This document shows positions 1 to 64,000 of a DNA stretch of 64,000 nucleotides, in pieces. The stretch spans positions 40,051 through 104,050 of the forward strand of contig JBAYLD010000001.1 in the NCBI GenBank assembly GCA_041664265.1, in the 5' to 3' direction. The first letter of the stretch is position 1. Each line of letters starts with the position of its first letter. Both the position numbers and the translations under genes were made by a program. Origin of the DNA: Minisyncoccota bacterium (GTDB lineage Bacteria; Patescibacteriota; Minisyncoccia; Phycocordibacterales; Phycocordibacteraceae). The notes beneath the pieces were generated by a model that did no database searches, had not been told where the DNA came from, and saw nothing but the letters and a program-made list of their open reading frames with translations.

Positions 1-28
1 CCACTCCCCGTTCTTTTTCCTCGCATTC

Positions 29-916
29 GTGATGCTCACAGAACCCCTCACGATGCCGTCCACGCGTTTGGGAAGGCTGGCATTTGGAGCAATCATCGGC
101 TTCTTGTTCGCTCCGAACATCCACATCGGCTCGTTCTATTTCACACCAGAAATCGCGCTTCTCGTCGGTAATCTCTTCGCCTACTTCGTGAGCCCCGAGG
201 GTCGCTTCACCCTGACGCTGATAGGGAAAAATAAAATCGCCTCGGGCATGTACGATTTTGTGTTCAAGCCCGATTGGCTTTTTAACTTCTATCCGGGGCA
301 ATATCTCGAATGGACGATCCCGCACCGCTCCTCCGATAACCGCGGCAATCGCCGGTACTTCACGATTGCCTCATCGCCAACTGAAGAAGAGGTGCGCCTC
401 GGTGTGAAGTTTTACGAGCCGAAGAGCAGTTTTAAACAAGCACTCGACGGTCTGCAAATAGGTGATACTGTCTCTGTCTCGCAACTCACAGGAGACTTCG
501 TCCTCCCGAAGGATCCTGCACAAAAGCTCGTGTTTATCGCAGGCGGTATCGGCATCACGCCCTTCCGTAGTATGGTGCGCTATCTCGTGGATACAAACGA
601 TACACGTTCGATCGTGTTGCTGTATTCAAATAAATTCTCCTCCGAGATCGCATACAAAGAAACCTTTGACGAAGCTGCACAAAAGATCGGTATGAAAACA
701 GTGTACGTACTCACGGGCGAACCGCATCCTGTGCCCGGGACATACGCGGGGAGAATACATGAAGGGCTGATCGCGAACGAAATTCCTGATTATAAAGAGC
801 GCACGTTCTATATTTCCGGGCCCCCTGCCATGGTTTCAGCAACAGCGCGTGGCCTCCACACCATGGGCGTCTCTCGTTCCCGTATCAAGACCGACTACTT
901 CCCCGGTTTCGCGTAG
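29..916 (+). CDS. FAD/NAD(P)-binding oxidoreductase, ferredoxin-NADP-reductase-like domain. The gene may extend upstream of the window; the membrane part may be missing.
   Basis: FAD motif 'RYFTIASSP' and NAD(P)-binding 'VFIAGGIGITPF'. There is no in-frame stop between the window start and the first Met, and the N-terminus is hydrophobic. Confidence 0.6.
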   Translation: MMLTEPLTMPSTRLGRLAFGAIIGFLFAPNIHIGSFYFTPEIALLVGNLFAYFVSPEGRFTLTLIGKNKIASGMYDFVFKPDWLFNFYPGQYLEWTIPHRSSDNRGNRRYFTIASSPTEEEVRLGVKFYEPKSSFKQALDGLQIGDTVSVSQLTGDFVLPKDPAQKLVFIAGGIGITPFRSMVRYLVDTNDTRSIVLLYSNKFSSEIAYKETFDEAAQKIGMKTVYVLTGEPHPVPGTYAGRIHEGLIANEIPDYKERTFYISGPPAMVSATARGLHTMGVSRSRIKTDYFPGFA

Positions 917-1080
917 GTTTGATACATGCGCCAACGCGTGTGTCGATCTTAACCAAAACTCCACGAATCAATTGGTATGTTACCGGTAGCGCGTTGCAAA
1001 GCAAAAGAGGGATGCGCGAGGATATTTTACGAGCCGATCGCTAACATAGGAAAAACTATGATGCAGATCAACGCGTAGTT

Positions 1081-1127
1081 GGCCGGAGAAGCTGCACAGA
1101 GCTGCAGCTTCTCCGGCCCTTTTTATC
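1081..1127 (+). terminator. Perfect 16-bp inverted repeat hairpin followed by a T-tract; candidate rho-independent terminator or REP-like palindrome.
   Basis: ggccggagaagctgca-cagagc-tgcagcttctccggcc followed by cttttta. Lies in the 245-nt gap between the oxidoreductase gene and mltG. Confidence 0.4.
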
Positions 1128-1160
1128 CTAAGCAAATAAGTGATGGTATAGTGGAGCAAT

Positions 1161-2183
1161 ATGAGACGCGCGTTCGAGATATCAGGCATTATAGTGCTCG
1201 TCGGCATCGTCTCTGGGAGCGTTATTCTCTCATTTCCCGGGATAGTCGCTTGGCACGCACAGCAGGAGAAGCAGCAAACGGCTTCCACAATGCAAGAGCA
1301 ATTTCCTGTTACTGTCGACCCTAAAAACAAGACCATCATCGAAGACGTGGCGGTAAACGCATTCCTCGAGAGCCCCCATTCCCCGCTCCAAGCGGCGGCC
1401 ATAAACGCCGAGAATGCCGTATGGAGCGTGCTCGAATGGATCGCAAGCGCCATCGCCGAAGCTTCCTGGTACCAGAGCGTCGCTGCGGTAGCCGGCGTAG
1501 ACAGCCGCATCGTCACCATCACGCCGGGGATGCGGAAGGAGCAGGTGGCAAAGACGTTTGCAAAAACGCTTGCGTGGGACGCTGCTCAGGCGAAAGAGTT
1601 TACCACAGCGACCGCATCATCTTCACTCCCCTTACCCGAGGGCTCGTTTGTGCCGGGGACGTACCCGGTGAATAAAAAGATGACACCGCTTGCGGTACAA
1701 GCACTCGTGAACGAGCGATTTTCAGAAGAAATCCTCTCGCATTACGGTCCGGAGACCGCCGCGGTCGTACCGCTCGACCAAGCGCTCACGATCGCCTCGC
1801 TCCTCGAGCGCGAAGCGGGAGGGGCTGATGACATACGCATCATATCAGGCATCATTTGGAATCGACTCTTCATCGGCATGCGACTTCAGATAGATGCCAC
1901 GGTCCAATATGCAAAAGCGAATAACGCATCGGTAGCCAGCTGGTGGCCCAAGATCGCGCCCGGAGACATCTTCCGCAAATCGCCCTACAACACGTACCTA
2001 CACCCCGGACTGCCACCGACACCCATAGCCAACCCCTCGGTCGCCGCAGTGCTGGCCGCTCTGAATCCGAAGCAGACGCCCTGCCTCTTCTACTTCCACG
2101 ACAACGCGGGACAATTCCACTGCACCGAGACCTACCCCGAGCACGTCGCGCTCCTCAAAAAATATTTTGGCCGCGGGAAATAG
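1161..2183 (+). CDS. mltG: Endolytic murein transglycosylase MltG (YceG-like)
   Basis: N-terminal TM anchor and conserved C-terminal YceG-type motifs ('YNTYLHPGLPPTPIANPS', 'CLFYFHD'). Confidence 0.75.
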   Translation: MRRAFEISGIIVLVGIVSGSVILSFPGIVAWHAQQEKQQTASTMQEQFPVTVDPKNKTIIEDVAVNAFLESPHSPLQAAAINAENAVWSVLEWIASAIAEASWYQSVAAVAGVDSRIVTITPGMRKEQVAKTFAKTLAWDAAQAKEFTTATASSSLPLPEGSFVPGTYPVNKKMTPLAVQALVNERFSEEILSHYGPETAAVVPLDQALTIASLLEREAGGADDIRIISGIIWNRLFIGMRLQIDATVQYAKANNASVASWWPKIAPGDIFRKSPYNTYLHPGLPPTPIANPSVAAVLAALNPKQTPCLFYFHDNAGQFHCTETYPEHVALLKKYFGRGK

Positions 2184-2187
2184 ACAA

Positions 2188-2207
2188 CCCCGACGTTACC
2201 GTCGGGG
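2188..2207. terminator. GC hairpin between convergent mltG and pyrC; possible bidirectional terminator.
   Basis: ccccgacg-ttac-cgtcgggg sits 5 nt after the mltG stop and about 15 nt after the pyrC stop. The T-tract is weak. Confidence 0.35.
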
Positions 2208-2222
2208 CTGAGTGAAAGAACA

Positions 2223-3287
2223 TTAATCAACGAGTTTCCAACCGACATACTGCCCGACTCCGAAGGGTAACGCAGTTTGTGTACCTATCCGATAAGACCG
2301 CGGTACATACCATGATTCCCCTCGAACAAGCGTAAGCGTGCGTGACGATTCGGGTAAGAGGTAGAGCCTCCTCGCATTTCGGCTCGTGAAGTTCACGAAG
2401 GTCTGGATACCATTTTCAGTAGCGATAATTTTATCCAGAGCATGTGCGTACAGCGGCATCAGGAACGGGCCAGTGTACGCACCACAGGCACAGGTTCCCT
2501 CTTCTACCTGTTTTGCAGACTTGTCGTGGAAGGCTGAGTCACCGCCGGCCATGACCCACGAATAATCTTTGGCGACCAGATCAATCAGCCCGCGACGATC
2601 ATCTTCCGTCTTGACCGGCGGCTTGCACACTGAGCGAACATCACCAAAGGACAGATCTTCATTCGTCGCCAAATGGTGAGCGGTCAGAGTCAAAGCGAAT
2701 CTGCCGGTCAGAGCCATATTCTCCCAATGCGGGATGCACCGCGCATCAGTACCATGCTCCCAGATGATGATCGCATCGGTCTCTTCAAGGAAGATCCGTG
2801 CGATCGGCAAGAATGCGAACTCTGCATCGCGATTATTGAAGATCATAGAGGGATGTTCGGGATGAAAGTGAACTCTCATCCCAACTTTGCCGCAGTGTTT
2901 TACGATCGGGAGAATCCGCCCATAGTGCTTCACGCCGTAGAGCGCGTTGGTCGTCCGTAGGAATGGATATACCTTCCCGTCCCTGATTCCAGCCTTTACA
3001 CATTCATCAATGTCCTTCTTCGTGGTTTCTTCTGTGATCAGAACGGACGGGATGAACGAAACACCTTTCCCGGAGACGAAAAACTGCTGATGTCCCGCCT
3101 GTGTCAAACCGTTCACGTACTTGGATACCTCTTGTTCTGTTCGTAAGCCCTTTTTCGTGTTCGGCATAGCGCCGAGCACGTCCGCCCCACCCGCGATAGC
3201 ATTCACAATGAGCGGCGCGATCAACTCCCCTTCTCGCAAGTGCGTGTGCACATCTGCGAGAGCATCAACTTCGATCATTTGATTCAT
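2223..3287 (-). CDS. pyrC: Dihydroorotase (homodimeric type)
   Basis: 'DVHTHLREG' metal-binding HxH, 'DSAFHDKS...CACGAYTGP' matching the E. coli PyrC 'GTDSAPH...CGCAG' region. The ORF extends to 3326; the start at 3287 (MNQM) has a GGAG SD and fits behind the pyrD stop. Confidence 0.75.
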   Translation of the reverse strand: MNQMIEVDALADVHTHLREGELIAPLIVNAIAGGADVLGAMPNTKKGLRTEQEVSKYVNGLTQAGHQQFFVSGKGVSFIPSVLITEETTKKDIDECVKAGIRDGKVYPFLRTTNALYGVKHYGRILPIVKHCGKVGMRVHFHPEHPSMIFNNRDAEFAFLPIARIFLEETDAIIIWEHGTDARCIPHWENMALTGRFALTLTAHHLATNEDLSFGDVRSVCKPPVKTEDDRRGLIDLVAKDYSWVMAGGDSAFHDKSAKQVEEGTCACGAYTGPFLMPLYAHALDKIIATENGIQTFVNFTSRNARRLYLLPESSRTLTLVRGESWYVPRSYRIGTQTALPFGVGQYVGWKLVD

Positions 3288-4251
3288 GAGGCGTTTTCTC
3301 CTTTCTCTTTTTTTCTTCTGCTTCATACCGCTCGACGAACTTCGTCGGCTTGCAGGGGTTGGTAAACAGAGTCCGCCAGAACTCGCCCTTGGTGGGCAAA
3401 TGGATCGTGCCGAAGCTTACGGCTCCTGCACCAAGCATCTCTCTTACATAGTCGAGATTCTTAAATTCCATGATGTCCGGACAAATGACCGGAAGTGCCC
3501 CTTGTCGGGCCAGTTTACCGACAACCGGCCAATTCAGCAGTTGCGCCAGCTCGCCCGACACACCGCCCCCACCTCCTCCGACTCTCTTTTCGAGCCGCCA
3601 GAGGGGGCTTTTTGCTTGGCCGAAGATCACTTCCCACGGCACGCTGTTGAGGCTGATCGCCTCGGCGATACCTTTGAGACTTTCCGCTATCTTCTCGTAC
3701 GCCTGGACGACCGACACTTTGACGATGACCGGATGCCGCGTGACTGCCTTGACAGCCTTCACGCTGTCGATCACCTCATCAGCAGAAGGCATCCCGTGGC
3801 CTGTGTTCGGGCACGAGGGGTTAAGTTCGATCGCGGCCAGTCTCAATTGATTGAGGAATTCGGTCATGTACACCAGCTCTTTGGTCGTCCCATACAGCGA
3901 CACAATGATCGAATACCGATCGAAGTCTATCTTCGGCGCGACATTAAGCCACCACCATTTGAATCCTTTATTGGTGAGGCCGACTTTGTTGACCGCACCC
4001 CCAGTGATGAGCTTCATACAGCTCCATGGACTTATCAGGAGCCAAGTCAGTGGATTCCACCACTGAAAGTTTCCTCTCCGCGATTTAAGCGTTAAGGTCT
4101 TCAACACGACCTCGAATAACTCGGGCTTGATGAAGCCGAGCTTCACCAGCCACTTCTCCCAGGGCCAGCCCTTGCCGTCGAAGGCGAGGGCGCCGCTCGC
4201 GACCACATACCGCAGTACATGGCCGTTTGACAATGTTATTCCTTTCATCAC
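3265..4251 (-). CDS. pyrD: Dihydroorotate dehydrogenase (class 1-like)
   Basis: 'IELNPSCPNT' matches the DHOD catalytic-loop signature 'ELNLSCPNV'. A Gly-rich FMN-phosphate loop lies near the C-terminus. Adjacent to pyrC. Confidence 0.7.
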   Translation of the reverse strand: MMKGITLSNGHVLRYVVASGALAFDGKGWPWEKWLVKLGFIKPELFEVVLKTLTLKSRRGNFQWWNPLTWLLISPWSCMKLITGGAVNKVGLTNKGFKWWWLNVAPKIDFDRYSIIVSLYGTTKELVYMTEFLNQLRLAAIELNPSCPNTGHGMPSADEVIDSVKAVKAVTRHPVIVKVSVVQAYEKIAESLKGIAEAISLNSVPWEVIFGQAKSPLWRLEKRVGGGGGGVSGELAQLLNWPVVGKLARQGALPVICPDIMEFKNLDYVREMLGAGAVSFGTIHLPTKGEFWRTLFTNPCKPTKFVERYEAEEKKRKEKTPHESNDRS

Positions 4252-4359
4252 GAGACACCTCCTTTTCTTTGTTTTATTGTTGTATTTCTTTCAATACCTA
4301 TAAAGGGCATGTCGATTCTCTCGACTCCGTGGCAACCCTAACTGAAAAAAGGACAGAAA

Positions 4360-5862
4360 TCAAACTCCGGCACCGTACCGCTCTTTCAGGTACTCGATAA
4401 AATAACGGCTGTTCGGATATTCTCCCGTCGCCCGCTTCACCAGGTCGGCGACGCGATATCGCCTACCGTGGCGATAAATGTTTTCCCGAAGCCATTCGCG
4501 CGGCGTCGCAAAGTCGCCTGCCGCTATTTTTTCAGACAAATCGGGAACGGCTCGCTGCATGGCGGTGTAGAACTGGGCAGCATAGAGCGTACCAAGCGTA
4601 TACGCGGGGAAGTTGCCGATATCCCCGACCGCCCAATGCATATCCTGCAAGACGCCGAGCCGATCATTCGGAACACTGATACCGAGATATTTTTTCATCT
4701 TGGCGTTCCAGATCGCAGGCAAGTCCTCAAGAGGGAGCGTCCCCTCGATCATCTCCTTCTCAATCTCGAAACGAAGGATGACGTGGAGATTATAGGTTAC
4801 TTCGTCTGCCTCGGTGCGAATAAGAGACGGCTCGACCCTGTTGATGATCCGCATAAATTCACTAAGGGGAATTTTCTTGAACGGCTCTGGGAATTCTTTC
4901 CGGATCTTCGGGTAAAAATACTTCCAAAATGCCGTGCTTCTGCCGATATTATTCTCCCAGAGCCGCGACTGCGACTCATGGATGCTTGCAAATGACGACT
5001 CCCCGAGCGGCGTGCCGAAGTGCCGGAGAGGCAATCCTTGTTCATAGAGCCCGTGGCCGGTCTCGTGAATCGTCGAGCCGAGCGCATACATGAGATCATC
5101 TTCTCGCATCCGCGTCGTGATGCGGACATCCTGCGTATGGAAGGACGCGGTAAACGGATGCGGGCTCTGGTCCAGCCGCCCTGCGGCATAATCGAAGCCC
5201 ATCTGCTCAGAGACAAATCGGTTGAACGCCAACTGTTGGTCGAGCGGGAACGCACCGAGGATACGCGCCGGGTCGACTTTGTCACCGGAGCGCACGAGCG
5301 CACCGATAAAAGGGACGAGGAACTGTTTTAGATCACTGAACAAAGCTTCAATACTTTGAACGGTCGAGCCCGGCTCATACTCGTCGATTAACGCGTCGTA
5401 GGGGGAATCATTGAAGCCGACGAGTCCTGCTTCTTCACGCTTCAGATCCACAATCTTCTTCAACCAGGGGAGAAACATGCCGAAATCGCTCTCCTCCCGC
5501 GCGCGCACCCAAGCGGCATAGGCTCTCGACGTTGTTTCTGACATCTGTGCGACAAACGCTTCCGATAGTTTCTTCTGGCGTGCATAGGTACGCCACGTCT
5601 CGGTAACAATCGCTGCGTTCCCTCCCGAGAGTTTTTTCGCATCGACTTGTTTCTTCAGCTTCGAGAGCAGCCGGTCATCATCGATCGCGGACAGCTTCTG
5701 ATGCGTGATGCCGTTGATGCATGCGAGTGCGTTCGCGCGCGCTTCGACCCCCTTCCTCGGCAGATACACTTCTTGATCCCAACTTAATACATCGCCGACC
5801 GAAGCAAGACGCGCAATCTCGATGAGGCGCTTTTTTAAGATCTTGAGAGAATCTGCCGCCAT
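4360..5862 (-). CDS. M32-family carboxypeptidase (carboxypeptidase Taq-like)
   Basis: 'HETGHGLYEQG' HExxH zinc motif typical of M32. Length about 500 aa. Confidence 0.75.
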   Translation of the reverse strand: MAADSLKILKKRLIEIARLASVGDVLSWDQEVYLPRKGVEARANALACINGITHQKLSAIDDDRLLSKLKKQVDAKKLSGGNAAIVTETWRTYARQKKLSEAFVAQMSETTSRAYAAWVRAREESDFGMFLPWLKKIVDLKREEAGLVGFNDSPYDALIDEYEPGSTVQSIEALFSDLKQFLVPFIGALVRSGDKVDPARILGAFPLDQQLAFNRFVSEQMGFDYAAGRLDQSPHPFTASFHTQDVRITTRMREDDLMYALGSTIHETGHGLYEQGLPLRHFGTPLGESSFASIHESQSRLWENNIGRSTAFWKYFYPKIRKEFPEPFKKIPLSEFMRIINRVEPSLIRTEADEVTYNLHVILRFEIEKEMIEGTLPLEDLPAIWNAKMKKYLGISVPNDRLGVLQDMHWAVGDIGNFPAYTLGTLYAAQFYTAMQRAVPDLSEKIAAGDFATPREWLRENIYRHGRRYRVADLVKRATGEYPNSRYFIEYLKERYGAGV

Positions 5863-5872
5863 ATACTTATTC

Positions 5873-7342
5873 TTATTTCCCTAAATCAAGGATGTCGTCA
5901 ATGCGGATCTGTGCGACGAACTCGGGCACATGCGAGACAAGGATCATCGCGCCTGCATACTGGTCGAGCGCCTTGGCGATAACGGGTAGATGGCGGAAGT
6001 TAATATGGTTTGTCGGCTCATCGAGAATAAGGAGGCCTGGCCGCTCTAAGACGAGGGAGGCAAAGGCGACCAGACCCTTCTGCCCTTCAGAGAGGCTCCC
6101 GATCTTCGTCTGCATAACTTCTGCAGTGAGCAAGAAGCCCGCAGCCGTCGCGCGGAGTTTCTGCTCATCGGGTTGCCCCATCGCCTTTATGAGTGCAGCG
6201 AACACGGTTTGGTCGAAATCAAGAGTGGAAAAATCTTGGCGATAGTAGCCGATCTTCACTCCTTCGGTTATGTGCGCACCTTCTGGCGAGCCGAGGACAA
6301 GCCGTTCGAGCAAGGTGCTTTTGCCGATGCCGTTTGGTCCCCGCAAAAGCAAATGCTGATTTTTCCGTAGCGAGATATTCGCCTTTTTCTTCACCGGCTT
6401 TTTGCCACCATGCAAGGTGTACGAAGACAGCGCCAGGACCACACCGCCCAAATCCGGCTGTGCGGGAATCGTGAACGGCCGGATAGTCTTATCCTCTTTG
6501 CGCACCTCCACCTTCTCTTCTTCCATTTCCTCTACCTCGGTGCGCATCTTCTTCGCGACGAGGCGCATCTTGCCACCCTTCTGCGCAAAGAAGTTCGCCT
6601 TGTCCTTGTTCTCCTGGATCTTCTTTGCGAGCTGTGCGTTCTTCTTGTTCTCCCGATCAATGCGCGCCACGATGTCGCGCTGCACATCGTTATAATTCCC
6701 GTTGTACTGCTCAACCTTGCGCGTGAAGACATCGAGGTAGAGCACGCCGGTGGTGAATGCGTTCAAAAATTGCGCATCGTGCGAGATAACAATACAGGTC
6801 CCCGTATAGTCGACCAAAAACTTTGTGAGATGTGCGATGCCGGCGGCATCGAGATTATTCGTCGGCTCATCCAAGAGAAGCAGATCGGGATTCTGGATAA
6901 GCGCCGAGGCGAGCAAGAGGCGCGCCTGCTGGCCGCCTGAGAAGCTGCTCATGACCCGCTCATGCAGCTTCTCATGCTGCTCTAGATTCACCACCTCAAG
7001 CACGGCATCAATCTTTGGATCAATATCATAGACTGGCTTGTCGAAACATTTTTGGAAAAATTCGCGCACTGTGAGCCCGAGCGCCGCGCGCGGAACCACC
7101 TGCGGCGCGGTCGCTATCGTCACACCGCGCGAGACGTGTATCTCGCCGCTTTCAGGCCGCAACGTCCCTGCCATCAAAGCGAAGAGAGTCGACTTCCCCG
7201 CGCCGTTTTGGCCCATGACCGCCATCTTCATCCCCCGGCGCACAGGGAAATCAACCTCATCGAGAATCGGCTTGTTGTGCCCATAGTCAAACGAAACTTT
7301 CTCAAAGCGCAGGACGCTCTCTTCTCGGCTCATGAAAGCCAC
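5873..7342 (-). CDS. ABC-F family ATPase (two ABC domains, no TM domain)
   Basis: Two Walker A motifs (GQNGAGKST, GPNGIGKST) and two ABC signatures (LSGGQQ, LSEGQK) joined by a charged linker. Confidence 0.8.
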   Translation of the reverse strand: MAFMSREESVLRFEKVSFDYGHNKPILDEVDFPVRRGMKMAVMGQNGAGKSTLFALMAGTLRPESGEIHVSRGVTIATAPQVVPRAALGLTVREFFQKCFDKPVYDIDPKIDAVLEVVNLEQHEKLHERVMSSFSGGQQARLLLASALIQNPDLLLLDEPTNNLDAAGIAHLTKFLVDYTGTCIVISHDAQFLNAFTTGVLYLDVFTRKVEQYNGNYNDVQRDIVARIDRENKKNAQLAKKIQENKDKANFFAQKGGKMRLVAKKMRTEVEEMEEEKVEVRKEDKTIRPFTIPAQPDLGGVVLALSSYTLHGGKKPVKKKANISLRKNQHLLLRGPNGIGKSTLLERLVLGSPEGAHITEGVKIGYYRQDFSTLDFDQTVFAALIKAMGQPDEQKLRATAAGFLLTAEVMQTKIGSLSEGQKGLVAFASLVLERPGLLILDEPTNHINFRHLPVIAKALDQYAGAMILVSHVPEFVAQIRIDDILDLGK

Positions 7343-7391
7343 AGTAGCTTACTTTTCGCCAAAATGGAAAATTCCTAAACAGAAGCGGGAT

Positions 7392-8435
7392 TCATTCCTG
7401 GCGCGAAACGTCAGCATAAATCGAGAGAAGCGCAAAAAAGAGGCTCAGCGACAGCGGGCCGAGGAAGACACCCGAGGGGCCGAAGAATACGAGCCCGCCG
7501 AGAACCGAGAGCAGCACGAGCAGCGGATGAAGTTTCATTTTACTTCCGATAAGTTTGGGACCCAAGAGATTGTCGATAAGCCCGACGCCAAGGGCACCCC
7601 ACACAAGAAGTCCCAGTGCCGAGACGGTCGACCCGGTGATGAAGAGGAACGCGACGACGGGGATAAAAACGAGCGCTGTCCCTATACCAGGGATAAGCGC
7701 GGCGACTGCGGTGACCGTTCCCCAGAGGATGGCGTTCGGCACCCCGAAGAGCGTGAAGCCGATCGTCGTGAGGACTCCCTGCACCAAGGCGACCACGAGA
7801 CTCCCCTTTATAACCGAATTAACCGCGAGTTCGAGCCGATCGAAGATCCCCGCGTCTTCACTATCATTCAAAGGAGAGAGTTCGATAAGCATCTGTCGCA
7901 CGCGCTTCCCGTCGCGCAGGAGATAATACAGGGCGATGAAAAAAATAAAGAAAGAGAGGAGGAGCTGGGAAACGCTTGAGAAGATTTCTCCTGCATGCCC
8001 CGTGATCCACTGCAGCACTTCTTTTGCATACGTGTCGATATCCACCGAGACGTCGCGAGAAAATTCTTCAAGTCCCGGGATGCTCCCGCCAAAAAGCTCA
8101 TCGACGCGGAGGAACGTCTGTGAGACAGCGCTTTGCCCACCCCCCGCTTCGATCGAGGCATACAAGTCGCGCGCCTCGTTCCCGACCAACACACCGACAA
8201 CAGAGATCGGAATAAGTATAAGCAAAACACTGAGAGCAATAGTAAGGAGCGCCGAGGCGCTCGGCCAGCCGCCGAGCAGTTTAGAAACTCTGCTATAGAG
8301 CCCTTGGAGCACGACCGCGAACACCGAAGCGAGAGCCAAAGGCTTCAAAAATGGCCAGAAAATCGCGGTCGCAAGGGCAAGCGCCCCACTGAGGAAAAGC
8401 ACCAAGAAATACGGTCGAAGTTTCTGGCTCTGCAT
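7392..8435 (-). CDS. AI-2E family transporter (PerM/UPF0118-like)
   Basis: Polytopic membrane protein of about 350 aa with an AI-2E-like helix arrangement and Gly-rich C-terminal helices. Confidence 0.6.
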   Translation of the reverse strand: MQSQKLRPYFLVLFLSGALALATAIFWPFLKPLALASVFAVVLQGLYSRVSKLLGGWPSASALLTIALSVLLILIPISVVGVLVGNEARDLYASIEAGGGQSAVSQTFLRVDELFGGSIPGLEEFSRDVSVDIDTYAKEVLQWITGHAGEIFSSVSQLLLSFFIFFIALYYLLRDGKRVRQMLIELSPLNDSEDAGIFDRLELAVNSVIKGSLVVALVQGVLTTIGFTLFGVPNAILWGTVTAVAALIPGIGTALVFIPVVAFLFITGSTVSALGLLVWGALGVGLIDNLLGPKLIGSKMKLHPLLVLLSVLGGLVFFGPSGVFLGPLSLSLFFALLSIYADVSRQE

Positions 8436-8526
8436 ATAAGAGTTAAGTATAGCAGAAATCTGATAGCTTCGATTGGGGATGCGCTTGCTTCGACGACCGC
8501 CCGGTTTTCATGATAAAATCTAGGGC

Positions 8527-10203
8527 GTGGACAACGTCTTTCTCCAGATAAGCATTCTTCTCGCACTAACAACGGTAGTCGCTTTTTTTGTGCGTCTCCT
8601 GAAACAGCCCCTCATAATCGGCTATATCATAGCGGGTATCATTGCGGGACCGCTCTTTTTCAACATCGTGCACGGCGGGAAGGAGATGTATGACGCGTTC
8701 GCTCAGTTCGGTGTCATCCTCCTGCTGTTCGTCATCGGACTGAATCTGAATTTAAATCACCTCAAAGAGATAGGCAGAGCATCTTTTATCACCGGTATCG
8801 GACAGATCGCCTTCACAATCGTTTTCGGCTCGGCCATCCTGTTGTGGCTCGATTTTTCTCTATGGACTTCACTATTCCTTGCTGGGGCGATCACGTTCTC
8901 AAGCACGATTATCATCATGAAGCTCCTGTCGGAGAAGAAGGACACCGAGACCGTATACGGCAGACACACCATCGGATTGATGATTGTACAGGATCTCATC
9001 GCCGTGGCGATGATCGTCGCGCTCGGGCTGCTGCGTACCGGCTCCAGCATCTCGGGCGAGCTTGCGCTCCTCGCTTTGAAGGTCGCTCTCCTCTCGATCG
9101 CCGTCGTCCTGTGCTCACGCTACATTCTGCCCGGCTTCTTGAGGAGAATATCGCATTCAAGCGAGATGCTCTTTCTCTTCACGGTCGCCTGGTGTTTCGG
9201 CGTGGCGAGCGCTTTTTTTGCCGCCGGTCTCTCCATCGAGATAGGAGCCATTGTAGCCGGGGTGTCACTGGCTTCTTCGCCCTTCAAGCTTGAGATCGGG
9301 AGCCGCATCCGGGCTTTGCGCGATTTCTTCCTGGTGCTGTTCTTTATAGTCCTCGGGACGCAAATGGGCATGAGCCCCCTCTCGGATATCTGGCTGCCAA
9401 GCATTGTGCTCTCCTTGTTTATCCTTATCGGCAACCCGCTCATACTGTATGTCCTGTTCCGCTTGCTTAAATTCACGAGGAGGAACAGTTTCCTCGCCGG
9501 GCTCACCGCGGCCCAAGTGAGCGAATTCGGTTTTGTCCTTCTCTATGCGGGGGCGAATCTCGGTTTCGTCTCAGGACGGGAACTCTCCATCTTTACGATG
9601 GTCGCGCTCCTGACCATCTTCACCTCTTCATATCTCATACTCTACAACGAGCGCATATACCGCTTCTTGCTCCCGTGGTTCAACCTGTTCGGCGCTGATC
9701 GCCATCGCCAGGCAGAAAAAGTCTCCGAGATGTTTGACGTCTGGATCGTCGGGTATCACCGCATCGGTAGGTACGTCGCCGAATCATTGCATGAAGCGGG
9801 CTTGAAAATCGCCGTGGTTGATTACGATCCGGATGCGACACGCCGTATACACGACAAGCACATCTCCCTATTCTTCGGCGACGCATCAGATCTCGAGTTC
9901 ATAGAGAACCTCCCGCTCGCACAAGCGAAGCTTGTGGTACTCACCATACCGGCGCTGGACGACCAGCTGACGGTGCTGCAGCACATGCGCCAATCGCGCT
10001 CGGGAACATTCATCGTCGCGAACGCATACCAGTATGCAGAAATAAAGGAGCTGTACGCAGCAGGGGCAGACTACGTCATGATGCCGCATCTTGTCGGCGG
10101 CAACTGGATAGCTGGCGTCCTGAAGAAGGGCGAATGGACGATGGACGCCTTTACGCAGTTGCGCGATGAGCAGGCCGAGATGCTTGCACCCGGCTCAAAA
10201 TAA
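8527..10203 (+). CDS. CPA2 cation:proton antiporter with C-terminal RCK/TrkA-N domain (KefB-like)
   Basis: About 380-aa polytopic antiporter domain followed by a Rossmann 'VWIVGYHRIGRYVAESL' RCK domain. Confidence 0.75.
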   Translation: MDNVFLQISILLALTTVVAFFVRLLKQPLIIGYIIAGIIAGPLFFNIVHGGKEMYDAFAQFGVILLLFVIGLNLNLNHLKEIGRASFITGIGQIAFTIVFGSAILLWLDFSLWTSLFLAGAITFSSTIIIMKLLSEKKDTETVYGRHTIGLMIVQDLIAVAMIVALGLLRTGSSISGELALLALKVALLSIAVVLCSRYILPGFLRRISHSSEMLFLFTVAWCFGVASAFFAAGLSIEIGAIVAGVSLASSPFKLEIGSRIRALRDFFLVLFFIVLGTQMGMSPLSDIWLPSIVLSLFILIGNPLILYVLFRLLKFTRRNSFLAGLTAAQVSEFGFVLLYAGANLGFVSGRELSIFTMVALLTIFTSSYLILYNERIYRFLLPWFNLFGADRHRQAEKVSEMFDVWIVGYHRIGRYVAESLHEAGLKIAVVDYDPDATRRIHDKHISLFFGDASDLEFIENLPLAQAKLVVLTIPALDDQLTVLQHMRQSRSGTFIVANAYQYAEIKELYAAGADYVMMPHLVGGNWIAGVLKKGEWTMDAFTQLRDEQAEMLAPGSK

Positions 10204-10273
10204 GGCGGCTTCTGAGGCGTCGCCTTAGGAGTTATATTGAATAAACGTGCTCGATATCGTATTGTTTCCCTAT

Positions 10274-10344
10274 TGCGGGTTCGTCTAATGGTAGGACACA
10301 TCCCTCTGGAGGATGGTATTGGGGTTCGAGTCCCTGACCCGCAG
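10274..10344 (+). tRNA. tRNA-Gln (anticodon CUG)
   Basis: Cloverleaf drawn by hand: acceptor TGCGGGT/ACCCGCA, anticodon stem CATCC/GGATG with loop CTCTGGA, T-loop TTCGAGT. No CCA encoded. Confidence 0.65.
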
Positions 10345-11958
10345 CAATCGTGGATTTTCATGTGCGATGACTGCGTAATCCTCTTTCGTTAAGCCGTCGT
10401 TTGTCGGTTCTAACGTCCCTTTTTCTTCCTCAACGGCAGATGACACTTTCGATATGCGCTCAAGCAGAATATCCGCATTAACCCTCAGCATCTTGTCGAT
10501 TACCTCGTGGTTCGAACCTAAATTGGCGAGAATGCTTCTTCGGGCCTTGCGATCATCGGAATCGTCTTTCTCAAAGGCGATCAATGCGCGCTCAGCGAAG
10601 TTGAAACCGCGCTCAGCGACTGCGAGCCAATCCCCGGCTCCATCATCGCTTGCCGCCATTTCAGCTTCCATGCGTTGTTTGTCCGCTTTGAGTGCCGCAG
10701 ACTTCGCGCGGAAGACATCCTCTGGGATCTCATCATTCATTCTCATGTTCACAAGAGCATCCATCCGGCGCACGCAATCAGCGAGGGCCTTCTTCTGGTT
10801 CTCGGATACTGCTTTGGTTTCCTGGCCTTCCTCCTTATCCATTTCGCGCAGTGCATCAAGCGCCCATGCTTTGAACTCGGGAGGAACGCTGTAATCCACA
10901 AGACTGCTCATCACCTGTGCTTCGAGGACTTTCTCTTCGATGGATCCTTGTGTGCAAACATAATCCTTGTGATGGGTACAATGATAGAAGATGTAGGAAC
11001 GCACCTCGCCTGAGGCGAGTTTCTTATACTTCCTCTCTGCTGTGATTGCCGCCCCACACACACCACATCGCATGTGACCACGATACGCGAACTCGTGCGT
11101 CTTCGGACGTGGGCGATCAGCCCTGCCAAGCAGGAACTGTACGCGATCGAATTCATCCTTGGTGACCATCGCAACGTGGTTACCCTTGCACCAATTGCCA
11201 CTCCCTAGAGGAAATTCATACTCGCCGTAATAGAACGGGCGAATGAATGTCAGGTAGACCAGACTGCGAGGGAGCGGTTTGTTGCCGTTGCTCTTTCCTC
11301 CTCTTGCGTGCGCACGAAGGCCCCACTCCTCGCCCGCAATCTTCCAGATTTGCGGCACGGTGTACTTGCCTGTAAGCATGAGGTCCCACATCTTACGCAC
11401 GAGATCGAATCGCTCTGGATCGACTAGGATTCGCTTCTTTCCGCGTTCGGCGAACTTCTCATTTAGATAACCAAGCGGAGCAGAACTTGGATAATCTCCA
11501 TTCCGAGCCTTCATGCTCGTACCGCGCTTCACATCCTGGCCCTTCTTCGCCGATTCATACTGAGACTGCGAGAGCGCCATTTGAAGCATCCATATGCCTG
11601 CTGGATTGTTCTCGAAGTGATAGACACAGAAACGTAATTCCTTCAGGTTACCGTCACGCAGCATATAAGTGATGTTCCCCGCGTCTATTTCGTTTCGTGA
11701 TAGCCGATCCGGTTGCCACGCCAAAAGACCTCGGCGTTCGCCCTTGCTGATGCGTTCCAGCATTTCAGAGAATGCCGGACGGTTGAATGGTTTGAATGCG
11801 CTTCTCTCTTCAACGATAAACTCGACGTCGAATCCAGGGAATGCTTTGAGTACTTGTTCTTTTTGCGCAGGGATTGATATCGCCTGACGTTCTTTATCCT
11901 CGCTGGATTTTCTCAGGTACGCGAAATACCGGATAGCTGCCTCTTTTGTCTTGGTCAT
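10285..11958 (-). CDS. Large serine recombinase (phage-type integrase)
   Basis: N-terminal resolvase domain 'YLRKSSEDKERQ', recombinase domain, zinc ribbon 'CGVCGAAITAE...YHCTHH', coiled-coil. 557 aa. Confidence 0.85.
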   Translation of the reverse strand: MTKTKEAAIRYFAYLRKSSEDKERQAISIPAQKEQVLKAFPGFDVEFIVEERSAFKPFNRPAFSEMLERISKGERRGLLAWQPDRLSRNEIDAGNITYMLRDGNLKELRFCVYHFENNPAGIWMLQMALSQSQYESAKKGQDVKRGTSMKARNGDYPSSAPLGYLNEKFAERGKKRILVDPERFDLVRKMWDLMLTGKYTVPQIWKIAGEEWGLRAHARGGKSNGNKPLPRSLVYLTFIRPFYYGEYEFPLGSGNWCKGNHVAMVTKDEFDRVQFLLGRADRPRPKTHEFAYRGHMRCGVCGAAITAERKYKKLASGEVRSYIFYHCTHHKDYVCTQGSIEEKVLEAQVMSSLVDYSVPPEFKAWALDALREMDKEEGQETKAVSENQKKALADCVRRMDALVNMRMNDEIPEDVFRAKSAALKADKQRMEAEMAASDDGAGDWLAVAERGFNFAERALIAFEKDDSDDRKARRSILANLGSNHEVIDKMLRVNADILLERISKVSSAVEEEKGTLEPTNDGLTKEDYAVIAHENPRLLRVRDSNPNTILQRDVSYH

Positions 11959-11975
11959 ATTGTTTGGTTGATTTG

Positions 11976-12191
11976 TTAATTTGCTAACTGCGAATCGAGT
12001 CGTTTAGTGGGTGTGACTGTCGCGCTTTCAATGTGACGCGCGGATTCTTTGAGAACCACCCCGATAAGAGAGACGAAGCGAATGGCTTTATCGAGAGCCT
12101 CTTGGTCGCTAAGTGTAATCCCATACCGCTTGCTGTAGAGTTGTTTGAACGTGCTAACGCGTTCTGGCGCTAAACGCATGAACGTTTTCAT
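11976..12191 (-). CDS. Hypothetical small protein
   Basis: ORF only. Confidence 0.25.
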   Translation of the reverse strand: MKTFMRLAPERVSTFKQLYSKRYGITLSDQEALDKAIRFVSLIGVVLKESARHIESATVTPTKRLDSQLAN

Positions 12192-12609
12192 TAATCTCTT
12201 CGCTGTTCTGCTTCATCACTGTAGTGAAGTTCATTAACGCTAGGATCTCTTCGGTTGGATCGAAGGACGATAGCTCCTTAATGTCGTCTAAGCGCCAAGA
12301 TCGTCCGATTGCAAATCTCTTTCCTTGCTCCCTTATCCCTCTCCAAGTCCAATACGTTCTCAGGGCCACATCGACGGATACGAGGAGTTTTACTTCGTTT
12401 TTCCGTTTGAATGCAACCTTAATCGCTTCGACTATCGTCGGAACATCTACTTCCCGAAGTACACACAACACTTCAAACTTCTCCTTGTCGCATTGTCTGC
12501 GCAAAAAGGTCTCCTGATCGTCAAGATACTGTTCATCACCATCTGCCCGTACATAGACAAACGCACCAATCCTCCTTTGCTCCGAACCTGACTTTCTCGA
12601 CTTTTTCAT
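12154..12609 (-). CDS. Resolvase N-terminal-domain-like protein with the catalytic Ser replaced by Ala (degenerate small serine recombinase, or a recombination accessory factor)
   Basis: 'IGAFVYVRADGDEQ' aligns with the resolvase 'IGYVRVSTxxQ'. 'KLLVSVDVALRTY' resembles the resolvase 'LVVtklDRLgR' region. Confidence 0.35.
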   Translation of the reverse strand: MKKSRKSGSEQRRIGAFVYVRADGDEQYLDDQETFLRRQCDKEKFEVLCVLREVDVPTIVEAIKVAFKRKNEVKLLVSVDVALRTYWTWRGIREQGKRFAIGRSWRLDDIKELSSFDPTEEILALMNFTTVMKQNSEEINENVHAFSARTR

Positions 12610-13037
12610 AGTCGTATATTTTTTGTGGCGCGAGGGACAAAGGGCATTCGTCGTTCCGAATCCGCGTCTAATAATTCCTACTCCGTCGTACTGGGGTATT
12701 TAAAAACGCCCCCATTCTAATAAGAAAAGTCGTACCAATGTTAGGTATAACTGCTCTTATTAAACTAGGGACGTTACACAAGTCACTGCTCTAAGGAAGC
12801 AGGCTTGGGTGACAAAACGGCCAAATATCACCTTTATCTGAGTGAGATCATTGCTGATCTGATTACTTCATTTGCCACGAGTGTTTTCATCGCTGTTGAT
12901 GATCTCGCTGCGGACCCGAGTAGCCTAGAGGTTCGCATTGTCCGGTCATTTCCGGTAGAGGGCTAGTTATTTCAATGTGCAACGTGTGGGATTGTCCCGC
13001 ACGGAGGTATTCTAGCATCATGTGATTTAAAATAGCA

Positions 13038-13200
13038 ATACGCGACTTACGGCATTTGTGGACACTTGCGATAAGGCCGTCACCCATCTGTTCACACACA
13101 AAGAGAGGTAGAGGGAGGAGTGAGGCGTTGCGAGCTGTTTGTGATCACCCATTCACACATCGCTACCCGTACATAGCCCACAAATAGCGTAAGTCGCGCC
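13038..13200. repeat. About 22-bp imperfect inverted repeats 115 nt apart in a 590-nt non-coding region downstream of the primase gene
   Basis: aatacgcgacttacggcatttgtgg (13038-13061) versus ccacaaatagcgtaagtcgcgcc (13178-13200). Confidence 0.5.
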
Positions 13201-14988
13201 CTATCCTAGTCGTGGCATTTTGCTGATGGCTATATTTCGGTCATTGCCATCGCTGCTAGATACAACGCGTATTCCAGTCTCTTCAAGTGGAGTCTTTAAT
13301 CTGTTGATTTCACGCGTTAGAGCAGACGGACTCGCTGGAAGACGGTTATCCGCGATTTTGTCGTCCATGGCCTGGTCCTTGAATGCCTTAAACAGTTGTC
13401 TCGGGCTGCCTTCCCACATGCCATCGTGCGCATTGACGATGGCAACAAGGATAGTGGCAACGGTATTGTCGTTGATTAGTTCCTCGCTCTGACTGTTTAT
13501 GTTGTGGAAGTACGCGGCAAGGAACGCTTCTTGGCCGATTCCCAGTGCTTCGGCGACTGCGCAACCCCACAATGCAAAATCTGCCATTCGTGGAAGCTCG
13601 TCCACCTTGATGTTAGGTTTTAAGGCCATCGCTTTCGCAACAGTGTCGTAAATTGCTCCGAGGATGCGAGGTCTAGCAACCTCGAAGTCAGCCATTAGAT
13701 CGTACTCCTGTCTGCGGTTGCTTTTGTCCATGCGTTCGAGCTTGAGCAGGAGGCTTCGTTCGAGCAGGTCCGCGCGGTTGGATGCGACGTTTATGCCGTT
13801 TATGCCTATGCTAGCCATGACGTAGCGGATCACGTCGTCATCGTTCGTGTACAGCTCGCGCTTGCTGAACCCTCCGCCGGTTATTGCCCGGCAGAGAAGA
13901 TCAGAAATCCAGTCAGGCATCTCCGATACGTTGTCGAAGAAGAGAAAGGCGTGATGGCCGAGCTGCTGGGCCAGGTCTCCCTCGTGGCGAGTCAGACTCA
14001 CGACCTCGATCTTGGAAGGGTCGATGAGCTTGCGCACGATGCGACTGAGCGTGGACTTCGCAGATCCCTGAGAACCGTACACATAGAGTGCTGGATGAGG
14101 CCAACCTGGAATATATGAAGCGACTAAATGCACGAGGAAGAGTGTTTGCTGTTCTGGATCGGTGATATTCACGAATTTCAGGACATCCCGCACCGATCCT
14201 CCCCGCACTGGTTCTACTTGCGGGGCAAGGTGCGAAAAGCGGCGAAAGAGCATCGGGACATCTGTCACAATGCTCCACCCCTCTTGTGTTATTCGAACCG
14301 CACGCCACTTCTTGTCGGCGAGGTCGTACCACACGGCTTCAGGTGTCTGAGCTATGCGATTAAAGAGTCGGTGTTCCTCGCACTCGTTGATGGCGCGGCC
14401 TTCGAGCAGACTAACGGCGTCTTTCATGCTCTCTCTGCCGGCTACGGTCTTTCCGCGCGTTAGGCGGTAGAATTCGCCACCGAGCCAGCGAGTGAGTGCG
14501 CCACTCCTGCAGGGCCAAACTTCCGAATGATCTTCAACAGGAATCCTAATATGAGCGACGTCATACTCGTCCTTAAACAAAGTGACGTTTGGGTTCTCCA
14601 GGATCATATTTACGAGTCGCGTAGACTGCGATGGTCCTTTTCCACCTTCACCGCTGTTCGCTTCTGCTAACTGAGCGAGTTTCTCGCGATTTCTCTCATG
14701 AGCAATCGATTCAATTAACGCATCAAACGTTTCGCGCAGATATTCATCATTAGGATACGGGAGTTTAGCCGTGGTATTCCATAACTGGACCTTCGGCCAT
14801 AATGCATCTACCGACTGTTTGTCTTCGGCTTCAATTCCTTTCATCAACCCATGCACGTATTCGTCAAAGAGATCTAGGCGCTCGAATTCTGGAATACGAA
14901 CTCCTTCGGGGACATCGGAAAAATGATAGAACGGATCGAACTTTTCATTTGGATTTAAAGTGCCGTTAGAGGCGATAATGTCTTTCAT
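13201..14988 (-). CDS. Phage/plasmid primase-helicase-like P-loop NTPase (P4/D5/VirE-family C-terminal domain)
   Basis: Walker A 'VYGSQGSAKSTL'. About 600 aa, with a domain order reminiscent of the D5_N plus primase-C/SF3 helicase type. On an integrative element. Confidence 0.5.
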   Translation of the reverse strand: MKDIIASNGTLNPNEKFDPFYHFSDVPEGVRIPEFERLDLFDEYVHGLMKGIEAEDKQSVDALWPKVQLWNTTAKLPYPNDEYLRETFDALIESIAHERNREKLAQLAEANSGEGGKGPSQSTRLVNMILENPNVTLFKDEYDVAHIRIPVEDHSEVWPCRSGALTRWLGGEFYRLTRGKTVAGRESMKDAVSLLEGRAINECEEHRLFNRIAQTPEAVWYDLADKKWRAVRITQEGWSIVTDVPMLFRRFSHLAPQVEPVRGGSVRDVLKFVNITDPEQQTLFLVHLVASYIPGWPHPALYVYGSQGSAKSTLSRIVRKLIDPSKIEVVSLTRHEGDLAQQLGHHAFLFFDNVSEMPDWISDLLCRAITGGGFSKRELYTNDDDVIRYVMASIGINGINVASNRADLLERSLLLKLERMDKSNRRQEYDLMADFEVARPRILGAIYDTVAKAMALKPNIKVDELPRMADFALWGCAVAEALGIGQEAFLAAYFHNINSQSEELINDNTVATILVAIVNAHDGMWEGSPRQLFKAFKDQAMDDKIADNRLPASPSALTREINRLKTPLEETGIRVVSSSDGNDRNIAISKMPRLG

Positions 14989-15244
14989 GATTAACAGTAA
15001 AATTAATAAAACCCGTAGAGGGATAGTGGCGGCGTGTCGATTGGAATACGAGACTTTCCGCTACCCCTCTTCGGGCTCTATGAACACTACTGTGCGCCGG
15101 GTTAGTCTCGTATTCCATAGAAGTCACTATGCCAGAGTACGCAAATTGGCTTGTGTCAATCTCTGGCCGCTATGCATCCGATGTTGAGGCAAAATACGTT
15201 TATGCCGCCGAAAAGCCATTACTCTAGATACAACTAACGTACCT

Positions 15245-15272
15245 TTAGTACCTTCACGCCACGTGGTAAAAT
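15245..15272 (+). promoter_or_regulatory. Candidate sigma70-type promoter (TTAGTA-16-TGgTAAAAT, extended -10) for the Cys-rich secreted protein operon
   Basis: -35 at 15245-15250 and extended -10 at 15264-15272 put the TSS near 15280, about 205 nt upstream of the ATG at 15488. Confidence 0.3.
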
Positions 15273-15282
15273 TGCTATGTGC

Positions 15283-15487
15283 GACAACAAAGGGCTAAAC
15301 GCAGGAGGAATCCCGCGCATGCCCGGAATAACAAAGTCTCGTCGAGAGTACTGAACCCCACGTTCAGCGTCTCTCGACGAGCCGTACTCCGAAAGGATGT
15401 TACGAGACCGCAAGGTCTGCTGGCGTGGGGTTCAGTGCTGTCATATGACTCCGCGCCGGTAATTACCAACATGACCGCCGGAGTCGT
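15283..15487 (+). promoter_or_regulatory. About 200-nt structured 5' leader with mutually exclusive helices (riboswitch/attenuator-like), ending in a hairpin that covers the SD of the downstream gene
   Basis: Helix 15334-15347/15367-15380. Segment 15350-15360 can pair either locally (15361-15366) or distally (15423-15434). The terminal helix 15446-15484 overlaps GGAG at 15479-15482. Confidence 0.35.
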
Positions 15488-16237
15488 ATGAAATATAAAC
15501 ACATCATCGCGGGCGTATTTGGATTATTCCTCCTCTTTCCTTTCCATCATGCCTCCGCCAGCCTTCTTTGGTGTGATCCACTGTTAGGAGGCTGTAGCAA
15601 TCCATTCAGTGGAGTGGATCAGAGCATTCAGCAACAGCAATCACAGGCCCAAGCACAACAACAGTCGTGGCAACGAATACAAGACAAAGAGAGCGCACTA
15701 AAGTCGCAGTATGGCTATGCTGCATACACGTCCTGCACAGCTAATATGCTACATATCGACGGTGGAGACATTGCTCAAGTCACAATGTATCTCAATGCGG
15801 ATGAGCCGTGCATGGCGAGCTACAAATCGAAACAAGAACAAGCGGCAAGCACGCAATGCACATCACTGGGAAACGGTCGCTATAGTGGCAATTGCACATG
15901 CGGTGCTGGATACACGTTTAAAAATAACGTATGCACGCCAATCACCTGTGATGCGGGCTACATTTTAAGGGATAGCACCTGTGTATTAGGAACTCAGTTC
16001 TGCACCAGTAAATTTGGCTCCAACAGCGTATTTAACGGCAAGCTGTGCGACTGCGCATCCGGGTACAAGTTTAATGAATTCTTTGACTCGAGAGCACAGT
16101 GCGTAGCAGTCACTCCGGCTAAGACAACCGGCTCTCATCTTGCGGCTAATCAAATCGCCGCGATCCTCTCGCTGTTGCAGTCCTTCGGTGCCGATGCAAA
16201 AACAATCGCTAGTGTAAAAGCTGCGCTCGGGCAATAA
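15488..16237 (+). CDS. Secreted cysteine-rich protein with repeated C-x-C-x2-GY-x(n)-C modules and a Gln-rich linker
   Basis: Signal peptide 'MKYKHIIAGVFGLFLLFPFHHASA'. Modules 'CTCGAGYTFKNNVCTPITCDAGYILRDSTCV' and 'CDCASGYKFNE'. Confidence 0.55.
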   Translation: MKYKHIIAGVFGLFLLFPFHHASASLLWCDPLLGGCSNPFSGVDQSIQQQQSQAQAQQQSWQRIQDKESALKSQYGYAAYTSCTANMLHIDGGDIAQVTMYLNADEPCMASYKSKQEQAASTQCTSLGNGRYSGNCTCGAGYTFKNNVCTPITCDAGYILRDSTCVLGTQFCTSKFGSNSVFNGKLCDCASGYKFNEFFDSRAQCVAVTPAKTTGSHLAANQIAAILSLLQSFGADAKTIASVKAALGQ

Positions 16238-16247
16238 TCATCGTGGC

Positions 16248-16607
16248 ATGCCGTACAAAAGCACTAAGCACGCATTCGTATGGATCGGTGGGTTAATAAT
16301 CATCGCGACGACAGCGTACGGAGCATCAAGGCTCTACGCGCCTAAGCCGCCAATATCAGAGGAACAATCAGCGGGTCAGCGAGTTTGCGATAAGATCAAC
16401 GACCTCATGGCGAAGACTGGCGGCACGATAGACCCTTCACTCACTGTTGCCGTCTGCATCGAGGCGAATAAAGACTGTGAGAATCGTTTGGGACCCCACT
16501 CTATATGGGCAGGAGCTGCTGATGTGAACAATGTCCCACATTGCGACTGCGACGATGGGTATCACTGGGCTACTGATGGTTCAGGAAAATGTGTTGCGTG
16601 GCAGTAA
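16248..16607 (+). CDS. Membrane-anchored or secreted cysteine-rich protein, paralogous module to the preceding gene
   Basis: N-terminal TM/signal segment. 'CDCDDGYHWATDGSGKCVAWQ' is the same CxCxxGY module. Confidence 0.5.
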   Translation: MPYKSTKHAFVWIGGLIIIATTAYGASRLYAPKPPISEEQSAGQRVCDKINDLMAKTGGTIDPSLTVAVCIEANKDCENRLGPHSIWAGAADVNNVPHCDCDDGYHWATDGSGKCVAWQ

Positions 16608-16617
16608 CGATGACGCT

Positions 16618-16884
16618 ATGAAATCACGTAAAAATCGCACAAAGGACATTGCCGTTACATACGAATATATCGAACCAAAAACGGAGGAAGAGAAAAGAGA
16701 GGCCGAGCGAAGACTGGTGCAGACCTACGACATTATCTTCGCCGCCATGCGTCGTAAAATAAAGAGGGAGATGGAAGGAGACATAACGCTAATTCCAGAA
16801 AGGAGGCTCAAAATGTACAAGTGGTTCGTCTATTGGTTTGATGCAACACAGCAAAATAGGGCCGCCGGTAGGACGACCCTATAA
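16618..16884 (+). CDS. Hypothetical charged small protein
   Basis: ORF downstream of the Cys-rich genes. The start at the internal Met 16618 avoids overlap with the upstream gene. Confidence 0.25.
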   Translation: MKSRKNRTKDIAVTYEYIEPKTEEEKREAERRLVQTYDIIFAAMRRKIKREMEGDITLIPERRLKMYKWFVYWFDATQQNRAAGRTTL

Positions 16885-17081
16885 TGCTACTGCCTAGATC
16901 TCATCATCTGCGAGCCCGAATCTTTCCTCCTCGCCAAGCACGTTGTCTAGCACCAAGACATCGCGGAAGATGTGGTCCTCCGGTTCGGCAGCCTCTTCGT
17001 AATGCTTCTTCTCGTCTCGGTACAGGTAATTAACGATGCGGGTGAGAGCTTTGTGTTCAGATAGGTACATACCTATATCAG

Positions 17082-17591
17082 TTAGTCCCACCAGAAGCGG
17101 AACTCCTCTCGGGCGACCTCGAACGGCATCCCCGGTTGTGGAGGGGACACGGTAACTATCTCGCTCCACTCCCGACCATTGAAGCGTTTCTGCGTCTCGT
17201 TCTCTATCTCGAGCTCATACGACACCTCGTCAGCCTTTGCGACACGCGCGAACTGCTCTATTGCCTGTACGTCTCCTTCACTTAATGGAGAATCTCCGGT
17301 ATGTAGGTAGCGACGTATATACAGCACGGGGGAACCTTCGCGCCCGACCTCCAGCGTGTAGGTTCGTTTGCCGTTGTTAGGGTTAGGATGCCCGCTCACA
17401 TCAGCGAACTTGGCACGAGGGATAATGCGGTCTATCTCTAACAGCATCTCGCCGACATCCGAGCCTATAAGCTCATTGTACCCGCCAAGCGTACGCAGGA
17501 ACTCGATAGCGACTGGTAGAGGCACCTCTGCTCTCATACGCAGCGTGTCCTCAAAGACTGACAACAGGGCGTAGGTAGAGGCACGACTCAT
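17082..17591 (-). CDS. Hypothetical protein (island cargo)
   Basis: ORF only. Same strand as the flanking small ORFs at 16894-17169 and 17588-17779 (possible 3-gene operon). Confidence 0.3.
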   Translation of the reverse strand: MSRASTYALLSVFEDTLRMRAEVPLPVAIEFLRTLGGYNELIGSDVGEMLLEIDRIIPRAKFADVSGHPNPNNGKRTYTLEVGREGSPVLYIRRYLHTGDSPLSEGDVQAIEQFARVAKADEVSYELEIENETQKRFNGREWSEIVTVSPPQPGMPFEVAREEFRFWWD

Positions 17592-17779
17592 ACTTCGACT
17601 GGGAACATCTTCCGTCTTGCATTCGTTAAGGCTTCGTCCCTTGTCTCTCCGAAGCCAAGCACAGCACCGGTTGTCTTGCTCACCACGCGATACCCAATGA
17701 GCGTGCCGTCTCCCATATCGTCCTCATCTCCCCAAACAGCACCGTGTCCGAAGACCGGTTCAATTGTCATAGTTTGCAT
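17588..17779 (-). CDS. Hypothetical small protein
   Basis: ORF only. 4-nt overlap with the downstream ORF. Confidence 0.25.
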   Translation of the reverse strand: MQTMTIEPVFGHGAVWGDEDDMGDGTLIGYRVVSKTTGAVLGFGETRDEALTNARRKMFPVEV

Positions 17780-18109
17780 TCGTTCTAACTAATAAGCGAA
17801 CACTCGCCGAGTCGTGAGGGGGGCGGGGCTGTGGTTCCACTTCGACTACCTCTACTTTCGTTTGGTGCCATACAGTACTAAACCTGCGCGGAGGGCGGAC
17901 AAAATCTCCATCGTTTTAGAAACGACAAGCCATTCTGAAAACGCAAGCCTGAAAAAAATTCCGCGCCATTTTCTGGATACTTTGCTGTCCATGCGGCATG
18001 CATAATTGCGTTATCCCCAACTAGGCAAACACTATTTCGCGGCTCAGATAAGCCGCGGATTGGGAAACTCTCCCGATTTCAATATCTTGCGGTCCAAACA
18101 GCGTGTACA

Positions 18110-19165
18110 ATGCAAAATATGCAGACTCTACAAAAACCAATAGTCAGAGTCGCGCCCGCCATTAAGATAAAACGGGAAGAGACAAAGAAGAGCAAACCGC
18201 TTCGTATCGTCTCGCTTTTTTCCGGATCTGGAGGGATGGACCTAGGATTCCAACAGGAAGGATTTGAACTCGCATGGGCGAACGATGTGAACCATTGGGC
18301 TTGCGAGACCTTCAGGAAGAACTTTGGCGACCACATCGCAGAAGGCAGCATTGTCGACATCGAAAATAAAAAGATACCGAGCTGCGACGTTGTGCTTGGA
18401 GGATTTCCTTGTCAGGACTTTTCAATGCTGTGGAAGCGCATGGGGCTTAAAACGGACCGCGGGAATCTCTATCGGCAATTCGTGCGCGTTGTCCTCGACA
18501 AGAAGCCGAAGCTATTCGTTGCCGAGAATGTGAAAGGCATCATGAGCGCCAATGGAGGCAAGGCCGTGGAACAGATAAAAAAGGACTTCGAGAAAGTCGG
18601 CTATAGCGTAAGCGTCAATCAGATCAACTTTGCCAATTACGGAGCACCGCAGCTGCGCGAGCGCGTGTTGATTGTAGGCGTGCGCAAGGATCTTAAGAAG
18701 GAATTCAAGCTGCCCGCCCCGACGCACTCTCCAGGCAACTATGTTACTGCCAAGGAGGCCTTAAAAGGCGTCCAGCGGGTGCCCTTTAACAATGAACATC
18801 AGAACATTGCTCCTTCAACCATTGCGAAATTGAGGATCATACCTCCAGGCGGAAACTTCACAGACATTCCGAAGAGTTCCCCTCACTACGTGAAAGGCAT
18901 GATATCCCACGTTTATCGGCGTTTGCATCCGGACAAACCTTCGACTACCATCATCGCAGGCGGCGGTGGCGGCACATGGGGTTACCACTATGAAGAGCTG
19001 CGCCCTCTCACAAACAGAGAGCGCGCCCGCTTGTTTGGCTATCCCGACGACTTTGTCTTTGTTGGATCGATAACAGAGGTCAGGCGGCAGATTGGAAACT
19101 CTGTGCCCCCTGCCGGGATTAGGCCTATTGCTAAAGCAATAAAACAATTTTTAGATGAACTATAA
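18110..19165 (+). CDS. DNA cytosine-5 methyltransferase (Type II R-M methyltransferase)
   Basis: Motif I 'LFSGSGGMDLGF', motif IV 'GGFPCQDFS', motif VI 'ENVKG', motif X 'QIGNSVPP'. Confidence 0.9.
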   Translation: MQNMQTLQKPIVRVAPAIKIKREETKKSKPLRIVSLFSGSGGMDLGFQQEGFELAWANDVNHWACETFRKNFGDHIAEGSIVDIENKKIPSCDVVLGGFPCQDFSMLWKRMGLKTDRGNLYRQFVRVVLDKKPKLFVAENVKGIMSANGGKAVEQIKKDFEKVGYSVSVNQINFANYGAPQLRERVLIVGVRKDLKKEFKLPAPTHSPGNYVTAKEALKGVQRVPFNNEHQNIAPSTIAKLRIIPPGGNFTDIPKSSPHYVKGMISHVYRRLHPDKPSTTIIAGGGGGTWGYHYEELRPLTNRERARLFGYPDDFVFVGSITEVRRQIGNSVPPAGIRPIAKAIKQFLDEL

Positions 19166-19176
19166 AATCAGATTGC

Positions 19177-20229
19177 ATGGAGCTCCTGTACTCGAACATC
19201 AAACCGTGCGAGTCTGATAACTCGTCGTTTAGCGAAGCCTTTGAGGCCGGCGTTGTAAAGTCTGACAGCATAAAGATCGCGACAGGCTACATAACAGAAG
19301 AGTCTCTTTTGGAATTGAAATCGATTCTGTCGTTTTATTTTGACGAGGGAAAAATCAAGAAGTGCAGCCTGGTGCTTGGCATGCACGGCAGAGAGGGTTT
19401 TACTCAGGCGCAATACGAAGCTGCAATAAATCTAGCTATGCTCCTTAAGGAAAGGGACATCGGCGCAGTATACGTTTGCACCGCCTTTAAATTCCACGGC
19501 AAGACCTATGTGTTTTATAAAGCCGATGAGCCTGTCTCTGCTGTGATGGGATCGTCGAACTTGAGCAATATCGTCGACAGCCGCGTATGGGAAGTCGACG
19601 CTCTTTTTACCGAGGCGAAGATCCTCTCGGAACTCGATGCGCTGCACTCCAGTCTGGTTGACAAGGCTTGCCACAACATTCTCGAAATGGAAAAGCCTTC
19701 CACGTTTAACCACGCGAGAGACTTGCTGAAGGACAGGATAGGAGTCACTAAAGCTGACCCCGAGACATACCGCGAAGCTGAAAACTCCGTAACTGATAAG
19801 GTCTTCGACTTGCCGCTGAAACCGGAAGCAAAAAGCAACTTGAACGCTTACTTCGGCAAAGGCAGAATGTCCAAGGCAACCGGGGCAATTCGTCCCCGCC
19901 ATTGGTATGAAGTCGAATTGATTGTTCCGATAGAGATAACATCCTCGCCGTCATATCCGAAAAACGGGTCCGTCTTCCACGTCTTCACCGACGACGGGTG
20001 GTCCTTTAACTGTAAAGTCGAAGGACAGAACGGAAAGAACTTTAGATCGGAGAATGACCTGAGGACTCTGGGCCGATGGATAAAGGGGCGGCTGGAAAAT
20101 TCCGGCTGCCTCAAAGTCGGGCAGCCAGTGACCGAGGAAGTTCTGAAAAACTACGGGCGCCGCACGCTGTCTCTCAAGCAGACAACTAAACCGGATGTGT
20201 GGCTGTTGGATTTCTCAAACAAAGCATGA
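19177..20229 (+). CDS. PLD-family restriction endonuclease (R.CglI/R.NgoAVII-like: N-terminal HKD nuclease plus C-terminal DNA-binding domain)
   Basis: HKD-like motif 'HGKTYVFYKADEPVSAVMGSSNLS' (H-x-K ... GS-x-N). About 350 aa. Immediately after the m5C methyltransferase and translationally coupled to the next gene. Confidence 0.55.
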   Translation: MELLYSNIKPCESDNSSFSEAFEAGVVKSDSIKIATGYITEESLLELKSILSFYFDEGKIKKCSLVLGMHGREGFTQAQYEAAINLAMLLKERDIGAVYVCTAFKFHGKTYVFYKADEPVSAVMGSSNLSNIVDSRVWEVDALFTEAKILSELDALHSSLVDKACHNILEMEKPSTFNHARDLLKDRIGVTKADPETYREAENSVTDKVFDLPLKPEAKSNLNAYFGKGRMSKATGAIRPRHWYEVELIVPIEITSSPSYPKNGSVFHVFTDDGWSFNCKVEGQNGKNFRSENDLRTLGRWIKGRLENSGCLKVGQPVTEEVLKNYGRRTLSLKQTTKPDVWLLDFSNKA

Positions 20230-22109
20230 CCTTCCTAGAAAACTACCTGCAGCGAGTTGAAGCCGACAAGCCCGGCCTCGCGCTAGCTTTGAAGAAGAGC
20301 GCGGAGGAATTTGCGAGTCTCCACATCGACAGCTTTGACTTCAATAGCCATAAGTCGGGACTGCTCTACGGACATGTGCAGAGCGGCAAGACGGGACAAA
20401 TGCTTGCAATCGCGGCAGCCGCGGCGGATCGCGGGTTCAAGTTTTTCATATTATTCACGACCGACAATGTAATACTGCACAAGCAGACCCTTGAACGCGC
20501 GCAGCAGTATCTCGGCGGATTTATGGCGGGCTTCAATGTGCTCGGCGAGATGGACGAGGAGGCATTCTTGACCCGCAGCTTGGCGATGCCCACGATGCTC
20601 GTGCTCAAAAAGAATACGAGCGTTCTCAAGACCTGGTGCAACAACATTGAAAGCAATAAAACCTACAAAGACGAACCTCTGTTCCTCTTGGATGACGAGG
20701 CAGATGCGTCGAGCCTCAATACAAAAGTAAATCAGAATGACCAGAGCACAATAAACCAACTGCTCGAAAGAATCGACGGGCAAGCCCCATCAAGCATGTA
20801 CCTCCATGTAACAGCTACGCCACAATCGCTCGTCCTCCAGGTATCTAATTCCATGTGGAAACCGGAGTTCTCCTTCTACCTGCCACCCGGGGAGTCGTAT
20901 CTCGGCGGGGACTTTTTCTACGGCGAGAATTCACAAAGCCTCGTTATGACAGAAGACAACGAGCGCGATGATTTATTGAAGGCGGAACACGTTCCTGTCG
21001 GCCTGCGCGAGGCCGTGCTGCACTTCCTCGTTGCCGCTTCGGAGTTGTTCCTTACGAAAGAGAAACCGGTATGCACACTGCTAATCCATCCTGGAGCAAA
21101 AATCAGCGAACACGCGACCGTAAGAACGAAAATAGAAAAGTTCCTCGAAGGAGTAAAAAGCGACCTGATAGCAAACTCATCGACTCTCGAATTCGCCATC
21201 CGGGACGCATGGGAGGAACTTAAGAAAACGAAACCGGACATTCACAGCTTCGAAGAGATACTCGGGTTCCTCAGAACGCGGATGCCGAATGTGAACATCA
21301 TCGTCCTGAACTCGAAAACTCCAGTTGGTTCTGTGTATGACAAGGGTCTTAATATCGTCATCGGAGGCAATACTCTCGGCCGAGGAGTCACTTTCCCAGG
21401 CCTGCAGGTGGTCTACTACTGCCGAAGCGCAAAAACACCGCAGGCTGACACCTCGTGGCAGCACGCGCGCATATTCGGCTATGACCGGGAACCTGGGTTG
21501 TGCAGGATCTTCAGCCCCCGCCCACTAATGAAGCTGTTCCAGGAGTTGAATGACGCAAACAATGCTCTGTTTGAAACGTTGAGGATTAAGGGTCCGCAAG
21601 CAGTAAGCATTCTTACGCCGGCAGGGGCGCGTCCAACCAGAACAAATGTGGTTTCTCGGGAAGACCTAATCGTTATTTCAGGAGGAGTAAACTACTTCCC
21701 GCTGCTTCCAACCGCGGCAAGCATTAAGAGCTTAGATGCCGAACTTGGCTCTGCGGATGATGAGCGCGAAATTACACTCGCAGAGGCTGAAAAGATTTTG
21801 AGGCTTGTAAGCGTGGAGAAAGAAGACTTGTGGAATCAACACTCGTTCCCTGATTGCGTTGAGACTCTAAAGAAGAGCAAAAAGTATTCCTGCCGACTCA
21901 TAGTTCGGACCAATAGAAGTATTGGCAAAGGAACGCGAACACTCCTCTCTGAGAACGATCGAGAACTCGGCAGCAGATACGTCGATCAGATTGTCCTCTC
22001 TATGTACCGCCTGAACGGAGAAGCAAGCAAGGGATGGGAAGATAGGCCTCTATGGGTGCCGAACATAAAGTTCCCCGATGGTACTTATTTCCACTACCAA
22101 TTAAAATAA
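20226..22109 (+). CDS. Helicase-like ATPase with C-terminal Z1-type domain (H/N subunit of a CglI/NgoAVII-type ATP-dependent restriction system)
   Basis: Walker A 'GHVQSGKTGQM', DEAD-box 'FLLDDEADAS'. ATGA start/stop overlap with the R gene. About 627 aa, the size of H.CglI. Confidence 0.55.
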   Translation: MTFLENYLQRVEADKPGLALALKKSAEEFASLHIDSFDFNSHKSGLLYGHVQSGKTGQMLAIAAAAADRGFKFFILFTTDNVILHKQTLERAQQYLGGFMAGFNVLGEMDEEAFLTRSLAMPTMLVLKKNTSVLKTWCNNIESNKTYKDEPLFLLDDEADASSLNTKVNQNDQSTINQLLERIDGQAPSSMYLHVTATPQSLVLQVSNSMWKPEFSFYLPPGESYLGGDFFYGENSQSLVMTEDNERDDLLKAEHVPVGLREAVLHFLVAASELFLTKEKPVCTLLIHPGAKISEHATVRTKIEKFLEGVKSDLIANSSTLEFAIRDAWEELKKTKPDIHSFEEILGFLRTRMPNVNIIVLNSKTPVGSVYDKGLNIVIGGNTLGRGVTFPGLQVVYYCRSAKTPQADTSWQHARIFGYDREPGLCRIFSPRPLMKLFQELNDANNALFETLRIKGPQAVSILTPAGARPTRTNVVSREDLIVISGGVNYFPLLPTAASIKSLDAELGSADDEREITLAEAEKILRLVSVEKEDLWNQHSFPDCVETLKKSKKYSCRLIVRTNRSIGKGTRTLLSENDRELGSRYVDQIVLSMYRLNGEASKGWEDRPLWVPNIKFPDGTYFHYQLK

Positions 22110-22218
22110 CATTATGACCAAACAGGAGAGGGATTAAAGGAGGAAACGAGTAAGGGCGAATGAGTTGGGCTCGCGGTTTTTATGGCAAATGATAGGCTTT
22201 TCATGAAAACCTCCTTAT

Positions 22219-24501
22219 ATGGCGATAGAGAAAATCATTTCCATAGAGAACATAGGGCGCTTACGGGCATATAAGGCTCGGGGCGACCTCTCTTTCAAGC
22301 GCTATAACCTCGTCTTTGCTGAGAATGGGCGTGGCAAGTCGACCTTGAGCGCAATACTCCGCTCGATGCGAGACGGAGACGACTCCCATATCAAAGCGAG
22401 GTACTCAGTAGGAGCGACTGCCCCCGCGAAAGTTGACGTGCGAATAAATGGTTTGAACGTCAAATACGACGGCAAGTCGTGGGACACAACTGTACCGAAC
22501 CTCGCAATTTTTGACGCTCTATTCACGAGTGAGAATGTACATTCTGGTGACTCAGTCGGAACGAGCCATCGTCGCAACCTATTGCAGATCATGCTCGGTG
22601 CGCAAGGTGTTAACCTTGCAAAGAAGGTTGGTGAACTTGATGAGCAGATTCGGAATGCAAATACGAGTATCACCGAGCGCAAGCGTGCGATCGCTAGGTA
22701 TCTAGAACCTCATGCCGATGTTGACGACTTCGTGCGTCGTCCGGTTGTGGGTGGCATCGCTACACAGATAAAAAATAAGAAGGCTGCACTAGAAGCTGCG
22801 CGCCAAGCAGGTGAGATACAGACACGCACGTCTATCGAAACCATTCCGTTGCCGTCACTGCCTGAGAAGTTCGACGAACTCCTTGATCGGGGCTTGAAGC
22901 AAGTATCTACTGATGCGGAGAAGAAGGTTCGTGAGCAAATAGAACATCACCACATGGGTGAGGATGGTGAGGAGTGGCTTTCACAGGGGCTTGCATACGT
23001 CGTGGACGACAAGTGTCCTTTCTGTGGCTCTGCTATAGCGAGGGGCGACCAAGTGAAGCTATACAAGGAATATTTCAGTGATGCTTACGACACGCACAGG
23101 TCCGCGATTTCCGATGCTCGTAGTGTAGTCATCGGATCTCTCGGCGATACTGCTCGTGCTCGGTTCGTAAGCGGAAAAATAGAACGCAACAAGACTGCCA
23201 TGGAGTTCTGGAAGGCGTATGTGCCAGGTCCTTTCCCCGTATTCAAGGACGAGGGTGTGGTTATAGAGGCACTTGAGGGCGTGTATACGGAAGGTCTGCG
23301 ACTCATAGATAAAAAACTTGGGGCACCGCTCGATACTGTCAATCCCGATAAGCCGTACAAAGATGCGGTAGCGAAGTATGAGACCGTGCGAGCGATGTTC
23401 GATGCATATAACGAGGTGGCAAATAATGCAGACAAAAGCATCGCAGAAGTAAAGCGTACGAGTCGTTCCGCAGACCCACGAACTATACAAGCTGAACTCA
23501 AGGACCTTGAACTGACCGAGCGTCGGCACGCCGATCCAGTGAAGACCTTGTGCGAAGAATACGTTGCCGAAGTTGTGGCAAAGAAGACCCTCGACACACA
23601 GAAGGATACTGCGAAAGATGCTCTTGATGCATATGCCGAAACGGCGCTCAATGGATACCAAGAGGAAATCAATCGGTTGCTATCTCAGTTCGGAACAGGC
23701 TTCACCATTCATAGTACGGTGCGCAGCTATGTTGGTGGTGCACCAACTTCGTCCTACCAACTCATGATTGATAGCTGCCTCATTGATTTGGGTGACGATA
23801 ACACAACAGGCAAGCCCTGCTTCAAGACCTCTATGAGTTCAGGAGACAAGAGTGCACTCGCGCTTGCTTTCTTCCTTGCTCATCTCGACAAAGATGCATC
23901 CAGGTCGCAGAAGATAGTCGTCTTCGACGACCCGTTCACCAGCTTTGACCGTTCGCGTCGTGAGCAGACCGTGCAGTTGATAAAGAAGTTTGGGGAGTCA
24001 TGCGCGCAAGTTGTCGTACTCTCTCATGATCCCTCGTTCTTGAAGCTTCTCTCTGACCGTCTAGACAAGGCAGATACGAGACAGATGCAGATTTCGCGAG
24101 CAGGAGTTAACTCCACTCTCGAAGACTGGGATGCAGACAAGGAAAACCAAGGTCTCTACTTCAAGGATCGCGATGATCTACGAGCCTACATTGATGGCAC
24201 TTCGACCACAGCACTTCAGGATGTGGCGAGAAAGATACGTCCGGTGCTCGAAGGATACATGCGAATTCGCTTCGCAGGAGGATTCCCCGACAACATGTGG
24301 CTAGGCGACATGATCGGGCATGTGCGCACGGCAGGAGCAACGCACCCGCTGTTTCCGGAACTCCAAAATCTATCGGAAATAAACGATTACTCGAAACGCT
24401 ACCACCACGAGACGAACCCAAACTGGAACGCGGAACCCATCTCCGACGGTGAGCTCAAAACGTTCGTGAACAGGACTCTCTTCCTGGTAGGAGGGTACTA
24501 G
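22219..24501 (+). CDS. RloC-like ABC-type ATPase with zinc hook (candidate restriction-linked anticodon nuclease)
   Basis: N-terminal Walker A 'ENGRGKSTL', CxxC hook 'CPFCGS' within predicted coiled coils, ABC signature/D-loop 'SSGDKSALALAF...IVVFDDPFTSFD', about 150-aa C-terminal extension. Located right after the R-M genes. Confidence 0.45.
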   Translation: MAIEKIISIENIGRLRAYKARGDLSFKRYNLVFAENGRGKSTLSAILRSMRDGDDSHIKARYSVGATAPAKVDVRINGLNVKYDGKSWDTTVPNLAIFDALFTSENVHSGDSVGTSHRRNLLQIMLGAQGVNLAKKVGELDEQIRNANTSITERKRAIARYLEPHADVDDFVRRPVVGGIATQIKNKKAALEAARQAGEIQTRTSIETIPLPSLPEKFDELLDRGLKQVSTDAEKKVREQIEHHHMGEDGEEWLSQGLAYVVDDKCPFCGSAIARGDQVKLYKEYFSDAYDTHRSAISDARSVVIGSLGDTARARFVSGKIERNKTAMEFWKAYVPGPFPVFKDEGVVIEALEGVYTEGLRLIDKKLGAPLDTVNPDKPYKDAVAKYETVRAMFDAYNEVANNADKSIAEVKRTSRSADPRTIQAELKDLELTERRHADPVKTLCEEYVAEVVAKKTLDTQKDTAKDALDAYAETALNGYQEEINRLLSQFGTGFTIHSTVRSYVGGAPTSSYQLMIDSCLIDLGDDNTTGKPCFKTSMSSGDKSALALAFFLAHLDKDASRSQKIVVFDDPFTSFDRSRREQTVQLIKKFGESCAQVVVLSHDPSFLKLLSDRLDKADTRQMQISRAGVNSTLEDWDADKENQGLYFKDRDDLRAYIDGTSTTALQDVARKIRPVLEGYMRIRFAGGFPDNMWLGDMIGHVRTAGATHPLFPELQNLSEINDYSKRYHHETNPNWNAEPISDGELKTFVNRTLFLVGGY

Positions 24502-24625
24502 GAGTTTAACCAATAGTACTCTCACCACGCCACCTTCGCAGTCCGAAACACCGTATCCTTGCTCCTCGCGGCGGTTCTAACGTCCTTTAGGCACTGCAGC
24601 TCTTCGTCGCTCTGTAATTTTTTTG

Positions 24626-24895
24626 CTAAAACCCCTGCACCGCTTGAGCCGAGGCGGCCGCGTCTTGGTCGAGCGCAGCGGAGTCATCGGGGGTCTGATT
24701 GAGGTCGGCCGATATGTCTGCCGTAGTATCGCCAGTTGAGAGCGCGGGCAGCTGCGTCTGTTCAATGGCCGAGGATTGCGTGTCAATGACTGATTCCTGC
24801 TTCCCGTAGAAGTACCAGAGCCCGAGTGCGAGGATGATGACCGTGCCGATGAGGTACCACCGCAGCGATGAGCCCTGATCCATTGTTTGATCCAT
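24626..24895 (-). CDS. Small single-pass membrane protein
   Basis: One TM helix 'WYLIGTVIILALGLWYFY' and an acidic tail. Confidence 0.3.
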   Translation of the reverse strand: MDQTMDQGSSLRWYLIGTVIILALGLWYFYGKQESVIDTQSSAIEQTQLPALSTGDTTADISADLNQTPDDSAALDQDAAASAQAVQGF

Positions 24896-24914
24896 AGTGA
24901 TTTCGATTTAGGGA

Positions 24915-25712
24915 TTATTGGTTTGAGTTACTGGTCGTGGTTGCGGTCGCGGTGTCATCGTCGACTCCAGGGATCGCCGTAAGTGTTTGTAGCGCACGCT
25001 GCACCGCCGTGCGCGCGCTTCTCATCGAGCCGTCGCGAAGCGCGAAGAGATCCTGGAAGAGTGCTGCGTGGAGATTCTTAAACGACGCTCGCAGAGCCTT
25101 CACGATGTCGCCCTGATTCGCTGGAGTGGTGGTCGCGGCCGTTGCGACAGTGGTAGTCGAAGTGTCGGGTGTATACGTCTTTGCCGCTTGGGCGGTCACC
25201 GCAGTGCGCGCGCTCGCGATCGCGGTATTCGCTGCTTGAATGGCTGCCGTGGTGGAGGCGATATCCTTCCCTTTTGACGCAGCAGTAGTGGCACGATTCT
25301 GGATCTTCTGCATGATGGCATCGTGGCGATCGAGCAGGTCCATAAAGTGGTCAGTCCACTTCTCGTTAAGGTTCTCGAATTGCCCGGCGAGTCGCTCTGC
25401 CTTCTGTTGTGTGGCCTTGTCTTTAATCTCTGCAACACGCTGCGTTACCTTCTCGCGCTGCGCCTCCATGCGCTCTTTCGCATCTTCGCGGACGGCCTCC
25501 ATACGCTCGCGCGCAGCTTCTCTTCCTTCTTTTTGTTTTTCTCTTTGCGCTTGGGTCGTTGACGCCGTTTTAATGCGAGATTCGACAACCGCGCGCGTAC
25601 GGTTCGCCGCCGGTACTTCCCTTCCCGATCGATCTTCTGCAAACACGGCATTTGCCGAGATGAAGAATATCGCGACAATGCCAACAATCCCTATGGTCTT
25701 CAGTGTGCGCAT
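24915..25712 (-). CDS. Secreted Ala/Thr/Glu-rich coiled-coil protein
   Basis: Signal peptide 'MRTLKTIGIVGIVAIFFISANAVFA', low-complexity charged repeats. Confidence 0.4.
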   Translation of the reverse strand: MRTLKTIGIVGIVAIFFISANAVFAEDRSGREVPAANRTRAVVESRIKTASTTQAQREKQKEGREAARERMEAVREDAKERMEAQREKVTQRVAEIKDKATQQKAERLAGQFENLNEKWTDHFMDLLDRHDAIMQKIQNRATTAASKGKDIASTTAAIQAANTAIASARTAVTAQAAKTYTPDTSTTTVATAATTTPANQGDIVKALRASFKNLHAALFQDLFALRDGSMRSARTAVQRALQTLTAIPGVDDDTATATTTSNSNQ

Positions 25713-25828
25713 ATGTGTATATAAGTGGTTATGACAACTACTACGCTCGCACCTACCGCATTCTTTCCAACATAATTATATCACCACCACCTGCCGAGAG
25801 CGCGGATGAAGTGCGTTATGATGAGCAC

Positions 25829-26581
25829 ATGATCCGCAGCGTCGCGCATCCGCAGAGCTCCGCATGGCACCGCGCCCACCTCGCGCGCCATCGACGCGCA
25901 TGGGTACTCATGGCTGGCGTCGTAATTGCGGTCGCGTTTCTGCTTGTCTCCGGCTATTTTAAGGGAGTCTCATGGCCCACGCTCGGCATGGCGGTCGTCA
26001 ACACCACCTACCGCCTCGCGCTCGCGTACGGCATCGCGCTTATGCTCGGCGTCTCCCTCGCTCTTCTCGTCGGTTGGAGCCCGTTCGCCGACGCGCTCTT
26101 CCCCGTCTTCGATATCCTACAGAATATCCCCTCATTTGCGCTGATCCCCCTCTTTATTTATTTTTTTGGCTACACGACGCAGATGATTATCCTCTTCGCG
26201 ATAAGCTCCATCGTGTGGCCTATCCTCTTCTCAATCCTGACCGCCATTAAAAACGCCCATCGAGATTTGAACGACGCGGCGACTATCTTCGGTGCGCGCG
26301 GGTTCCGACGCATCTTCGCCTATCTCGCACCACTCTCCCTCCCCGCCATCCTCACCGGCTCTATCGTCGGTATCGCCATCGGGTGGGAGTCGGTCATCGG
26401 CGCTGAAATAATCGTGAACAACATTTCTGGCTTTGGCGCATTCATCAGGAGCGCGGGCATCTCGGGCATCAACCAATCCGCGATTGCCGGCATATTCGTC
26501 ATCCTCATCATCGTATTCGCGGTCAATCGCATGGTTTGGGCGCCACTCCTTGTCGAGAGCAGCAGGCGATACGCCGAATAG
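25829..26581 (+). CDS. ABC transporter permease (NitT/TauT nitrate/sulfonate/bicarbonate family)
   Basis: 6-TM permease with an EAA-like loop. The start at the internal Met 25829 avoids overlap with the divergent gene. Confidence 0.7.
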   Translation: MIRSVAHPQSSAWHRAHLARHRRAWVLMAGVVIAVAFLLVSGYFKGVSWPTLGMAVVNTTYRLALAYGIALMLGVSLALLVGWSPFADALFPVFDILQNIPSFALIPLFIYFFGYTTQMIILFAISSIVWPILFSILTAIKNAHRDLNDAATIFGARGFRRIFAYLAPLSLPAILTGSIVGIAIGWESVIGAEIIVNNISGFGAFIRSAGISGINQSAIAGIFVILIIVFAVNRMVWAPLLVESSRRYAE

Positions 26582-26583
26582 AT

Positions 26584-27333
26584 ATGCCGCACGAATCACC
26601 AGAGATGGCACTAGTTTTTTCGCGAGTCTCCGCTCGATTTGATGATGAGGGAGACAAGAGCGTATCGGTTCTCAAAGAGGTTTCTTTTTCTATCCCCACC
26701 GGGTCATTCATGTCCCTTATCGGTCCGTCAGGCTCTGGCAAGTCAACCCTCATGCGCGTCCTGCTCGGCCTCATGCCGCATGAGAACGGCACGATTGTGC
26801 GCAACTTCTCGCGAAGCGCGATGGTATTCCAGAATTATGCCCTCTTCCCGTGGCTCTCCGCACTTGATAATGTCGCCTTCGGTTTACGCATGGAGGGGAT
26901 GCCGCGCAAAGAGCGCGAGCGTATCGCGCGCGAAAAGCTCCAAGAGGTGGGGCTCGAACACCTTGAGAAGCATTATCCGGCCGCCCTCTCGGGCGGCCAG
27001 CGCCAACGCGTCGGCCTCGCGCGCGCTCTCGCGATAGCGCCCGACCTCCTCATTATGGACGAGCCGTTCTCGAATCTCGATACCATCACCGTCGAGGCGC
27101 TCAAGACAGACTTGCTAAAAATATGGCGGAATTACGGCATGACGATCCTAATGGTGAATCACCTGATCCCCGACGCGATCGAGCTCTCTGATCAGATTAT
27201 CGTTATGGGCGCGCATCCAGGCTGTATAAAAGAAACCATTTCCATCAACCTCCCGCGCCCGCGCGATCCGCGCTCCGAGCGCTTTTTCAAAGAAGTCGAC
27301 TACCTCACCTCAATCATCCGCAGCGTCTCTTAA
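26584..27333 (+). CDS. ABC transporter ATP-binding protein (NitT/TauT family)
   Basis: Walker A 'GPSGSGKSTL', signature 'LSGGQRQRVGLARAL', Walker B 'LLIMDEPFSNLD'. Confidence 0.8.
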   Translation: MPHESPEMALVFSRVSARFDDEGDKSVSVLKEVSFSIPTGSFMSLIGPSGSGKSTLMRVLLGLMPHENGTIVRNFSRSAMVFQNYALFPWLSALDNVAFGLRMEGMPRKERERIAREKLQEVGLEHLEKHYPAALSGGQRQRVGLARALAIAPDLLIMDEPFSNLDTITVEALKTDLLKIWRNYGMTILMVNHLIPDAIELSDQIIVMGAHPGCIKETISINLPRPRDPRSERFFKEVDYLTSIIRSVS

Positions 27334-27425
27334 AATATCCTTATTATTTCCGGTCGGTAAAGATAAGGATATTTGTAATTACATAATAATTACATAGGAC
27401 TGCCCTATGTATATTTATTTCTTTC
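27334..27425. terminator. Convergent-gene intergenic region with two hairpins and AT-rich palindromes; probable bidirectional terminators
   Basis: aatatccttat...ataaggatatt (27334-27373); perfect palindrome tgtaattaca (27374-27383) followed by an overlapping second copy of taattacata; acatagg-actgc-cctatgt (27392-27410) followed by atatttatttcttt. Confidence 0.4.
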
Positions 27426-29073
27426 TCCTATGTGCAATCGCCGCCTTGAGGAACTCGGTAAAGAGAGGATGCGGAGAGAGCGGGCGAGCTTGCAATTCAG
27501 GATGGAATTGTGTGCCGAGCATAAAGGGGTGCACTGTGTGTGGGAGCTCGGCAATTTCCATGAGGATTGAGTCGGGAGAGGTGCCCGAGAAGACGAGCCC
27601 GGCATCCATAAGCTGTTTTACATAATTGGGGTTGATCTCGTAGCGATGGCGGTGGCGCTCGTCAACCATTTCTTTTTTATACGCAGCGCGCGCGATGGTT
27701 CCCTTCTTCAAGTAACAGGGATACGCGCCAAGGCGCATCGTACCGCCATAAGTCTTATCGGAGAGGTGCTTCTTTTGCTCCAGCATGATATCCACCACCG
27801 GGTCTTCTGAATTTTTTTGTATCTCGGTCGTGTGCGCATTCTTGAGCTTCAAAACATTGCGCGCGTACTCGATCACCATGAGTTGCATCCCGTAGCAGAG
27901 GCCGAGATAGGGGATCTTGTGCTCGCGCGCATATTGGATCGCTTTAATCTTCCCTTCTATGCCACTCTCGCCAAAGCCGCCCGGGACAATAATGCCTTGA
28001 TACTTCGAGAGCTCTGCGAGCGCCTTCTTATCGCCCTTCTCGATATGCTTCGCATTCAGCCAGGTGATCTTAGCTTTTTTGCCGAGCTTCGCACTTGAGA
28101 ATTTAATAGCCTCGATGACTGATAAATACGCATCCGAGAGAACGAAGTCACCGGTATCAAAATATTTCCCCACGATCGCGATGTTGACCTCGGGCGCCCT
28201 CTCGTTCATCGCTGCAGTGACAAACTTCTTCCACGCCGCGAGCGACGTCTTCCGCTTCTCGGGGAGATTGAGTGCATCAAGGAGCTCGTCGCCCAGGTGA
28301 TCTTTCTCGAGATTGAGCGGCACTTCATAAATGCTCCTAATATCGGGTGCGGCGATCACGCGATCGGGGCGCACGCTGCATTGGCTCGCCAACTTCTCCT
28401 TCCGCTTATCGTCGATCGCGTGCGTCGAGCGTGCGACGATGAAGTCCGGCTGGATACCGTAGCTGTTCAAAGCGCGCACCGCCGTCTGCGTCGGCTTGGT
28501 CTTCATCTCGCCCAGGGTGCCCGGGACCGGCAGATACGAGACCATGACGAAGAGCACATCGCCCGGATAGCGCATCTTGATCACGCGCGCCGCCTCGATA
28601 AAGAGCGCATTCTGGAAGTCGCCTATGGTGCCGCCGATCTCGATAACCGAGATGCGCCCGCCATTACGAGCCGCGGCGGCCTCGATGCGATTCAAGATCT
28701 CGTCGCGCACATGCGGGATCGCCTCCACGCACTTGCCGCCATAGCCAAGCGCGCGTTCGCGAGCGATGACCGACTGGTAGACCATACCACTCGTCATATA
28801 GTCTTCGTTCGTGAGATCGCGGTCGAGGAAGCGCTCGTAGTTGCCCATGTCTTGATCGGTCTCGAGCCCGCTCCGGAGTACGAACGTCTCGCCATGCTCG
28901 GTCGGATTCATCGTACCCGCGTCGACGTTGAGATACGGATCGACCTTCACCAGATTGACCAGATAGCCCTTCTGCTGGAGCAGGAGCCCAATCGAGCTTG
29001 CGACCACGCCCTTCCCCACGCCGCTCATGACGCCGCCGAGGACGAATATATATTTGTGACCCTCCTTCGCCAT
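27415..29073 (-). CDS. pyrG: CTP synthase
   Basis: N-terminal 'YIFVLGGVMSGVGKGV' and the C-terminal glutamine amidotransferase 'GLCYGMQ' catalytic-Cys motif. The start at MAKEG (29073) matches the canonical N-terminus. Confidence 0.9.
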   Translation of the reverse strand: MAKEGHKYIFVLGGVMSGVGKGVVASSIGLLLQQKGYLVNLVKVDPYLNVDAGTMNPTEHGETFVLRSGLETDQDMGNYERFLDRDLTNEDYMTSGMVYQSVIARERALGYGGKCVEAIPHVRDEILNRIEAAAARNGGRISVIEIGGTIGDFQNALFIEAARVIKMRYPGDVLFVMVSYLPVPGTLGEMKTKPTQTAVRALNSYGIQPDFIVARSTHAIDDKRKEKLASQCSVRPDRVIAAPDIRSIYEVPLNLEKDHLGDELLDALNLPEKRKTSLAAWKKFVTAAMNERAPEVNIAIVGKYFDTGDFVLSDAYLSVIEAIKFSSAKLGKKAKITWLNAKHIEKGDKKALAELSKYQGIIVPGGFGESGIEGKIKAIQYAREHKIPYLGLCYGMQLMVIEYARNVLKLKNAHTTEIQKNSEDPVVDIMLEQKKHLSDKTYGGTMRLGAYPCYLKKGTIARAAYKKEMVDERHRHRYEINPNYVKQLMDAGLVFSGTSPDSILMEIAELPHTVHPFMLGTQFHPELQARPLSPHPLFTEFLKAAIAHRRKK

Positions 29074-29074
29074 A

Positions 29075-30001
29075 CTACACTTTGAGATATCTACGAATAG
29101 CGAGCACCGAAGCGGTCGCGCCAAGCGCGATGCCCGAGATCATGATGATAAGGAAGACGATCAAGAAGCGATCGCCATAATAGCTCGCCACATTGAAGCC
29201 GCCGAACCATCCGGCAGTTTTTACCCCTACATACCAGGTCGTCGGCCAGAGGAGGAACAAAACCAAAACCGCTGAGATGACGCCGGTGATAATACCCGCA
29301 ACGATAAAGGGTCCTCGAATATAGGCGTTGCTGGCGCCAACAAGCCGCATAACGCCGATCTCATCGCGGGCGGTGTAGATCGCGAGGCGGATAGTCGCAA
29401 AAGCGATAAGGATCGAGGCGATGGCGAAGAGGATAACCACCGCAATGCCGATGTCGCGCGTGGCACTAATCGCGAGTGAGAGGCGATCAATGACCTCTTT
29501 GTTCTGCGCATAATTAATGCGATCAACTATCGACGCACCGCCCGAGGAGAGTGTGGGAGAAGCCTCCAAGAAGCTCACGATGCTCTCGTATTGTGAAGGA
29601 TCCTTCGCCTGCACCTCAAGCGAGGCATCGAGCGGATTGCCGCCGAGCTCGTCGAGAGCTTGGAGCGTGAGCCGGTCATTCGCGTGCCGCTCTCGGAATG
29701 CCGCAAGAGCCTCCTCTGCCGAGGTGTAGGTGATGCTCGCCACCTGCGGCAGCTTCTCAAGCTGATCCTTCACGGCGAGAATCTCGGCCTCGCTCGCCGT
29801 GGTAACAAAGTAGACCGAGACGTCAACTTTATCCCTGATGGTATTGAGCGTATAAGAAAGGAGTGCGGAGAGGAAGATGAGAGAACCGATGATTGCGAGC
29901 GTCACCGTCATGATGAGCACCGTCGCCGCGGAGACCGCGCCACCGCGGGCAAAATTTTTCCCTCCAGCAGTGAGCACTCGTTTGATGATCATCCAATCCA
30001 T
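29075..30001 (-). CDS. ftsX: Cell-division ABC transporter permease FtsX
   Basis: FtsX topology: one TM, periplasmic domain, three C-terminal TMs. Directly downstream of ftsE. Confidence 0.8.
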   Translation of the reverse strand: MDWMIIKRVLTAGGKNFARGGAVSAATVLIMTVTLAIIGSLIFLSALLSYTLNTIRDKVDVSVYFVTTASEAEILAVKDQLEKLPQVASITYTSAEEALAAFRERHANDRLTLQALDELGGNPLDASLEVQAKDPSQYESIVSFLEASPTLSSGGASIVDRINYAQNKEVIDRLSLAISATRDIGIAVVILFAIASILIAFATIRLAIYTARDEIGVMRLVGASNAYIRGPFIVAGIITGVISAVLVLFLLWPTTWYVGVKTAGWFGGFNVASYYGDRFLIVFLIIMISGIALGATASVLAIRRYLKV

Positions 30002-30018
30002 AGCGTATCCATTAATTA

Positions 30019-30720
30019 TTATAGGACGTATTTCCCGTCCGCATCATCGCGCACAACCTTCCCGCGATCGATAGTGATCACGCGCTTATCAATGGCGTCA
30101 ACAACGCCCTTATTGTGCGTCGCGATGATGATGGTGGTACCGAGTTCGTTGATCTTCTTTAGAATCTCCACCACCTCGTAGGTGTTGATCGGATCGAGAT
30201 TGCCCGTCGGCTCGTCGGCGATGATAAGCTCCGGCTGATTGATGATTGCGCGGCCGATCGCGACGCGCTGCTTCTCGCCACCTGAGAGCTGGTCAGGGAA
30301 GTGGAGCGCCTTCTCGCCGAGATTTATCAACTCCAAGATGTAGGGCACGTCGCTTGCGATCTCGCTATCAGTGCGCCCTGCCGCCTCCATCGCAAATGCG
30401 ATGTTCTCATAAGCGGTTTTGTTGGGGATGAGGCGGAAGTCTTGGAACACCATGCCGATCTTGCGGCGATAGTGGTGAAGCGCCGAGAGCGGCAGGTCAT
30501 TCACGTCCATCGATTCAAAAAAGACGTTACCTTCGGTCGGGCGCTCTTCGGCGAGGAGAAGCTTCAGCAGAGTCGTCTTCCCTGCGCCCGAGTGACCGAC
30601 GACGGAGACGAACTCTTTGGGGGCGATGGAGATAGTGATTCCCTCGAGTGCCGCTGTATTCCCGTATCGTTTCGTCACCTGGTCGAAATAAATCATGCTT
30701 CGCTGCCCATTGTACCCCAT
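30019..30720 (-). CDS. ftsE: Cell-division ATP-binding protein FtsE
   Basis: Walker A 'GHSGAGKTTL', signature 'LSGGEKQRVAIGRA'. The start at 30720 has a GGAGGTG SD 6 nt upstream; the ORF extends to 30816. Confidence 0.8.
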   Translation of the reverse strand: MGYNGQRSMIYFDQVTKRYGNTAALEGITISIAPKEFVSVVGHSGAGKTTLLKLLLAEERPTEGNVFFESMDVNDLPLSALHHYRRKIGMVFQDFRLIPNKTAYENIAFAMEAAGRTDSEIASDVPYILELINLGEKALHFPDQLSGGEKQRVAIGRAIINQPELIIADEPTGNLDPINTYEVVEILKKINELGTTIIIATHNKGVVDAIDKRVITIDRGKVVRDDADGKYVL

Positions 30721-30837
30721 GGGCTTCACCTCCGTCCAGAAAGTGGATAAGTTCGCAAAGCCGACCTTCCTCCCTGCGCTTGCCTCGGGCGAATCAAGTA
30801 AGAACTTGTTCGTCACTCGGCTCGCTTGGTAGTAACC

Positions 30838-30858
30838 CCGTAAGGTGACACCTTACGG
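30838..30858. repeat. Perfect 10-bp-arm palindrome CCGTAAGGTG-A-CACCTTACGG at the prfB/ftsE junction; a related copy lies at 41056-41086
   Basis: Read directly. The motif GTAAGGTGACACCTT recurs after the 2-hydroxyacid dehydrogenase stop. Confidence 0.5.
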
Positions 30859-31725
30859 TTGTTGGGCCGCCGCAGCATCTATGAATTCGTCCAGATCGCC
30901 TTCTAAGACCTTGTCGGGGTTGCCCGATTCAAAATCGGTGCGATGGTCCTTGACCATCTTGTAGGGGTGGAGGACATACGAGCGTATCTGGCTCCCCCAC
31001 TCATTTGCCGTGGTCGCGGCGATAGAGCGACCCTTCGCTTCTGCCTCCTGCTCCTGCTCCTGCTTCCTGAATAATTTTGCCTTCAAGAGCTCGAGCGCTT
31101 TCTCGCGATTCGCCTGCTGGCTCCGCTCGCTTGAGACGTGCACCGAGAGATTGGTCGGCTTATGGATGATGCGCACCGCCGTCTCGCGCTTGTTCACATT
31201 TTGCCCGCCCGCGCCGCCCGAACGCGCAAATTGCATCTCAAGATCGTCCGGCTTCAATTCAACCTTATCGCTCGCGACCAAGGTCGGCAACACTTCAACA
31301 AGCGCAAAGCTGGTCTGCCGCTTCGCGTTCGCGTTAAAGGGAGATTGGCGCACCAAGCGGTGTACGCCCGCTTCATGTTTGAGGCGGCCATACGCGCCCG
31401 AGCCCGTTATCTCCAACAGCACGTTGCGATACCCGCCTTGATCATTTTCGTTGGCATGGAGCTCGCGCACGCGCCAGCCCTTATTTGTCGCGTAGCCCTC
31501 ATACATGCGCCGGAGCATGCGCGCGAAGTCTTCAGCATCGTCGCCACCGGCGCCTGCGAGGATCGCCAAGGTCGCATTGCCGGAGTCATGCAGATCACCA
31601 CCGCCTCCCTCTTTTAAATTCTGATATTCCTGCACAAGCTGTTGCGCCTGCTCCTTGTCCACCCAGAACTCGGGCGATGCCATCATCGCTTCGAGTTCTT
31701 CGAGACGCTTCGTATGATCGTCCAT
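30853..31725 (-). CDS. prfB: Peptide chain release factor 2, lacking the N-terminal frame-0 leader segment
   Basis: SPF tripeptide '[11 protein letters not shown]', GGQ '[11 protein letters not shown]'. The N-terminus '[13 protein letters not shown]' aligns with E. coli RF2 residues about 26-36, just after the programmed-frameshift site. The start abuts tRNA-Thr and no CTT TGA C site lies upstream. Confidence 0.75.
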
Positions 31726-31730
31726 GTTTC

Positions 31731-31806
31731 TGGAGCCGCCTCTCAGATTCGGACTGAGGACCTACCCCTTACGAAGGGGTTGCTCTACCAACTGAGCTAA
31801 GGCGGC
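31731..31806 (-). tRNA. tRNA-Thr (anticodon CGU), CCA encoded
   Basis: Hand-folded: acceptor GCCGCCT/AGGCGGC, D-stem GCTC/GAGC, anticodon stem ACCCC/GGGGT with loop TTCGTAA, T-stem CTCAG/CTGAG. Confidence 0.8.
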
Positions 31807-31975
31807 GAGTGAGGAAACACGAATGTGCGTCCTCGAACGTTTGTGTTCTCCGAACGAGCCGACTACAAGCGTGCAAGCAATACTTTAGGCGGCGTCCTTC
31901 ATTTTTAACACATAATCTCTCTATACAAAAGAAGGCTCCGACGATCAGACAATCGCCGGAGCCCCTATGATGTAC

Positions 31976-32395
31976 TCATGACAAAGAGCTCGAGGAGCCA
32001 GAAGAAATGGGGCTGACCAATCGCACCTGAATAGCCTTCACCCGTTCGGCCCAAATGATCTCTTCTCCCATTTGCAGAGCGACCCGTTCGAGGTCACTCT
32101 GTAGCGACCTGAGCCGTCTCCTAGCCGTGAGCCAGTCAACAGCCTCATCGTCAGGATTGAGCTTGTCGATCTGGAAGAACTTTGTCTTCAGTTCCCCCAG
32201 ATCCCTTAAGGATTCCTCTCGCACAGCAGAATTTTCGGCAAGCCAACCCATCACTAACGTTAACCGACGCGCAAAGTCTGTCCTCTTATCAAGGACATAT
32301 TCACGCGCCCGTTCCCGCCGAGCCGAAGGCCTCAGAAGAAATATTGCGAGGAAAATGACAGTTACCAGAAAACACCTTATCACCCACTGTTCCAT
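31976..32395 (-). CDS. Hypothetical membrane-anchored protein
   Basis: N-terminal TM 'VIRCFLVTVIFLAIFLL' and a charged coiled segment. Confidence 0.3.
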   Translation of the reverse strand: MEQWVIRCFLVTVIFLAIFLLRPSARRERAREYVLDKRTDFARRLTLVMGWLAENSAVREESLRDLGELKTKFFQIDKLNPDDEAVDWLTARRRLRSLQSDLERVALQMGEEIIWAERVKAIQVRLVSPISSGSSSSLS

Positions 32396-32494
32396 GGCTC
32401 TCCCTCCTTAAACGTTAAGAACTATTAAGCACCACATCGGCGCCGATCCAAATACTGTTATACCAGATTATCTTAATGAATCAATTGTCTGCGG

Positions 32495-32567
32495 AGCCGT
32501 TGGTCAGGATCGGACTGACGACCTGCGCCTTACCATGGCGCTGCTCTACCAACTGAGCTACAACGGC
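32495..32567 (-). tRNA. tRNA-Thr (anticodon GGU)
   Basis: Hand-folded: acceptor GCCGTTG/CAACGGC, anticodon stem GCGCC/GGCGC with loop ATGGTAA. Confidence 0.7.
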
Positions 32568-32607
32568 TTATTGCACTTCTTGAGACTACGTTATTTCCCT
32601 TCCCTTT

Positions 32608-32838
32608 TCAATACAACACTACACCGATTACGACCGCGAGGTTGAAGAACATCATGAGTATGTTCGCGAAGAAGATGTGCCTGTCTTTGTGTACCGCGCC
32701 ATAGGTCGCCCAGAGGACGTTGATACCGGCAAGTAAGGACCACGTGAGGAAGGAGATGCCCGCGGCGCTCCGGGAGCTATAAATCTGGAGAATCTGCGGC
32801 ACAAGCGCCAAGGGTGCGAGAATACCGACACCATACAT
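32608..32838 (-). CDS. SemiSWEET / PQ-loop family small sugar transporter (3 TM)
   Basis: 'LAPLALVPQILQIY' PQ motif in TM1. About 76 aa from Met 32838; the ORF extends to 32937. Confidence 0.55.
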   Translation of the reverse strand: MYGVGILAPLALVPQILQIYSSRSAAGISFLTWSLLAGINVLWATYGAVHKDRHIFFANILMMFFNLAVVIGVVLY

Positions 32839-32963
32839 ACAGTAATCGAGAAAACGCTTCCCCGCGTTCACCGCCGGGAAGGGCTCCAGGCCTTGTGTGG
32901 CGTGTGCTCGCGCGCGCATGTGATGGAAGCCGATCATGGAGAAAATAGTGCTATAGTTATAGC

Positions 32964-33320
32964 ATGGAAGGCCTTGCCAGTTATGAAAAAGTGGAGCGCC
33001 CGTGGGGAAACTTCGAACGCTTCACGCTAAACGAAGCGACGACGGTGAAGATTCTCACGGTCAACGTTGGAGAGGAGTTGAGCCTCCAGACGCATGCACA
33101 CCGCGACGAATTCGGTCGCGTCTTGAAGGGTTCCGGCATCGTGCACATTGCTGAACAAGACAAGGGCGTGCACGAAGGCGACACGTTTTTTATCCCGCGC
33201 GGGACGAAGCATCGCGCCCTGGGCGGCCCCGAGGGGCTCACCTTTCTCGAGATATCCTTCGGCGACTTCGCTGAAGACGACGAGACGCGCCTTGAAGACG
33301 AGTACGGTCGCGTGCCATGA
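32964..33320 (+). CDS. Cupin-domain protein (mannose-6-phosphate isomerase type II C-terminal-like)
   Basis: 'ERPWGNFERF', 'LSLQTHAHRDEF', 'GDTFFIPRGTKHR' cupin motifs. Confidence 0.55.
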   Translation: MEGLASYEKVERPWGNFERFTLNEATTVKILTVNVGEELSLQTHAHRDEFGRVLKGSGIVHIAEQDKGVHEGDTFFIPRGTKHRALGGPEGLTFLEISFGDFAEDDETRLEDEYGRVP

Positions 33321-33333
33321 GAGCCTGAAGCGC

Positions 33334-34080
33334 TCACCGCAACCGTTTGATAAGCTCTAGAATCCAACTGGTATTGCACTGTATTCTTTTTGAGACCGGC
33401 TGCACCAACGGTGTCTCCGTACAACAAGAGAAAGTGCTGCGCCCGCGATGCGACATATAGTCCTCAGCGGTGCCGTCATGGAGCTCATAGACGGCCCCTT
33501 TCTTCACTTCCAGACCATCAAACGGCCCGTCTTTCAGAATGGGAAAGTGGTTCTTGCCGGCCTGCAGCAAATATTTTTCATACGTCCTATCGCCAAACGA
33601 ATAGAAGTAGAAACTTCCTTTCGTATCAGAATCTTCATGCATACTGATGAAGATCTTGGGCGCATATTTCTTCATATCCTTTTTAATCACGGCTATCTCT
33701 TTTGTCGGGCTCATCCTGTCGGGGTGAATCCAGTTTGTGTTACAACTTAAGCCTTGTCGATTAAAACGCTTGTCCCTGCTGAACCCCCACGGGTTTACCA
33801 GCGGATAGATGATTACGTTTACGCGATATTTTTCCGCGGCTTCTGCGATAAGCCGGTAATTCTTAAAGAGGGCGAGCGGCGGTGCCGGCTCTTCGCCATG
33901 GCAGCCGGCCATGATCATCAGCGTAGGAGAGGCATCAGAAATGTGTTTGGCGAACGTTACCAATTTGAACTCCTCATCAGGCACCTCGAGCCACGCCACG
34001 GTAAAATACCTTTGGATCTTGGGAACTTCTGTAAGGAGCTCCTGATAGGTTGGATGGTTGATTTTCATCGATTGACTCAT
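33334..34080 (-). CDS. Zinc-dependent M14-like peptidase/deacylase (AstE/AspA or gamma-D-glutamyl carboxypeptidase-like)
   Basis: 'AGCHGEEP' (HxxE) and 'ISMHEDSD' second metal-ligand region. Start at MSQSM (34080). Confidence 0.45.
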   Translation of the reverse strand: MSQSMKINHPTYQELLTEVPKIQRYFTVAWLEVPDEEFKLVTFAKHISDASPTLMIMAGCHGEEPAPPLALFKNYRLIAEAAEKYRVNVIIYPLVNPWGFSRDKRFNRQGLSCNTNWIHPDRMSPTKEIAVIKKDMKKYAPKIFISMHEDSDTKGSFYFYSFGDRTYEKYLLQAGKNHFPILKDGPFDGLEVKKGAVYELHDGTAEDYMSHRGRSTFSCCTETPLVQPVSKRIQCNTSWILELIKRLR

Positions 34081-34090
34081 GGTAGCACTG

Positions 34091-34131
34091 CAAAAAGAAC
34101 CCCGCACTACGTCGTGCGGGGTTCTTTTTTT
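34091..34131. terminator. Bidirectional rho-independent terminator (A-tract, 11-bp GC stem, T-tract) between tRNA-Asp and the peptidase gene
   Basis: caaaaa-gaaccccgcac-tacgtc-gtgcggggttc-ttttttt. Confidence 0.65.
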
Positions 34132-34137
34132 CAAATG

Positions 34138-34211
34138 CGCGGTCGATGGGACTTGAACCCACAACCTCCCGCGTGACAGGCGGGTGCTCTAACCAGTTGA
34201 GCTACGACCGC
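34138..34211 (-). tRNA. tRNA-Asp (anticodon GUC)
   Basis: Hand-folded: acceptor GCGGTCG/CGACCGC, anticodon stem CCCGC/GCGGG with loop CTGTCAC, T-loop TTCAAGT. Confidence 0.8.
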
Positions 34212-34331
34212 AAAGTGAGGTAAACGAGCGCGAAGCGCGGCACGCAAGAGCGGCGGAAAAATCGTTGGGCTTAAATGATTTTTCCACCGGTCGCGCGGGC
34301 CGGTGCCGAAGGCATCGTTTCGCCGAACGCC

Positions 34332-34359
34332 GCGGTCGTATGGTAATCCATACGACCGC
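34332..34359. repeat. Perfect 12-bp-arm hairpin gcggtcgtatgg-taat-ccatacgaccgc in the intergenic region between the tRNAs
   Basis: Read directly. The arm begins with the same 9 nt (GCGGTCGTA) as the tRNA-Asp 5' end. Confidence 0.5.
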
Positions 34360-34397
34360 ACTTCTGTACTTTACCAAATTCTTCTCAAAATGTCTCT

Positions 34398-34412
34398 TGT
34401 GCCGACGGAAGG
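34398..34412 (-). repeat. 15-nt direct repeat of the 3' end of tRNA-Met (att-site-like scar)
   Basis: tgtgccgacggaagg at 34398-34412 is identical to 34533-34547 (tRNA-Met acceptor 3' strand plus T-stem). Confidence 0.55.
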
Positions 34413-34534
34413 CTTGGTCAGGAATAATTTGTTCGCCGTCGCTCACAAATTTTCACGACCCTGCCTCGCGGTTTCGCCTGCTGGCGAAACATCGCTCCGG
34501 CGTGCAAGTCCTTCCCATTTCACTTCGTTCAATG

Positions 34535-34609
34535 TGCCGACGGAAGGACTTGCACCTTCGACCTTGGGTTTATGAGTCCCATGCTCTAACTACCTGAGCT
34601 ACATCGGCG
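34535..34609 (-). tRNA. tRNA-Met (anticodon CAU; initiator, elongator or tRNA-Ile2 not resolved)
   Basis: Acceptor GCCGATG/CGTCGGC, anticodon loop CTCATAA, T-loop TGCAAGT. One A-A mismatch closes the anticodon stem. Confidence 0.65.
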
Positions 34610-34728
34610 AGTGAGGGTACACAAAACGCATGTCTTCATGTGTTTTGTGTCGCCCGAGCGAGCCGAATGAAAGCCGACCAAAGGGAGGCTTACATCGGCG
34701 AGCTCTTCAAAACACTAACACGAATCTG

Positions 34729-35028
34729 CTAATTCGTCAGTTCGAGAATCACCTCAAAATCATCCTCCTTTGAGGCTTTATTTTTTCGCTCGAAGCCACA
34801 CACCACACAGCGATGCAGGATCACCTGCCCCTCGCCCTCAAGCGCCGCATCCACCGGCTCCATAAGCCCCTTGCAAGTGGCGGCGCGGTCACCCGGATTA
34901 ACATCTACATGTTTGCACCAGAGGCACCTTGGGCAATGGTTGGTGTACCCATTCCCCACTACTTCAAACCCGCACCGCTCGCAGGTGAAGTCCTCTTTAT
35001 TCCTTTGGAATTTCTTAGATAGGGTCAT
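34729..35028 (-). CDS. RNHCP-domain zinc-ribbon protein
   Basis: 'CERCG...YTNHCPRCLWCKH...CVVCG' Cys clusters including the NHCP signature. Confidence 0.45.
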   Translation of the reverse strand: MTLSKKFQRNKEDFTCERCGFEVVGNGYTNHCPRCLWCKHVDVNPGDRAATCKGLMEPVDAALEGEGQVILHRCVVCGFERKNKASKEDDFEVILELTN

Positions 35029-35050
35029 CCCTTTGGTATACTATGAGCCA

Positions 35051-36391
35051 ATGGGACATAGTATACAGAACTTTGACGCGCTCGCAGAGAGTGAACAGAG
35101 ACGCGACGCGCTCGCGATAGCCGAGGCCGGCTACGAGGCAATAAACATCGGCAATGCCCTGCGACGCAAATTGAAAATCGAAAATGCTGCCCTGCAAATT
35201 GATGGACACGGAGTGTCCATCAATTTGCAAAACAGAAAAGTGTTTTTTGTCGGCATCGGGAAGTGCGCGTTTGTAGCTGCTCAAGCAATCGAACAGTTAC
35301 TTGGTGAACGCCTGACTGCCGGTATCGCGTTTGATGTGTCCGATCTGTCGAGATCAGATGTCGACAACAACTGTCGACATCTGATCTCGACTTCGAGAAT
35401 TGAGAAAATTGTCGGCACGCATCCCTTGCCGAACGAGGTGAACGTACAAGCGACAGAACATATCCTGCAATTTCTTTCAGAACGCACTGAAGAAGATCTG
35501 ATCATCATGCTCATCTCCGGCGGCGGCTCTACCTTGATCTGTGCCCCCGAAGCCCCCATGACATATCAGGATGAAGTTACCCTCTTTAAAGAACTAACGG
35601 CAAAAGGCGCGACCATACAAGAGATGAATACGGTGCGCAAGCATACCTCCCGCGCGCGCGGCGGTGGCCTCGCGCGCGCCGCCTTCCCTGCCGAAGTTAT
35701 TTCTCTGATTGTGTCTGACGTACCAGGGAACGACATTGCATACATCTCTTCCGGCCCGACGGTACGAGACGCCTCGACGATCGCCGAGGCCGAGACGGTG
35801 TTTGCGCGCTATGACATTACTCCGCCAGCGAACACCGTGTTCACAGAAACACCAAAAGAAGAGAAGTTTTTTGAGCGCGTAACCAACGTCCTCTTCCTCA
35901 CCAATCAAGACGCGCTCGCTGCGATGCAGGGCGAAGCAACGCGCCTCGGCTATACGGCCGAAGTGGTTGACGACCACTTTTCTGGCGAGGCGCGCACTAT
36001 CGGCCACAGTATTGTGGAAAAACTTCACGCTGCACCATCAAAAACTGCCCTCCTCTACGCCGGCGAAAGCACTGTAATGATGGACACTCCGTGTCCATCA
36101 ATTTCTGGGACTGGTGGACGGAACCAAGAAATGGCACTCGCTGCGCTCGAGGACGTACGCGGTGACGAGCTTGTCCTACCTTTCGCTTCAGATGGCCACG
36201 ACAACACTGACCACGCCGGGGCGATCGCTGATGCGGTCACTATCGCACATGCACGGGCAAGAGATATCTCGTCTGTAGAGTATCTCGCGGCACACCGTTC
36301 GTATGATTTTTTCAAAACAACCGGCGACGCACTTCAGACGGGGTATACTGGATCAAACGTGTCTGACCTTATCGTCGCACTCAAACTTTAA
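35051..36391 (+). CDS. Glycerate kinase (glycerate 2-kinase; MOFRL/GckA-TtuD family)
   Basis: 'GGGSTLICAPE', 'IQEMNTVRKHTSRARGGGLA', 'LIVSDVPGND', C-terminal MOFRL 'GGRNQEMALAAL...SDGHDNTDHAGA'. Start at MGHSI (35051); the ORF begins at 34871. Confidence 0.8.
   Translation: MGHSIQNFDALAESEQRRDALAIAEAGYEAINIGNALRRKLKIENAALQIDGHGVSINLQNRKVFFVGIGKCAFVAAQAIEQLLGERLTAGIAFDVSDLSRSDVDNNCRHLISTSRIEKIVGTHPLPNEVNVQATEHILQFLSERTEEDLIIMLISGGGSTLICAPEAPMTYQDEVTLFKELTAKGATIQEMNTVRKHTSRARGGGLARAAFPAEVISLIVSDVPGNDIAYISSGPTVRDASTIAEAETVFARYDITPPANTVFTETPKEEKFFERVTNVLFLTNQDALAAMQGEATRLGYTAEVVDDHFSGEARTIGHSIVEKLHAAPSKTALLYAGESTVMMDTPCPSISGTGGRNQEMALAALEDVRGDELVLPFASDGHDNTDHAGAIADAVTIAHARARDISSVEYLAAHRSYDFFKTTGDALQTGYTGSNVSDLIVALKL
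35193..35229. repeat. Family-A palindromic element, full copy (17-bp arms, 3-nt spacer), inserted in-frame in the glycerate kinase gene
   Basis: tgcaaattgatggacac-gga-gtgtccatcaatttgca. Encodes 'QIDGHGVSINLQ'; the antisense frame also reads IDGHSVSIN. Confidence 0.7.
35347..35391. repeat. Family-B palindromic element (20-bp arms, 5-nt spacer, two SalI-like GTCGAC cores), inserted in-frame in the glycerate kinase gene
   Basis: gtcgagatcagatgtcgaca-acaac-tgtcgacatctgatctcgac. Encodes 'RSDVDNNCRHLIS'. Confidence 0.7.
36075..36104. repeat. Family-A palindromic element, degenerate copy in inverted orientation, in-frame in the glycerate kinase gene
   Basis: aatgatggacac-tcc-gtgtccatcaattt. The spacer tcc is the reverse complement of gga in copy A1. 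The antisense frame encodes EIDGHGVSI. Confidence 0.65.
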
Positions 36392-36414
36392 ATCTTTAAA
36401 TATTTAAATAGCAT

Positions 36415-38802
36415 ATGACCACACCCTTTATTCTCTGGATGAAAGATATCGGCATGGAGGATGTCCCCCAAGTGGGCGGCAAGAATGCGTCGCTGGGAGA
36501 GCTGATCCGCTCGGTGGTGCCCAAGGGCGTGCGCGTGCCAGAGGGATTCGCCGTCACTGCCGAAGCGTACTATCATTTTCTCAAACAAACGGGTCTCGAT
36601 ACTTTTATTGCAAAAACGCTTGAGGGATTGAACACGCAGAATCTCAAAGAACTCTCGCGGTGCGGCAAGCTGGTGCGCGACGCAATGCGCTCCACTCCCC
36701 TCCCGACCGATCTTGAGAAAGCGATCAACGAAGCCTACGCACAGATGGAAAAAGAATATGGGAAGAATGTTGACGTGGCAGTACGCTCGAGCGCGACCGC
36801 CGAGGACTTACCGGGTGCGTCGTTTGCCGGCGAACACGAGACGTATCTCAACATCCGCGGAGCTAAGGATGTTGCGCGCGCGACCGTCTGGGCGATGGCA
36901 TCCCTCTTCACCGACCGTGCCATCTCGTATCGGGCCGATAAAGGCTTCGCGCATACGAAGGTAGCCCTCTCGGTGGGTGTGCAGAAGATGGTGCGAAGCG
37001 ACACCGGCGCCTCGGGCGTCATGTTCACCGTGGATACCGAAAGCGGATTCCGCGATCTCGTGCTCATTAACGCCGTGTGGGGATTGGGCGAGATGATCGT
37101 ACAGGGCCATGTAACGCCCGACGAATATCTGGTGATGAAGTCGCACATCGGTGTGGCGAAGAACCCGCTCATAACCAAAAAACTCGGCGTGAAGAATAAG
37201 AAGATGCTCTACGCTCACGGGAAGATCGGTGTCATTCAGACAAAAGTCGTGAAGACATCGACGAAGGAGCAGGAAAGTTTCGTCCTTACCGAAGCTGAGG
37301 CGGTAGAGCTCGCACGCTGGGCCGCGCTTATTGAGAAACATTATTCCGAGCGGGCGAAGACATGGACACCCATGGATATGGAGTGGGCGAAGGATGGCGA
37401 GACAAACGAACTGTATATCGTGCAGGCGCGCCCCGAGACGGTGCAGGCGCGCCGCGACTTCTCGAAGCTCATCGAATACACGGTTACGGGCCAGGGCAAG
37501 ACACTCGTGCAGGGTATCTCGGTCGGCTCAAAGGTCGCCATCGGCACGACGCGCACCATACTAGATCCGAAGCAGATACGAGAGTTTAAGAAGGGCGAGG
37601 TACTCGTCACCACCATGACCGATCCCGATTGGGAGCCGATTATGAAGATGGCATCCGCTATTGTTACGGACCAAGGTGGGCGTACTTCTCATGCGGCAAT
37701 CGTCTCGAGAGAGCTCGGGCTCCCAGCAATCGTGGGTGCGGGCAACGCCACGCGAGTATTAAAAACGGGCACGCTCGTGACGGTCGATACGACTGGAAGC
37801 GTCGGGGTGATTACTGCAGGAAAAGCAAAAATAACAACGCACGAGCACGACATCGGCGCTTTACCAGAGACGAAGACGAAGATCATGGTGAACATCGCAT
37901 CGCCAGATATCGCCTTCGAAACTTCGTTCCTGCCGGTCAAGGGCGTCGGACTCGCGCGTGAAGAATTCATCATCGCCTCCAACATCGGCATCCATCCGCT
38001 CGCCATTCTCAACTTCAAGAAACTCACGCCGAAGTTGCGTGCCGCTATCCAGAAGAAGACGGTCGGATGGAAGAATTCCGTTGACTACTATGTCGATAAT
38101 CTCGCCTACGGCATCGCTAAGATCGGTGCCGCTTTTGCACCGCGCCCCGTTATCGTCCGCTTTTCTGACTTCAAGACGAATGAGTATTCAACGCTCCTCG
38201 GCGGCGAGGCCTATGAGCCAAAAGAGGAGAACCCGATGCTCGGCTGGCGCGGCGCCTCCCGCTACTACGACCCGAAGTTCAAGGATGCGTTTGTATTGGA
38301 GTGCCGTGCTCTCGTAAAGGTGCGCGAAGAAATGGGTCTCGACAACGTCATCCCCATGATCCCCTTCTGCCGCACCGTAGCAGAGGCCGAACAGGTGTTG
38401 GATATCATGAAGAAAAACGGCATTACCGCGCCAATCTACATGATGTGTGAAATCCCCTCGAACGTTATCTTGGCAGAAGAATTCCTCGATCTCTTCGACG
38501 GCATGTCGATCGGTTCGAATGATCTCACCCAGCTCACACTCGGGCTCGATCGCGATTCGGGCATCGTAACGCACATTAGCAACGAAAATGACGAGGCCGT
38601 GCGCGCGTTGATCAGCATGATCATCCGCAAGTGCGCCGCACGCGGGAAGTATCTCGGCATCTGCGGACAAGGTCCTTCAGACCTCCCTGATTTCGCCGAG
38701 TTCTTGGTGAAGGAAGGGATCCCAAGCATGTCGCTCAATCCCGACTCGGTGATAAAAACTTTAGAGAGTATCGCCGAGGTCGAAGAACGGCTGTCCCGCT
38801 AG
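36415..38802 (+). CDS. ppsA: Phosphoenolpyruvate synthase (pyruvate, water dikinase)
   Basis: N-terminal 'VGGKNASLGE', phosphohistidine 'GGRTSHAAIVSRELG', C-terminal PEP-utilizing 'NDLTQ'. 795 aa. Confidence 0.9.
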   Translation: MTTPFILWMKDIGMEDVPQVGGKNASLGELIRSVVPKGVRVPEGFAVTAEAYYHFLKQTGLDTFIAKTLEGLNTQNLKELSRCGKLVRDAMRSTPLPTDLEKAINEAYAQMEKEYGKNVDVAVRSSATAEDLPGASFAGEHETYLNIRGAKDVARATVWAMASLFTDRAISYRADKGFAHTKVALSVGVQKMVRSDTGASGVMFTVDTESGFRDLVLINAVWGLGEMIVQGHVTPDEYLVMKSHIGVAKNPLITKKLGVKNKKMLYAHGKIGVIQTKVVKTSTKEQESFVLTEAEAVELARWAALIEKHYSERAKTWTPMDMEWAKDGETNELYIVQARPETVQARRDFSKLIEYTVTGQGKTLVQGISVGSKVAIGTTRTILDPKQIREFKKGEVLVTTMTDPDWEPIMKMASAIVTDQGGRTSHAAIVSRELGLPAIVGAGNATRVLKTGTLVTVDTTGSVGVITAGKAKITTHEHDIGALPETKTKIMVNIASPDIAFETSFLPVKGVGLAREEFIIASNIGIHPLAILNFKKLTPKLRAAIQKKTVGWKNSVDYYVDNLAYGIAKIGAAFAPRPVIVRFSDFKTNEYSTLLGGEAYEPKEENPMLGWRGASRYYDPKFKDAFVLECRALVKVREEMGLDNVIPMIPFCRTVAEAEQVLDIMKKNGITAPIYMMCEIPSNVILAEEFLDLFDGMSIGSNDLTQLTLGLDRDSGIVTHISNENDEAVRALISMIIRKCAARGKYLGICGQGPSDLPDFAEFLVKEGIPSMSLNPDSVIKTLESIAEVEERLSR

Positions 38803-38803
38803 T

Positions 38804-40036
38804 ATGCGCATCGATCACGTTGAAGCCAAACAGATTCTCGACACGCGCGGCCGCGCGACGTTAGAGACAACACTCCTCGCGAACACACTTTCTGCGACTG
38901 CTTCGGTACCGTCGGGCAAAAGTACTGGCTCACACGAGGCACTTGAACTGCGCGACCCCGACGGGAGCGTCGCGCAAGCAATCGGGAATGTGAATGGAGA
39001 AATCGCGAAAGCGATCGTCGGCCGCCGTTTCGATACGCCCGGTGACCTTGACGCATTTCTCATTGAGCTTGACGGCACTCCGAATAAGTCACGGCTCGGC
39101 GCGAACGCGATTCTCTCGGTCTCTATCGCCGCGATGCGACTCTCCGCCTTTCTGCAGGACATCCCGCTCTGGAGCGCCATCGCGAAGCGTGGCGGTTTCA
39201 CCGCCACAGCACCGCGGCTCTACGTGAACGTGATGAATGGCGGCGCCCATGCCGATTTTAAGCTCCCTTTTCAAGAATATCTTCTGGTGATCGAGGGGAA
39301 GACGAGTGAAGCATTTCCTCTCGCGCAAGAGCTATTCGCGAAGCTTGGTGAACTTCTGTCGAAATCAGATGTCGACAGCAACTGTCGACATCTGATTTCG
39401 ACAAACGGGGTGCCGATGGGCGACGAAGGCGGCTATGCCCCGACCTTCGACACGATCGAGAAGCCGTTTGAGATCCTCTCGTCACTTATCGCCGGACACC
39501 CAAATGTTTCGCTCGCGATCGATGCCGCCGCGAGCGAACTCCTCCATGGTGGCGTATATCAACTGCTTGGAAAATCGTATTCGCCTGACGAGCTCGCAAC
39601 GCTTTACCGTGAGCTTGTCGAACGGTTTCCTATTCATAGCATTGAAGACCCGTTTGCTGAAAATGCGCCCGATGATTTTGCCCAGCTAAACACAACTCTT
39701 GGGCAACAGATCCTCATTATTGGCGACGATCTCACAGTTACTGATCCTGTGCGCATCAAAGATGCTGCTGAACACAAAGCAATAAATGCGGTACTGATTA
39801 AGCCGAACCAGATCGGCACGGTGCGCGAGGCGCTCGAGGCCGTCAAAGAGACATACGTCGCGAGCTTCCAAGCGGTGGCGTCGCACCGCTCGGGCGAAAC
39901 AGGCGACACCTTCATCGCGGACTTCGCCTATGGCGTCGGTGCTCACGGACTCAAGGCCGGCGGCTTCGCACAAAAGGAACGTCTCGTGAAGTATGAGCGC
40001 CTCATGGCGATAGAGCGCGAGACTGCAGCTGTCTAG
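38804..40036 (+). CDS. eno: Enolase (phosphopyruvate hydratase), carrying an in-frame family-B palindromic insertion
   Basis: 'ILDTRGRATLE...SVPSGKSTGSHEALELRD', 'GDEGGYAP', 'IKPNQIGTV'. An extra 'SKSDVDSNCRHLIS' loop lies before GDEGG. Confidence 0.85.
   Translation: MRIDHVEAKQILDTRGRATLETTLLANTLSATASVPSGKSTGSHEALELRDPDGSVAQAIGNVNGEIAKAIVGRRFDTPGDLDAFLIELDGTPNKSRLGANAILSVSIAAMRLSAFLQDIPLWSAIAKRGGFTATAPRLYVNVMNGGAHADFKLPFQEYLLVIEGKTSEAFPLAQELFAKLGELLSKSDVDSNCRHLISTNGVPMGDEGGYAPTFDTIEKPFEILSSLIAGHPNVSLAIDAAASELLHGGVYQLLGKSYSPDELATLYRELVERFPIHSIEDPFAENAPDDFAQLNTTLGQQILIIGDDLTVTDPVRIKDAAEHKAINAVLIKPNQIGTVREALEAVKETYVASFQAVASHRSGETGDTFIADFAYGVGAHGLKAGGFAQKERLVKYERLMAIERETAAV
39357..39403. repeat. 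Family-B palindromic element (22-bp arms, 3-nt spacer) inserted in-frame in eno
   Basis: tgtcgaaatcagatgtcgacag-caa-ctgtcgacatctgatttcgaca. Shares its core with the copy at 35347-35391. Confidence 0.7.
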
Positions 40037-40050
40037 TGTAAGATACGGTT

Positions 40051-41055
40051 ATGAACATTCATTATTTTGGCGGCGAGGAGTGGGAGGAGACATACGTGCG
40101 GGAGAAGTTGGTTGGAGAAGATATCACCTTTCACAAGAATTCTCTTGCTGATTCTCCAGAGATAACCGACCCAGAGGCAGAAGCGCTCTGCACATTTGTT
40201 GAATCGCCGATCGGCGAAACTGAGCTCGCGCGCTTCCCTTCGCTCAAGATTATCGCGACGCGTTCGACCGGCTTCGACCACATCGACCTCGCGGCAGCCA
40301 AGGCGCGCGGCGTCAGTGTGGTGAATGTCCCCTTCTATGGCGAAAACACGGTTGCTGAATTCGCCTTCGCGCTCCTGCTCGCGCTCTCGCGACGCGTCAT
40401 TGACGCCGATGAACACGTACGCGAAACAGGGAACTTTTCACACGACAATCTCCGCGGCTTTGACCTCGCTGGCAAGACGATCGGCGTCGTCGGTTGCGGC
40501 CACATCGGCGCCCATGTTATCCGCATGGCACACGGCTTCGACATGAAGGTGCTCTGCTTTGACGCCCATCAGGACGCTGCACTCACCGAAAAACTCAATT
40601 TTACCTACACACCTCTCGATGATCTCCTCGCAACCTCTGACATTGTCACCATTCACGTTCCCTACAATGAGCACACACATCATCTCATCAATAAAAGCAA
40701 TATCGGCAAGCTGAAGAAGGGAGCCTATCTCATCAACACCGCGCGCGGCGCAGTCGTCGAGACTGACGCGCTCGTGGAGGCGTTGAAAGCGGGTGTCATC
40801 GCCGGCGCCGGGCTCGACGTGCTCGAAGAGGAGGGCGATATGAACGACGAACTTGCACTCCTCACTAATCCGCATCCAAAAGAAGCTGAATTAAAAATCG
40901 CGCTCGAGAATCATTATCTCATCAACCATCCGCGCGTTATCGTCACGCCGCATGTCGCCTTTAACACCACCGAGGCAGTCACCCGCATCCTCGACACCAC
41001 CATCGAGAACTTAAAGGCATTTGCCGCCGGCTCTCCCACCAACCTCGTAGCATAA
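40051..41055 (+). CDS. D-isomer-specific 2-hydroxyacid dehydrogenase (candidate hydroxypyruvate/glycerate dehydrogenase)
   Basis: NAD-binding 'GVVGCGHIGAHV', catalytic 'NTARGAVVE' and 'TPHVAFNT'. Adjacent to the glycerate kinase-ppsA-eno cluster. Confidence 0.75.
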   Translation: MNIHYFGGEEWEETYVREKLVGEDITFHKNSLADSPEITDPEAEALCTFVESPIGETELARFPSLKIIATRSTGFDHIDLAAAKARGVSVVNVPFYGENTVAEFAFALLLALSRRVIDADEHVRETGNFSHDNLRGFDLAGKTIGVVGCGHIGAHVIRMAHGFDMKVLCFDAHQDAALTEKLNFTYTPLDDLLATSDIVTIHVPYNEHTHHLINKSNIGKLKKGAYLINTARGAVVETDALVEALKAGVIAGAGLDVLEEEGDMNDELALLTNPHPKEAELKIALENHYLINHPRVIVTPHVAFNTTEAVTRILDTTIENLKAFAAGSPTNLVA

Positions 41056-41133
41056 GGTGTTTCCTTACGGAGTAAGGTGACACCTTCTGCTTCCTCAAGC
41101 AAGGAGACTCCTCGCTGCGAGGAGTCTCCTTGC
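41056..41133. repeat. Intergenic structured region: a nested partial copy of the GTAAGGTGACACCTT motif plus a 16-bp-arm hairpin gcaaggagactcctcg-ctg-cgaggagtctccttgc
   Basis: Read directly. Lies between the 2-hydroxyacid dehydrogenase stop and infB. No T-tract follows. Confidence 0.45.
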
Positions 41134-41187
41134 CGGCTCTTCCGCGCGATTGCGGAAAACCAATTTTTGTGATGAAATGGAGGCACT

Positions 41188-42657
41188 ATGGCGCGGACAG
41201 CACGACCGCCCATCATCGCGGTGATGGGCCATATAGATCACGGCAAGTCATCGCTTTTGGATTATATCCGCAAGGCGAACGTTGTCGCGGGCGAAGCGGG
41301 CGGCATCACCCAGCATGTCGCCGCCTATATTGCTCTTCATAACGACCGACCAATCACCTTCTTGGACACCCCAGGCCACGAGGCGTTTAAGGCACTCCGC
41401 ACGCGCGGCGCGGCAGCTGCCGACATTGCGATACTGGTCGTCGCGGCTGACGAGGGCGTGATGCCGCAGACGCTTGATGCGCTCGCCGCGATTAAGGACG
41501 CGGGCATCCCTTTCATCGTCGCGATCACCAAGATTGATAAAAATAATGCCGATATCGAGCGCACCAAAAATTCGCTTCTTGAGCACGAGATATTCCTCGA
41601 AGGTATCGGTGGCGACATCGCCTACATGCCGATATCCTCAAAGATCGGCGAAGGGATCCCTGAATTGCTCGATCTCGTGATTCTCGCGACTGATCTCGCG
41701 GAGATAACCGCTGACGCCGACGCGAGCGCGACCGGCTTCGTGTTGGAGTCGACCCAAGATCCGAAACGCGGCTCTTCAGCAACACTCGTCATCAGAGACG
41801 GCTCGCTCGAGACCGGGCGTTTTGTCGTCGCGGGCGATGCGTATGCTCCGATCCGCTTTATTGAAGACTTCCGCGGCAAACGCATAGAAAGAGCTGGCCC
41901 CTCCGAGCCGGTGCGCATATCAGGGTTTAGTAAGCTCCCTGCGGCTGGTTCGCTCTTCAGCATTACAAAAAGCAAGAAGGAGGCGGAGACACTTGCAAAA
42001 GAAGCACGGCTCACAGCTCCGACGCTTTCGGTCGGAGCCCCGACCCCAGAGGGCGTCGGGGAGCTCCCACTCGTCGTGAAGGCAGACGTTGCCGGCTCGG
42101 TAGATGCCATTATCCACGAGCTCTCAAAAATTACCCACGAACGCGGCATCGTCTGCGTAATCGCGTCGGGTGTCGGGAGCGTTTCAGAAAATGATGTCAA
42201 AGTCGCCCACGCCGCCGATGGTGTGATCATCGCCTTCAACGTCGGCACTGACGCCATCGCCCGCGAACTCGCCGACCGCGATTCTGTTGCCATCTTTCCT
42301 TTCTCGATTATTTACGAGCTCTCAGCGAAAGTGCAAGAGCTCCTCACGGCGCGTATACCGGCGATCGAGACAGAAAAGGAGCTCGGCAAAGCGAAGGTGC
42401 TCAAAACCTTTTCATCTGGCGGGAAAAAACATGTACTGGGTCTGCGCTACCTCTCTGGCGTTCTCACGCTCGGGGATCGGGTGAAGATCGTGCGACAGGG
42501 CGTTGAGATAACGAGGGGGACGATAACAAACCTCCAGCAAGCGCGCGCGGATGTGAAAGAAATTAAGGTTGAAGGCGATTTCGGCGCTGAGATTGAGGCG
42601 CGAGAAAACGCAACCTATGGCGACGAGCTCATCGCCTTCGTCGTCACCGAATCATGA
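41188..42657 (+). CDS. infB: Translation initiation factor IF-2, minimal form (G2 domain to C-terminus only)
   Basis: 'RPPIIAVMGHIDHGKSSLLDYIR', 'DTPGHEAF', 'NKIDK' GTPase motifs. 489 aa. rbfA follows with an ATGA overlap. Confidence 0.85.
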   Translation: MARTARPPIIAVMGHIDHGKSSLLDYIRKANVVAGEAGGITQHVAAYIALHNDRPITFLDTPGHEAFKALRTRGAAAADIAILVVAADEGVMPQTLDALAAIKDAGIPFIVAITKIDKNNADIERTKNSLLEHEIFLEGIGGDIAYMPISSKIGEGIPELLDLVILATDLAEITADADASATGFVLESTQDPKRGSSATLVIRDGSLETGRFVVAGDAYAPIRFIEDFRGKRIERAGPSEPVRISGFSKLPAAGSLFSITKSKKEAETLAKEARLTAPTLSVGAPTPEGVGELPLVVKADVAGSVDAIIHELSKITHERGIVCVIASGVGSVSENDVKVAHAADGVIIAFNVGTDAIARELADRDSVAIFPFSIIYELSAKVQELLTARIPAIETEKELGKAKVLKTFSSGGKKHVLGLRYLSGVLTLGDRVKIVRQGVEITRGTITNLQQARADVKEIKVEGDFGAEIEARENATYGDELIAFVVTES

Positions 42658-42998
42658 TGCCGACCCCTCGCGCCGGCAGTTCACACCAGAAGAGCGACCG
42701 CGCTGCCGAGATCGTCGCGCGCGAGGCCGCACAATTCATTGCACGCGAGGCGGGCAGTGAATCCCTTATTACCGTCATCCGCGCGCAAAGCGTCGCACAC
42801 GGTGATCGCATTATGGTCTTTGTCAGCGTCTTTCCTATCGAGAAAGCGCGTGCGGCGATGAGCTTCCTCGAGCGACAACGTGAGGCGTTCTCCGACCATC
42901 TGAAGAGCCATGCGCGCCTACGCCTCCCACGCATCGACTTCATGCTTGATAACGGCGAAGAGAGCGGCGCGCCGCTTGGAGATCAAAGTGTGCGATAG
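42654..42998 (+). CDS. rbfA: Ribosome-binding factor A
   Basis: Follows infB as is typical. 'LITVIRAQSVAHGDRIMVFVSV' and 'LRLPRIDFMLD' match the RbfA KH-like pattern. Confidence 0.55.
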   Translation: MMPTPRAGSSHQKSDRAAEIVAREAAQFIAREAGSESLITVIRAQSVAHGDRIMVFVSVFPIEKARAAMSFLERQREAFSDHLKSHARLRLPRIDFMLDNGEESGAPLGDQSVR

Positions 42999-43012
42999 TA
43001 GTATTAAGAGAC

Positions 43013-43084
43013 GGCCAGATGGCGAAGTGGTAACGCGACGGTCTGCAAAACCGTTATGCGCGGGTTCAATTCCCGCTCTGGCCT
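43013..43084 (+). tRNA. tRNA-Cys (anticodon GCA)
   Basis: Acceptor GGCCAGA/TCTGGCC, anticodon stem ACGGT/ACCGT with loop CTGCAAA, T-loop TTCAATT. Confidence 0.75.
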
Positions 43085-43104
43085 CTGGTAAGATATAGAT
43101 GTTT

Positions 43105-43192
43105 GCCGAGATGGTGGAATGGTAGACACGCGACGCTTAAAACGTTGTAAGCTTTAAATCGGCTTGTGTGGGTTCGAGTCCCACTCTCGGCA
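43105..43192 (+). tRNA. tRNA-Leu (anticodon UAA), type II with long variable arm
   Basis: Acceptor GCCGAGA/TCTCGGC, anticodon loop CTTAAAA, about 19-nt variable arm, T-loop TTCGAGT. Confidence 0.8.
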
Positions 43193-43208
43193 CTGAAGTA
43201 GCATATTA

Positions 43209-44381
43209 TTACCCTTTGATTTCATGAGGCAAATCAAGGATATTTTCGGCTGTCTCCATACTTCCCCGCTGTTTCCTTTGAATTTCCAGCCACCGGTTGA
43301 CCACCGGTTGCCCAAAATCCGCCGCAAGAGCAGCTCTCGGATTCAAGAGATCTATCGCTGCCCGGTAGGAGGAAGGTGCCACATGCGCGTATCGCATCGT
43401 GGTCATGATAGAGGTATGCCCCAAGAGTTCTTTTATTGTGTTCAGGGGCACGCCCTTCATGGAGAGGTGCGAGGCGAACGTGTGCCGCAAGGCGTGCCAG
43501 GTTATCCTCCTGATCCCTGCTTTTTTACATGCTCGCGTCAGTGCGGCACCTAAGCGGCATGCGCTGAAAGGATGCTGCCGTTCATCAGCAAAGACAAACC
43601 CTGATTTTCGCTGCCTTCTGAGCAGGATATCGTAGACATCAACATCAAGCGGAATGGGACGCTCTCGGTTGCTCTTTGGAGATGTCAGCGTCTTGGCACG
43701 ATCGACAAGCGAGTGCCGCACCACCAGGTTTTGGTTTTGCCAGTCGATGGATGTCCACTGGAGCCCCCGCAACTCCCCCAGCCGCATGCCGGTCCGAAGG
43801 CCGGTGAGAATTAAGTCGTACAACACGCCATTCAGCATTCCCTTCGCTCCTATAAGCAACAACTTGGCATCCGCTTCGGAGAGATAGTTTGTCTCAGGCG
43901 GCGGGCACACGAGCCGCTTTATCCGCGGAGGCGTTGATTCAAGCTGTAGCCATTCGTAGGCCGTGGTGAGGCAGGTGTTCAACACGGTTAGGCGATTGTT
44001 CACTGTCTTCCTCGCCGCCCCCTTTTGAAGCGCGTGTGCCTTGTACCGTTCAACATCATGCGCTGTGATTTGCCCGAGGGGCATCTTGCCGAAGAATGGC
44101 AGGAGCGATGATCTGAGGATGTATCTCTTGGTTTGGCATTCCGAAGCCTTGTTATTAGAGATTACGTACTCGTCAAACCAACGTTGGGCAAATTGCGCAA
44201 ATGTCTGTCCTGATTCGTTCGGTTTGGCATTTATGTCCTCACCGTGAGCCAATTTTCGCCGCAAGACAACTTCGTATGCAAGCGCTGCCGCTCTTGAATT
44301 CTCGGGACTTCGCTTTCGATAACGGACATAGTTGAACCAGAAGTCGATCCACCAGGAATTCTTTATCTTTCGTACTGCCAT
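43209..44381 (-). CDS. Tyrosine-type site-specific integrase
   Basis: C-terminal catalytic region 'HALRHTFASHLSMKGVPLNTIKELLGHTSIMTTMRYAHV' (R..HxxR...Y). tRNA-adjacent. Confidence 0.85.
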   Translation of the reverse strand: MAVRKIKNSWWIDFWFNYVRYRKRSPENSRAAALAYEVVLRRKLAHGEDINAKPNESGQTFAQFAQRWFDEYVISNNKASECQTKRYILRSSLLPFFGKMPLGQITAHDVERYKAHALQKGAARKTVNNRLTVLNTCLTTAYEWLQLESTPPRIKRLVCPPPETNYLSEADAKLLLIGAKGMLNGVLYDLILTGLRTGMRLGELRGLQWTSIDWQNQNLVVRHSLVDRAKTLTSPKSNRERPIPLDVDVYDILLRRQRKSGFVFADERQHPFSACRLGAALTRACKKAGIRRITWHALRHTFASHLSMKGVPLNTIKELLGHTSIMTTMRYAHVAPSSYRAAIDLLNPRAALAADFGQPVVNRWLEIQRKQRGSMETAENILDLPHEIKG

Positions 44382-44387
44382 ATTATT

Positions 44388-44651
44388 TCAGCCTATGGAC
44401 TCAACCCGGTGCTTCTGAAGGAACAACAGCAGGCCCCTTCTCGCGAAGCGGACGCTACCGCCCACTTTGTAGAACGGAATGCGCCGCTGTTCTTGTAATC
44501 GTCGTACGCTTGATACGGATATTTTTAGGAATTTCGCAGCTTCAACAACGGTTAGCAATTCCGGCACCGGGTCGAATCCTGTCGGTTTATTTACATCTGT
44601 CAAAGAGCAGTGCGCGGTCGGTGCGACCGGCGGGCTTTGTAATCCTACCAT
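44388..44651 (-). CDS. Excisionase / AlpA-family HTH DNA-binding protein
   Basis: 'LLTVVEAAKFLKISVSSVRRL...IPFYKVGGSVRF' Xis/MerR-like winged HTH. Directly upstream of the integrase. Confidence 0.6.
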   Translation of the reverse strand: MVGLQSPPVAPTAHCSLTDVNKPTGFDPVPELLTVVEAAKFLKISVSSVRRLQEQRRIPFYKVGGSVRFARRGLLLFLQKHRVESIG

Positions 44652-44760
44652 AAGACCAATCTATAGCTTCATGTGGCGGGTGTAAGAAGGGATATTTGGG
44701 CTGAAGGGACAAGGCGCACAACAACGAGTATGTGTATCGCACCTGTCAGGCGGATTTTGC

Positions 44761-44789
44761 TTGACAAGCAAAAAAGGTCTCCCTATACT
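44761..44789 (+). promoter_or_regulatory. Near-consensus sigma70 promoter TTGACA-17-TATACT driving the 5-gene operon
   Basis: -35 at 44761-44766 and -10 at 44784-44789, with the ATG at 44823. Confidence 0.5.
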
Positions 44790-44822
44790 TTGAGCCATAA
44801 AAAGCAATGTCATATTAATAAT

Positions 44823-45416
44823 ATGAAACAAAGCAAGCCTATAGACGAACTCCCGAAAAACGCTAAATTTGTCCTGCCTCCATTTGCTATCGTGATGAAG
44901 GTTGGGCCTCATTCTGGGATGTCGTTAAACGAGATTGTTGAATCGAAGCACAAAGAAGAGGCGCTATACGGAGTACATTATTGGGGGTACTCCGGCAATC
45001 TTTGTCATCCCAGGCGTGTCCTTGATTTTGTTTCGTATGTTTTATCATTCAAGCAAGGGCCACCTAGTTTGCTGCTTATTGAAACAGAAAGTAATTACAG
45101 TACAAGTATTGGTCATATCAACTGCTTCTCAATAGATAGTAAAAACTATGAAAAGTTTGATGGCCCAATTCAACTGCAAGGAGCTCAATATGCATTTGTC
45201 GCACGAAACCTTCACAGGGTGGATCGTGATTTTCAACTCGACCGTTATTCAGTCATAAGTGGCAAGAACGATGGCAAGCCGCTAAGCTTTCATCTCCGGC
45301 AACGAGTCAATAAGGCCTTTGTTAAGAGGACCCCGCGAGCCAAGACATCTCACATATCGCATCTTGCGTACATGGCACAACTTTCTGCGCCGTATGTGTT
45401 TTGGCTAAAGGAATAG
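44823..45416 (+). CDS. Hypothetical protein (first gene of the island operon)
   Basis: ORF with no recognised motifs. Start at MKQSKP (44823) downstream of the consensus promoter. Confidence 0.4.
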   Translation: MKQSKPIDELPKNAKFVLPPFAIVMKVGPHSGMSLNEIVESKHKEEALYGVHYWGYSGNLCHPRRVLDFVSYVLSFKQGPPSLLLIETESNYSTSIGHINCFSIDSKNYEKFDGPIQLQGAQYAFVARNLHRVDRDFQLDRYSVISGKNDGKPLSFHLRQRVNKAFVKRTPRAKTSHISHLAYMAQLSAPYVFWLKE

Positions 45417-45419
45417 GCT

Positions 45420-46262
45420 ATGAATAAGCGAGGATTAATACTAGACCTCGATAATACATTATACAATTGGGTCGATGCTTTTCTTCCTAGTTTCCGAGCT
45501 ATGATTCACAAGTTATCACACGAGCTTAGCATAGAGGAAGAGGAGATACTTGACGATTTCCGTGATGTATATCTAAAGCACGGCACCGTAGAGTACCCCA
45601 GAGCTGTCAATGAGCTAACCCTTTGGGACAGAAACAAGATCTCTGATAAAGAAAGAAAACGAATTTCTGAGATTGTCGACAAAGTCTTCTCCATCAATTA
45701 CCGGAGTCATTTACGTCTTTTTCCCAATGTACGAGAAGTTTTAATGTGGACTCGAGAAGAAGGGATCCCGGTAATAGGTCTTTCTGATGCTCTTGAACGT
45801 TGGGTCTGTTATCGGCTCAGAATCCTTGGAATCGAGAAGTACTTTGCAGGCCTCTATACATGGCAGCATGATCAATGGTTTGATGATCGTCATCCGCATC
45901 ATAGTTCTATAAAAACACGCGTCCAGCTTAATAGCAACGAATTGAAACCAAATTTGGAAGTTGTTAATCGAGTTCTTGCGGATTTCTCATTAAACAGGGA
46001 AACCACATTCATGGTGGGAGATAGCCTATCAAAGGATATCGCTGTAGCACAGACTGCTGGGGTCAATGATGTCTGGGCCCGATATGGCACACGCCCGCAT
46101 GAGCTAAATCTTAATACTCTTCGACGGATTACTCCTTGGTCTGAGTCGGAGAAGGCTAAGGAGAAGAACGCCAAGTTACACATTGTACCTACTTTCATAA
46201 TTGATGACTTTCATGAACTAATCGGCCTGATCGGCACTCGTAGACCAAAGCTTTTTGACTAG
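45420..46262 (+). CDS. HAD-superfamily hydrolase (phosphatase-like)
   Basis: Motif I 'LILDLDNTLY' (DxDxT), motif IV 'MVGDSLSKDI'. Confidence 0.7.
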   Translation: MNKRGLILDLDNTLYNWVDAFLPSFRAMIHKLSHELSIEEEEILDDFRDVYLKHGTVEYPRAVNELTLWDRNKISDKERKRISEIVDKVFSINYRSHLRLFPNVREVLMWTREEGIPVIGLSDALERWVCYRLRILGIEKYFAGLYTWQHDQWFDDRHPHHSSIKTRVQLNSNELKPNLEVVNRVLADFSLNRETTFMVGDSLSKDIAVAQTAGVNDVWARYGTRPHELNLNTLRRITPWSESEKAKEKNAKLHIVPTFIIDDFHELIGLIGTRRPKLFD

Positions 46263-46268
46263 GAAAGA

Positions 46269-47351
46269 TTGATGCACTTCGGAAATGTGGAACTTGATGC
46301 AGCATTTATAGATGCAGAGGATATCGTCGCCAAGCTGCATTTCCTCGACCAAATGGAAAGACGATGGCCATATAATCCTGCAAAGGGCGTCTCTTTGTCC
46401 GAGCGTGTGGCCTGCTCCCTAACCCAACTTCCACCTGAACTACAGCAATTCGCTCTCGCCGTGTTCACTAATGTAATATACCTCCCAGATACACTCCTAA
46501 GAGAGTCATGGAGCTACCTGGCAAGCAAGATCGCTAGAGACCTCGGTATCACAGTATGTAACCTTTTCGAGCAATCTCACCTCTTGGAAGTTGATCCTAG
46601 TGGCCTTATCCCGACTTTTCTCCATGAAAATAAAGTGCATGGCCGCCTCGATACAGATCACTTCTCTCGTCTGCAGTCAATTGATGAATTGGCTAACAAT
46701 CTGCGGCTTATTGGTTTATCTGACAAACAAGAAGAGGGATCTGTACATGGAATTCGTTTGGCTTTTAGTCGACCATTTTGGCTACTTCTCTCAGATAACG
46801 TTCTCAGCGGAACCTCGGTCGCATCCGATCTAAGCCGCTGTGACCGTCTGATTAATGCTTACTCGAAGCTCGGTACTCCAAAGATAATCCCAGTAACGCA
46901 AGTTCTTACGTCCTCAGCCGAATCCTCCGTGCTTTCATCCTGGACCACTACATTCGCTCTCCGCTTTGACAAACAGTTTCAAGTTCTGCCTGGTAATGAA
47001 GATTGTAGCCTATTTAGCAGACGGGATACATTAGACGGAGCCATACGTCTTTGTGACTGGTTTGCTAGCCAAGATTGGTTTTCTAAGGACGATCGCTTAA
47101 CCGCGACCTTACAGAAGAGCGGAGACAACATGGCATATGGTTATAAAAGGGGAGGATGGACTATTGTCACTCCAAACTGCCCCACAAACTCACTTCCAAT
47201 TCTATGGTATGAGCGGGAAGGTGTATATAAGGCCCCCTTTCCAAGGATAATGTCAAGGACATCTCAAATGAAAGGGCACGGAGAGGAGTTGACGGAGGAC
47301 GCCATCTCCTTGGCGCCCCGAGTTCTCAAGAAGTTAGGGGTGGTTGACTAA
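46269..47351 (+). CDS. Hypothetical protein, paralog A (N-terminal 'FxNVELDAAF' motif)
   Basis: ORF only. Shares an N-terminal motif with the next gene. Confidence 0.4.
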   Translation: MMHFGNVELDAAFIDAEDIVAKLHFLDQMERRWPYNPAKGVSLSERVACSLTQLPPELQQFALAVFTNVIYLPDTLLRESWSYLASKIARDLGITVCNLFEQSHLLEVDPSGLIPTFLHENKVHGRLDTDHFSRLQSIDELANNLRLIGLSDKQEEGSVHGIRLAFSRPFWLLLSDNVLSGTSVASDLSRCDRLINAYSKLGTPKIIPVTQVLTSSAESSVLSSWTTTFALRFDKQFQVLPGNEDCSLFSRRDTLDGAIRLCDWFASQDWFSKDDRLTATLQKSGDNMAYGYKRGGWTIVTPNCPTNSLPILWYEREGVYKAPFPRIMSRTSQMKGHGEELTEDAISLAPRVLKKLGVVD

Positions 47352-48409
47352 TGCGCACTTACTTTGATGGAGTCGAACTAGATGCAATATTCCATTCCAT
47401 CCGAGATATGCCAATTGTCCTTGTTGCTACACCAAACTATGAGGAACGTTCGATTGGGTTCTCGCAATGGTTTCTCCATACTTGTCACTCTCAAAAGATT
47501 GATCCAGCAAAAATATTCGCTCAATTCTTGTGGCCTCAAGGAACCTCTTCGCGAGTCGATCTTCTGGAAAAATTAAAAATATCTCAGATTGATAAGCTTT
47601 CTGAACAGCTTCAGTATTGCGCATGGACCCGATCTGTCTTCAGCTACCCAGATGACTTTAATGAAAGACAGGTTATTGATTTAATTCATGAAGCAACTAA
47701 TAAATTTAGCGATGAGCCCTTTAGTCTGATTATAGATATTTCCTGTATGCCTAGGCGAGTAATAGTATCTGTGTGTGATGCTGTTGTCGAGAAAATTAGA
47801 TGTGTTGATAAAGCAGTCCGCCCCCTAGTTTTTTTCGTATACGCGTCGCCGAAAAAGTATGCGGCGATGCGGTACGCGCAGAATATCGGCAATGTTAAAG
47901 GTTATTTCTCTGGCCGTCCCATTCACAATTGCCCTTCCGATCATGTGACCGCTCTGATTTTTGCAAGTTTACAGGGGTACGAAGGCAAAGTGCTCTATGA
48001 TGAGGTCCGAAGCAGGATCAGAAGCTCGGTAACTACATTCGTGGCGGTAAGTGGAGCAGATTACCAAACATCGCTCGCGACAATGAGAGCAAACCAATTC
48101 CTTATGGAGCAGAGAGACATAGACGTCTCGTACTATTTTTCTTTAATGGATGGAATGGAGAAATTAGCAAAACGCATCGAAGCCGAAGGTTTGGTGGGGG
48201 GAGGGAGTGGACTTTCTAGAATGGTGTTAGTCGCTCCCTTCGGCCCAAAGGTTTTTACACTTGGGGCATATTTCATGCTTTCTAACCTACGCTCAGTCAA
48301 TGACTCCATCCAAACTGAAATTGCCCACGTCAGCGGCTTTCAGTATCTTTCATTGTACTCGCTCGGGCTAAGTCATTTTAACGTATTTAAACTATGTGTG
48401 GAGATCTGA
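47351..48409 (+). CDS. Hypothetical protein, paralog B (N-terminal 'FDGVELDAIF' motif)
   Basis: ORF only. Start overlaps the stop of the previous gene. Confidence 0.4.
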   Translation: MRTYFDGVELDAIFHSIRDMPIVLVATPNYEERSIGFSQWFLHTCHSQKIDPAKIFAQFLWPQGTSSRVDLLEKLKISQIDKLSEQLQYCAWTRSVFSYPDDFNERQVIDLIHEATNKFSDEPFSLIIDISCMPRRVIVSVCDAVVEKIRCVDKAVRPLVFFVYASPKKYAAMRYAQNIGNVKGYFSGRPIHNCPSDHVTALIFASLQGYEGKVLYDEVRSRIRSSVTTFVAVSGADYQTSLATMRANQFLMEQRDIDVSYYFSLMDGMEKLAKRIEAEGLVGGGSGLSRMVLVAPFGPKVFTLGAYFMLSNLRSVNDSIQTEIAHVSGFQYLSLYSLGLSHFNVFKLCVEI

Positions 48410-49067
48410 TTCTGTGACGGTAATAAAAATCTGCGATGTGAGAAAGCCGGAGGTAGCATCTTTTTGTGCTTCATGCGGTGCAGAAATGATTGGCCTACAC
48501 TGTATTTGGCACCCTCCGTCCGGAGAGAAATTAGCAACTTTCCAGGATATTTTTAGAGTAGTGCAAGGGCGATGCAAGTGTGTTTTAGTTACCCGTCAAA
48601 AGGATATTCCAACAATCATAGACATGATACAAGGGATGGCATGGGACTATATCCAACTGCATTCGGACTGGGCCCTTAGCAGTATCAATCAGCTTAGGGC
48701 GAGACTGAGTGAAAGCGGCAGATCACTTGGCTTAATCGGTGTTATTGAGATCAGTATGCAAGGCATAACACGAATTAAAAAAATTGCAGAAGCTACAGAT
48801 ATTCTTCTTCTTGATAGCTCGATTCGTGGTGGAAGTGGGACATCCGCGTCATCTGCATTACTTGAACAGGCGGTATCGCATATTCAATCCAAGCCCTTTT
48901 TAATTGCCGGGGGACTTCGAGAAGAGAATGTTTCTCATATAATAGAAAAATATCACCCGTGGGGAGTCGATGTTCAGTCCGGGGTTGAGAAGCCCGGCGG
49001 CAGCAGAGAAAAAGATTTCGACATGATACGGGGGTTCATCTCTACCGTGCGATCCCCAACACGATGA
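48396..49067 (+). CDS. Phosphoribosylanthranilate-isomerase-like (TrpF-fold) TIM-barrel enzyme, standalone with no other trp genes
   Basis: 'IKICDV' (compare IKICGI), 'YIQLHSD' (LHG), 'LLDSSIRGGSGTS', 'LIAGGLREENV...WGVDVQSGVEKPGGSREKD' match the TrpF C-terminal phosphate-binding pattern. Confidence 0.5.
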   Translation: MWRSDSVTVIKICDVRKPEVASFCASCGAEMIGLHCIWHPPSGEKLATFQDIFRVVQGRCKCVLVTRQKDIPTIIDMIQGMAWDYIQLHSDWALSSINQLRARLSESGRSLGLIGVIEISMQGITRIKKIAEATDILLLDSSIRGGSGTSASSALLEQAVSHIQSKPFLIAGGLREENVSHIIEKYHPWGVDVQSGVEKPGGSREKDFDMIRGFISTVRSPTR

Positions 49068-49762
49068 TATGCAAGATCTGTATTTAACTCCTCTTTAACA
49101 GTTGAAAAAGTATGTTTAGCGATATTGGGAACATAGGTAACATAAAAATAGTCTTGGCACTACACTTTGATCTTTGACGTGACACCGTGACACTATGCGC
49201 TATCGCAAGGTAAGCACGACACCGGAAGGACACGAAGGACGCGAGAATTGGACATCTGTACCTCGTGGTTATTCCGATGAAATCGGCCAGTCGTTCCGAT
49301 TCAAATCGGCCACCCTGTCGGAGCGAAGCGACGCCGGCTTTTTAATTCTGTCTCATAATGACTTTCTCAGGTCAAGCCGGAATGTTTTTTTCTCATGGAT
49401 CCTCCCTTCATTTTTATTTTATGGGCGTTGTGAATCAGACGATCGAGGATGGCGTCGGCGATGGTAGAATCACCGATATGCTCATGCCAGTTCTCTATCG
49501 GTAACTGACTGGGAATGATCGTTGAGGCCTTTTAGGGAGGCGTACCGACGCTGGATAATTTAAGCTGAAGCTGAAGCCATTAAGTCACCGGTCAAAATTT
49601 ACCGGAGGGGTTCAATGGCAGCAGAAAGGTTATCCATGCGCACCATCAGAGAGATTTTAAGACTGCACTGGGAGCACCATCTTTCCCAGAAGCAGATAGC
49701 CATAAGGAAGAGGATTTGGAGTGTATCGTAACTTTCGTCGGAGCTCGCTTTTTGTCGGAGGA

Positions 49763-50497
49763 TTAAACTTCCTTTTCCACGCTCGCGATGATATCTCGAA
49801 CAAGACCATCCAAATTCCAGAACGGGTCACCGGTATGGAACCGCGAAAGCTTCTCCACAATTTTTTTGTGTTCGGGCGCACACATTGATGGTAATCCGAA
49901 AACTGACAGCCATGGTTGGGAGTTTTGTACAACATTATTGAAAATTTCCGAGACATGCCATGAAAACATGTCGTAGTCATCTCCGCGATATCGTGGGTAA
50001 TGTTCGAAGAAATATTCGTAAAAAATAAAATGTAATAATTCGTGCGCAATGACAACATTTACGTACCGTTTGTTGCGGTGGCGATATGGAACTTGGAAGG
50101 TTTTATCATCAAGAAATCGCGGATAAATACCCCAGATCGTAGAATATGCGATGTACTTCCCTTTTGGCCAAGGATAATCGCCGAAGATTTGTCGAACGAG
50201 TTCATCAAACTTTGGTTCAATGTCCCGCCATTTGCGCTCATAGTGTGCAAGATTTGAGGCAATACTTTGGGCCAAATCTTCATACTTGTTTTTTACGAAT
50301 CGAATGACATCGGTACGGCAACCGACAAAGCGTACGCCTTGAAACCACTTTTTGCACGTTTGATATTTATCGAGTACGGCCCATTTTAAACTTCTACCGC
50401 TATTATATTCTGCATCTGAGACAAATCTGAAAAAGCTGGCGACATCCTTATTTGCGTCAGCTCTAAATATTATCCGTTTGCGTAATCTATATCCCAC
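49763..50497 (-). CDS. Hypothetical protein with HExxH motif ('VVIAHELLHFIFYEYFFEH'); candidate metallopeptidase downstream of the radical-SAM gene
   Basis: HELLH plus a downstream Glu. Same strand, 57 nt after the rSAM stop. Confidence 0.35.
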   Translation of the reverse strand: MGYRLRKRIIFRADANKDVASFFRFVSDAEYNSGRSLKWAVLDKYQTCKKWFQGVRFVGCRTDVIRFVKNKYEDLAQSIASNLAHYERKWRDIEPKFDELVRQIFGDYPWPKGKYIAYSTIWGIYPRFLDDKTFQVPYRHRNKRYVNVVIAHELLHFIFYEYFFEHYPRYRGDDYDMFSWHVSEIFNNVVQNSQPWLSVFGLPSMCAPEHKKIVEKLSRFHTGDPFWNLDGLVRDIIASVEKEV

Positions 50498-50554
50498 AAA
50501 ATTGAGTGGCAGAGATTATTTAATCTCTGCCACTCAATAATAACATCAAGCGAA

Positions 50555-51940
50555 TTAAGCGGCAATTGACGTGCTATACGTTTGCCAAATTAACCACTCA
50601 AGCGAAAGGTTACTGTGTGGGCAAATTCTCCGATCGATATTCCATCGGTCACCGGTCTTCAGTTCAGCACTGGCCGGGCAGCCACCACCACAAATGCCTA
50701 ACGACTTACAATCCAAGCATCCTTCCATGAAGATTGGAGAGCGTTTCTTCCAATTCTCGAAAAGACCATCTTGAACCGGATCATAAGTCGGGTCAAGAAC
50801 TGATCCTCGGAAGTATGTCCTGGGTTTTACGAAGTCCTGGCAAGCACCGATCCGCCCATCAGGAGCAATGACGATCTGACTTCCATTGACGCCACAATCA
50901 ATAAAAATAGGCTCTCGTTTAACAAACGCCCGAGCCTTTCGCATCATCCGTTCTTCGTAAATGCCACGTTCACGAAAAACTTCGAATGCTTTTATGAGGC
51001 AAATTGCCGCAGCCTGATAATAATCTTCCCCTGTAGACATCTGCGGACTGTAATGTAGAATGTTAAAACTCAGACCATCCCGAATCCCGAGTTCCTCTAC
51101 AAAGTATGTGAGAACCTCATCGAAGTTTTCCACCACTTCCGGCGTGAGGGTTGCAGAAAGGCCAACCATTGCTCCGCATTCGCGCCCTAACTTGTACGCT
51201 CGTTCAGCTTTTTCGAAAGTTCCGCCTTTCCCTCGTTTTGCGATTCGGTGCAAATCATTGAGATGCCGAGGGCCATCCAACGAAATACCAATCGTGACCT
51301 GATGATCTGCAAGAAACTGTGCCATATCGCGTGTCAATAATGCGCCATTGGTCACTATCACCATTTTCGTCGTTTCCGGCAATGAACCAGACGACTTCAA
51401 CTCTTCTGTCCTCGTGACTGCTTTTTGCACTCCGGGCGAATTTAAGAGCGGCTCACCGCCATAGAGATGGATTACGCGTTTCGCCGATTTGCTGTCGCCA
51501 TACCGCGTAGTAAGGCGGGCGAACGTCTCTAGACCGTGAGAAATTACTTCGTCGCTCATCTTTGATGCCTTGAACGATAGTGCCTTTGGCGTGTCCTCAA
51601 AACAGTAGCGACACTGGAAATTGCAGCCATCGGTCAAAAGCAAATAACAGAGATTCATACGAACGTTTTCAACCAGAGACAGACGGGATTGAGCCAGTAG
51701 ATCATCATCCTGCGTCGCTGTACTCACCAACAACTGTTCGGCGATTAATTGATCAATCACATCACCGAATACCGATTTTAGTAGCGTTCGGGAGGGTGTG
51801 CTGTGTACAGCTGAGAGCAAACAATTTCCCTGCTCCTCCGGGAGGAATACCAGATTCAAGGTAAGAGAATTTATCAACGCCATCACCCCTTCACGTACCG
51901 ACGATTTACACCAACGAGATACGCATAATTCTTCTGACAT
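50555..51940 (-). CDS. Radical SAM / SPASM-domain peptide maturase
   Basis: 'CNFQCRYC' CxxxCxxC about 100 aa from the N-terminus, with an RRE-like extension before it. C-terminal SPASM Cys cluster 'CLDCKSLGICGGGCPASAE'. 461 aa. Confidence 0.8.
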   Translation of the reverse strand: MSEELCVSRWCKSSVREGVMALINSLTLNLVFLPEEQGNCLLSAVHSTPSRTLLKSVFGDVIDQLIAEQLLVSTATQDDDLLAQSRLSLVENVRMNLCYLLLTDGCNFQCRYCFEDTPKALSFKASKMSDEVISHGLETFARLTTRYGDSKSAKRVIHLYGGEPLLNSPGVQKAVTRTEELKSSGSLPETTKMVIVTNGALLTRDMAQFLADHQVTIGISLDGPRHLNDLHRIAKRGKGGTFEKAERAYKLGRECGAMVGLSATLTPEVVENFDEVLTYFVEELGIRDGLSFNILHYSPQMSTGEDYYQAAAICLIKAFEVFRERGIYEERMMRKARAFVKREPIFIDCGVNGSQIVIAPDGRIGACQDFVKPRTYFRGSVLDPTYDPVQDGLFENWKKRSPIFMEGCLDCKSLGICGGGCPASAELKTGDRWNIDRRICPHSNLSLEWLIWQTYSTSIAA

Positions 51941-52055
51941 TTCCCCTCTCCAGATAATAGAACGCGGAGGTTTTTGACCCTCCCGCTCAAATTATGAAGC
52001 AACTATGGGAATTACTCGGCTTCTGTTTCTGGGTTCGCATGATCGAGGAGGCGAG

Positions 52056-52193
52056 TTATCTGGGACAATATGAGCAATCGGTGTAGCAGCATTTCATGTC
52101 ATTATTGGTCATCCCAGAGAGTTTTCTAAGTACTTCGGATCGAATCTTCTTCGTAGCCACAACAACTTCGAGACTGTTTTTTTTCTTTTCCAC
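52056..52193 (-). CDS. Unannotated 45-aa precursor peptide with a Cys-rich C-terminal core (SCIFF/ranthipeptide-like RiPP precursor)
   Basis: Hand-translated minus strand: GTG start 7 nt after GGAGGTG. VEKKKNSLEVVVATKKIRSEVLRKLSGMTNNDMKCCYTDCSYCPR*. Sits 115 nt upstream of the rSAM gene on the same strand. Confidence 0.45.
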   Translation of the reverse strand: MEKKKNSLEVVVATKKIRSEVLRKLSGMTNNDMKCCYTDCSYCPR

Positions 52194-52473
52194 AAATTTT
52201 CACCTCCTTTCTTACTTAGATTTGCTGGATCTTATTATAAAACACCATGATATTCCGAATACCTACTAAATACCACCGAACATATTATGGCACAGCGACC
52301 TAAAGAACACAAGAATATGTACATTAATACCCATATTGACCCTTTCTAAATTTTCAAAAACCTACCTTGGACAGATGTGATACCAATATTATTGTCACGA
52401 ACCCAATGAAAGCCCCCGACCTTAAAAGTCAGGGGCTGTGGATAACCGGCCACGCCGGTAATGTTTAATATCC

Positions 52474-52689
52474 TCAATCGTGGCAATTCGACCCGCCATC
52501 GGCATAGATAATCATAGTCTTGCCGTACCCTCCCTTGTTGAGGGAATATTTATGCCCGCAATCGAGGACAACGGTTTTGCCTTTCAGGAAATCCACCACT
52601 TCCCGGGTCGTCACCTGCTTCTTTCCTTTCACCACTGGACAGAAGTCCAGCGGCAAGTGTTCCAGTTGCATCGCTGGCCTCCTTTCCAA
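52474..52689 (-). CDS. Hypothetical small protein (degenerate zinc-ribbon-like)
   Basis: ORF followed (minus strand) by a hairpin plus T-rich stretch at about 52410-52440. Confidence 0.25.
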   Translation of the reverse strand: MERRPAMQLEHLPLDFCPVVKGKKQVTTREVVDFLKGKTVVLDCGHKYSLNKGGYGKTMIIYADGGSNCHD

Positions 52690-52704
52690 AATGACTTGGT
52701 GGGA

Positions 52705-53448
52705 TTAATTGGCTATCTTGAGGATGGTGTTATGAAGCTGGATAAGCTTTTCCATAATGGATATGGGTGGGCTGGATTTCAGGCATTCAGTGCCTGCATT
52801 GTAGAAGCTCCATATGTTGCGGGGCCGGAATTCCTCAAAGCTCGGCCTCAACCATTCAGCTTTCAAGACTGGCAGTTGCCGGGGACTGATGATGTTGTTT
52901 CCGAACAATACCCCCATCAACTGGAAGGCTTCCAGGTTGTCCAGTGGCAGGGCCTTGAATGCCGCCGCGTCCGCCACGATCTGCTCGTAATTCTTCTGGC
53001 TTCTATAGATAGTGGCGATGGCGGTTTCTTCCAGTTCCATCCAGACATTCTTGGTGTGCTTTCTCATTACGACAATTTCGCCGCTTAAGGCCAGGTTGTC
53101 GCAGACGAAGACCGTAGCGCCAATCGCCATCCCGATGGCCATGGAGCGGTCGTAGGAATTACGGAACGCGATTGACAGGCCCAAATCTGCCTTGTCGTTC
53201 TTGAACTTCAAGACCGCAAAGAGCTGGTTTCCCTGGCGGGCAATGCCGTAATTCTCTCCGATCAGGACGTAATCCCGCAGAATGTCCTGGCTGATGGTCA
53301 GGAATTTGTCGGCCAGGTGATAATGGCTGACCGGCACATAGCTTTCCGTGGGCTCAGGCAGGGGGATCAGGTCCAGGCGATCCCTGGTGACCAATTCCCC
53401 GCCCCGGTGCATCAATATCTCGTTCATTTTTTTCCTCCTTTCTCTCAT
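52705..53448 (-). CDS. DUF932-like phage/plasmid-associated protein
   Basis: 'LGLSIAFRNSYDRSMAIGMAIGATVFVCDNLALSGE' resembles the conserved core of DUF932 proteins found with RadC on mobile elements. Confidence 0.35.
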   Translation of the reverse strand: MRERRKKMNEILMHRGGELVTRDRLDLIPLPEPTESYVPVSHYHLADKFLTISQDILRDYVLIGENYGIARQGNQLFAVLKFKNDKADLGLSIAFRNSYDRSMAIGMAIGATVFVCDNLALSGEIVVMRKHTKNVWMELEETAIATIYRSQKNYEQIVADAAAFKALPLDNLEAFQLMGVLFGNNIISPRQLPVLKAEWLRPSFEEFRPRNIWSFYNAGTECLKSSPPISIMEKLIQLHNTILKIAN

Positions 53449-53891
53449 ATGAGACCCTCTTCCCGGAAGGAAAAGGTCCGGTCGCCGATGATGACATGAT
53501 CCAAGACGTCTATGCCGATGATGGCGCCGGCGTCCTTTAACTGCTTGGTCAGTCTGATATCCTCCTGACTGGGCTTGCAGTTTCCCGACGGGTGGTTATG
53601 ACCGACAACGATAGAGCAGGCGCCGCGCTTAATGGCCCGGCGGAAGACTTCGCGGGGATGGACCAGACTGGCATTCAACGTGCCCAGGCTGACCAGCTCC
53701 ACGAATTTAACCCTGTTGTTGGTGCTGAGCGTGATGACCCAGAAATGCTCTCTTTCCCGCGCAAGGCAGTCGCCCTTTTTGAGGATCTTCCGCAAATGCT
53801 CGGCCACCGCGCCGGAACTGCTCAACTCAACCTTCTCTCTCGACACAATCATAGGCGCCTCCGTTCCTGGTTTGCCTGCTCGCTTCCTCAA
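53445..53891 (-). CDS. RadC-like JAB/MPN-domain protein
   Basis: JAMM motif 'HNHPSG' followed by 'S..D' ('SQEDIRLT'). Confidence 0.7.
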   Translation of the reverse strand: MRKRAGKPGTEAPMIVSREKVELSSSGAVAEHLRKILKKGDCLAREREHFWVITLSTNNRVKFVELVSLGTLNASLVHPREVFRRAIKRGACSIVVGHNHPSGNCKPSQEDIRLTKQLKDAGAIIGIDVLDHVIIGDRTFSFREEGLI

Positions 53892-54156
53892 ACATCCTGA
53901 CGATTTTGTTTTTCGTCAGTCTGTTCTTGCTGCGGATGAGCCGGTTCAGATACTCTGAGATTTCGGCAAATTCCCGATCCTCAGCCTTCATAGCCTCCCA
54001 TTCCGTCAGCAACTCTTTGTTCATCAGGGATTCGACTACGCCGCCGATAATCTGGTTCACTACCTGGGTCATGGGTAGGCCCAGGTAGTGTGCCAAGAAG
54101 TAAAGAAACGGGATGTAATCCGCCCTGATCTTGGGGCTGTAATGTCCTTTGCACAT
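53827..54156 (-). CDS. Hypothetical protein
   Basis: Start at MCKGH (54156) with a GGGAGG SD. Confidence 0.3.
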   Translation of the reverse strand: MCKGHYSPKIRADYIPFLYFLAHYLGLPMTQVVNQIIGGVVESLMNKELLTEWEAMKAEDREFAEISEYLNRLIRSKNRLTKNKIVRMFEEASRQTRNGGAYDCVEREG

Positions 54157-54172
54157 ATTCAGCCTCCCTTCT

Positions 54173-55021
54173 TCAAGCGTACGCGGGAATCGGTTCGTCC
54201 CCACTTCGCTTTTCCACCGGCCCGATTTCCAGATTGCCTTTCCATTCCCCGCAGGGCCGCTCATACTCGCAGTCATTGCAAATGAAGGACTGCCGGGGGA
54301 AGAAGATGCCTGATCTGATCCCTCGGAGCACCTCCTTGGCGAGGTGGAAGAGCCGCGCATAGTCCTGTGGTTTCCGGGCTGCCGCGTCCAGCACATTGAG
54401 CTTGGGCGTCCGGGTCTTCACGAAATTGACCACTTTGAGACGCTGCGGGTCCCTCCCGAAGAGAACGCGGTAGGCGTAGCTGTAGGTGGTGAGTTGGAGC
54501 AGGTCGTCGACGCTGTCCGCATCCAGGGACCTGGCCGAGGTCTTGAACTCCGTGATCGTGTCATTCGCCTCAATCAGGTCGATGAAGCCGTCCAGGGGTG
54601 CGCCCAGGTTCTCGCCGGTGAGCGGGTTGACCAGGGGTACCCGGAAGGGTAATTCCGCCTGCACCATGCCGTTCAGAGGCGAGTGGTAATAGAGGCCGAG
54701 TAATTCCCTGGCCATGACCAGGAGCTTGCTTGCGTCCTCCCCATCCTTGAATCTGATTTTCTCCTCGCACTGCTGGCTGTACCAGTCCGCTTCCAGAATC
54801 CGGTACAGTTGGTCCAGGGTGACTTGGCGCTGTTCGATCCGGTGCTTGTGGAACCAGTCGATCGTAGAATGGATCACGCTGCCGAAAGCCAGGCCCGAAG
54901 ACTTGAAGGGCTTGGGCAGCCGGTCTACATACTGGAAACGATACTTGAGGCCGCAAAGCAGATACACGTTGATCTGGCTTGCCGAGAGGTGGTCGGGTTC
55001 ATAAGCTACCATTGCCGCCAC
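54173..55021 (-). CDS. PD-(D/E)xK nuclease, Cas4/RecB-exonuclease-like, with C-terminal Cys cluster
   Basis: 'GFIDLIEANDTITEFKTS' (D...E-x-K) and C-terminal 'CNDCEYERPCGEW'. Confidence 0.5.
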   Translation of the reverse strand: MAAMVAYEPDHLSASQINVYLLCGLKYRFQYVDRLPKPFKSSGLAFGSVIHSTIDWFHKHRIEQRQVTLDQLYRILEADWYSQQCEEKIRFKDGEDASKLLVMARELLGLYYHSPLNGMVQAELPFRVPLVNPLTGENLGAPLDGFIDLIEANDTITEFKTSARSLDADSVDDLLQLTTYSYAYRVLFGRDPQRLKVVNFVKTRTPKLNVLDAAARKPQDYARLFHLAKEVLRGIRSGIFFPRQSFICNDCEYERPCGEWKGNLEIGPVEKRSGDEPIPAYA

Positions 55022-55385
55022 CTCCCTTCTGCCGGGCCAGCCGTCGTTCTATTTCCCGGCTCGCTTCCATTTTGGTTACCTGCTTGAGATTACCCACCCC
55101 GAAGGTCTTCTTCAGTTCTTCATGGGCCGCGTCCTTCTCGATCCCTTTTTCCGCCAGCAGGCGGAAGAGATACCGCTTCTGCGCATCCGTCATGGGCGCA
55201 TAGTTGCCACCGTCCGCCGGCGGTCTTTCCCCGTTGCCATTGCCTCCTTTCTCACTGTCGCCTTTATCCTCCTTTCCTCCCTGCTGCCCCGTACTGGGAT
55301 CGCCTTTCACGATCAGCCGGATACGGCAGAGCAGCTCTCCGGACTCCGTCCGGAACTCCAAAATCCTTCTTGCTTCCTCGTCCAT
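54999..55385 (-). CDS. Hypothetical protein
   Basis: Start at MDEEARR (55385) with an AGGAGG SD. Confidence 0.3.
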   Translation of the reverse strand: MDEEARRILEFRTESGELLCRIRLIVKGDPSTGQQGGKEDKGDSEKGGNGNGERPPADGGNYAPMTDAQKRYLFRLLAEKGIEKDAAHEELKKTFGVGNLKQVTKMEASREIERRLARQKGGGGNGSL

Positions 55386-55434
55386 AACTTCCTCCTTTCC
55401 TGTCAAAGAACTGTCTGCCTTCAGCGTAGCGAGC

Positions 55435-56883
55435 ATGGGGAAACGGGAAAGGAGGGACGATTTGGCGAAAGAGACAACTCTGATAGACGAGCGGCATTCG
55501 GCTTCAGGCCATAAATACCACTCTTGGCAGGCGCAATCCGGGAACAATAATGGCCGTATGGAACCCGCAAATGACCCCGAGGCCGTGACTTATTTCGCCG
55601 TTACCGACTTCCGGAATATAAGGCAGCGCTTCGGCATCAAGGAAAGGGACCGTTCGGGACATCTCTACATTCTCGGGAAAACGGGCACGGGCAAATCGAC
55701 CTTGATTCAGACCATGGCCGCCTGTGATATAGGGCGAGGGCAGGGCATGGCGCTGATCGATCCCCACGGAGATCTCGCTGAGGCGGTTTTGTCCCAAGTT
55801 CCCGAAAACAGGATAAACGACGTTATTTTTTTCAACCCTTCCGACCTGGACTACCCTATCGCCTTCAATCCCTTGGAAAAGGTCGCGCCGGACAAACATC
55901 ACTTGGTCGTGTCCGGACTCATCTCGGTATTCAAAAAGATATGGAGCGACTTTTGGGGGCCCCGTACGGAGCACCTACTGAGGAACTCCATTCTAGCCCT
56001 TCTGGAGCAACCTGAGGGCACCCTTCTGGATATTCCCTTGCTCCTGACGGACAGAGATTTTCGAGGTCGGGTGTTAGGGAGGGTGACGGACCGGAGCGTG
56101 CGGAACTTCTGGCTCCTGGAATTTGAAGGATACGGCCTGCGGCTCAGGTCAGAAGCCACGGCGCCCATATTGAATAAGATCGGGCAATTCCTGGCCACGC
56201 CCCTGGTCCGCAACATCGTCGGGCAGCCCAGGAGTTCCTTTGACCTTCGCCAAATCATGGACGAGGGGAAGATACTCATTGCCGATTTAGCCAAGGGCCG
56301 GATCGGCGACGACAACTGTTCGCTGCTCGGCTCTCTCCTGGTTACCAAGCTCCAACTGGCGGCCTTAAGCCGGGCCGATATACCGGAAGAGAGTCGGCGG
56401 CCATTTCACCTGTTCATTGACGAAATCCAGAGCTTCCTGACCATGAGTTTTACCGATATTCTGTCAGAGGCCCGCAAATACAAGCTCTATCTGACTATGA
56501 GCCACCAATATATCGGACAGCTCGACGAGCGGATCAGGGCGGCCATTTTCGGCAACGTGGGCACGGTCATATCTTTTCGCGTGGGCGCCGAAGACGCGAA
56601 ATACCTCGCGAGAGAATTTTATCCCACATTCGATGAAACGGACCTGGTGAATATCCCCAACCATCATATCTATCTCAAGATGATGATTGACGGGCAAACC
56701 TCTAAGGCGTTCAGTGCCGTGACCATGCCGCCGGCAGGGAGGACGGCCTCTCATAAAGATGAGATTCTGGCCCTCTCCAGGGCAAGTTTCGGCACGCCCC
56801 GAGCGACGGTAGAGCGACAGATACTCCTTGCTCAAAAGCAAGACGACAGGACACCCGTGCCGAAACAGTCATCCTTCTTTTGA
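55435..56883 (+). CDS. P-loop ATPase of the TraD/VirD4/TrwB coupling-protein or HerA-FtsK type, with no TM segment (ICE remnant)
   Basis: Walker A 'ILGKTGTGKSTL', Walker B 'FHLFIDEIQSF'. About 480 aa. Confidence 0.4.
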   Translation: MGKRERRDDLAKETTLIDERHSASGHKYHSWQAQSGNNNGRMEPANDPEAVTYFAVTDFRNIRQRFGIKERDRSGHLYILGKTGTGKSTLIQTMAACDIGRGQGMALIDPHGDLAEAVLSQVPENRINDVIFFNPSDLDYPIAFNPLEKVAPDKHHLVVSGLISVFKKIWSDFWGPRTEHLLRNSILALLEQPEGTLLDIPLLLTDRDFRGRVLGRVTDRSVRNFWLLEFEGYGLRLRSEATAPILNKIGQFLATPLVRNIVGQPRSSFDLRQIMDEGKILIADLAKGRIGDDNCSLLGSLLVTKLQLAALSRADIPEESRRPFHLFIDEIQSFLTMSFTDILSEARKYKLYLTMSHQYIGQLDERIRAAIFGNVGTVISFRVGAEDAKYLAREFYPTFDETDLVNIPNHHIYLKMMIDGQTSKAFSAVTMPPAGRTASHKDEILALSRASFGTPRATVERQILLAQKQDDRTPVPKQSSFF

Positions 56884-56966
56884 GGGAGGAGCCGGTTAAA
56901 AGATGCCTGCTAAACTCTTTTTTTATACTCCCCACTTGTTGTTCGATAACGGCTTTCAATGAACGA

Positions 56967-58391
56967 TCAAAACTGCCCTTGTTTGAAGCCACCAGGGCCG
57001 AGTGATGCAGTAACGGTATTATTGCTGGCATCAAAGAAGACCTGAATCATCTTTAGTCCTCCGTCATACCAGATGTAGACGATGTAAGGGCTAATATACA
57101 TAGTTTGACTCGGAAGGTATTGGCATCCCATCGTCTGGTTCACTTGTTGAAGGGTCATTCCAATGGCAATGGCATTGTAATTTGCTAAGGTGAAATTACT
57201 TTGGCTGCACGTAGGAGCAATATGTGTACTGCCCGCCACCACAAAATTCGTACCAGTAATATTTGCTCCGCTCACCGTTACGCTTCTACTGGTTGGTGTG
57301 AAGGTGTACCCTGTCAGGGATGGTGTCACCATATAGTCGCCGTTTGCAATATTTGAGAAACTGTAATTTCCGTTTGCGTCAGTGGTTTTGGAATTAGTTG
57401 TGCTGCCGCTCAATACAATCGTCACGCCCGACAGTGCAGCTCCACTCACTGCACCGGAGATGCTGTATGTCGGTGTAACGCCTGTGGAGCCTCCTGATGA
57501 GCCGCTGCAAATGATAGCGGAAAGAGACCCGTCCGAAGCCAGCGTCTGCAAAGCGGTATTCCCAAAGCTTGCCGTGTAAGTCACAATTTCGTTTTTTAAA
57601 TCCGTAGCCATGCTGGCAACAGCATAGGTCGCTGTTCCAGTCACTGTGGCGCTGCCATTCTTTCCGTCTATCACACCATCCTTATAATCATCCGCAAGTT
57701 GCTTGGTAATAGCCAGTGCCGGGCTAGTTAATATTGACGCTCCACCTGTCGCTTTTGCCATTTTTGCCAATGCGGCAAGCTTCGCCGCGTATTTGGAGGG
57801 ATTGCTCGTATCAAGAGCGCCACTTGTTGTGTTTTGGCTTATTAGCTGAGGTGGAGTAGTGATGTCGGTGATCTCGCTCGCCAGCGCCTGCCGAATGGCT
57901 TCATTGGCTGTCTGGATAGCCGTCGTAGTCAATAAAGTAGTTGAGCCCGCAAGGGCTTCTGCACGTTGCAGTGCAATTTCCGTGAGCGCCGTAACACCCA
58001 CTTGAGCTTTGATGCTGTCCAGCGCCACACGCAGCTTTTCTCCAGCCCCGAATGCTGTGTTGGTACCTAAAGCCTCGTCGAAATAAGTCGCAGTGGCATT
58101 GCCTGCAACCTCTACGATTACTGGACCGCTATAGTCAGGAAAGATGAGCGTCGCCTTACCGCTATTATCTGTTTTGACCGTGTTGCCTAGTTGCGTACCG
58201 TCGAGCTTGGTTGCTTTCACGTCAGCACCGTTGATCAGCCCCAAAGACGGCGTGACGACCATAGAGGAATTGGATGCAGGCGGAGCTGCACTAATACCAC
58301 TTGACGAACCGCCACCTCCGCCACATGCGATCAGGCTGATCAGCAGCCAACCCAGAAATGACGTTACCCAGAACAATCTCTTGTTTTCCAC
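56967..58391 (-). CDS. Surface lipoprotein with Cna-B/CarboxypepD_reg-like beta-sandwich repeats
   Basis: Lipobox 'LISLIAC' then a Gly/Ser linker. 'DANGNYSFSNIANGDYMVTPSLTGYTFTP'. Confidence 0.45.
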   Translation of the reverse strand: MENKRLFWVTSFLGWLLISLIACGGGGGSSSGISAAPPASNSSMVVTPSLGLINGADVKATKLDGTQLGNTVKTDNSGKATLIFPDYSGPVIVEVAGNATATYFDEALGTNTAFGAGEKLRVALDSIKAQVGVTALTEIALQRAEALAGSTTLLTTTAIQTANEAIRQALASEITDITTPPQLISQNTTSGALDTSNPSKYAAKLAALAKMAKATGGASILTSPALAITKQLADDYKDGVIDGKNGSATVTGTATYAVASMATDLKNEIVTYTASFGNTALQTLASDGSLSAIICSGSSGGSTGVTPTYSISGAVSGAALSGVTIVLSGSTTNSKTTDANGNYSFSNIANGDYMVTPSLTGYTFTPTSRSVTVSGANITGTNFVVAGSTHIAPTCSQSNFTLANYNAIAIGMTLQQVNQTMGCQYLPSQTMYISPYIVYIWYDGGLKMIQVFFDASNNTVTASLGPGGFKQGQF

Positions 58392-58495
58392 TGGAACACC
58401 TCCTTGAATGCCTGCCTATTTGCAGTTAACCGCTCTTTCTGAACACCAGGCGGTTTGGACAATATTGCTTCTGCGCCTTATGATCGAAAATAGCT

Positions 58496-58511
58496 CCTCT
58501 TTACAAAGAGG
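58496..58511. repeat. Near-perfect 16-bp palindrome cctcttt-ac-aaagagg just 3' of the small serine recombinase gene; a related copy (ctcttt-gt-aaagg) lies at 59303-59316, 5' of it
   Basis: Read directly. The central dinucleotides AC and GT are reverse complements. Confidence 0.4.
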
Positions 58512-58521
58512 CGCTGAGCGC

Positions 58522-59274
58522 CTAAATCATGATTAAATCTTGGTTTTGCCCCCTGACCTCCCCGTAAGTAATAAGCCCCTTTCGGTAAAGGTGTTCCCGG
58601 CCCAAGATCGCGCTTACTTGCCTTTGTGTCCAGGATTTACCATTCCTTCTCAGGTAGCCGCACTCATTTAGAAAGGCGGCGATTTCCCCGGCGCCTTTAT
58701 TTTGCGCATGCAGAGAAAATATGTGTTTTACAACGTCCGCTTCCTGGGGATTCTTCTTTATCTCCCGGCCGTACCTCGTATATCCATAAGGCAACGTCCC
58801 ACCGGCCATCAAGCCTTTTCTTATCCGCTCTTCCCTTCCCTTTTTCAACCGTTCAATGATTTCTTTCCGATTTTCCTCGGCAATGGCAGCCTTGATCTGC
58901 CGTATGAGGACGTCTTTCCTGTTATTACCGTCATAATTTGGCATATCTCCTATGAATATTTTCACCCCGAGATTCTGAAAATCATAGATTAAATTCTCCG
59001 TAAACCGCAGGTTTCTCGATAGGCGATCGAGAGACGAAACAACGACCGCCCCAATCTTACCCGCCTTGCAATCACGGACCAGCCGGCGTAGTTGGTTCCG
59101 GCGTTCCGATGCTCCGCTCTGCGCTTCATCAATGTAATAATCCTCGACGGGCAAGCCGAAAACTTCCGCGTATCGTTCAATATCCCTTCTCTGAATATCA
59201 ATCCCATAGCCTTTCTTTTTTTGTTCCAGGGTGCTTACCCGGCAGTAGGCAGCCACAATTTTCCTTTTCTCCAT
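58522..59274 (-). CDS. Small serine recombinase (resolvase/invertase family)
   Basis: 'VAAYCRVSTLEQ' catalytic Ser, 'VVSSLDRLSRN', C-terminal recombinase/HTH region. 250 aa. Confidence 0.85.
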   Translation of the reverse strand: MEKRKIVAAYCRVSTLEQKKKGYGIDIQRRDIERYAEVFGLPVEDYYIDEAQSGASERRNQLRRLVRDCKAGKIGAVVVSSLDRLSRNLRFTENLIYDFQNLGVKIFIGDMPNYDGNNRKDVLIRQIKAAIAEENRKEIIERLKKGREERIRKGLMAGGTLPYGYTRYGREIKKNPQEADVVKHIFSLHAQNKGAGEIAAFLNECGYLRRNGKSWTQRQVSAILGREHLYRKGLITYGEVRGQNQDLIMI

Positions 59275-59567
59275 GCAATCCGACAGTTAGCCGATTATCG
59301 CAGCTTCTCTTTGTAAAGGGGAACCGAAGGTTAAAGACCTATATTGCTATGGGGCAAGGATGTCAAGCAAAATGTCAAGCCAAAATTGAGCATCATTTGC
59401 CAAATATTTCGACCTTGGTAACCATCCCATCGTCGAAAACTTTGCCAAAACTTCTAACTGCTTTATTAAAAAACTTAAAACCCACGTTTAAAATTCATTT
59501 CATCCTTATAAATGCGACTGTTTTAGACTACATTCCCTCAACTTTACAAAGTTGCATAGAGGGGCTA

Positions 59568-59813
59568 ATGGTTCATTCTTTTCGGTCCGATGAACTACAG
59601 AAAATTGTCTCAGAGGCCGTCGAATATTTTCTAAAAGGTCCCATTGAATCTTTCCCGACCTTCAAACCATTCATAGGTGGGGGCGTATACACCCTTTATT
59701 ACATGGGCGACTTCCCTATTTACAGCAATATCAAAGTAGCGGAGGTTAAGCCGGGCTCCGTTCCTATTTACATGGGAAAATCAATCCAAGCGGCTGGCGA
59801 ACGGCAAGAATAA
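59568..59813 (+). CDS. Hypothetical small protein
   Basis: ORF only. Internal Met of a longer ORF (59109-59813) that overlaps the recombinase on the opposite strand. Confidence 0.2.
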   Translation: MVHSFRSDELQKIVSEAVEYFLKGPIESFPTFKPFIGGGVYTLYYMGDFPIYSNIKVAEVKPGSVPIYMGKSIQAAGERQE

Positions 59814-59946
59814 GCACAACCTCCAAGAAAGGTCTTTATGGTCGAATCAATGAACACTATAGAAATGTTGTCGCCGCTGAAAATCTATCCCAAAGATTTC
59901 AAGTTTGGAAAGTCAATGCTATCTTCATTTGCTCCTTAAAGTCGTG

Positions 59947-59975
59947 ATAAAATTTCCTTGACATGAAAGACTGCT
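59947..59975 (+). promoter_or_regulatory. Candidate promoter TTGACA-17-TATCCT upstream of the ubiquitin-like operon
   Basis: -35 at 59947-59952 and -10 at 59970-59975, about 170 nt before the first gene. Confidence 0.3.
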
Positions 59976-60146
59976 TTCCGTATCCTCAACCCATGCAAAA
60001 GTAAGCTCTTATCAATGTGGCTCCTCGGGCAGCGCATAAAACAATTCACACCCTGAAAAGGGCTTTGGAGCATTCCCGCCATCTTGTTAGGCAAGTGGAC
60101 GCGCATGCGTGATTACCAAGCTTCCGGGAATCGGTAAGGTATAGGT

Positions 60147-60443
60147 ATGGCAATGACAAACCAAGACGCAGCAACAGCGAGCAAGGCTAAACCTGGCGAC
60201 AACAACGAAAAGTATTTCTATTTCGTGGACGGGGAAAAGTTTGACTCCGAGAATGAATTTACCACGGGTGCGATTATCAAGTCCCGGCTGGCGGAAGCAA
60301 AGCGTAGCTATGCGTTGTTCCTCGAGGGCCACGACAACGATCCCGACACATTGATCGGCGATGACACCAGCATCGACCTGGGAAAAGAAAAAGGCCCGAA
60401 GCGATTTTACACCGTTCCACCCGCCAGTTTTGGCAGCCCATGA
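60147..60443 (+). CDS. Multiubiquitin-domain (bacterial Ubl, beta-grasp) protein
   Basis: 'KYFYFVDGEKFDSENEFTTGAIIKSRL...YALFLEGHDNDPDTLIGDDTSIDLGKEKGPKRFYTVPPASFG' fits the Multiubiquitin-family pattern. First gene of the operon. Confidence 0.5.
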   Translation: MAMTNQDAATASKAKPGDNNEKYFYFVDGEKFDSENEFTTGAIIKSRLAEAKRSYALFLEGHDNDPDTLIGDDTSIDLGKEKGPKRFYTVPPASFGSP

Positions 60444-60817
60444 CTCCTGTCGAAGAGCAGTTCGAGATTCTTCGAGGTTATGAAAATGGTGCCGTCCTAC
60501 AAAAGTTACCGGACGGTTCTCATCTGATCACCATCGGAGGAGTCAAACTCCCTTCCGGCTGGTCCAAGGCGTTTGTTGGCGTTAAATTCCTCGCTCCTGT
60601 CGGCTATCCTTTCTCCAAGCCCGACTGCTTCTGGACAGACCCAGATTTGCGCTTGGCCAATGGTAACCCCCCAATGAACACAGGCTCAAACCCTATACCT
60701 CACGTCAATTCTGGAGGTCTGTGGTTCTCGTGGCACGTGGCATCGTGGAATCCCAATTTTGACAATCTCCTAACGTACTGGTACGTCATTAAACGGAGGC
60801 TCTGTGATCCCCGATGA
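60440..60817 (+). CDS. E2-like (UBC-fold) ubiquitin-conjugating enzyme homolog (Prok-E2 type)
   Basis: 'PVGYPFSKPDCFW' parallels the eukaryotic E2 'YPFKPP' core. Overlapping start/stop with its neighbours. Confidence 0.45.
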   Translation: MTPVEEQFEILRGYENGAVLQKLPDGSHLITIGGVKLPSGWSKAFVGVKFLAPVGYPFSKPDCFWTDPDLRLANGNPPMNTGSNPIPHVNSGGLWFSWHVASWNPNFDNLLTYWYVIKRRLCDPR

Positions 60818-62139
60818 GCCGACTCGTCCTCACATCTGACTTCCTCGCCAGTTTGAGAGGAAATCTCCTCAAGCACGAGGAGGAGACCTGCGCCATTCTC
60901 TATGGTCGCCCCGTAGAAATCTCTGGCCGATTGGCCCGCATCGTGGTTCACGAGTCCACCTACCCGCAGGCAGAGGCCTACAACGCTCGCACGTCCATCC
61001 GCGCACAACTCAAGCCTGAGTTTGTCTCCGAAGCAGTTCAGCGTGCGCGGCGCAACGGTGAATCGGTCATTTTTGTTCATTCGCACCCATTTCCCTTCAA
61101 CCAATTTTCGGAGACCGACGACGCAGGCGAGCGGGAGTTGGTGCCTTTTCTGAGTGGTCGCATCCCTGATGTCCCGCATGCAGCGATGCTGCTTACCCCC
61201 GAAACAAGCATTGCTCGTGAGATCGGCACAAAGAAACCGCTTCGCGTGGTTGGGGTTGGTGAGAACATCATTTGGGGAGAAGCTGCTGGAGGTGAAAAGC
61301 CGGCCGAACGCTACGATCGGCAAATCAGAGCATTCGGCACCGCTGGGCAGGATGTGCTCAGATCAATTTGTGTTGCTATTGTCGGATTGGGCGGCACTGG
61401 CTCGGTAGTTCTCCAAGAATTGATGTATCTCGGCGTACGTGACTTCATCCTGCTCGATCCTGACACCGTTGAAGAAACGAACCTCAACCGCCTCGTTGGC
61501 ACAGTTCCCTCCGACATCGGGAAGGCTAAAGTTGATGTTGCGGAAAAATGGGCAAAGCGAATCAATCGAACGCTTCGCATTGGCGCGAGAAAAGAAAGTG
61601 CCCTCAAAGCCGATGTCGCGAGGTCTCTGGCGGAGGCCGATTTTCTGTTTTGCTGTACAGATTCCCACGGCAGTCGCGCCGTTTTGAACCAGTTTGCGTA
61701 TCAGTATCTCGTACCGGCAATTGATATGGGCGTGGTGATCGCGACAGCCAAGGGACGAGTCACCCATGTTGCCGGCCGCACACAAATGCTTGCTCCCGGA
61801 CTTGCCTGCATGGCGTGCGGAAATCTCTTGGATGCAGAACGGGTGCGCCGGGATCTAATGACTGATTTTGAAAGACAGCAGGACCCATATATTGTCGGTC
61901 AACCGGAACCGGCTCCAGCCGTCATCTCTCTGAACAGTACCGTGGCATCGCTCGCGGTAACGATGTTCCTCAACGCCACGGTCGGCATTCCCGGCTCCGC
62001 ACGATTTCTCAATTACAACGGTATGACCGGAACCTGCCGCCCAGTTCTGAGCATCCCACACCCTTCATGCATTGTTTGCTCGCCCCGCGGTGCGATAGCT
62101 CGCGGCGACGAGTGGCCGCTACCCGCGCGACAGGACTGA
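60814..62139 (+). CDS. JAB/MPN deubiquitinase-like domain fused to an E1-like ThiF/MoeB adenylyltransferase
   Basis: N-terminal JAMM 'IFVHSHPF...S..D'. C-terminal 'RQIRAFGTAGQDVLRSICVAIVGLGGTGSVVLQELMYLGV', 'LLDPDTVEETNLNRL', 'CMAC'. Confidence 0.75.
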   Translation: MSRLVLTSDFLASLRGNLLKHEEETCAILYGRPVEISGRLARIVVHESTYPQAEAYNARTSIRAQLKPEFVSEAVQRARRNGESVIFVHSHPFPFNQFSETDDAGERELVPFLSGRIPDVPHAAMLLTPETSIAREIGTKKPLRVVGVGENIIWGEAAGGEKPAERYDRQIRAFGTAGQDVLRSICVAIVGLGGTGSVVLQELMYLGVRDFILLDPDTVEETNLNRLVGTVPSDIGKAKVDVAEKWAKRINRTLRIGARKESALKADVARSLAEADFLFCCTDSHGSRAVLNQFAYQYLVPAIDMGVVIATAKGRVTHVAGRTQMLAPGLACMACGNLLDAERVRRDLMTDFERQQDPYIVGQPEPAPAVISLNSTVASLAVTMFLNATVGIPGSARFLNYNGMTGTCRPVLSIPHPSCIVCSPRGAIARGDEWPLPARQD

Positions 62140-62142
62140 CCT

Positions 62143-63666
62143 GTGCATCCAGAACGTAAAACCGTACTCCAAATCGGCTCCGCCACAGTTGAAGAGGAAT
62201 TCTTCCATAAACTTCAAAAACATTTTATTGAACATGGACTTCGTCTGACCCCTTCCGCCCTGACTCAGATCCCGAGTGAGGCAAATTCGGCGTGCGGCAT
62301 TCTGATTGCCGAAATGTCCGGCAAGATTGGTTTTATACGATCGTGCTTCGAGACGTTGAGCGACACCGCAGAGGATTCAGGGCTAGCGTTTGCCGTTCTC
62401 GTTCCCACCTCGGATGGGCTTGGCGTGGTGGAGCGGCTTATTTGCGAGTTACGCATGGAATCGCGGGCCACCGTTAGCCTCACCGAGGATGCAGGGAACG
62501 CTGCCGAATATCTCGCCCGCTGGACTCCGGGACCGCCCTTAGGTAAACCGACGGTTCTCCCGCCAGGTTTCGGCCTGCCGCCTCGAACGGAGCTGCTACT
62601 TCAAAGGTCATTCCATGACTGCGATCGAATTTACCTGCAGCCACTCAGTGGCGGGCGAGACGCGTCGGGCGTTTTTTGCGTCCATGCCTGGCTTAGGAAA
62701 TCGATCGTTGGGCCGAGACCCTTGCCATTCTTCATCAAGTTCTCTACGCCGGACAAAATAAAAGGGGAGCGATCTAACTATGAGGACTATGCCGACTTTT
62801 ATATCCCCTTTTATCTCAGGCCCAACATCGTTCCTATGCGATGTGCTCAGGTCAAGGATTTGGCCTCTCTTGTGGGCAATTTTGTGGAGGGCGCGATACC
62901 GCTAAGGGCCGCACTCCGGGCGTGCCAGAGCCCTGGAATTATCTTCTCACTTTTTGAGATCAGCTTGAGGGGATTTAGATCCCAGCCAGCCAGCGGGCCA
63001 ACTGCGAGTTGGGATGAGCCATTGGAAGCCTTCGTGCGCGAACGTGTCCGGGCGGCAGAGGTTGAGGCGGATACTGTTGATCTCGCCCGGTCCTCCTTCG
63101 GTTTGAAGTTCACGCCGATAGAAATCGAAAATCGCCTATGTGCTGCCATTGGACCAGTCAAACGAAACTTCAGCCCATACCATGGCGATCTGCATACTGG
63201 AAACATCATGGTTCGTGGTAGGGATGCCATCCTAATTGATTTCAGCGCCGTTAAGAAGGGGCCACTCACCGCCGATCCCGCCACCTTGGAAGCAAGCCTT
63301 GTTTTCGGAACCGACGCTGAGGACGATAGCGCTGAGTTTGAGGAATGGAAGAAAGCTGTGGATGTGATTTACGACGGTGTTCTAATCCACGAACCACCCT
63401 CTCTCGGAACCGGTCCAGGTCCCTTCGCTTGGCTTTACATGGCGCTCCGGGAAATTCGGCACGTCCTACTCGGATGCGATTGCAAACAGGAGGAAGCTGC
63501 GGAGGTGCTCGCAGCGTACCTGCTTCGTTTTGGGCGTCTGCCCGCCGACAAATTTGAGGATAAGACGCTTTCGGAACTGGCACGTTCAAGACGTGCGTAC
63601 GCCTTGGTGGTAGCCGAGAGAATCGTGGACTCGCTGGTTGCAAAGAAAGGAACAGCAGCGACGTGA
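62143..63666 (+). CDS. Protein with C-terminal protein-kinase-like/APH-fold domain; last complete gene of the ubiquitin-like operon
   Basis: Catalytic-loop-like 'HGDLHTGNIM' followed by 'ILIDFSAV' (DFG-like). Confidence 0.4.
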   Translation: MHPERKTVLQIGSATVEEEFFHKLQKHFIEHGLRLTPSALTQIPSEANSACGILIAEMSGKIGFIRSCFETLSDTAEDSGLAFAVLVPTSDGLGVVERLICELRMESRATVSLTEDAGNAAEYLARWTPGPPLGKPTVLPPGFGLPPRTELLLQRSFHDCDRIYLQPLSGGRDASGVFCVHAWLRKSIVGPRPLPFFIKFSTPDKIKGERSNYEDYADFYIPFYLRPNIVPMRCAQVKDLASLVGNFVEGAIPLRAALRACQSPGIIFSLFEISLRGFRSQPASGPTASWDEPLEAFVRERVRAAEVEADTVDLARSSFGLKFTPIEIENRLCAAIGPVKRNFSPYHGDLHTGNIMVRGRDAILIDFSAVKKGPLTADPATLEASLVFGTDAEDDSAEFEEWKKAVDVIYDGVLIHEPPSLGTGPGPFAWLYMALREIRHVLLGCDCKQEEAAEVLAAYLLRFGRLPADKFEDKTLSELARSRRAYALVVAERIVDSLVAKKGTAAT

Positions 63667-64000
63667 TGCCAACACCCGTAAATAAGGTCTTATTTCGAGG
63701 AAAGGTCCAGCGGCGCGACTTGGGCACACCACTCCTTCAGGCACCTGGCGATGCGGTGCTCGTCGAGAGAGGCAAACCCAGGCTGTTGATTCTTCGCTGT
63801 CCCTGTGGTTGCGGTGACGACCTGCTCGTCAATCTCGACAGGCGGACCGGAAAGGCATGGTATCTCTATCGAAGTCGGAAGGGACTGAGTCTGTATCCGT
63901 CATATTGGCGAGACGACGGCTGCGGCTCCCATTTCATTGTATGGAACGACCACATCTATTGGTGTCGCGGCTGGGGGGCTGACGAAAGCGATGATTGGCA
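63666..64000 (+). CDS. Cys-rich small protein (CPCGCGD...CGSH...C), truncated at the window end
   Basis: Hand-translated from the ATG overlapping the upstream TGA: MPTPVNKVLFRGKVQRRDL...RCPCGCGDDLLVNLD...DGCGSHFIVWNDHIYWCRGW. No stop before the window end. Confidence 0.3.
   Translation, partial: MPTPVNKVLFRGKVQRRDLGTPLLQAPGDAVLVERGKPRLLILRCPCGCGDDLLVNLDRRTGKAWYLYRSRKGLSLYPSYWRDDGCGSHFIVWNDHIYWCRGWGADESDDW

What the first reader, a model, noticed from the sequence alone, without database searches (positions are those of the whole stretch)
60147..64000. Ubiquitin-like conjugation operon (multiubiquitin, E2-like, JAB-E1 fusion) with kinase-fold and CxxC partners, cut by the window edge
Five tightly overlapping genes encode a Multiubiquitin-domain Ubl, a UBC-fold E2-like protein, a JAB/MPN domain fused to a ThiF-type E1, a 507-aa protein with an 'HGDLHTGNIM...IDFS' kinase-like core, and a Cys-rich protein that runs off the window. 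Ubl-E2-E1/JAB neighbourhoods are known from comparative genomics and were recently tied to anti-phage defence. The kinase-fold and Cys-rich partners are not part of the commonly described core and may be the effector or sensor.
Basis: partly seen in the sequence, partly recalled or inferred. Interest (0 to 1): 0.7.

Follow-up and report, generated by a model that had tools for sequence, protein, structure and literature searches.

The report
Bub ubiquitin-like operon with dedicated kinase
This is an intact bacterial ubiquitin-like protein-tagging operon of the recently described "Bub" type that also carries a strongly conserved kinase gene absent from the published descriptions, which could help show how these still function-less systems are controlled or aimed.

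Summary
Five packed genes at 60147-64000 encode a single-domain Ubl (BubA), a Cys-less E2 (BubB), a JAB-E1 fusion (BubCD), a 507-aa kinase and the start of a Cys-rich protein. Identical contigs complete the last gene as a 178-aa DUF6527/BubE. This is a Type I Bub ("6E.1") operon (Ye et al. 2024 preprint). Every residue that paper showed or proposed to be catalytic is present and invariant in relatives. These are the E2 Asp/Ser/His, the JAMM site, the adenylation Arg, the crossover-loop Tyr and the BubE Ser-His dyad with its Zn cysteines.

The kinase is the new part. It has a receiver-like N-terminal domain and an APH-fold kinase with all catalytic residues invariant. All 11 kinase relatives whose context I examined (28-100% identity) sit in the same five-gene cassette. 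Among 65 decidable metagenomic relatives of this BubCD, 57 have the kinase straight after BubCD and 3 (two distinct loci) have it in a convergent Ubl-kinase pair. The Bub papers I could read never mention a kinase.

Verdict: a new variant of a known kind. The kinase's role, regulator or specificity factor, is inferred and not shown.

The parts
60147..60443 (+). bubA: single beta-grasp ubiquitin-like protein (98 aa, or 96 aa from the ATG at 60153). The conserved C-terminus is VPPAxFG (G96, codon 60432-60434), followed by a 2-residue tail (SP) that is presumably removed by the JAB domain.
   Evidence: Pfam Multi_ubiq at 0.017 for this protein; 4 of 6 orthologues match, best 1.2e-6. A profile of 6 orthologues hits solved Ubls 9cd2 (E. 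coli Type II BubA, 3.2e-5), 9d59 (6e-5) and 8u38 (BilA, 4.7e-4). G96 is invariant in 51 distinct orthologues, followed by 0-2 (rarely 6-7) variable residues.
60440..60817 (+). bubB: E2-like UBC-fold protein (125 aa) with Ser in place of the catalytic Cys. The predicted active site is D62 (60623-60625), S97 (60728-60730) and H99 (60734-60736).
   Evidence: Pfam Prok-E2_E at 4.4e-10, 39.8 bits against a cutoff of 25. phmmer hits solved Citrobacter BubB (9eae_C) at 2.7e-4, and 'FSWH' aligns with its S333-x-H335. D62, S97 and H99 are invariant in 74 distinct orthologues.
60814..62139 (+). bubCD: JAB/JAMM peptidase fused to a ThiF-type E1 (441 aa). JAMM residues are E24, H89, H91, S99 and D102. The adenylation Arg is R226. 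The crossover-loop Tyr is Y359 (61888-61890). Two CxxC pairs (C332/C335, C419/C422) are a probable structural Zn site.
   Evidence: Pfam Prok-JAB at 6e-10 plus ThiF at 1.3e-39. The best PDB match is Citrobacter BubCD 9ea4 at 1.5e-36 over residues 2-386. Its E28, H91/H93, D104, R227 and Y370 align to these residues. All are invariant in 72 distinct orthologues, except E24, which is gapped in one. There is no Cys between residues 335 and 408.
62143..62520 (+). Kinase gene, N-terminal domain (residues 1-126): a (beta-alpha)5 flavodoxin-like, receiver-like domain that lacks the receiver's acidic phospho-acceptor set.
62581..63666 (+). Kinase gene, APH/eukaryotic-like-kinase fold domain (residues ~147-507 of the 507-aa product of 62143-63666). 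Predicted catalytic residues are K199, E209, D349, N354 and D366, with a Gly-rich loop at G170-G171.
   Evidence: Pfam APH at 2.4e-8 and TCAD9 at 1.3e-12; the TCAD9 match covers only 55 of 429 profile positions. The full-length AF2 model has pLDDT 89.8 and pTM 0.86. Foldseek best hits are APH(3'), glucosamine kinase, methylthioribose kinase, choline kinase and FN3K. K199, D349, N354 and D366 are invariant, and E209 is present in 52 of 53 distinct orthologues.
63666..64000 (+). bubE (DUF6527), first 111 of 178 codons; the gene ends at the equivalent of window position 64202. The Zn cluster is C45/C47/C49/C86. The Ser-His dyad is S79 (63900-63902) and H89 (63930-63932).
   Evidence: Pfam DUF6527/BubE at 4.6e-15. 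Full length comes from the identical contigs L001-L003. The spacing S, +7 C, +10 H is identical to Citrobacter BubE S92/C99/H102. S79, H89, C45, C49 and C86 are invariant in 55 orthologues; C47 is Cys in 42 and Asp in 12.

Best explanation
The locus is an intact Type I Bub (bacterial ubiquitination-like, formerly '6E.1') operon of an undescribed five-gene subtype. It lies in a genomic island integrated next to tRNA-Leu.

Core mechanism, inferred by residue-level homology to the experimentally characterised Citrobacter system:
1. The JAB domain of BubCD trims the two residues after Gly96 of the Ubl BubA.
2. The E1 domain adenylates Gly96.
3. The Ubl passes as an oxyester to Tyr359 on the E1 crossover loop.
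4. It then passes to Ser97 of the Cys-less E2 BubB, assisted by His99 and Asp62.
5. It is finally attached to a lysine on a target.
6. BubE, a Zn-containing Ser79-His89 protease, removes the Ubl again.

New element: a 507-aa protein encoded between bubCD and bubE is a dedicated fifth subunit of this clade. It consists of a receiver-like N-terminal domain and a catalytically competent APH-fold kinase. My most likely reading (about 50%) is that it couples ATP-dependent phosphorylation to the conjugation cycle. In that reading it acts as a regulator or specificity factor on the Ubl, on a pathway enzyme or on the substrate, and it is not needed for the conjugation chemistry itself. By context the system is probably a stress or anti-phage module. 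That is not shown for any Bub operon.
For: Identity as Type I Bub:
- Pfam domains match.
- BubCD's best PDB hit is Citrobacter BubCD at 1.5e-36, with E28, H91, H93, D104, R227 and Y370 aligned.
- BubB hits solved Citrobacter BubB with Ser-x-His aligned.
- The Ubl profile hits solved Bub and Bil Ubls.
- BubE has the Ser/Cys/His spacing of the published protease.
- All these residues are invariant in 51-74 distinct orthologues, E24 being gapped in one.
- The mobile-island context matches the paper's description. tRNA-Leu and an integrase lie at 43105-44381, conjugation and defence genes lie nearby, and CapH/CapP lies beside the adjacent Type II Bub operon.

Kinase as a dedicated subunit:
- All 11 kinase relatives whose context was examined, at 28-100% identity and with unrelated flanks, lie in the order A-B-CD-K-E.
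- Of 80 metagenomic relatives of BubCD, 65 are decidable. In 57 the kinase follows CD directly. In 3 (two distinct loci) it lies in a convergent pair with a second Ubl. In 5 it is absent, and the four placed on the NJ tree of BubCD nest among kinase-positive loci.
- Catalytic K, D, N and D are invariant and E is present in 52 of 53. The AF2 model is confident.
- The family is small and uniform in architecture: 214 representatives at E<=1e-30.

Kinase as accessory to the chemistry:
- Kinase-less cassettes occur, and nothing replaces the kinase in them.
- The Citrobacter system conjugates without any kinase.

Link to the Ubl:
- In the variant loci the kinase gene is directly preceded by a second Ubl gene that ends exactly at the conserved Gly.
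Against: - No biochemical activity was tested here. The oxyester mechanism is transferred from one Citrobacter and one E. coli system (preprint).
- The window's Ubl alone scores below Pfam's cutoff.
- BubA and BubB are separate genes here. The preprint's text says all Type I operons fuse them, although its own Table S1 lists about 31 unfused operons.
- BubB of this clade carries a nearly invariant Cys63 next to Asp62, in 72 of 74 sequences. A thioester route is therefore not formally excluded.
- The kinase's nearest structural neighbours are all small-molecule kinases. I found no Ser/Thr/Tyr on the Ubl that tracks with kinase presence. Its substrate may therefore not be a protein.
- Bub operons have not been shown to defend against phage.
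- No CapH/CapP or CapW regulator lies directly upstream of this operon.
Confidence: 0.8

Rival explanations
1. The kinase is the effector or the target, not a regulator. As Cap2 in Type II CBASS conjugates the CD-NTase to prime it, BubB/BubCD would attach the Ubl to the kinase, or release it from a Ubl-bound state. The activated kinase would then phosphorylate host or phage components to stop infection.
For: - Described Bub operons contain no recognisable effector.
- APH-type and TCAD9-type kinases are listed among effector domains of vWA-MoxR conflict systems.
- The kinase is catalytically intact.
- The receiver-like N-domain could be a docking or auto-inhibitory module.
Against: - Kinase-less cassettes nested in the clade keep the other four genes intact, with no replacement effector. 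The four-gene core therefore has a function of its own.
- Nothing here shows conjugation to the kinase.
- The pairing with a second Ubl fits either model.
Confidence: 0.25
2. The kinase acts on a small molecule, such as an amino sugar, an ethanolamine/choline-type head group or a nucleotide-like signal. It would make or destroy an acceptor or ligand for the Bub pathway and would not phosphorylate a protein.
For: - All top structural neighbours are small-molecule kinases: APH(3'), glucosamine kinase, methylthioribose kinase, choline kinase, amicoumacin kinase and maltokinase.
- Kaur et al. suggested low-molecular-weight substrates for the APH-type kinases of ternary systems.
- Invariant Arg and Trp residues cluster in the C-terminal helical lobe, namely W402, W430, R436, R439, R462 and R465.
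Against: - No biosynthetic or transport genes accompany the cassette in any locus examined.
- FN3K and some APH-fold kinases do act on proteins.
- The TM-scores of the matches are low, 0.28-0.38 normalised to the query.
Confidence: 0.2
3. The kinase gene is a passenger, for example an aminoglycoside-resistance APH or a stray TCAD9 gene from a vWA-MoxR-VMAP ternary system, that happened to insert in this operon.
For: - Pfam APH and TCAD9 hits.
- JGI names one homologue 'associated with vWA-MoxR-VMAP ternary system'.
Against: - The same position and orientation are conserved in 57 of 65 decidable loci and in all 11 kinase relatives whose context was examined, down to 28-31% identity.
- Start and stop codons are tightly coupled to the neighbouring genes.
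- The JGI-named homologue itself sits in a Bub cassette.
- The TCAD9 match covers only 55 of 429 profile positions.
- No vWA, MoxR or VMAP genes are nearby.
Confidence: 0.02
4. The operon is a ThiS/MoaD-type sulfur-carrier or cofactor-biosynthesis system, or a canonical Cys-thioester Bil or CBASS-type system, and not Bub.
For: - The E1 domain scores against MoeB/ThiF models at 1e-17 to 1e-23.
- PADLOC models of CBASS E1-E2 and BilD give weak hits, 7e-12 to 7e-8, to the Rossmann core only.
Against: - All NCBIfam MoeB/ThiF scores are far below their cutoffs, for example 82 against 266 bits.
- There are no rhodanese, sulfurtransferase, CD-NTase or separate JAB genes.
- The E2 has Ser at the catalytic position and the E1 has Tyr in the crossover loop with no Cys domain.
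- DUF6527/BubE is present.
- By far the best PDB match is BubCD.
Confidence: 0.03

Closest known systems
Type I Bub operon (formerly 6E.1), Citrobacter sp. RHBSTW-00271 BubAB/BubCD/BubE (Ye, Gong, Chambers, Corbett, bioRxiv 10.1101/2024.11.21.623953)
   Same: - The same four protein families in the same order: Ubl, Cys-less E2, JAB-E1 fusion, DUF6527 protease.
- Every experimentally implicated residue is conserved: JAMM E/H/H/D, adenylation Arg, crossover Tyr, E2 Asp/Ser/His, BubE Ser/His and Zn cysteines.
- It lies in a tRNA-adjacent mobile island.
   Different: - An extra 507-aa kinase gene lies between bubCD and bubE.
- Ubl and E2 are separate genes (4-nt overlap), not a fusion.
- The Ubl has one beta-grasp domain, not three.
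- The E1 keeps two CxxC pairs that Citrobacter BubCD lacks.
- BubB carries a conserved Cys next to the active-site Asp.
- BubE carries a ~75-aa C-terminal helical extension.
- BubCD identity to Citrobacter is low: E=1.5e-36 over about 385 residues.
Row 6e operons of Iyer, Burroughs and Aravind 2006 (polyUbl, inactive E2/RWD-like, JAB-E1, metal-binding protein 'Y')
   Same: This is the original comparative-genomics description of the same neighbourhood. It includes unfused Ubl and E2 and a solo-Ubl example.
   Different: No kinase is listed among the components. The E2 was thought to be inactive.
Type II Bub operon (BubA, BubBD E2-E1 fusion, BubE)
   Same: It uses the same Ubl, E1 and BubE families and the same oxyester logic. 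A complete Type II operon with CapH/CapP lies tail-to-tail immediately beyond the window edge.
   Different: It has no JAB domain, its E2 is fused to E1 (DUF6791+ThiF), and it has no kinase.
Bil (bacterial ISG15-like) and Type II CBASS Cap2/Cap3 systems
   Same: These are bacterial Ubl/E1/E2/JAB conjugation modules in defence islands. The JAB domain processes or reverses conjugation.
   Different: Bil and CBASS use catalytic cysteines and have no DUF6527. Bil E1 has IAD-AAD-CYS domains. CBASS conjugates a CD-NTase and has no Ubl. Neither is reported with a kinase.
TCAD9 / APH-type kinases of vWA-MoxR-VMAP ternary conflict systems (Kaur et al. 2020, eLife 9:e52696; Pfam PF19974)
   Same: They share the APH-type kinase catalytic core (HGDLHxGN...IDF). 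The TCAD9 score is above Pfam's cutoff (48.1 against 40 bits). They also occur in conflict or defence contexts.
   Different: The match covers only the catalytic-loop region, 55 of 429 profile positions. The gene neighbourhood is completely different (Bub, with no vWA/MoxR/VMAP). The receiver-like N-domain is specific to this family. More distant kinase hits (L013, L017, L019) have no Bub genes nearby.
PINK1 and phospho-ubiquitin in eukaryotes (from my own knowledge; an analogy only)
   Same: A kinase is functionally coupled to a ubiquitin-like conjugation pathway. In variant loci the bacterial kinase gene is paired directly with a Ubl gene.
   Different: There is no homology beyond the general kinase fold, and no evidence here that the Ubl is phosphorylated.

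Membership tests
Type I Bub (6E.1) | Ubl (BubA) with a beta-grasp domain of the Multi_ubiq type and a conserved C-terminal Gly | tested here: met
   A profile of 6 orthologues hits solved BubA/BilA structures at 3.2e-5 to 5e-4. Pfam Multi_ubiq matches 4 of 6 orthologues, best 1.2e-6; the window protein alone scores 0.017, below cutoff. Gly96 is invariant in 51 sequences. No structure prediction was run for this protein.
Type I Bub (6E.1) | E2 (BubB) of the Prok-E2_E/UBC type with invariant Ser, His and Asp in place of a catalytic Cys | tested here: met
   Prok-E2_E at 4.4e-10. It aligns to solved Citrobacter BubB with S97-x-H99 on S333-x-H335. D62, S97 and H99 are invariant in 74 sequences. 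Caveat: Cys63 is adjacent to D62 in 72 of 74.
Type I Bub (6E.1) | JAB/JAMM peptidase fused to the N-terminus of a homodimer-type E1 (BubCD) with intact JAMM and adenylation residues | tested here: met
   Prok-JAB plus ThiF in one 441-aa protein. The best PDB hit is BubCD 9ea4 at 1.5e-36. H89, H91, S99, D102 and R226 are invariant in 72 sequences; E24 is gapped in one.
Type I Bub (6E.1) | E1 crossover loop with an invariant Tyr and no catalytic Cys | tested here: met
   Y359 aligns with Citrobacter Y370 and is invariant in 72 sequences. No Cys lies between residues 335 and 408. C332/C335 and C419/C422 look like the MoeB/UBA5-type structural Zn site; that inference rests on family knowledge.
Type I Bub (6E.1) | DUF6527 protein (BubE) with a C4-type Zn cluster and a Ser-His dyad | tested here: met
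   PF20137 at 4.6e-15. C45/C47/C49/C86, S79 and H89 have the published spacing. Ser and His are invariant in 55 sequences.
Type I Bub (6E.1) | Ubl encoded as a fusion to the E2 (BubAB), as stated in the preprint's text | tested here: not met
   The genes are separate, in different frames, with a 4-nt overlap. This is not disqualifying. The preprint's Table S1 files about 31 unfused operons as Type I, and Iyer et al. 2006 describe both forms.
Type I Bub (6E.1) | ATP-dependent Ubl conjugation through oxyester intermediates; BubE-dependent deconjugation | not testable with these tools
   This needs biochemistry. It is inferred only from residue conservation.
Type I Bub (6E.1) | Frequent (not obligatory) association with mobile elements at tRNA genes and with CapH/CapP or CapW regulators | tested here: met
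   tRNA-Leu and an integrase lie at 43105-44381. Conjugation genes lie upstream. CapH/CapP is next to the neighbouring Type II operon, not directly upstream of this one. A distant orthologous cassette (L110) has CapH/CapP divergently upstream.
TCAD9 (PF19974) kinases of ternary conflict systems | Full-length match to the TCAD9 profile | tested here: not met
   The score of 48.1 bits is above the cutoff of 40. The aligned stretch is only residues 337-394 against profile positions 293-347 of 429.
TCAD9 (PF19974) kinases of ternary conflict systems | Neighbourhood with vWA, MoxR and VMAP genes | tested here: not met
   None are present in any of the 11 kinase contexts examined.
APH / eukaryotic-like kinase superfamily | Bilobal kinase fold with beta3 Lys, alphaC Glu, HxD catalytic loop with Asn, and a DF(G)-type Mg-binding Asp | tested here: met
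   AF2 pLDDT is 89.8. Foldseek probability is 1.00 to APH(3'), MTR kinase, choline kinase and FN3K. K199, D349, N354 and D366 are invariant and E209 is present in 52 of 53.
CheY-like receiver domain (for the kinase N-domain) | Conserved acidic pocket (two Asp after beta1, phospho-acceptor Asp after beta3) with Thr/Ser and Lys | tested here: not met
   [not shown]
Bil (Type I/II) | E2 and E1 with catalytic cysteines; E1 with IAD-AAD-CYS architecture; separate JAB gene | tested here: not met
   The E2 has Ser at the catalytic position. The E1 is a single adenylation domain with Tyr. JAB is fused to it. The PADLOC BilD hit, 7e-8, covers only the Rossmann core.

The most novel reading that the evidence does not exclude
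The kinase phosphorylates the Ubl itself, free or already conjugated. That would give bacteria a phospho-ubiquitin-like signal analogous to PINK1 and phospho-ubiquitin. The phosphorylation would switch conjugation on, change which targets are tagged, or block BubE from removing the tag.

What is compatible with this:
- The kinase gene is paired directly with a second, pre-matured Ubl gene in variant loci.
- The kinase is dispensable for the four-gene core.
- Its active site is invariant.
Probability: 0.15. Interest if true: 0.85.

Novelty: new variant of a known kind. Interest (0 to 1): 0.6.

Why it matters
Bub pathways are the most divergent bacterial relatives of ubiquitination. They work without catalytic cysteines, and their targets, triggers and biological role are unknown. 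The authors who defined them could not find phage protection.

A large, mostly uncultured clade from soil and peat metagenomes has recruited a dedicated, catalytically intact kinase with a receiver-like domain. This gives a concrete experimental handle:
- The kinase's substrate is likely to be either a pathway component, which would reveal regulation, or the pathway's target, which would reveal function.
- It would also be the first described coupling of phosphorylation to a bacterial Ubl conjugation system.

In practice, databases label these kinases 'hypothetical', 'phosphotransferase' or even 'associated with vWA-MoxR-VMAP ternary system'. For this family the last label is misleading.

Tried and rejected
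1. PADLOC models: the Ubl, E2, kinase and BubE gave no hits. The E1 gave only weak Rossmann-core hits to CBASS E1-E2 and BilD. The system is not in PADLOC 2.0.
2. NCBIfam: there is no specific model for any of the five proteins. MoeB/ThiF hits are far below their cutoffs.
Only two true relatives were recovered (L011, L012). The other 16 loci are unrelated APH-like kinases without Bub genes.
4. IMG/VR scan with BubCD found only distant E1 relatives and no kinase-bearing cassette. There is no sign that it is phage-borne.
5. Phospho-acceptor search: I looked for a Ser/Thr/Tyr in the Ubl that distinguishes kinase-positive from kinase-negative cassettes and found none.
6. Replacement-module search: I looked for a gene that replaces the kinase in kinase-less loci. 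The downstream genes are unrelated: SocA/Panacea, HsdR and an NtrC-type regulator.
7. Promoter and terminator scan: a TTGACA-17-TATCCT site lies about 160 nt upstream of bubA, at window 59958-59986. The number of sites found is no higher than in shuffles, so I do not use it.
8. Literature: searches for DUF6527, Bub terms, TCAD9 and Prok-E2 found only the two Corbett-lab preprints on Bub. Neither they nor their supplements mention a kinase. Burroughs et al. 2011 (PMC5938088) could not be read.
The Ubl and E2 folds therefore rest on profile and sequence matches to solved structures, not on models.

Full report
OBSERVATION.
- 60147-60443 (98 aa; gene callers prefer the ATG at 60153, giving 96 aa)
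- 60440-60817 (125 aa)
- 60814-62139 (441 aa)
- 62143-63666 (507 aa)
- an ORF that starts at 63666 and runs off the window

The junctions are a 4-nt overlap, a 4-nt overlap, a 3-nt gap and a 1-nt overlap. Pfam gives Multi_ubiq (E=0.017, below cutoff), Prok-E2_E (4.4e-10), Prok-JAB (6e-10) plus ThiF (1.3e-39), TCAD9 (1.3e-12) plus APH (2.4e-8), and DUF6527, now named BubE (4.6e-15), for the truncated fifth ORF. An exact-sequence look-up of the 507-aa protein found three public metagenomic contigs. They are base-for-base identical to the window over 60147-64000. They complete gene 5 as a 178-aa protein that would end at window-equivalent position 64202.

WHAT IT IS. The gene set is a Ubl, a Cys-less E2, a JAB-E1 fusion and a DUF6527 protein. 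This is the '6e' neighbourhood of Iyer, Burroughs and Aravind 2006. Ye, Gong, Chambers and Corbett renamed it Type I Bub (bacterial ubiquitination-like) in bioRxiv 10.1101/2024.11.21.623953. They solved Citrobacter BubCD, BubB and BubA complexes and reported the following:
- The JAB domain cleaves after the Ubl's conserved Gly.
- The E1 has no catalytic Cys and has an invariant crossover-loop Tyr (Y370).
- The E2 has Ser333/His335/Asp299 in place of a Cys.
- Conjugation needs these residues, which implies oxyester intermediates.
- DUF6527/BubE is a Zn-dependent Ser92-His102 protease that removes conjugates.

RESIDUE-LEVEL COMPARISON.
- BubCD. The window's 441-aa protein has Citrobacter BubCD (PDB 9ea4) as by far its best solved relative, E=1.5e-36 against 1e-17 for MoeB. 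The aligned residues are E24, H89, H91, D102 (JAMM), R226 (adenylation) and Y359 (crossover Tyr).
- BubB. The 125-aa protein hits solved Citrobacter BubB at 2.7e-4. Its 'FSWH' lies on the S333-x-H335 motif and 'PDCF' lies on the Asp.
- BubE. The fragment has CxCxC, then Ser, then Cys at +7 and His at +10, exactly the published S92/C99/H102 spacing.
- BubA. The Ubl alone is weak in Pfam. A profile of six orthologues hits the solved E. coli Type II BubA (9cd2, 3.2e-5), another multi-ubiquitin protein (9d59, 6e-5) and BilA (8u38, 4.7e-4).
- Conservation across orthologues collected from metagenomes. D62/S97/H99 of BubB are invariant in 74 distinct sequences. H89/H91/S99/D102/R226/Y359 of BubCD are invariant in 72, and E24 is gapped in one. 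S79/H89 of BubE are invariant in 55. Gly96 of BubA is invariant in 51.
- Ubl C-terminus. It is (V/T)PPAxFG followed by 0-2 (rarely 6-7) variable residues. This explains why the JAB domain is retained even though the Ubl is not fused to the E2.

I therefore file the locus as Type I Bub. The one textual criterion it fails, the Ubl-E2 fusion, is contradicted by the preprint's own Table S1. That table lists about 31 unfused Type I operons.

THE NEW COMPONENT. The 507-aa protein is not part of any published Bub description. 'Kinase' occurs zero times in the two Bub preprints and their supplements. It is also absent from the 6e row of Iyer et al.. In the roughly 140 Type I rows of Table S1, the E1 and DUF6527 gene numbers are consecutive in all but two: Bradyrhizobium tropiciagri with a one-gene gap and Oceanicola with a two-gene gap. 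The published catalogue therefore essentially lacks this form.

Structure of the kinase protein:
- An AlphaFold2 model built on 42 homologues is confident, pLDDT 89.8 and pTM 0.86.
- Residues ~147-507 are an APH-type kinase. The nearest solved structures are APH(3'), glucosamine kinase, methylthioribose kinase, choline kinase, amicoumacin kinase, maltokinase and FN3K.
- K199, D349, N354 and D366 are invariant and E209 is present in 52 of 53. I therefore predict an active phosphotransferase.
- The TCAD9 match covers only 55 of 429 profile positions around the catalytic loop. The family is related to the 'ternary-system' kinases of Kaur et al. 2020 but is not a typical member.

IS THE KINASE REALLY PART OF THE SYSTEM? 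Yes, for four reasons.
- Every kinase relative whose context I examined lies in the order Ubl-E2-JAB/E1-kinase-BubE, with unrelated flanking genes. The set has 11 loci spanning 28-100% identity: the window locus; P0008 (68%), P0019 (50%), P0033 (43%), P0093 (40%, a Cytophagales genome), P0112 (36%), P0118 (34%), P0250 and P0226 (31%); and two named MAGs, a Verrucomicrobiae (41%) and a Vicinamibacterales (28%). Where gene callers had missed a gene, HMMs built from the family found it.
- A metagenome scan seeded with BubCD, not with the kinase, returned 80 loci at 43-90% BubCD identity. Of the 65 with enough sequence to decide, 57 have the kinase directly after BubCD. Three (two distinct loci) have BubE after BubCD and, convergently, a second Ubl gene followed by the kinase. 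Five have BubE after BubCD with no kinase in the available sequence.
- On a neighbour-joining tree of BubCD, the four kinase-less loci that could be placed nest among kinase-positive ones. Their downstream genes are unrelated. The kinase is therefore ancestral to this clade and was occasionally lost.
- An exhaustive HMMER search of 1.84 billion cluster representatives finds 214 members at E<=1e-30 and 502 at E<=1e-10, nearly all about 500 aa long. More distant kinase hits (L013, L017, L019) have no Bub genes nearby.

HOW IT PROBABLY WORKS. The steps below are shown elsewhere and inferred here by residue homology:
1. The JAB domain trims BubA to ...FG96.
2. The E1 adenylates Gly96.
3. The Ubl is transferred to Tyr359.
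4. It is then transferred to Ser97 of BubB, assisted by His99 and Asp62.
5. It is attached to a target lysine.
6. BubE (Ser79/His89) reverses the modification.

What I infer about the kinase:
- It is a dedicated accessory and not part of the chemistry. Citrobacter Bub conjugates without one, and kinase-less cassettes persist.
- It is functionally tied to the Ubl. In the variant loci its gene is immediately preceded by a second Ubl gene that ends exactly at the conserved Gly, so that Ubl needs no processing.
- My preferred reading is that it is a regulator or specificity factor. It would phosphorylate the Ubl, a pathway enzyme or the substrate, with the receiver-like domain serving as a docking or auto-inhibitory module.

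Rivals that stay open:
- The kinase is the effector or the target of conjugation, by analogy with Cap2 and the CD-NTase.
- It acts on a small molecule, since all its structural neighbours do.

I found no Ubl residue that tracks with kinase presence. I could not run multimer predictions. None of these readings is tested.

CONTEXT. The left 43 kb of the window is ordinary chromosome, with CTP synthase, PEP synthase and an IF-2-like GTPase. tRNA-Cys and tRNA-Leu lie at 43013-43193, followed by a tyrosine integrase at 43209-44381. Beyond them the island carries:
- a HAD/PRTase-CE/PRAI-like cluster and a radical-SAM gene
- DUF932, RadC, PD-(D/E)XK and a TraG-like coupling protein
- a surface protein and a serine recombinase
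- an Eco29kI endonuclease fragment
- the Bub operon

Just beyond the window edge, the identical contigs carry a complete Type II Bub operon on the opposite strand, tail-to-tail with this one. It consists of BubA (90 aa), BubBD (399 aa, DUF6791+ThiF) and BubE (133 aa). A divergent CapH/CapP regulator pair and a BsuBI/PstI-type restriction-modification system follow. This matches the preprint's picture of Bub operons in tRNA-inserted mobile and defence islands with CapH/CapP. That paper also states that no Bub operon has yet been shown to protect against phage. 'Defence' therefore remains an inference from context.

NOVELTY AND SCORE. The core system is known (comparative genomics 2006, biochemistry 2024), and the Cys-rich partner is a core member. 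New relative to everything I could read is a large, coherent Type I Bub clade defined by a fifth gene for an active kinase with a receiver-like domain. It comes mainly from soil and peat metagenomes and from Verrucomicrobiota, Acidobacteriota and Bacteroidota MAGs.

I rate it a new variant of a known kind, with interest 0.6. A specialist would want to know about it because it offers a handle on Bub regulation or targets, and it would be the first link between phosphorylation and bacterial Ubl conjugation.

Caveats:
- The mechanism of the kinase is unproven.
- I could not read Burroughs et al. 2011 or any journal version of the preprint.
- The Ubl and E2 folds rest on matches to solved structures, not on models made here.

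Noticed in passing
Beyond the window edge: L001 12356-15213 (window-equivalent 64498-67355): A complete Type II Bub operon lies tail-to-tail with the Type I operon. It consists of BubA (90 aa), the BubBD E2-E1 fusion (399 aa, DUF6791+ThiF) and BubE (133 aa). A divergent CapH (HTH) / CapP (M78 peptidase) pair follows, then a BsuBI/PstI-type restriction-modification system. Two different Bub systems side by side raises the question of cross-talk. The adjacency was not seen in the other loci.
   Followed up: partly
L063 4545-6340 (-), L065 (same sequence) and L074 2662-4452 (-): In these variant cassettes BubE follows BubCD directly. The kinase sits downstream on the opposite strand, immediately preceded by a second Ubl paralogue that ends exactly at the conserved Gly (...PPAMFG*, ...PPATQG*). 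This is a pre-matured Ubl paired with the kinase.
   Followed up: partly
window 60626-60628 (Cys63 of BubB): BubB of this clade has a nearly invariant Cys (72 of 74; Ser in 2) directly after the active-site Asp (PDCFW). Citrobacter BubB has Met there. Whether it lies near Ser97 and could take part in catalysis was not examined.
   Followed up: no
window 43013-44381: tRNA-Cys (43013-43085) and tRNA-Leu (43105-43193) are followed at once by a tyrosine integrase (43209-44381, - strand). This is the likely left boundary of the genomic island that carries the Bub operons.
   Followed up: partly
window 45420-49067: An unusual four-gene + strand cluster lies inside the island: a HAD hydrolase, a PRTase-CE domain protein, a 352-aa protein with no Pfam hit and a PRAI-like (phosphoribosylanthranilate isomerase family) protein. 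It could be a nucleotide- or ribose-modifying conflict module.
   Followed up: no
[not shown]
   Followed up: no
window 59109-59813 and 58522-59274: The ORF just upstream of the operon matches only profile positions 2-44 of 164 of the Eco29kI restriction endonuclease family, at its C-terminal end. It is probably a gene remnant. It overlaps the start of a serine recombinase gene (resolvase/recombinase domains) on the - strand.
   Followed up: no
L001 11830-12060 (BubE residues ~103-178; window-equivalent 63972-64202): BubE of this clade has a ~75-aa C-terminal helical extension with a conserved 'IPWE.LQAC.QL..G' motif. It looks more like a small helical or winged-helix-type domain than the hydrophobic membrane-associating tail described for Citrobacter BubE.
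   Followed up: no
L009 8001-9563 (protein P0112): JGI names this kinase homologue 'uncharacterized protein associated with vWA-MoxR-VMAP ternary system'. Its actual neighbourhood is a complete Bub cassette next to a Wadjet (JetB/JetC-like) locus. The label is transferred by homology and is misleading for this family.
   Followed up: yes
L110 264-1435: A distant orthologous five-gene cassette (kinase 31% identical) has CapH/CapP encoded divergently, directly upstream. This links the kinase-bearing subtype to the same DNA-damage-responsive regulators reported for other Bub operons.
   Followed up: partly
Preprint Table S1: The preprint's text says all Type I Bub operons fuse Ubl to E2, but its own table lists about 31 unfused ones. 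One row (Bradyrhizobium tropiciagri, IMG genes 2641677675-79) has an unlisted gene between E1 and DUF6527. It may be this kinase, in a cultured isolate.
   Followed up: no

Follow-up and report, generated by a model that had tools for sequence, protein, structure and literature searches.

A predicted APH-type kinase is the conserved fifth gene of a large subgroup of Type I Bub operons

Bub is a recently characterized, biochemically unusual ubiquitination-like pathway that proceeds via tyrosine and serine oxyesters and for which no phage protection has been demonstrated so far (PMC13373217). Type I Bub, also designated 6E.1, was described by Ye, Gong, Chambers, and Corbett, who reported an Asp/Ser/His set in its E2 and showed that operons without a kinase carry out conjugation in vitro (bioRxiv 10.1101/2024.11.21.623953). 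In the accessible part of Table S1 of that work, the E1 and DUF6527 gene identifiers of the Type I rows are adjacent except in Bradyrhizobium tropiciagri and Oceanicola sp.; in B. tropiciagri the table leaves out the intervening IMG gene 2641677678. Bub operons have one known kinase associate of another sort, CapK, an HTH-STAS-GHKL (anti-sigma-factor-type) kinase that is encoded upstream together with its substrate CapS and regulates transcription, both of Bub operons and of other immune operons (Chambers et al. 2026, PMC13373217).

The window analyzed here, a stretch of 64,000 nucleotides from a contig of a Minisyncoccota bacterium, carries at its right end an operon with the gene order Ubl, E2, JAB-E1, kinase, and DUF6527/BubE, which places it with Type I Bub (6E.1). 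The operon differs from the described systems by an extra gene of about 500 codons, encoding a kinase, between those for the E1 and BubE; because this extra gene is conserved, we regard the operon as a variant of Type I Bub and not as a plain member. The word “kinase” is absent from both Bub papers and from the accessible part of Table S1, and the searchable literature holds no earlier mention of this kinase in 6E/Bub operons, which is not proof of absence. The features of the region are as follows.

43105 to 44381, strand not assigned: tRNA-Leu(taa) followed directly by a tyrosine integrase, probably marking the left edge of the mobile island on which the operon lies
59958 to 59986, plus strand: weak promoter-like site TTGACA-17-TATCCT (10 of 12 matches), about 160 nt 5' of the Ubl gene
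60147 to 60443, plus strand: bubA, Ubl of 98 aa with a single beta-grasp, weak Multi_ubiq match
60440 to 60817, plus strand: bubB, E2-like protein (Prok-E2_E) of 125 aa, Pfam 4.4e-10
60814 to 62139, plus strand: bubCD, fusion of a JAB/JAMM peptidase and a ThiF-type E1, 441 aa, Prok-JAB 6e-10 and ThiF 1.3e-39
62143 to 63666, plus strand: kinase gene, 507 aa, GTG start and TGA stop, with a pseudo-receiver domain and an APH/ELK-fold kinase domain
63666 to 64000, plus strand: bubE, DUF6527 serine peptidase (PF20137, Pfam 4.6e-15), extending beyond the window

On the source contig the complete bubE encodes 178 aa (positions 11524-12060 of locus L001). At about 44 kb the GC content falls from 0.56 to 0.45. 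Promoter-like sites in the region show no excess, with 4 found and 2.9 expected from shuffling.

The genes are packed closely. A 4-nt overlap (ATGA) joins bubA to bubB, and the kinase gene overlaps bubE by 1 nt (TGATG; kinase stop at 63664-63666, BubE ATG at 63666-63668). The sequence-only reading had placed TGA/ATG overlaps on both sides of the kinase gene; this is right for the junction with bubE and wrong for the E1-JAB side, where the E1 stop TGA (62137-62139) and the GTG start (62143) are separated by a 3-nt spacer (TGA-CCT-GTG). An AGGA lies 8 nt 5' of the GTG, no start is possible farther 5', and both genes are in the same frame. Tight coupling is a property of the whole family, with gaps of -28 to +5 nt between the E1 and kinase genes in 73 of 84 distinct loci, most commonly -4 (19 loci) or +3 (17 loci). 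Stop-codon read-through to an E1-kinase fusion was considered and rejected because the gaps vary over this range and the frames show no preference, the two genes sharing a frame in 22 of the 84 loci and standing in the other two relations in 27 and 35.

The likeness to Type I Bub lies in the gene set and the catalytic residues, and also in the tRNA-linked location on a mobile island. The Ubl and the E2 are encoded by separate genes here, as they are in some 31 of the catalogued operons of Type I. Conservation of component residues was taken from an alignment of 62 loci and, for the E1, also from one of 37 sequences; every catalytic feature expected of an active Bub pathway is retained. As in Type I Bub, the Ubl is of the Gly-ending kind, closing with ...VPPASFG and a two-residue tail (SP). 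The 70 distinct Ubl C termini have in common PPA[ST]FG plus a variable tail of 0 to about 15 residues (mostly 0 to 4), and F95 and G96 are invariant across the 62 loci, leaving a C-terminal glycine that is exposed or exposable. No Ser, Thr, or Tyr of the Ubl is invariant in those loci, the best candidate being position 34, a hydroxyl residue in 95%. Residues D62, S97, and H99 of the E2 are invariant in the 62 loci, so that bubB has the Asp/Ser/His set of the published Type I E2 (bioRxiv 10.1101/2024.11.21.623953), which requires no catalytic Cys. In the E1 fusion the JAMM set H89/H91/S99/D102 is invariant, as are R226 and Y359, matching the adenylation Arg and crossover-loop Tyr of the described JAB-E1; Y359 is, by its position in the sequence, probably that tyrosine. 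JAMM residue E24 is found in 95% of the 62 loci and is invariant in the 37-sequence alignment. In BubE, C45, C49, and C86 are invariant in the 62 loci and C47 is present here within CPCGCG, consistent with the C4 zinc site; the equally invariant S79/H89 dyad has the same spacing as the published Ser-His dyad (bioRxiv 10.1101/2024.11.21.623953).

The kinase gene is real, and its product is predicted to be a catalytically intact APH-type kinase with an N-terminal pseudo-receiver domain. It belongs to the APH/choline-kinase/MTR-kinase branch of the protein-kinase-like superfamily. HGDLHTGNIM and IDFS had been read as the catalytic loop and DFG-like motif of a kinase-like fold, an interpretation now borne out by a predicted bilobal fold of the APH/choline-kinase/MTR-kinase type and by orthologs, K199, E209, D349, N354, and D366 being invariant in 93 homologous sequences. 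These five canonical catalytic residues and the glycine of the Gly-rich loop persist down to 27% identity, and the remainder of the protein drifts. The elements of the protein are as follows.

62143 to 62547, plus strand: N-terminal CheY-like/flavodoxin-like domain (residues 1-135) of five strands and five helices
62737 to 62739, plus strand: codon of K199, the ATP-anchoring beta3 lysine, invariant in 93 sequences
63181 to 63210, plus strand: catalytic loop HGDLHTGNIM, residues 347-356, with D349 and N354; H347 is 98% conserved
63235 to 63246, plus strand: IDFS, residues 365-368; D366 is the invariant metal-binding, DFG-equivalent Asp

Pfam APH (PF01636) matches with 34.4 bits against a gathering threshold of 23.2, covering profile positions 72-224 of 239. 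The catalytic loop aligns with the HGDLHTG loop of MTR kinase 2pyw, and the GP..D motif after IDFS, in which P374 and D378 are invariant, is common to MTR kinase. The loop reads HGDLH rather than HRDLK, only a short segment follows the DFG-like Asp, and the protein has no match to Pkinase PF00069 at E<=0.1 and no APE or activation-loop architecture. Shared with the PF01636 group, then, are the bilobal fold, the Brenner motif HGDLHxxN, the metal-binding Asp of IDF, GP..D, and the lack of APE. In contrast to that group, the Bub kinase has an added N-terminal CheY-like domain and variable helical insert, is encoded exclusively in Ubl-conjugation operons, has no NCBIfam equivalog, and is only 10-19% identical to any solved member. 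PADLOC, PHROGs, and NCBIfam hold no family for it, and no curated NCBIfam model reaches its threshold. The best-scoring Pfam model is TCAD9 (PF19974), with 48.1 bits against a cut-off of 40, of which only profile positions 293-347 of 429 align, at the catalytic loop. In the vWA-MoxR-VMAP ternary conflict systems, TCAD9 forms the kinase-like domain (Kaur et al. 2020, PMC7159879). Both are APH-like kinases of biological-conflict systems, but neither the window nor the related loci examined contain a vWA, MoxR, or VMAP gene. The APH-fold lanthipeptide kinases LxmK (9dk1) and TvaE (8jsu) differ in context, the Bub operon having no lyase, dehydratase, or precursor-peptide genes.

The N-terminal domain has the (beta-alpha)5 fold of CheY in prediction. 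Its conserved positions are R5, G12, F28, R31, L33, G80, and A121, and it has no conserved receiver set of phospho-acceptor Asp, acidic pair, Thr/Ser, and Lys; its strand ends lack a conserved Asp, and a phospho-accepting receiver domain was rejected for this reason. A profile built from 32 sequences of the domain found two matches, both fragments of the same kinase family. This domain is the most variable part of the kinase, and together with the helical insert (residues ~281-345) it is the least conserved. The proposal that the kinase is itself the conjugation target, by way of a Lys-rich N-terminal acceptor region, gained no support: the first 130 residues contain 4 Lys, form no Lys-rich segment, and lie in the CheY-like fold, and the catalytic K199 is the only lysine conserved in the family. 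The domain itself, the Bub/6E identity of the operon with its Tyr/Ser oxyesters, and the E1-kinase spacer were absent from the earlier reading.

A kinase in this position recurs as a conserved fifth gene in a large subgroup of Type I Bub (6E.1) not described until now. It directly follows the E1 gene in 70 of the 73 genome loci that were retrieved by their E1 and have at least 1.5 kb of downstream sequence; kinase loci retrieved in this way come from Verrucomicrobiota, Planctomycetota, Acidobacteriota, Gemmatimonadota, Bacteroidota, Chloroflexota, Myxococcota, and alpha-, beta-, and gamma-Proteobacteria. Retrieval from metagenomes by the kinase itself, with a 23-sequence alignment, gave the same picture: Bub genes adjoin the kinase in every locus with enough flank, the E1 lies directly upstream in 30 of 34, and even distant relatives of the kinase (31-36% identity) lie within Bub operons. 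The same five genes are found on RefSeq plasmids of Mesorhizobium and Deinococcus, tblastn revealed kinase homologs on plasmids of Bradyrhizobium and Rhizobium, and related operons occur in isolate genomes, e.g., those of Pelomonas and Hydrogenophaga. Native carriers include Mesorhizobium sp. 131-2-5 and Deinococcus sp. AB2017081, each on a plasmid, as well as Bradyrhizobium sp. DOA9 and Pelomonas sp. Root1217. Altogether the position is conserved in about 120 loci of many phyla. One locus inside the clade (L062) has an intact operon without the kinase, and in the loci surveyed the slot after the E1 holds the kinase or is empty, never another type of effector. Searches of IMG/VR contigs and of GenBank phages gave no match to the kinase. 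As far as gene association goes, these data strongly support the earlier suggestion that phosphorylation is coupled to Ubl conjugation.

The kinase is vertically coinherited with the operon. Its distance matrix correlates with those of the Ubl, E2, and E1 at rho values of 0.63-0.69, as high as among those three. It is also the fastest evolving of the five genes (mean pairwise p-distance, 0.67 versus 0.52-0.56 for the others), and rapid change combined with a variable receiver-like domain and a variable segment at 281-345 is a pattern typical of a specificity or sensor module. Two observations connect the kinase with the Ubl in particular. Where the kinase has been relocated to its own transcription unit (L113, with L111 and L112 similar), a second Ubl paralog lies just upstream, which in L113 ends exactly in ...PPATQG. 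When the other components are controlled for, the kinase shows its strongest residual covariation with the Ubl (0.35-0.39) and BubE (0.32-0.34), values that come from nonindependent pairs and carry no significance test. Together these constitute soft evidence for a Ubl-kinase link.

What the kinase does in the pathway can be framed as a model. It is quite possible, though we stop short of calling it probable, that the kinase acts on a protein of the pathway, either the Ubl or a target, and so gates or directs conjugation as an input or specificity module. Under this model, the kinase would spend ATP to phosphorylate that protein, with the Ubl and the protein destined for tagging as the likeliest substrates; phosphorylation would govern when the E1(Tyr)/E2(Ser) oxyester cascade attaches the Ubl, or to what; BubE would undo the mark; and docking or sensing would fall to the two variable parts, the pseudo-receiver domain and the helical insert. 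The kinase is unnecessary for the conjugation chemistry itself, since Type I Bub operons without it conjugate in vitro, and these operons together with L062 mark it as accessory. An analogy to such logic exists in PINK1 and phospho-ubiquitin and in Legionella SidJ/SidE, in which an enzyme with the protein-kinase fold acts directly on ubiquitin or the ubiquitin-ligase machinery and switches it; these are eukaryotic or effector systems with no detectable specific homology to the Bub kinase. A more specific version, which we consider unlikely, is a phospho-switch in which the kinase directly phosphorylates the Ubl, with PINK1-like logic, or the E1 Tyr, E2 Ser, or BubE Ser, switching either conjugation or deconjugation on or off in answer to a signal that the pseudo-receiver domain reads. 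Because Bub uses oxyesters, not thioesters, these three residues could be phosphorylated.

The alternatives differ mainly in what is phosphorylated, if anything. The kinase might be the effector, with the Ubl machinery serving as its sensor or switch, e.g., through Ubl conjugated or bound to the receiver-like domain, so that the activated kinase would phosphorylate essential host or phage proteins and arrest growth or infection. The invariance of its catalytic residues, the location of the operon in mobile or defense islands beside restriction-modification systems, toxin-antitoxin modules, and other Bub operons, and the lack of a recognized effector in canonical Bub operons all speak for such a role, and the second Ubl paired with a relocated kinase fits a Ubl-activated enzyme; nevertheless we hold it doubtful, as there is no conserved acceptor lysine besides K199, fast evolution suits sensors more than effectors that act on conserved host targets, and no other effector type replaces the kinase in its slot. 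A metabolite substrate is a serious alternative, given that most of the closest relatives in structure act on small molecules (MTR, choline, and aminoglycosides). The enzyme could act on a metabolite, a nucleotide derivative, or an antibiotic-like compound whose phosphorylated product, or whose removal, is tied to the Bub pathway. Its best structural and sequence neighbors are MTR kinase, choline and ethanolamine kinases, APHs, amicoumacin kinase, and hexosamine kinases, APH-like kinases of conflict systems possibly act on low-molecular-weight substrates (Kaur et al. 2020, PMC7159879), and the conserved C-lobe arginines R436, R439, and R462 would suit an anionic ligand. The fold leaves the type of substrate undecided, however, because the same group includes the peptide and protein kinases LxmK, TvaE, YihE, and FN3K; the association is exclusively with a protein-conjugation operon, its conserved neighbors include no genes for metabolism or transport, and the extra receiver-like domain suggests regulation at the protein level, so that we rate a small-molecule role as distinctly unlikely.

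That the protein is mainly a scaffold or a dedicated substrate of Ubl conjugation, its kinase chemistry being irrelevant, would agree with a gene order and junctions like those of a complex subunit and with the inactivity of many kinase domains in conflict systems (PMC7159879). Against this stand the catalytic residues and Gly-rich loop glycine that stay invariant as the rest diverges, and the lack of a Lys-rich segment and of any conserved lysine besides K199, on which grounds a Lys-rich acceptor was rejected; we find a noncatalytic role very improbable. Scarcely credible is unrelated cargo that entered the operon by chance, such as an aminoglycoside-resistance gene, as the Pfam APH match might suggest, or a transcriptional regulator of the CapK type, that kinase being a known associate of Bub operons. 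The association data contradict a resistance gene, the kinase holding a fixed position in many phyla and being coinherited with the operon, and no NCBIfam model for resistance or any other curated function reaches threshold. CapK, too, was discarded as an identity. Although both kinases are genetically tied to Bub operons, CapK is an HTH-STAS-GHKL protein encoded upstream with CapS, whereas the Bub kinase has a protein-kinase-like fold and a receiver-like domain, is encoded inside the operon, and lacks a CapS partner; STAS and wHTH genes are absent from the surroundings.

Phosphorylation of a pathway protein is the role that we put forward for this gene. To our knowledge, this would be the first conserved genetic coupling of an enzyme with the protein-kinase fold to a Ubl conjugation cascade in bacteria. 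The role of the kinase is testable in real strains, because the five genes are present on plasmids of Mesorhizobium and Deinococcus, related operons in Pelomonas and Hydrogenophaga, and homologs of the kinase on plasmids of Bradyrhizobium and Rhizobium. The broad kinase-bearing subgroup thus offers an experimental handle on the targets and role of Bub.

The kinase of the window is a dedicated component of the operon in which it lies, not an insert. The operon consists of the following genes.

60147-60443, forward strand: Ubl, 98 aa, with a weak Multi_ubiq match
60440-60817, forward strand: Prok-E2_E protein, 125 aa
60814-62139, forward strand: Prok-JAB+ThiF protein, 441 aa
62143-63666, forward strand: kinase, 507 aa, with a GTG start at 62143 and a TGA stop at 63664-63666
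63666 to beyond the window end, forward strand: DUF6527 protein (BubE), 178 aa on the source contig

The gene set around the kinase matches the 6E.1 or Type I Bub operons, for which Iyer et al. 2006 gave the description and Ye et al. 2024 the characterization, in which Ubl is conjugated via an E1 tyrosine oxyester and an E2 serine oxyester and which include the serine peptidase BubE (DUF6527) (Ye et al. 2024). Across 62 related operons, the Ubl keeps a C-terminal PPA[ST]FG motif, in which F95 and G96 do not vary; D62, S97, and H99 of the E2 are invariant, as are the JAMM residues H89/H91/S99/D102 (E24, 95%), R226, and Y359 of the E1; and BubE has an invariant S79/H89 dyad and invariant C45, C49, and C86, which fits a C4 zinc site. 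With these residues conserved, the pathway surrounding the kinase looks fully functional. The sequence-only reading had placed stop/start overlaps on both sides of the kinase gene. Only the downstream overlap exists (TGATG, kinase/BubE); upstream, CCT separates the E1 stop (62137-62139) from the GTG start, which is in the same frame as E1 and has AGGA 8 nt 5' of it. E1-kinase junctions are tight across the whole kinase family.

An exhaustive search returned 656 kinase clusters at 50% identity with E values of ≤1e-3, 214 of which reached ≤1e-30, and nearly all members are about 500 aa long. Every relative whose contig was examined, at identities between 100% and 31%, showed the Ubl, E2, JAB-E1, kinase, BubE arrangement, with an E2 of ~125 aa and a JAB-E1 of ~441 aa. 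An E1-alignment scan, with one genome per species, found 329 relatives; among the best 80 of these 329 (41 to 75% identity), the kinase directly follows E1 in 70 of the 73 loci with at least 1.5 kb downstream, the others being two decayed operons (loci L017 and L059) and one intact operon (L062). Scanning metagenomes with the kinase gave 41 loci, with Bub genes in all that had sufficient flanking DNA and E1 immediately upstream of the kinase in 30 of 34. On Mesorhizobium and Deinococcus plasmids, RefSeq annotates the same five genes as “multiubiquitin domain-containing protein,” “E2/UBC family protein,” “ThiF family adenylyltransferase,” “phosphotransferase,” and “DUF6527 family protein.” Bradyrhizobium and Rhizobium plasmids also carry kinase homologs (tblastn), and none of the phage and viral contigs searched carried the kinase.

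The pairwise-distance matrix of the kinase is correlated with the Ubl, E2, and E1 matrices (rho, 0.63 to 0.69) as strongly as those three are with one another; the kinase has therefore traveled with the operon. It diverges faster, with a mean p-distance of 0.67 versus 0.52 to 0.56 for the other components and a median identity to the window proteins of 34% versus 46 to 52%. The rapid change is centered on the N-terminal receiver-like domain and a helical insert (residues ~281 to 345), a pattern that would be expected of a specificity or sensing module. With the other components regressed out, residual covariation of the kinase is highest with Ubl (0.35 to 0.39) and BubE (0.32 to 0.34), which is soft evidence, the pairs being non-independent.

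Several loci depart from the common layout. In L111 to L113, and probably L121, the kinase belongs to a separate transcription unit, oriented convergently to Ubl-E2-E1-BubE, where it is preceded by a second, diverged Ubl gene, which in L113 (variant region 1261-3024) ends exactly at ...PPATQG. Such pairing of a second Ubl with a relocated kinase points to a link between the two. Upstream of the L113-type unit is an XRE-type HTH gene. In L077 (Mesorhizobium loti UFLA 01-765) the order is E1, BubE, kinase, and in L062, an intact kinase-less operon of the same E1 clade from an uncultured alphaproteobacterium, BubE directly follows E1. L132, a plasmid of Deinococcus sp. AB2017081, encodes a 401-aa XRE-family regulator (1521-2726) upstream of the five genes, in divergent orientation, and a 249-aa hypothetical protein after BubE.

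Both motifs from which a kinase-like fold had been proposed are present, HGDLHTGNIM at residues 347 to 356 (nt 63181-63210) and IDFS at residues 365 to 368 (nt 63235-63246), and they are conserved in orthologs: D349 and N354 of the catalytic loop and the metal-binding D366 are invariant among 93 homologs (27 to 81% identity), as are G171 (Gly-rich loop), K199 (beta3 Lys), and E209 (alphaC Glu). The AlphaFold2 model built from these homologs is very confident (pLDDT, 93.7; pTM, 0.90). Because the catalytic residues are invariant and the model is confident, the protein is predicted, almost certainly, to be an active kinase. Pfam matches were to TCAD9 (1.3e-12, catalytic-loop portion of the model only) and APH (2.4e-8, about two-thirds of the model); NCBIfam, PADLOC, and PHROGs held no family for it, and the solved structures with sequence likeness (MTR kinase, RIO2, YihE, and APH(9)) resemble it weakly and in the catalytic loop only. 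The receiver-like domain is the least conserved part. A conserved Asp was sought there across the family and not found, the conserved positions being R5, G12, F28, R31, L33, G80, and A121, and from its sequence the domain is classed as a pseudo-receiver. Residue 31, Arg in 95% of the family, is His in the window kinase (nt 62233-62235).

Type I Bub operons without the kinase conjugate in vitro (Ye et al. 2024), which suggests that the kinase is accessory to the conjugation chemistry. The favored, though tentative, reading is that it phosphorylates a protein of the pathway, the Ubl or else the protein that is to receive the tag, and such phosphorylation would gate or direct conjugation. That the kinase itself is the conjugation target had also been suggested; it has no conserved lysine besides K199 and no Lys-rich segment, so nothing marks it as one. 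A non-catalytic scaffold or substrate is highly improbable, and unrelated cargo is scarcely credible. That it is an effector kinase activated by the Ubl system is unlikely. The structural neighbors are mostly small-molecule kinases, as a metabolite kinase would have, but the same fold group includes the peptide/protein kinases LxmK, TvaE, YihE, and FN3K; the fold thus leaves the substrate unsettled, and we consider a metabolite kinase quite unlikely.

The operon is located in a low-GC island, at whose start GC falls from 0.56 to 0.45 (~44 kb). Features of the island are as follows.

43105-43193: tRNA-Leu(taa), island start
43209-44381, reverse strand: tyrosine integrase, immediately after tRNA-Cys and tRNA-Leu(taa)
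45420-46262: HAD hydrolase
46269-47351: PRTase-CE phosphoribosyltransferase-like protein
48396-49067: PRAI-like protein
50555-51940, reverse strand: radical-SAM enzyme
58522-59274, reverse strand: serine recombinase, adjoining an Eco29kI-like ORF

The tRNA/integrase site (43013-44381 with tRNA-Cys) is likely the integration site and left end of the island, which includes the Bub-kinase operon and continues beyond the end of the window. The island contains conjugative-element genes, a recombinase, and a putative restriction-enzyme fragment. The cluster at 45420-51940, two further proteins of which have no Pfam match, may act in conflict or in the modification of nucleotides or nucleosides. Directly 5' of the operon, the Eco29kI-like restriction endonuclease ORF (59109-59813) matches only the first ~44 of 164 Pfam model positions and may represent either a fragment or an enzyme that has diverged. 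Just past the window end, on the opposite strand (12376-14193 of the source locus, L001), lies a second, Type II-like Bub operon (Multi_ubiq, 90 aa; DUF6791-ThiF, 399 aa); after it come an HTH/M78 peptidase pair and a BsuBI/PstI-Eco57I restriction-modification system. Adjacent Bub operons are also paired in L022, L032, L038, L041, and L089. This setting matches the mobile elements and defense islands reported for Bub operons (Ye et al. 2024). An NCBI protein that shares 100% identity with the JAB-E1 carries the label “MAG: Candidatus Paceibacterota bacterium,” and among genomes the operon has its closest relatives in Verrucomicrobiota/Limisphaerales MAGs (72 to 75% identity).

We found no description of a five-gene Bub subtype with a kinase within the searchable literature. 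The word “kinase” is absent from both Bub papers, Iyer et al. 2006 list none for 6E, and Kaur et al. 2020 (PMC7159879), on the ternary systems for which TCAD9 is named, mention APH-like kinases for ternary systems only. The Type I rows of Table S1 (bioRxiv 10.1101/2024.11.21.623953) covered by the analysis give adjacent E1 and DUF6527 gene IDs except in Oceanicola sp. MCTG156(1a), with two unlisted genes between them, and Bradyrhizobium tropiciagri, with one (between IMG 2641677677 and 2641677679); the latter operon may be kinase bearing and unremarked. CapK, the only kinase already known from Bub operons, controls transcription (PMC13373217); this HTH-STAS-GHKL protein, whose gene lies upstream together with that of CapS, differs from the window kinase in fold, position, and partner. 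The window kinase represents a new, uncurated family inside a well-known fold, and the five-gene operon is a kinase-bearing variant of known Bub operons.
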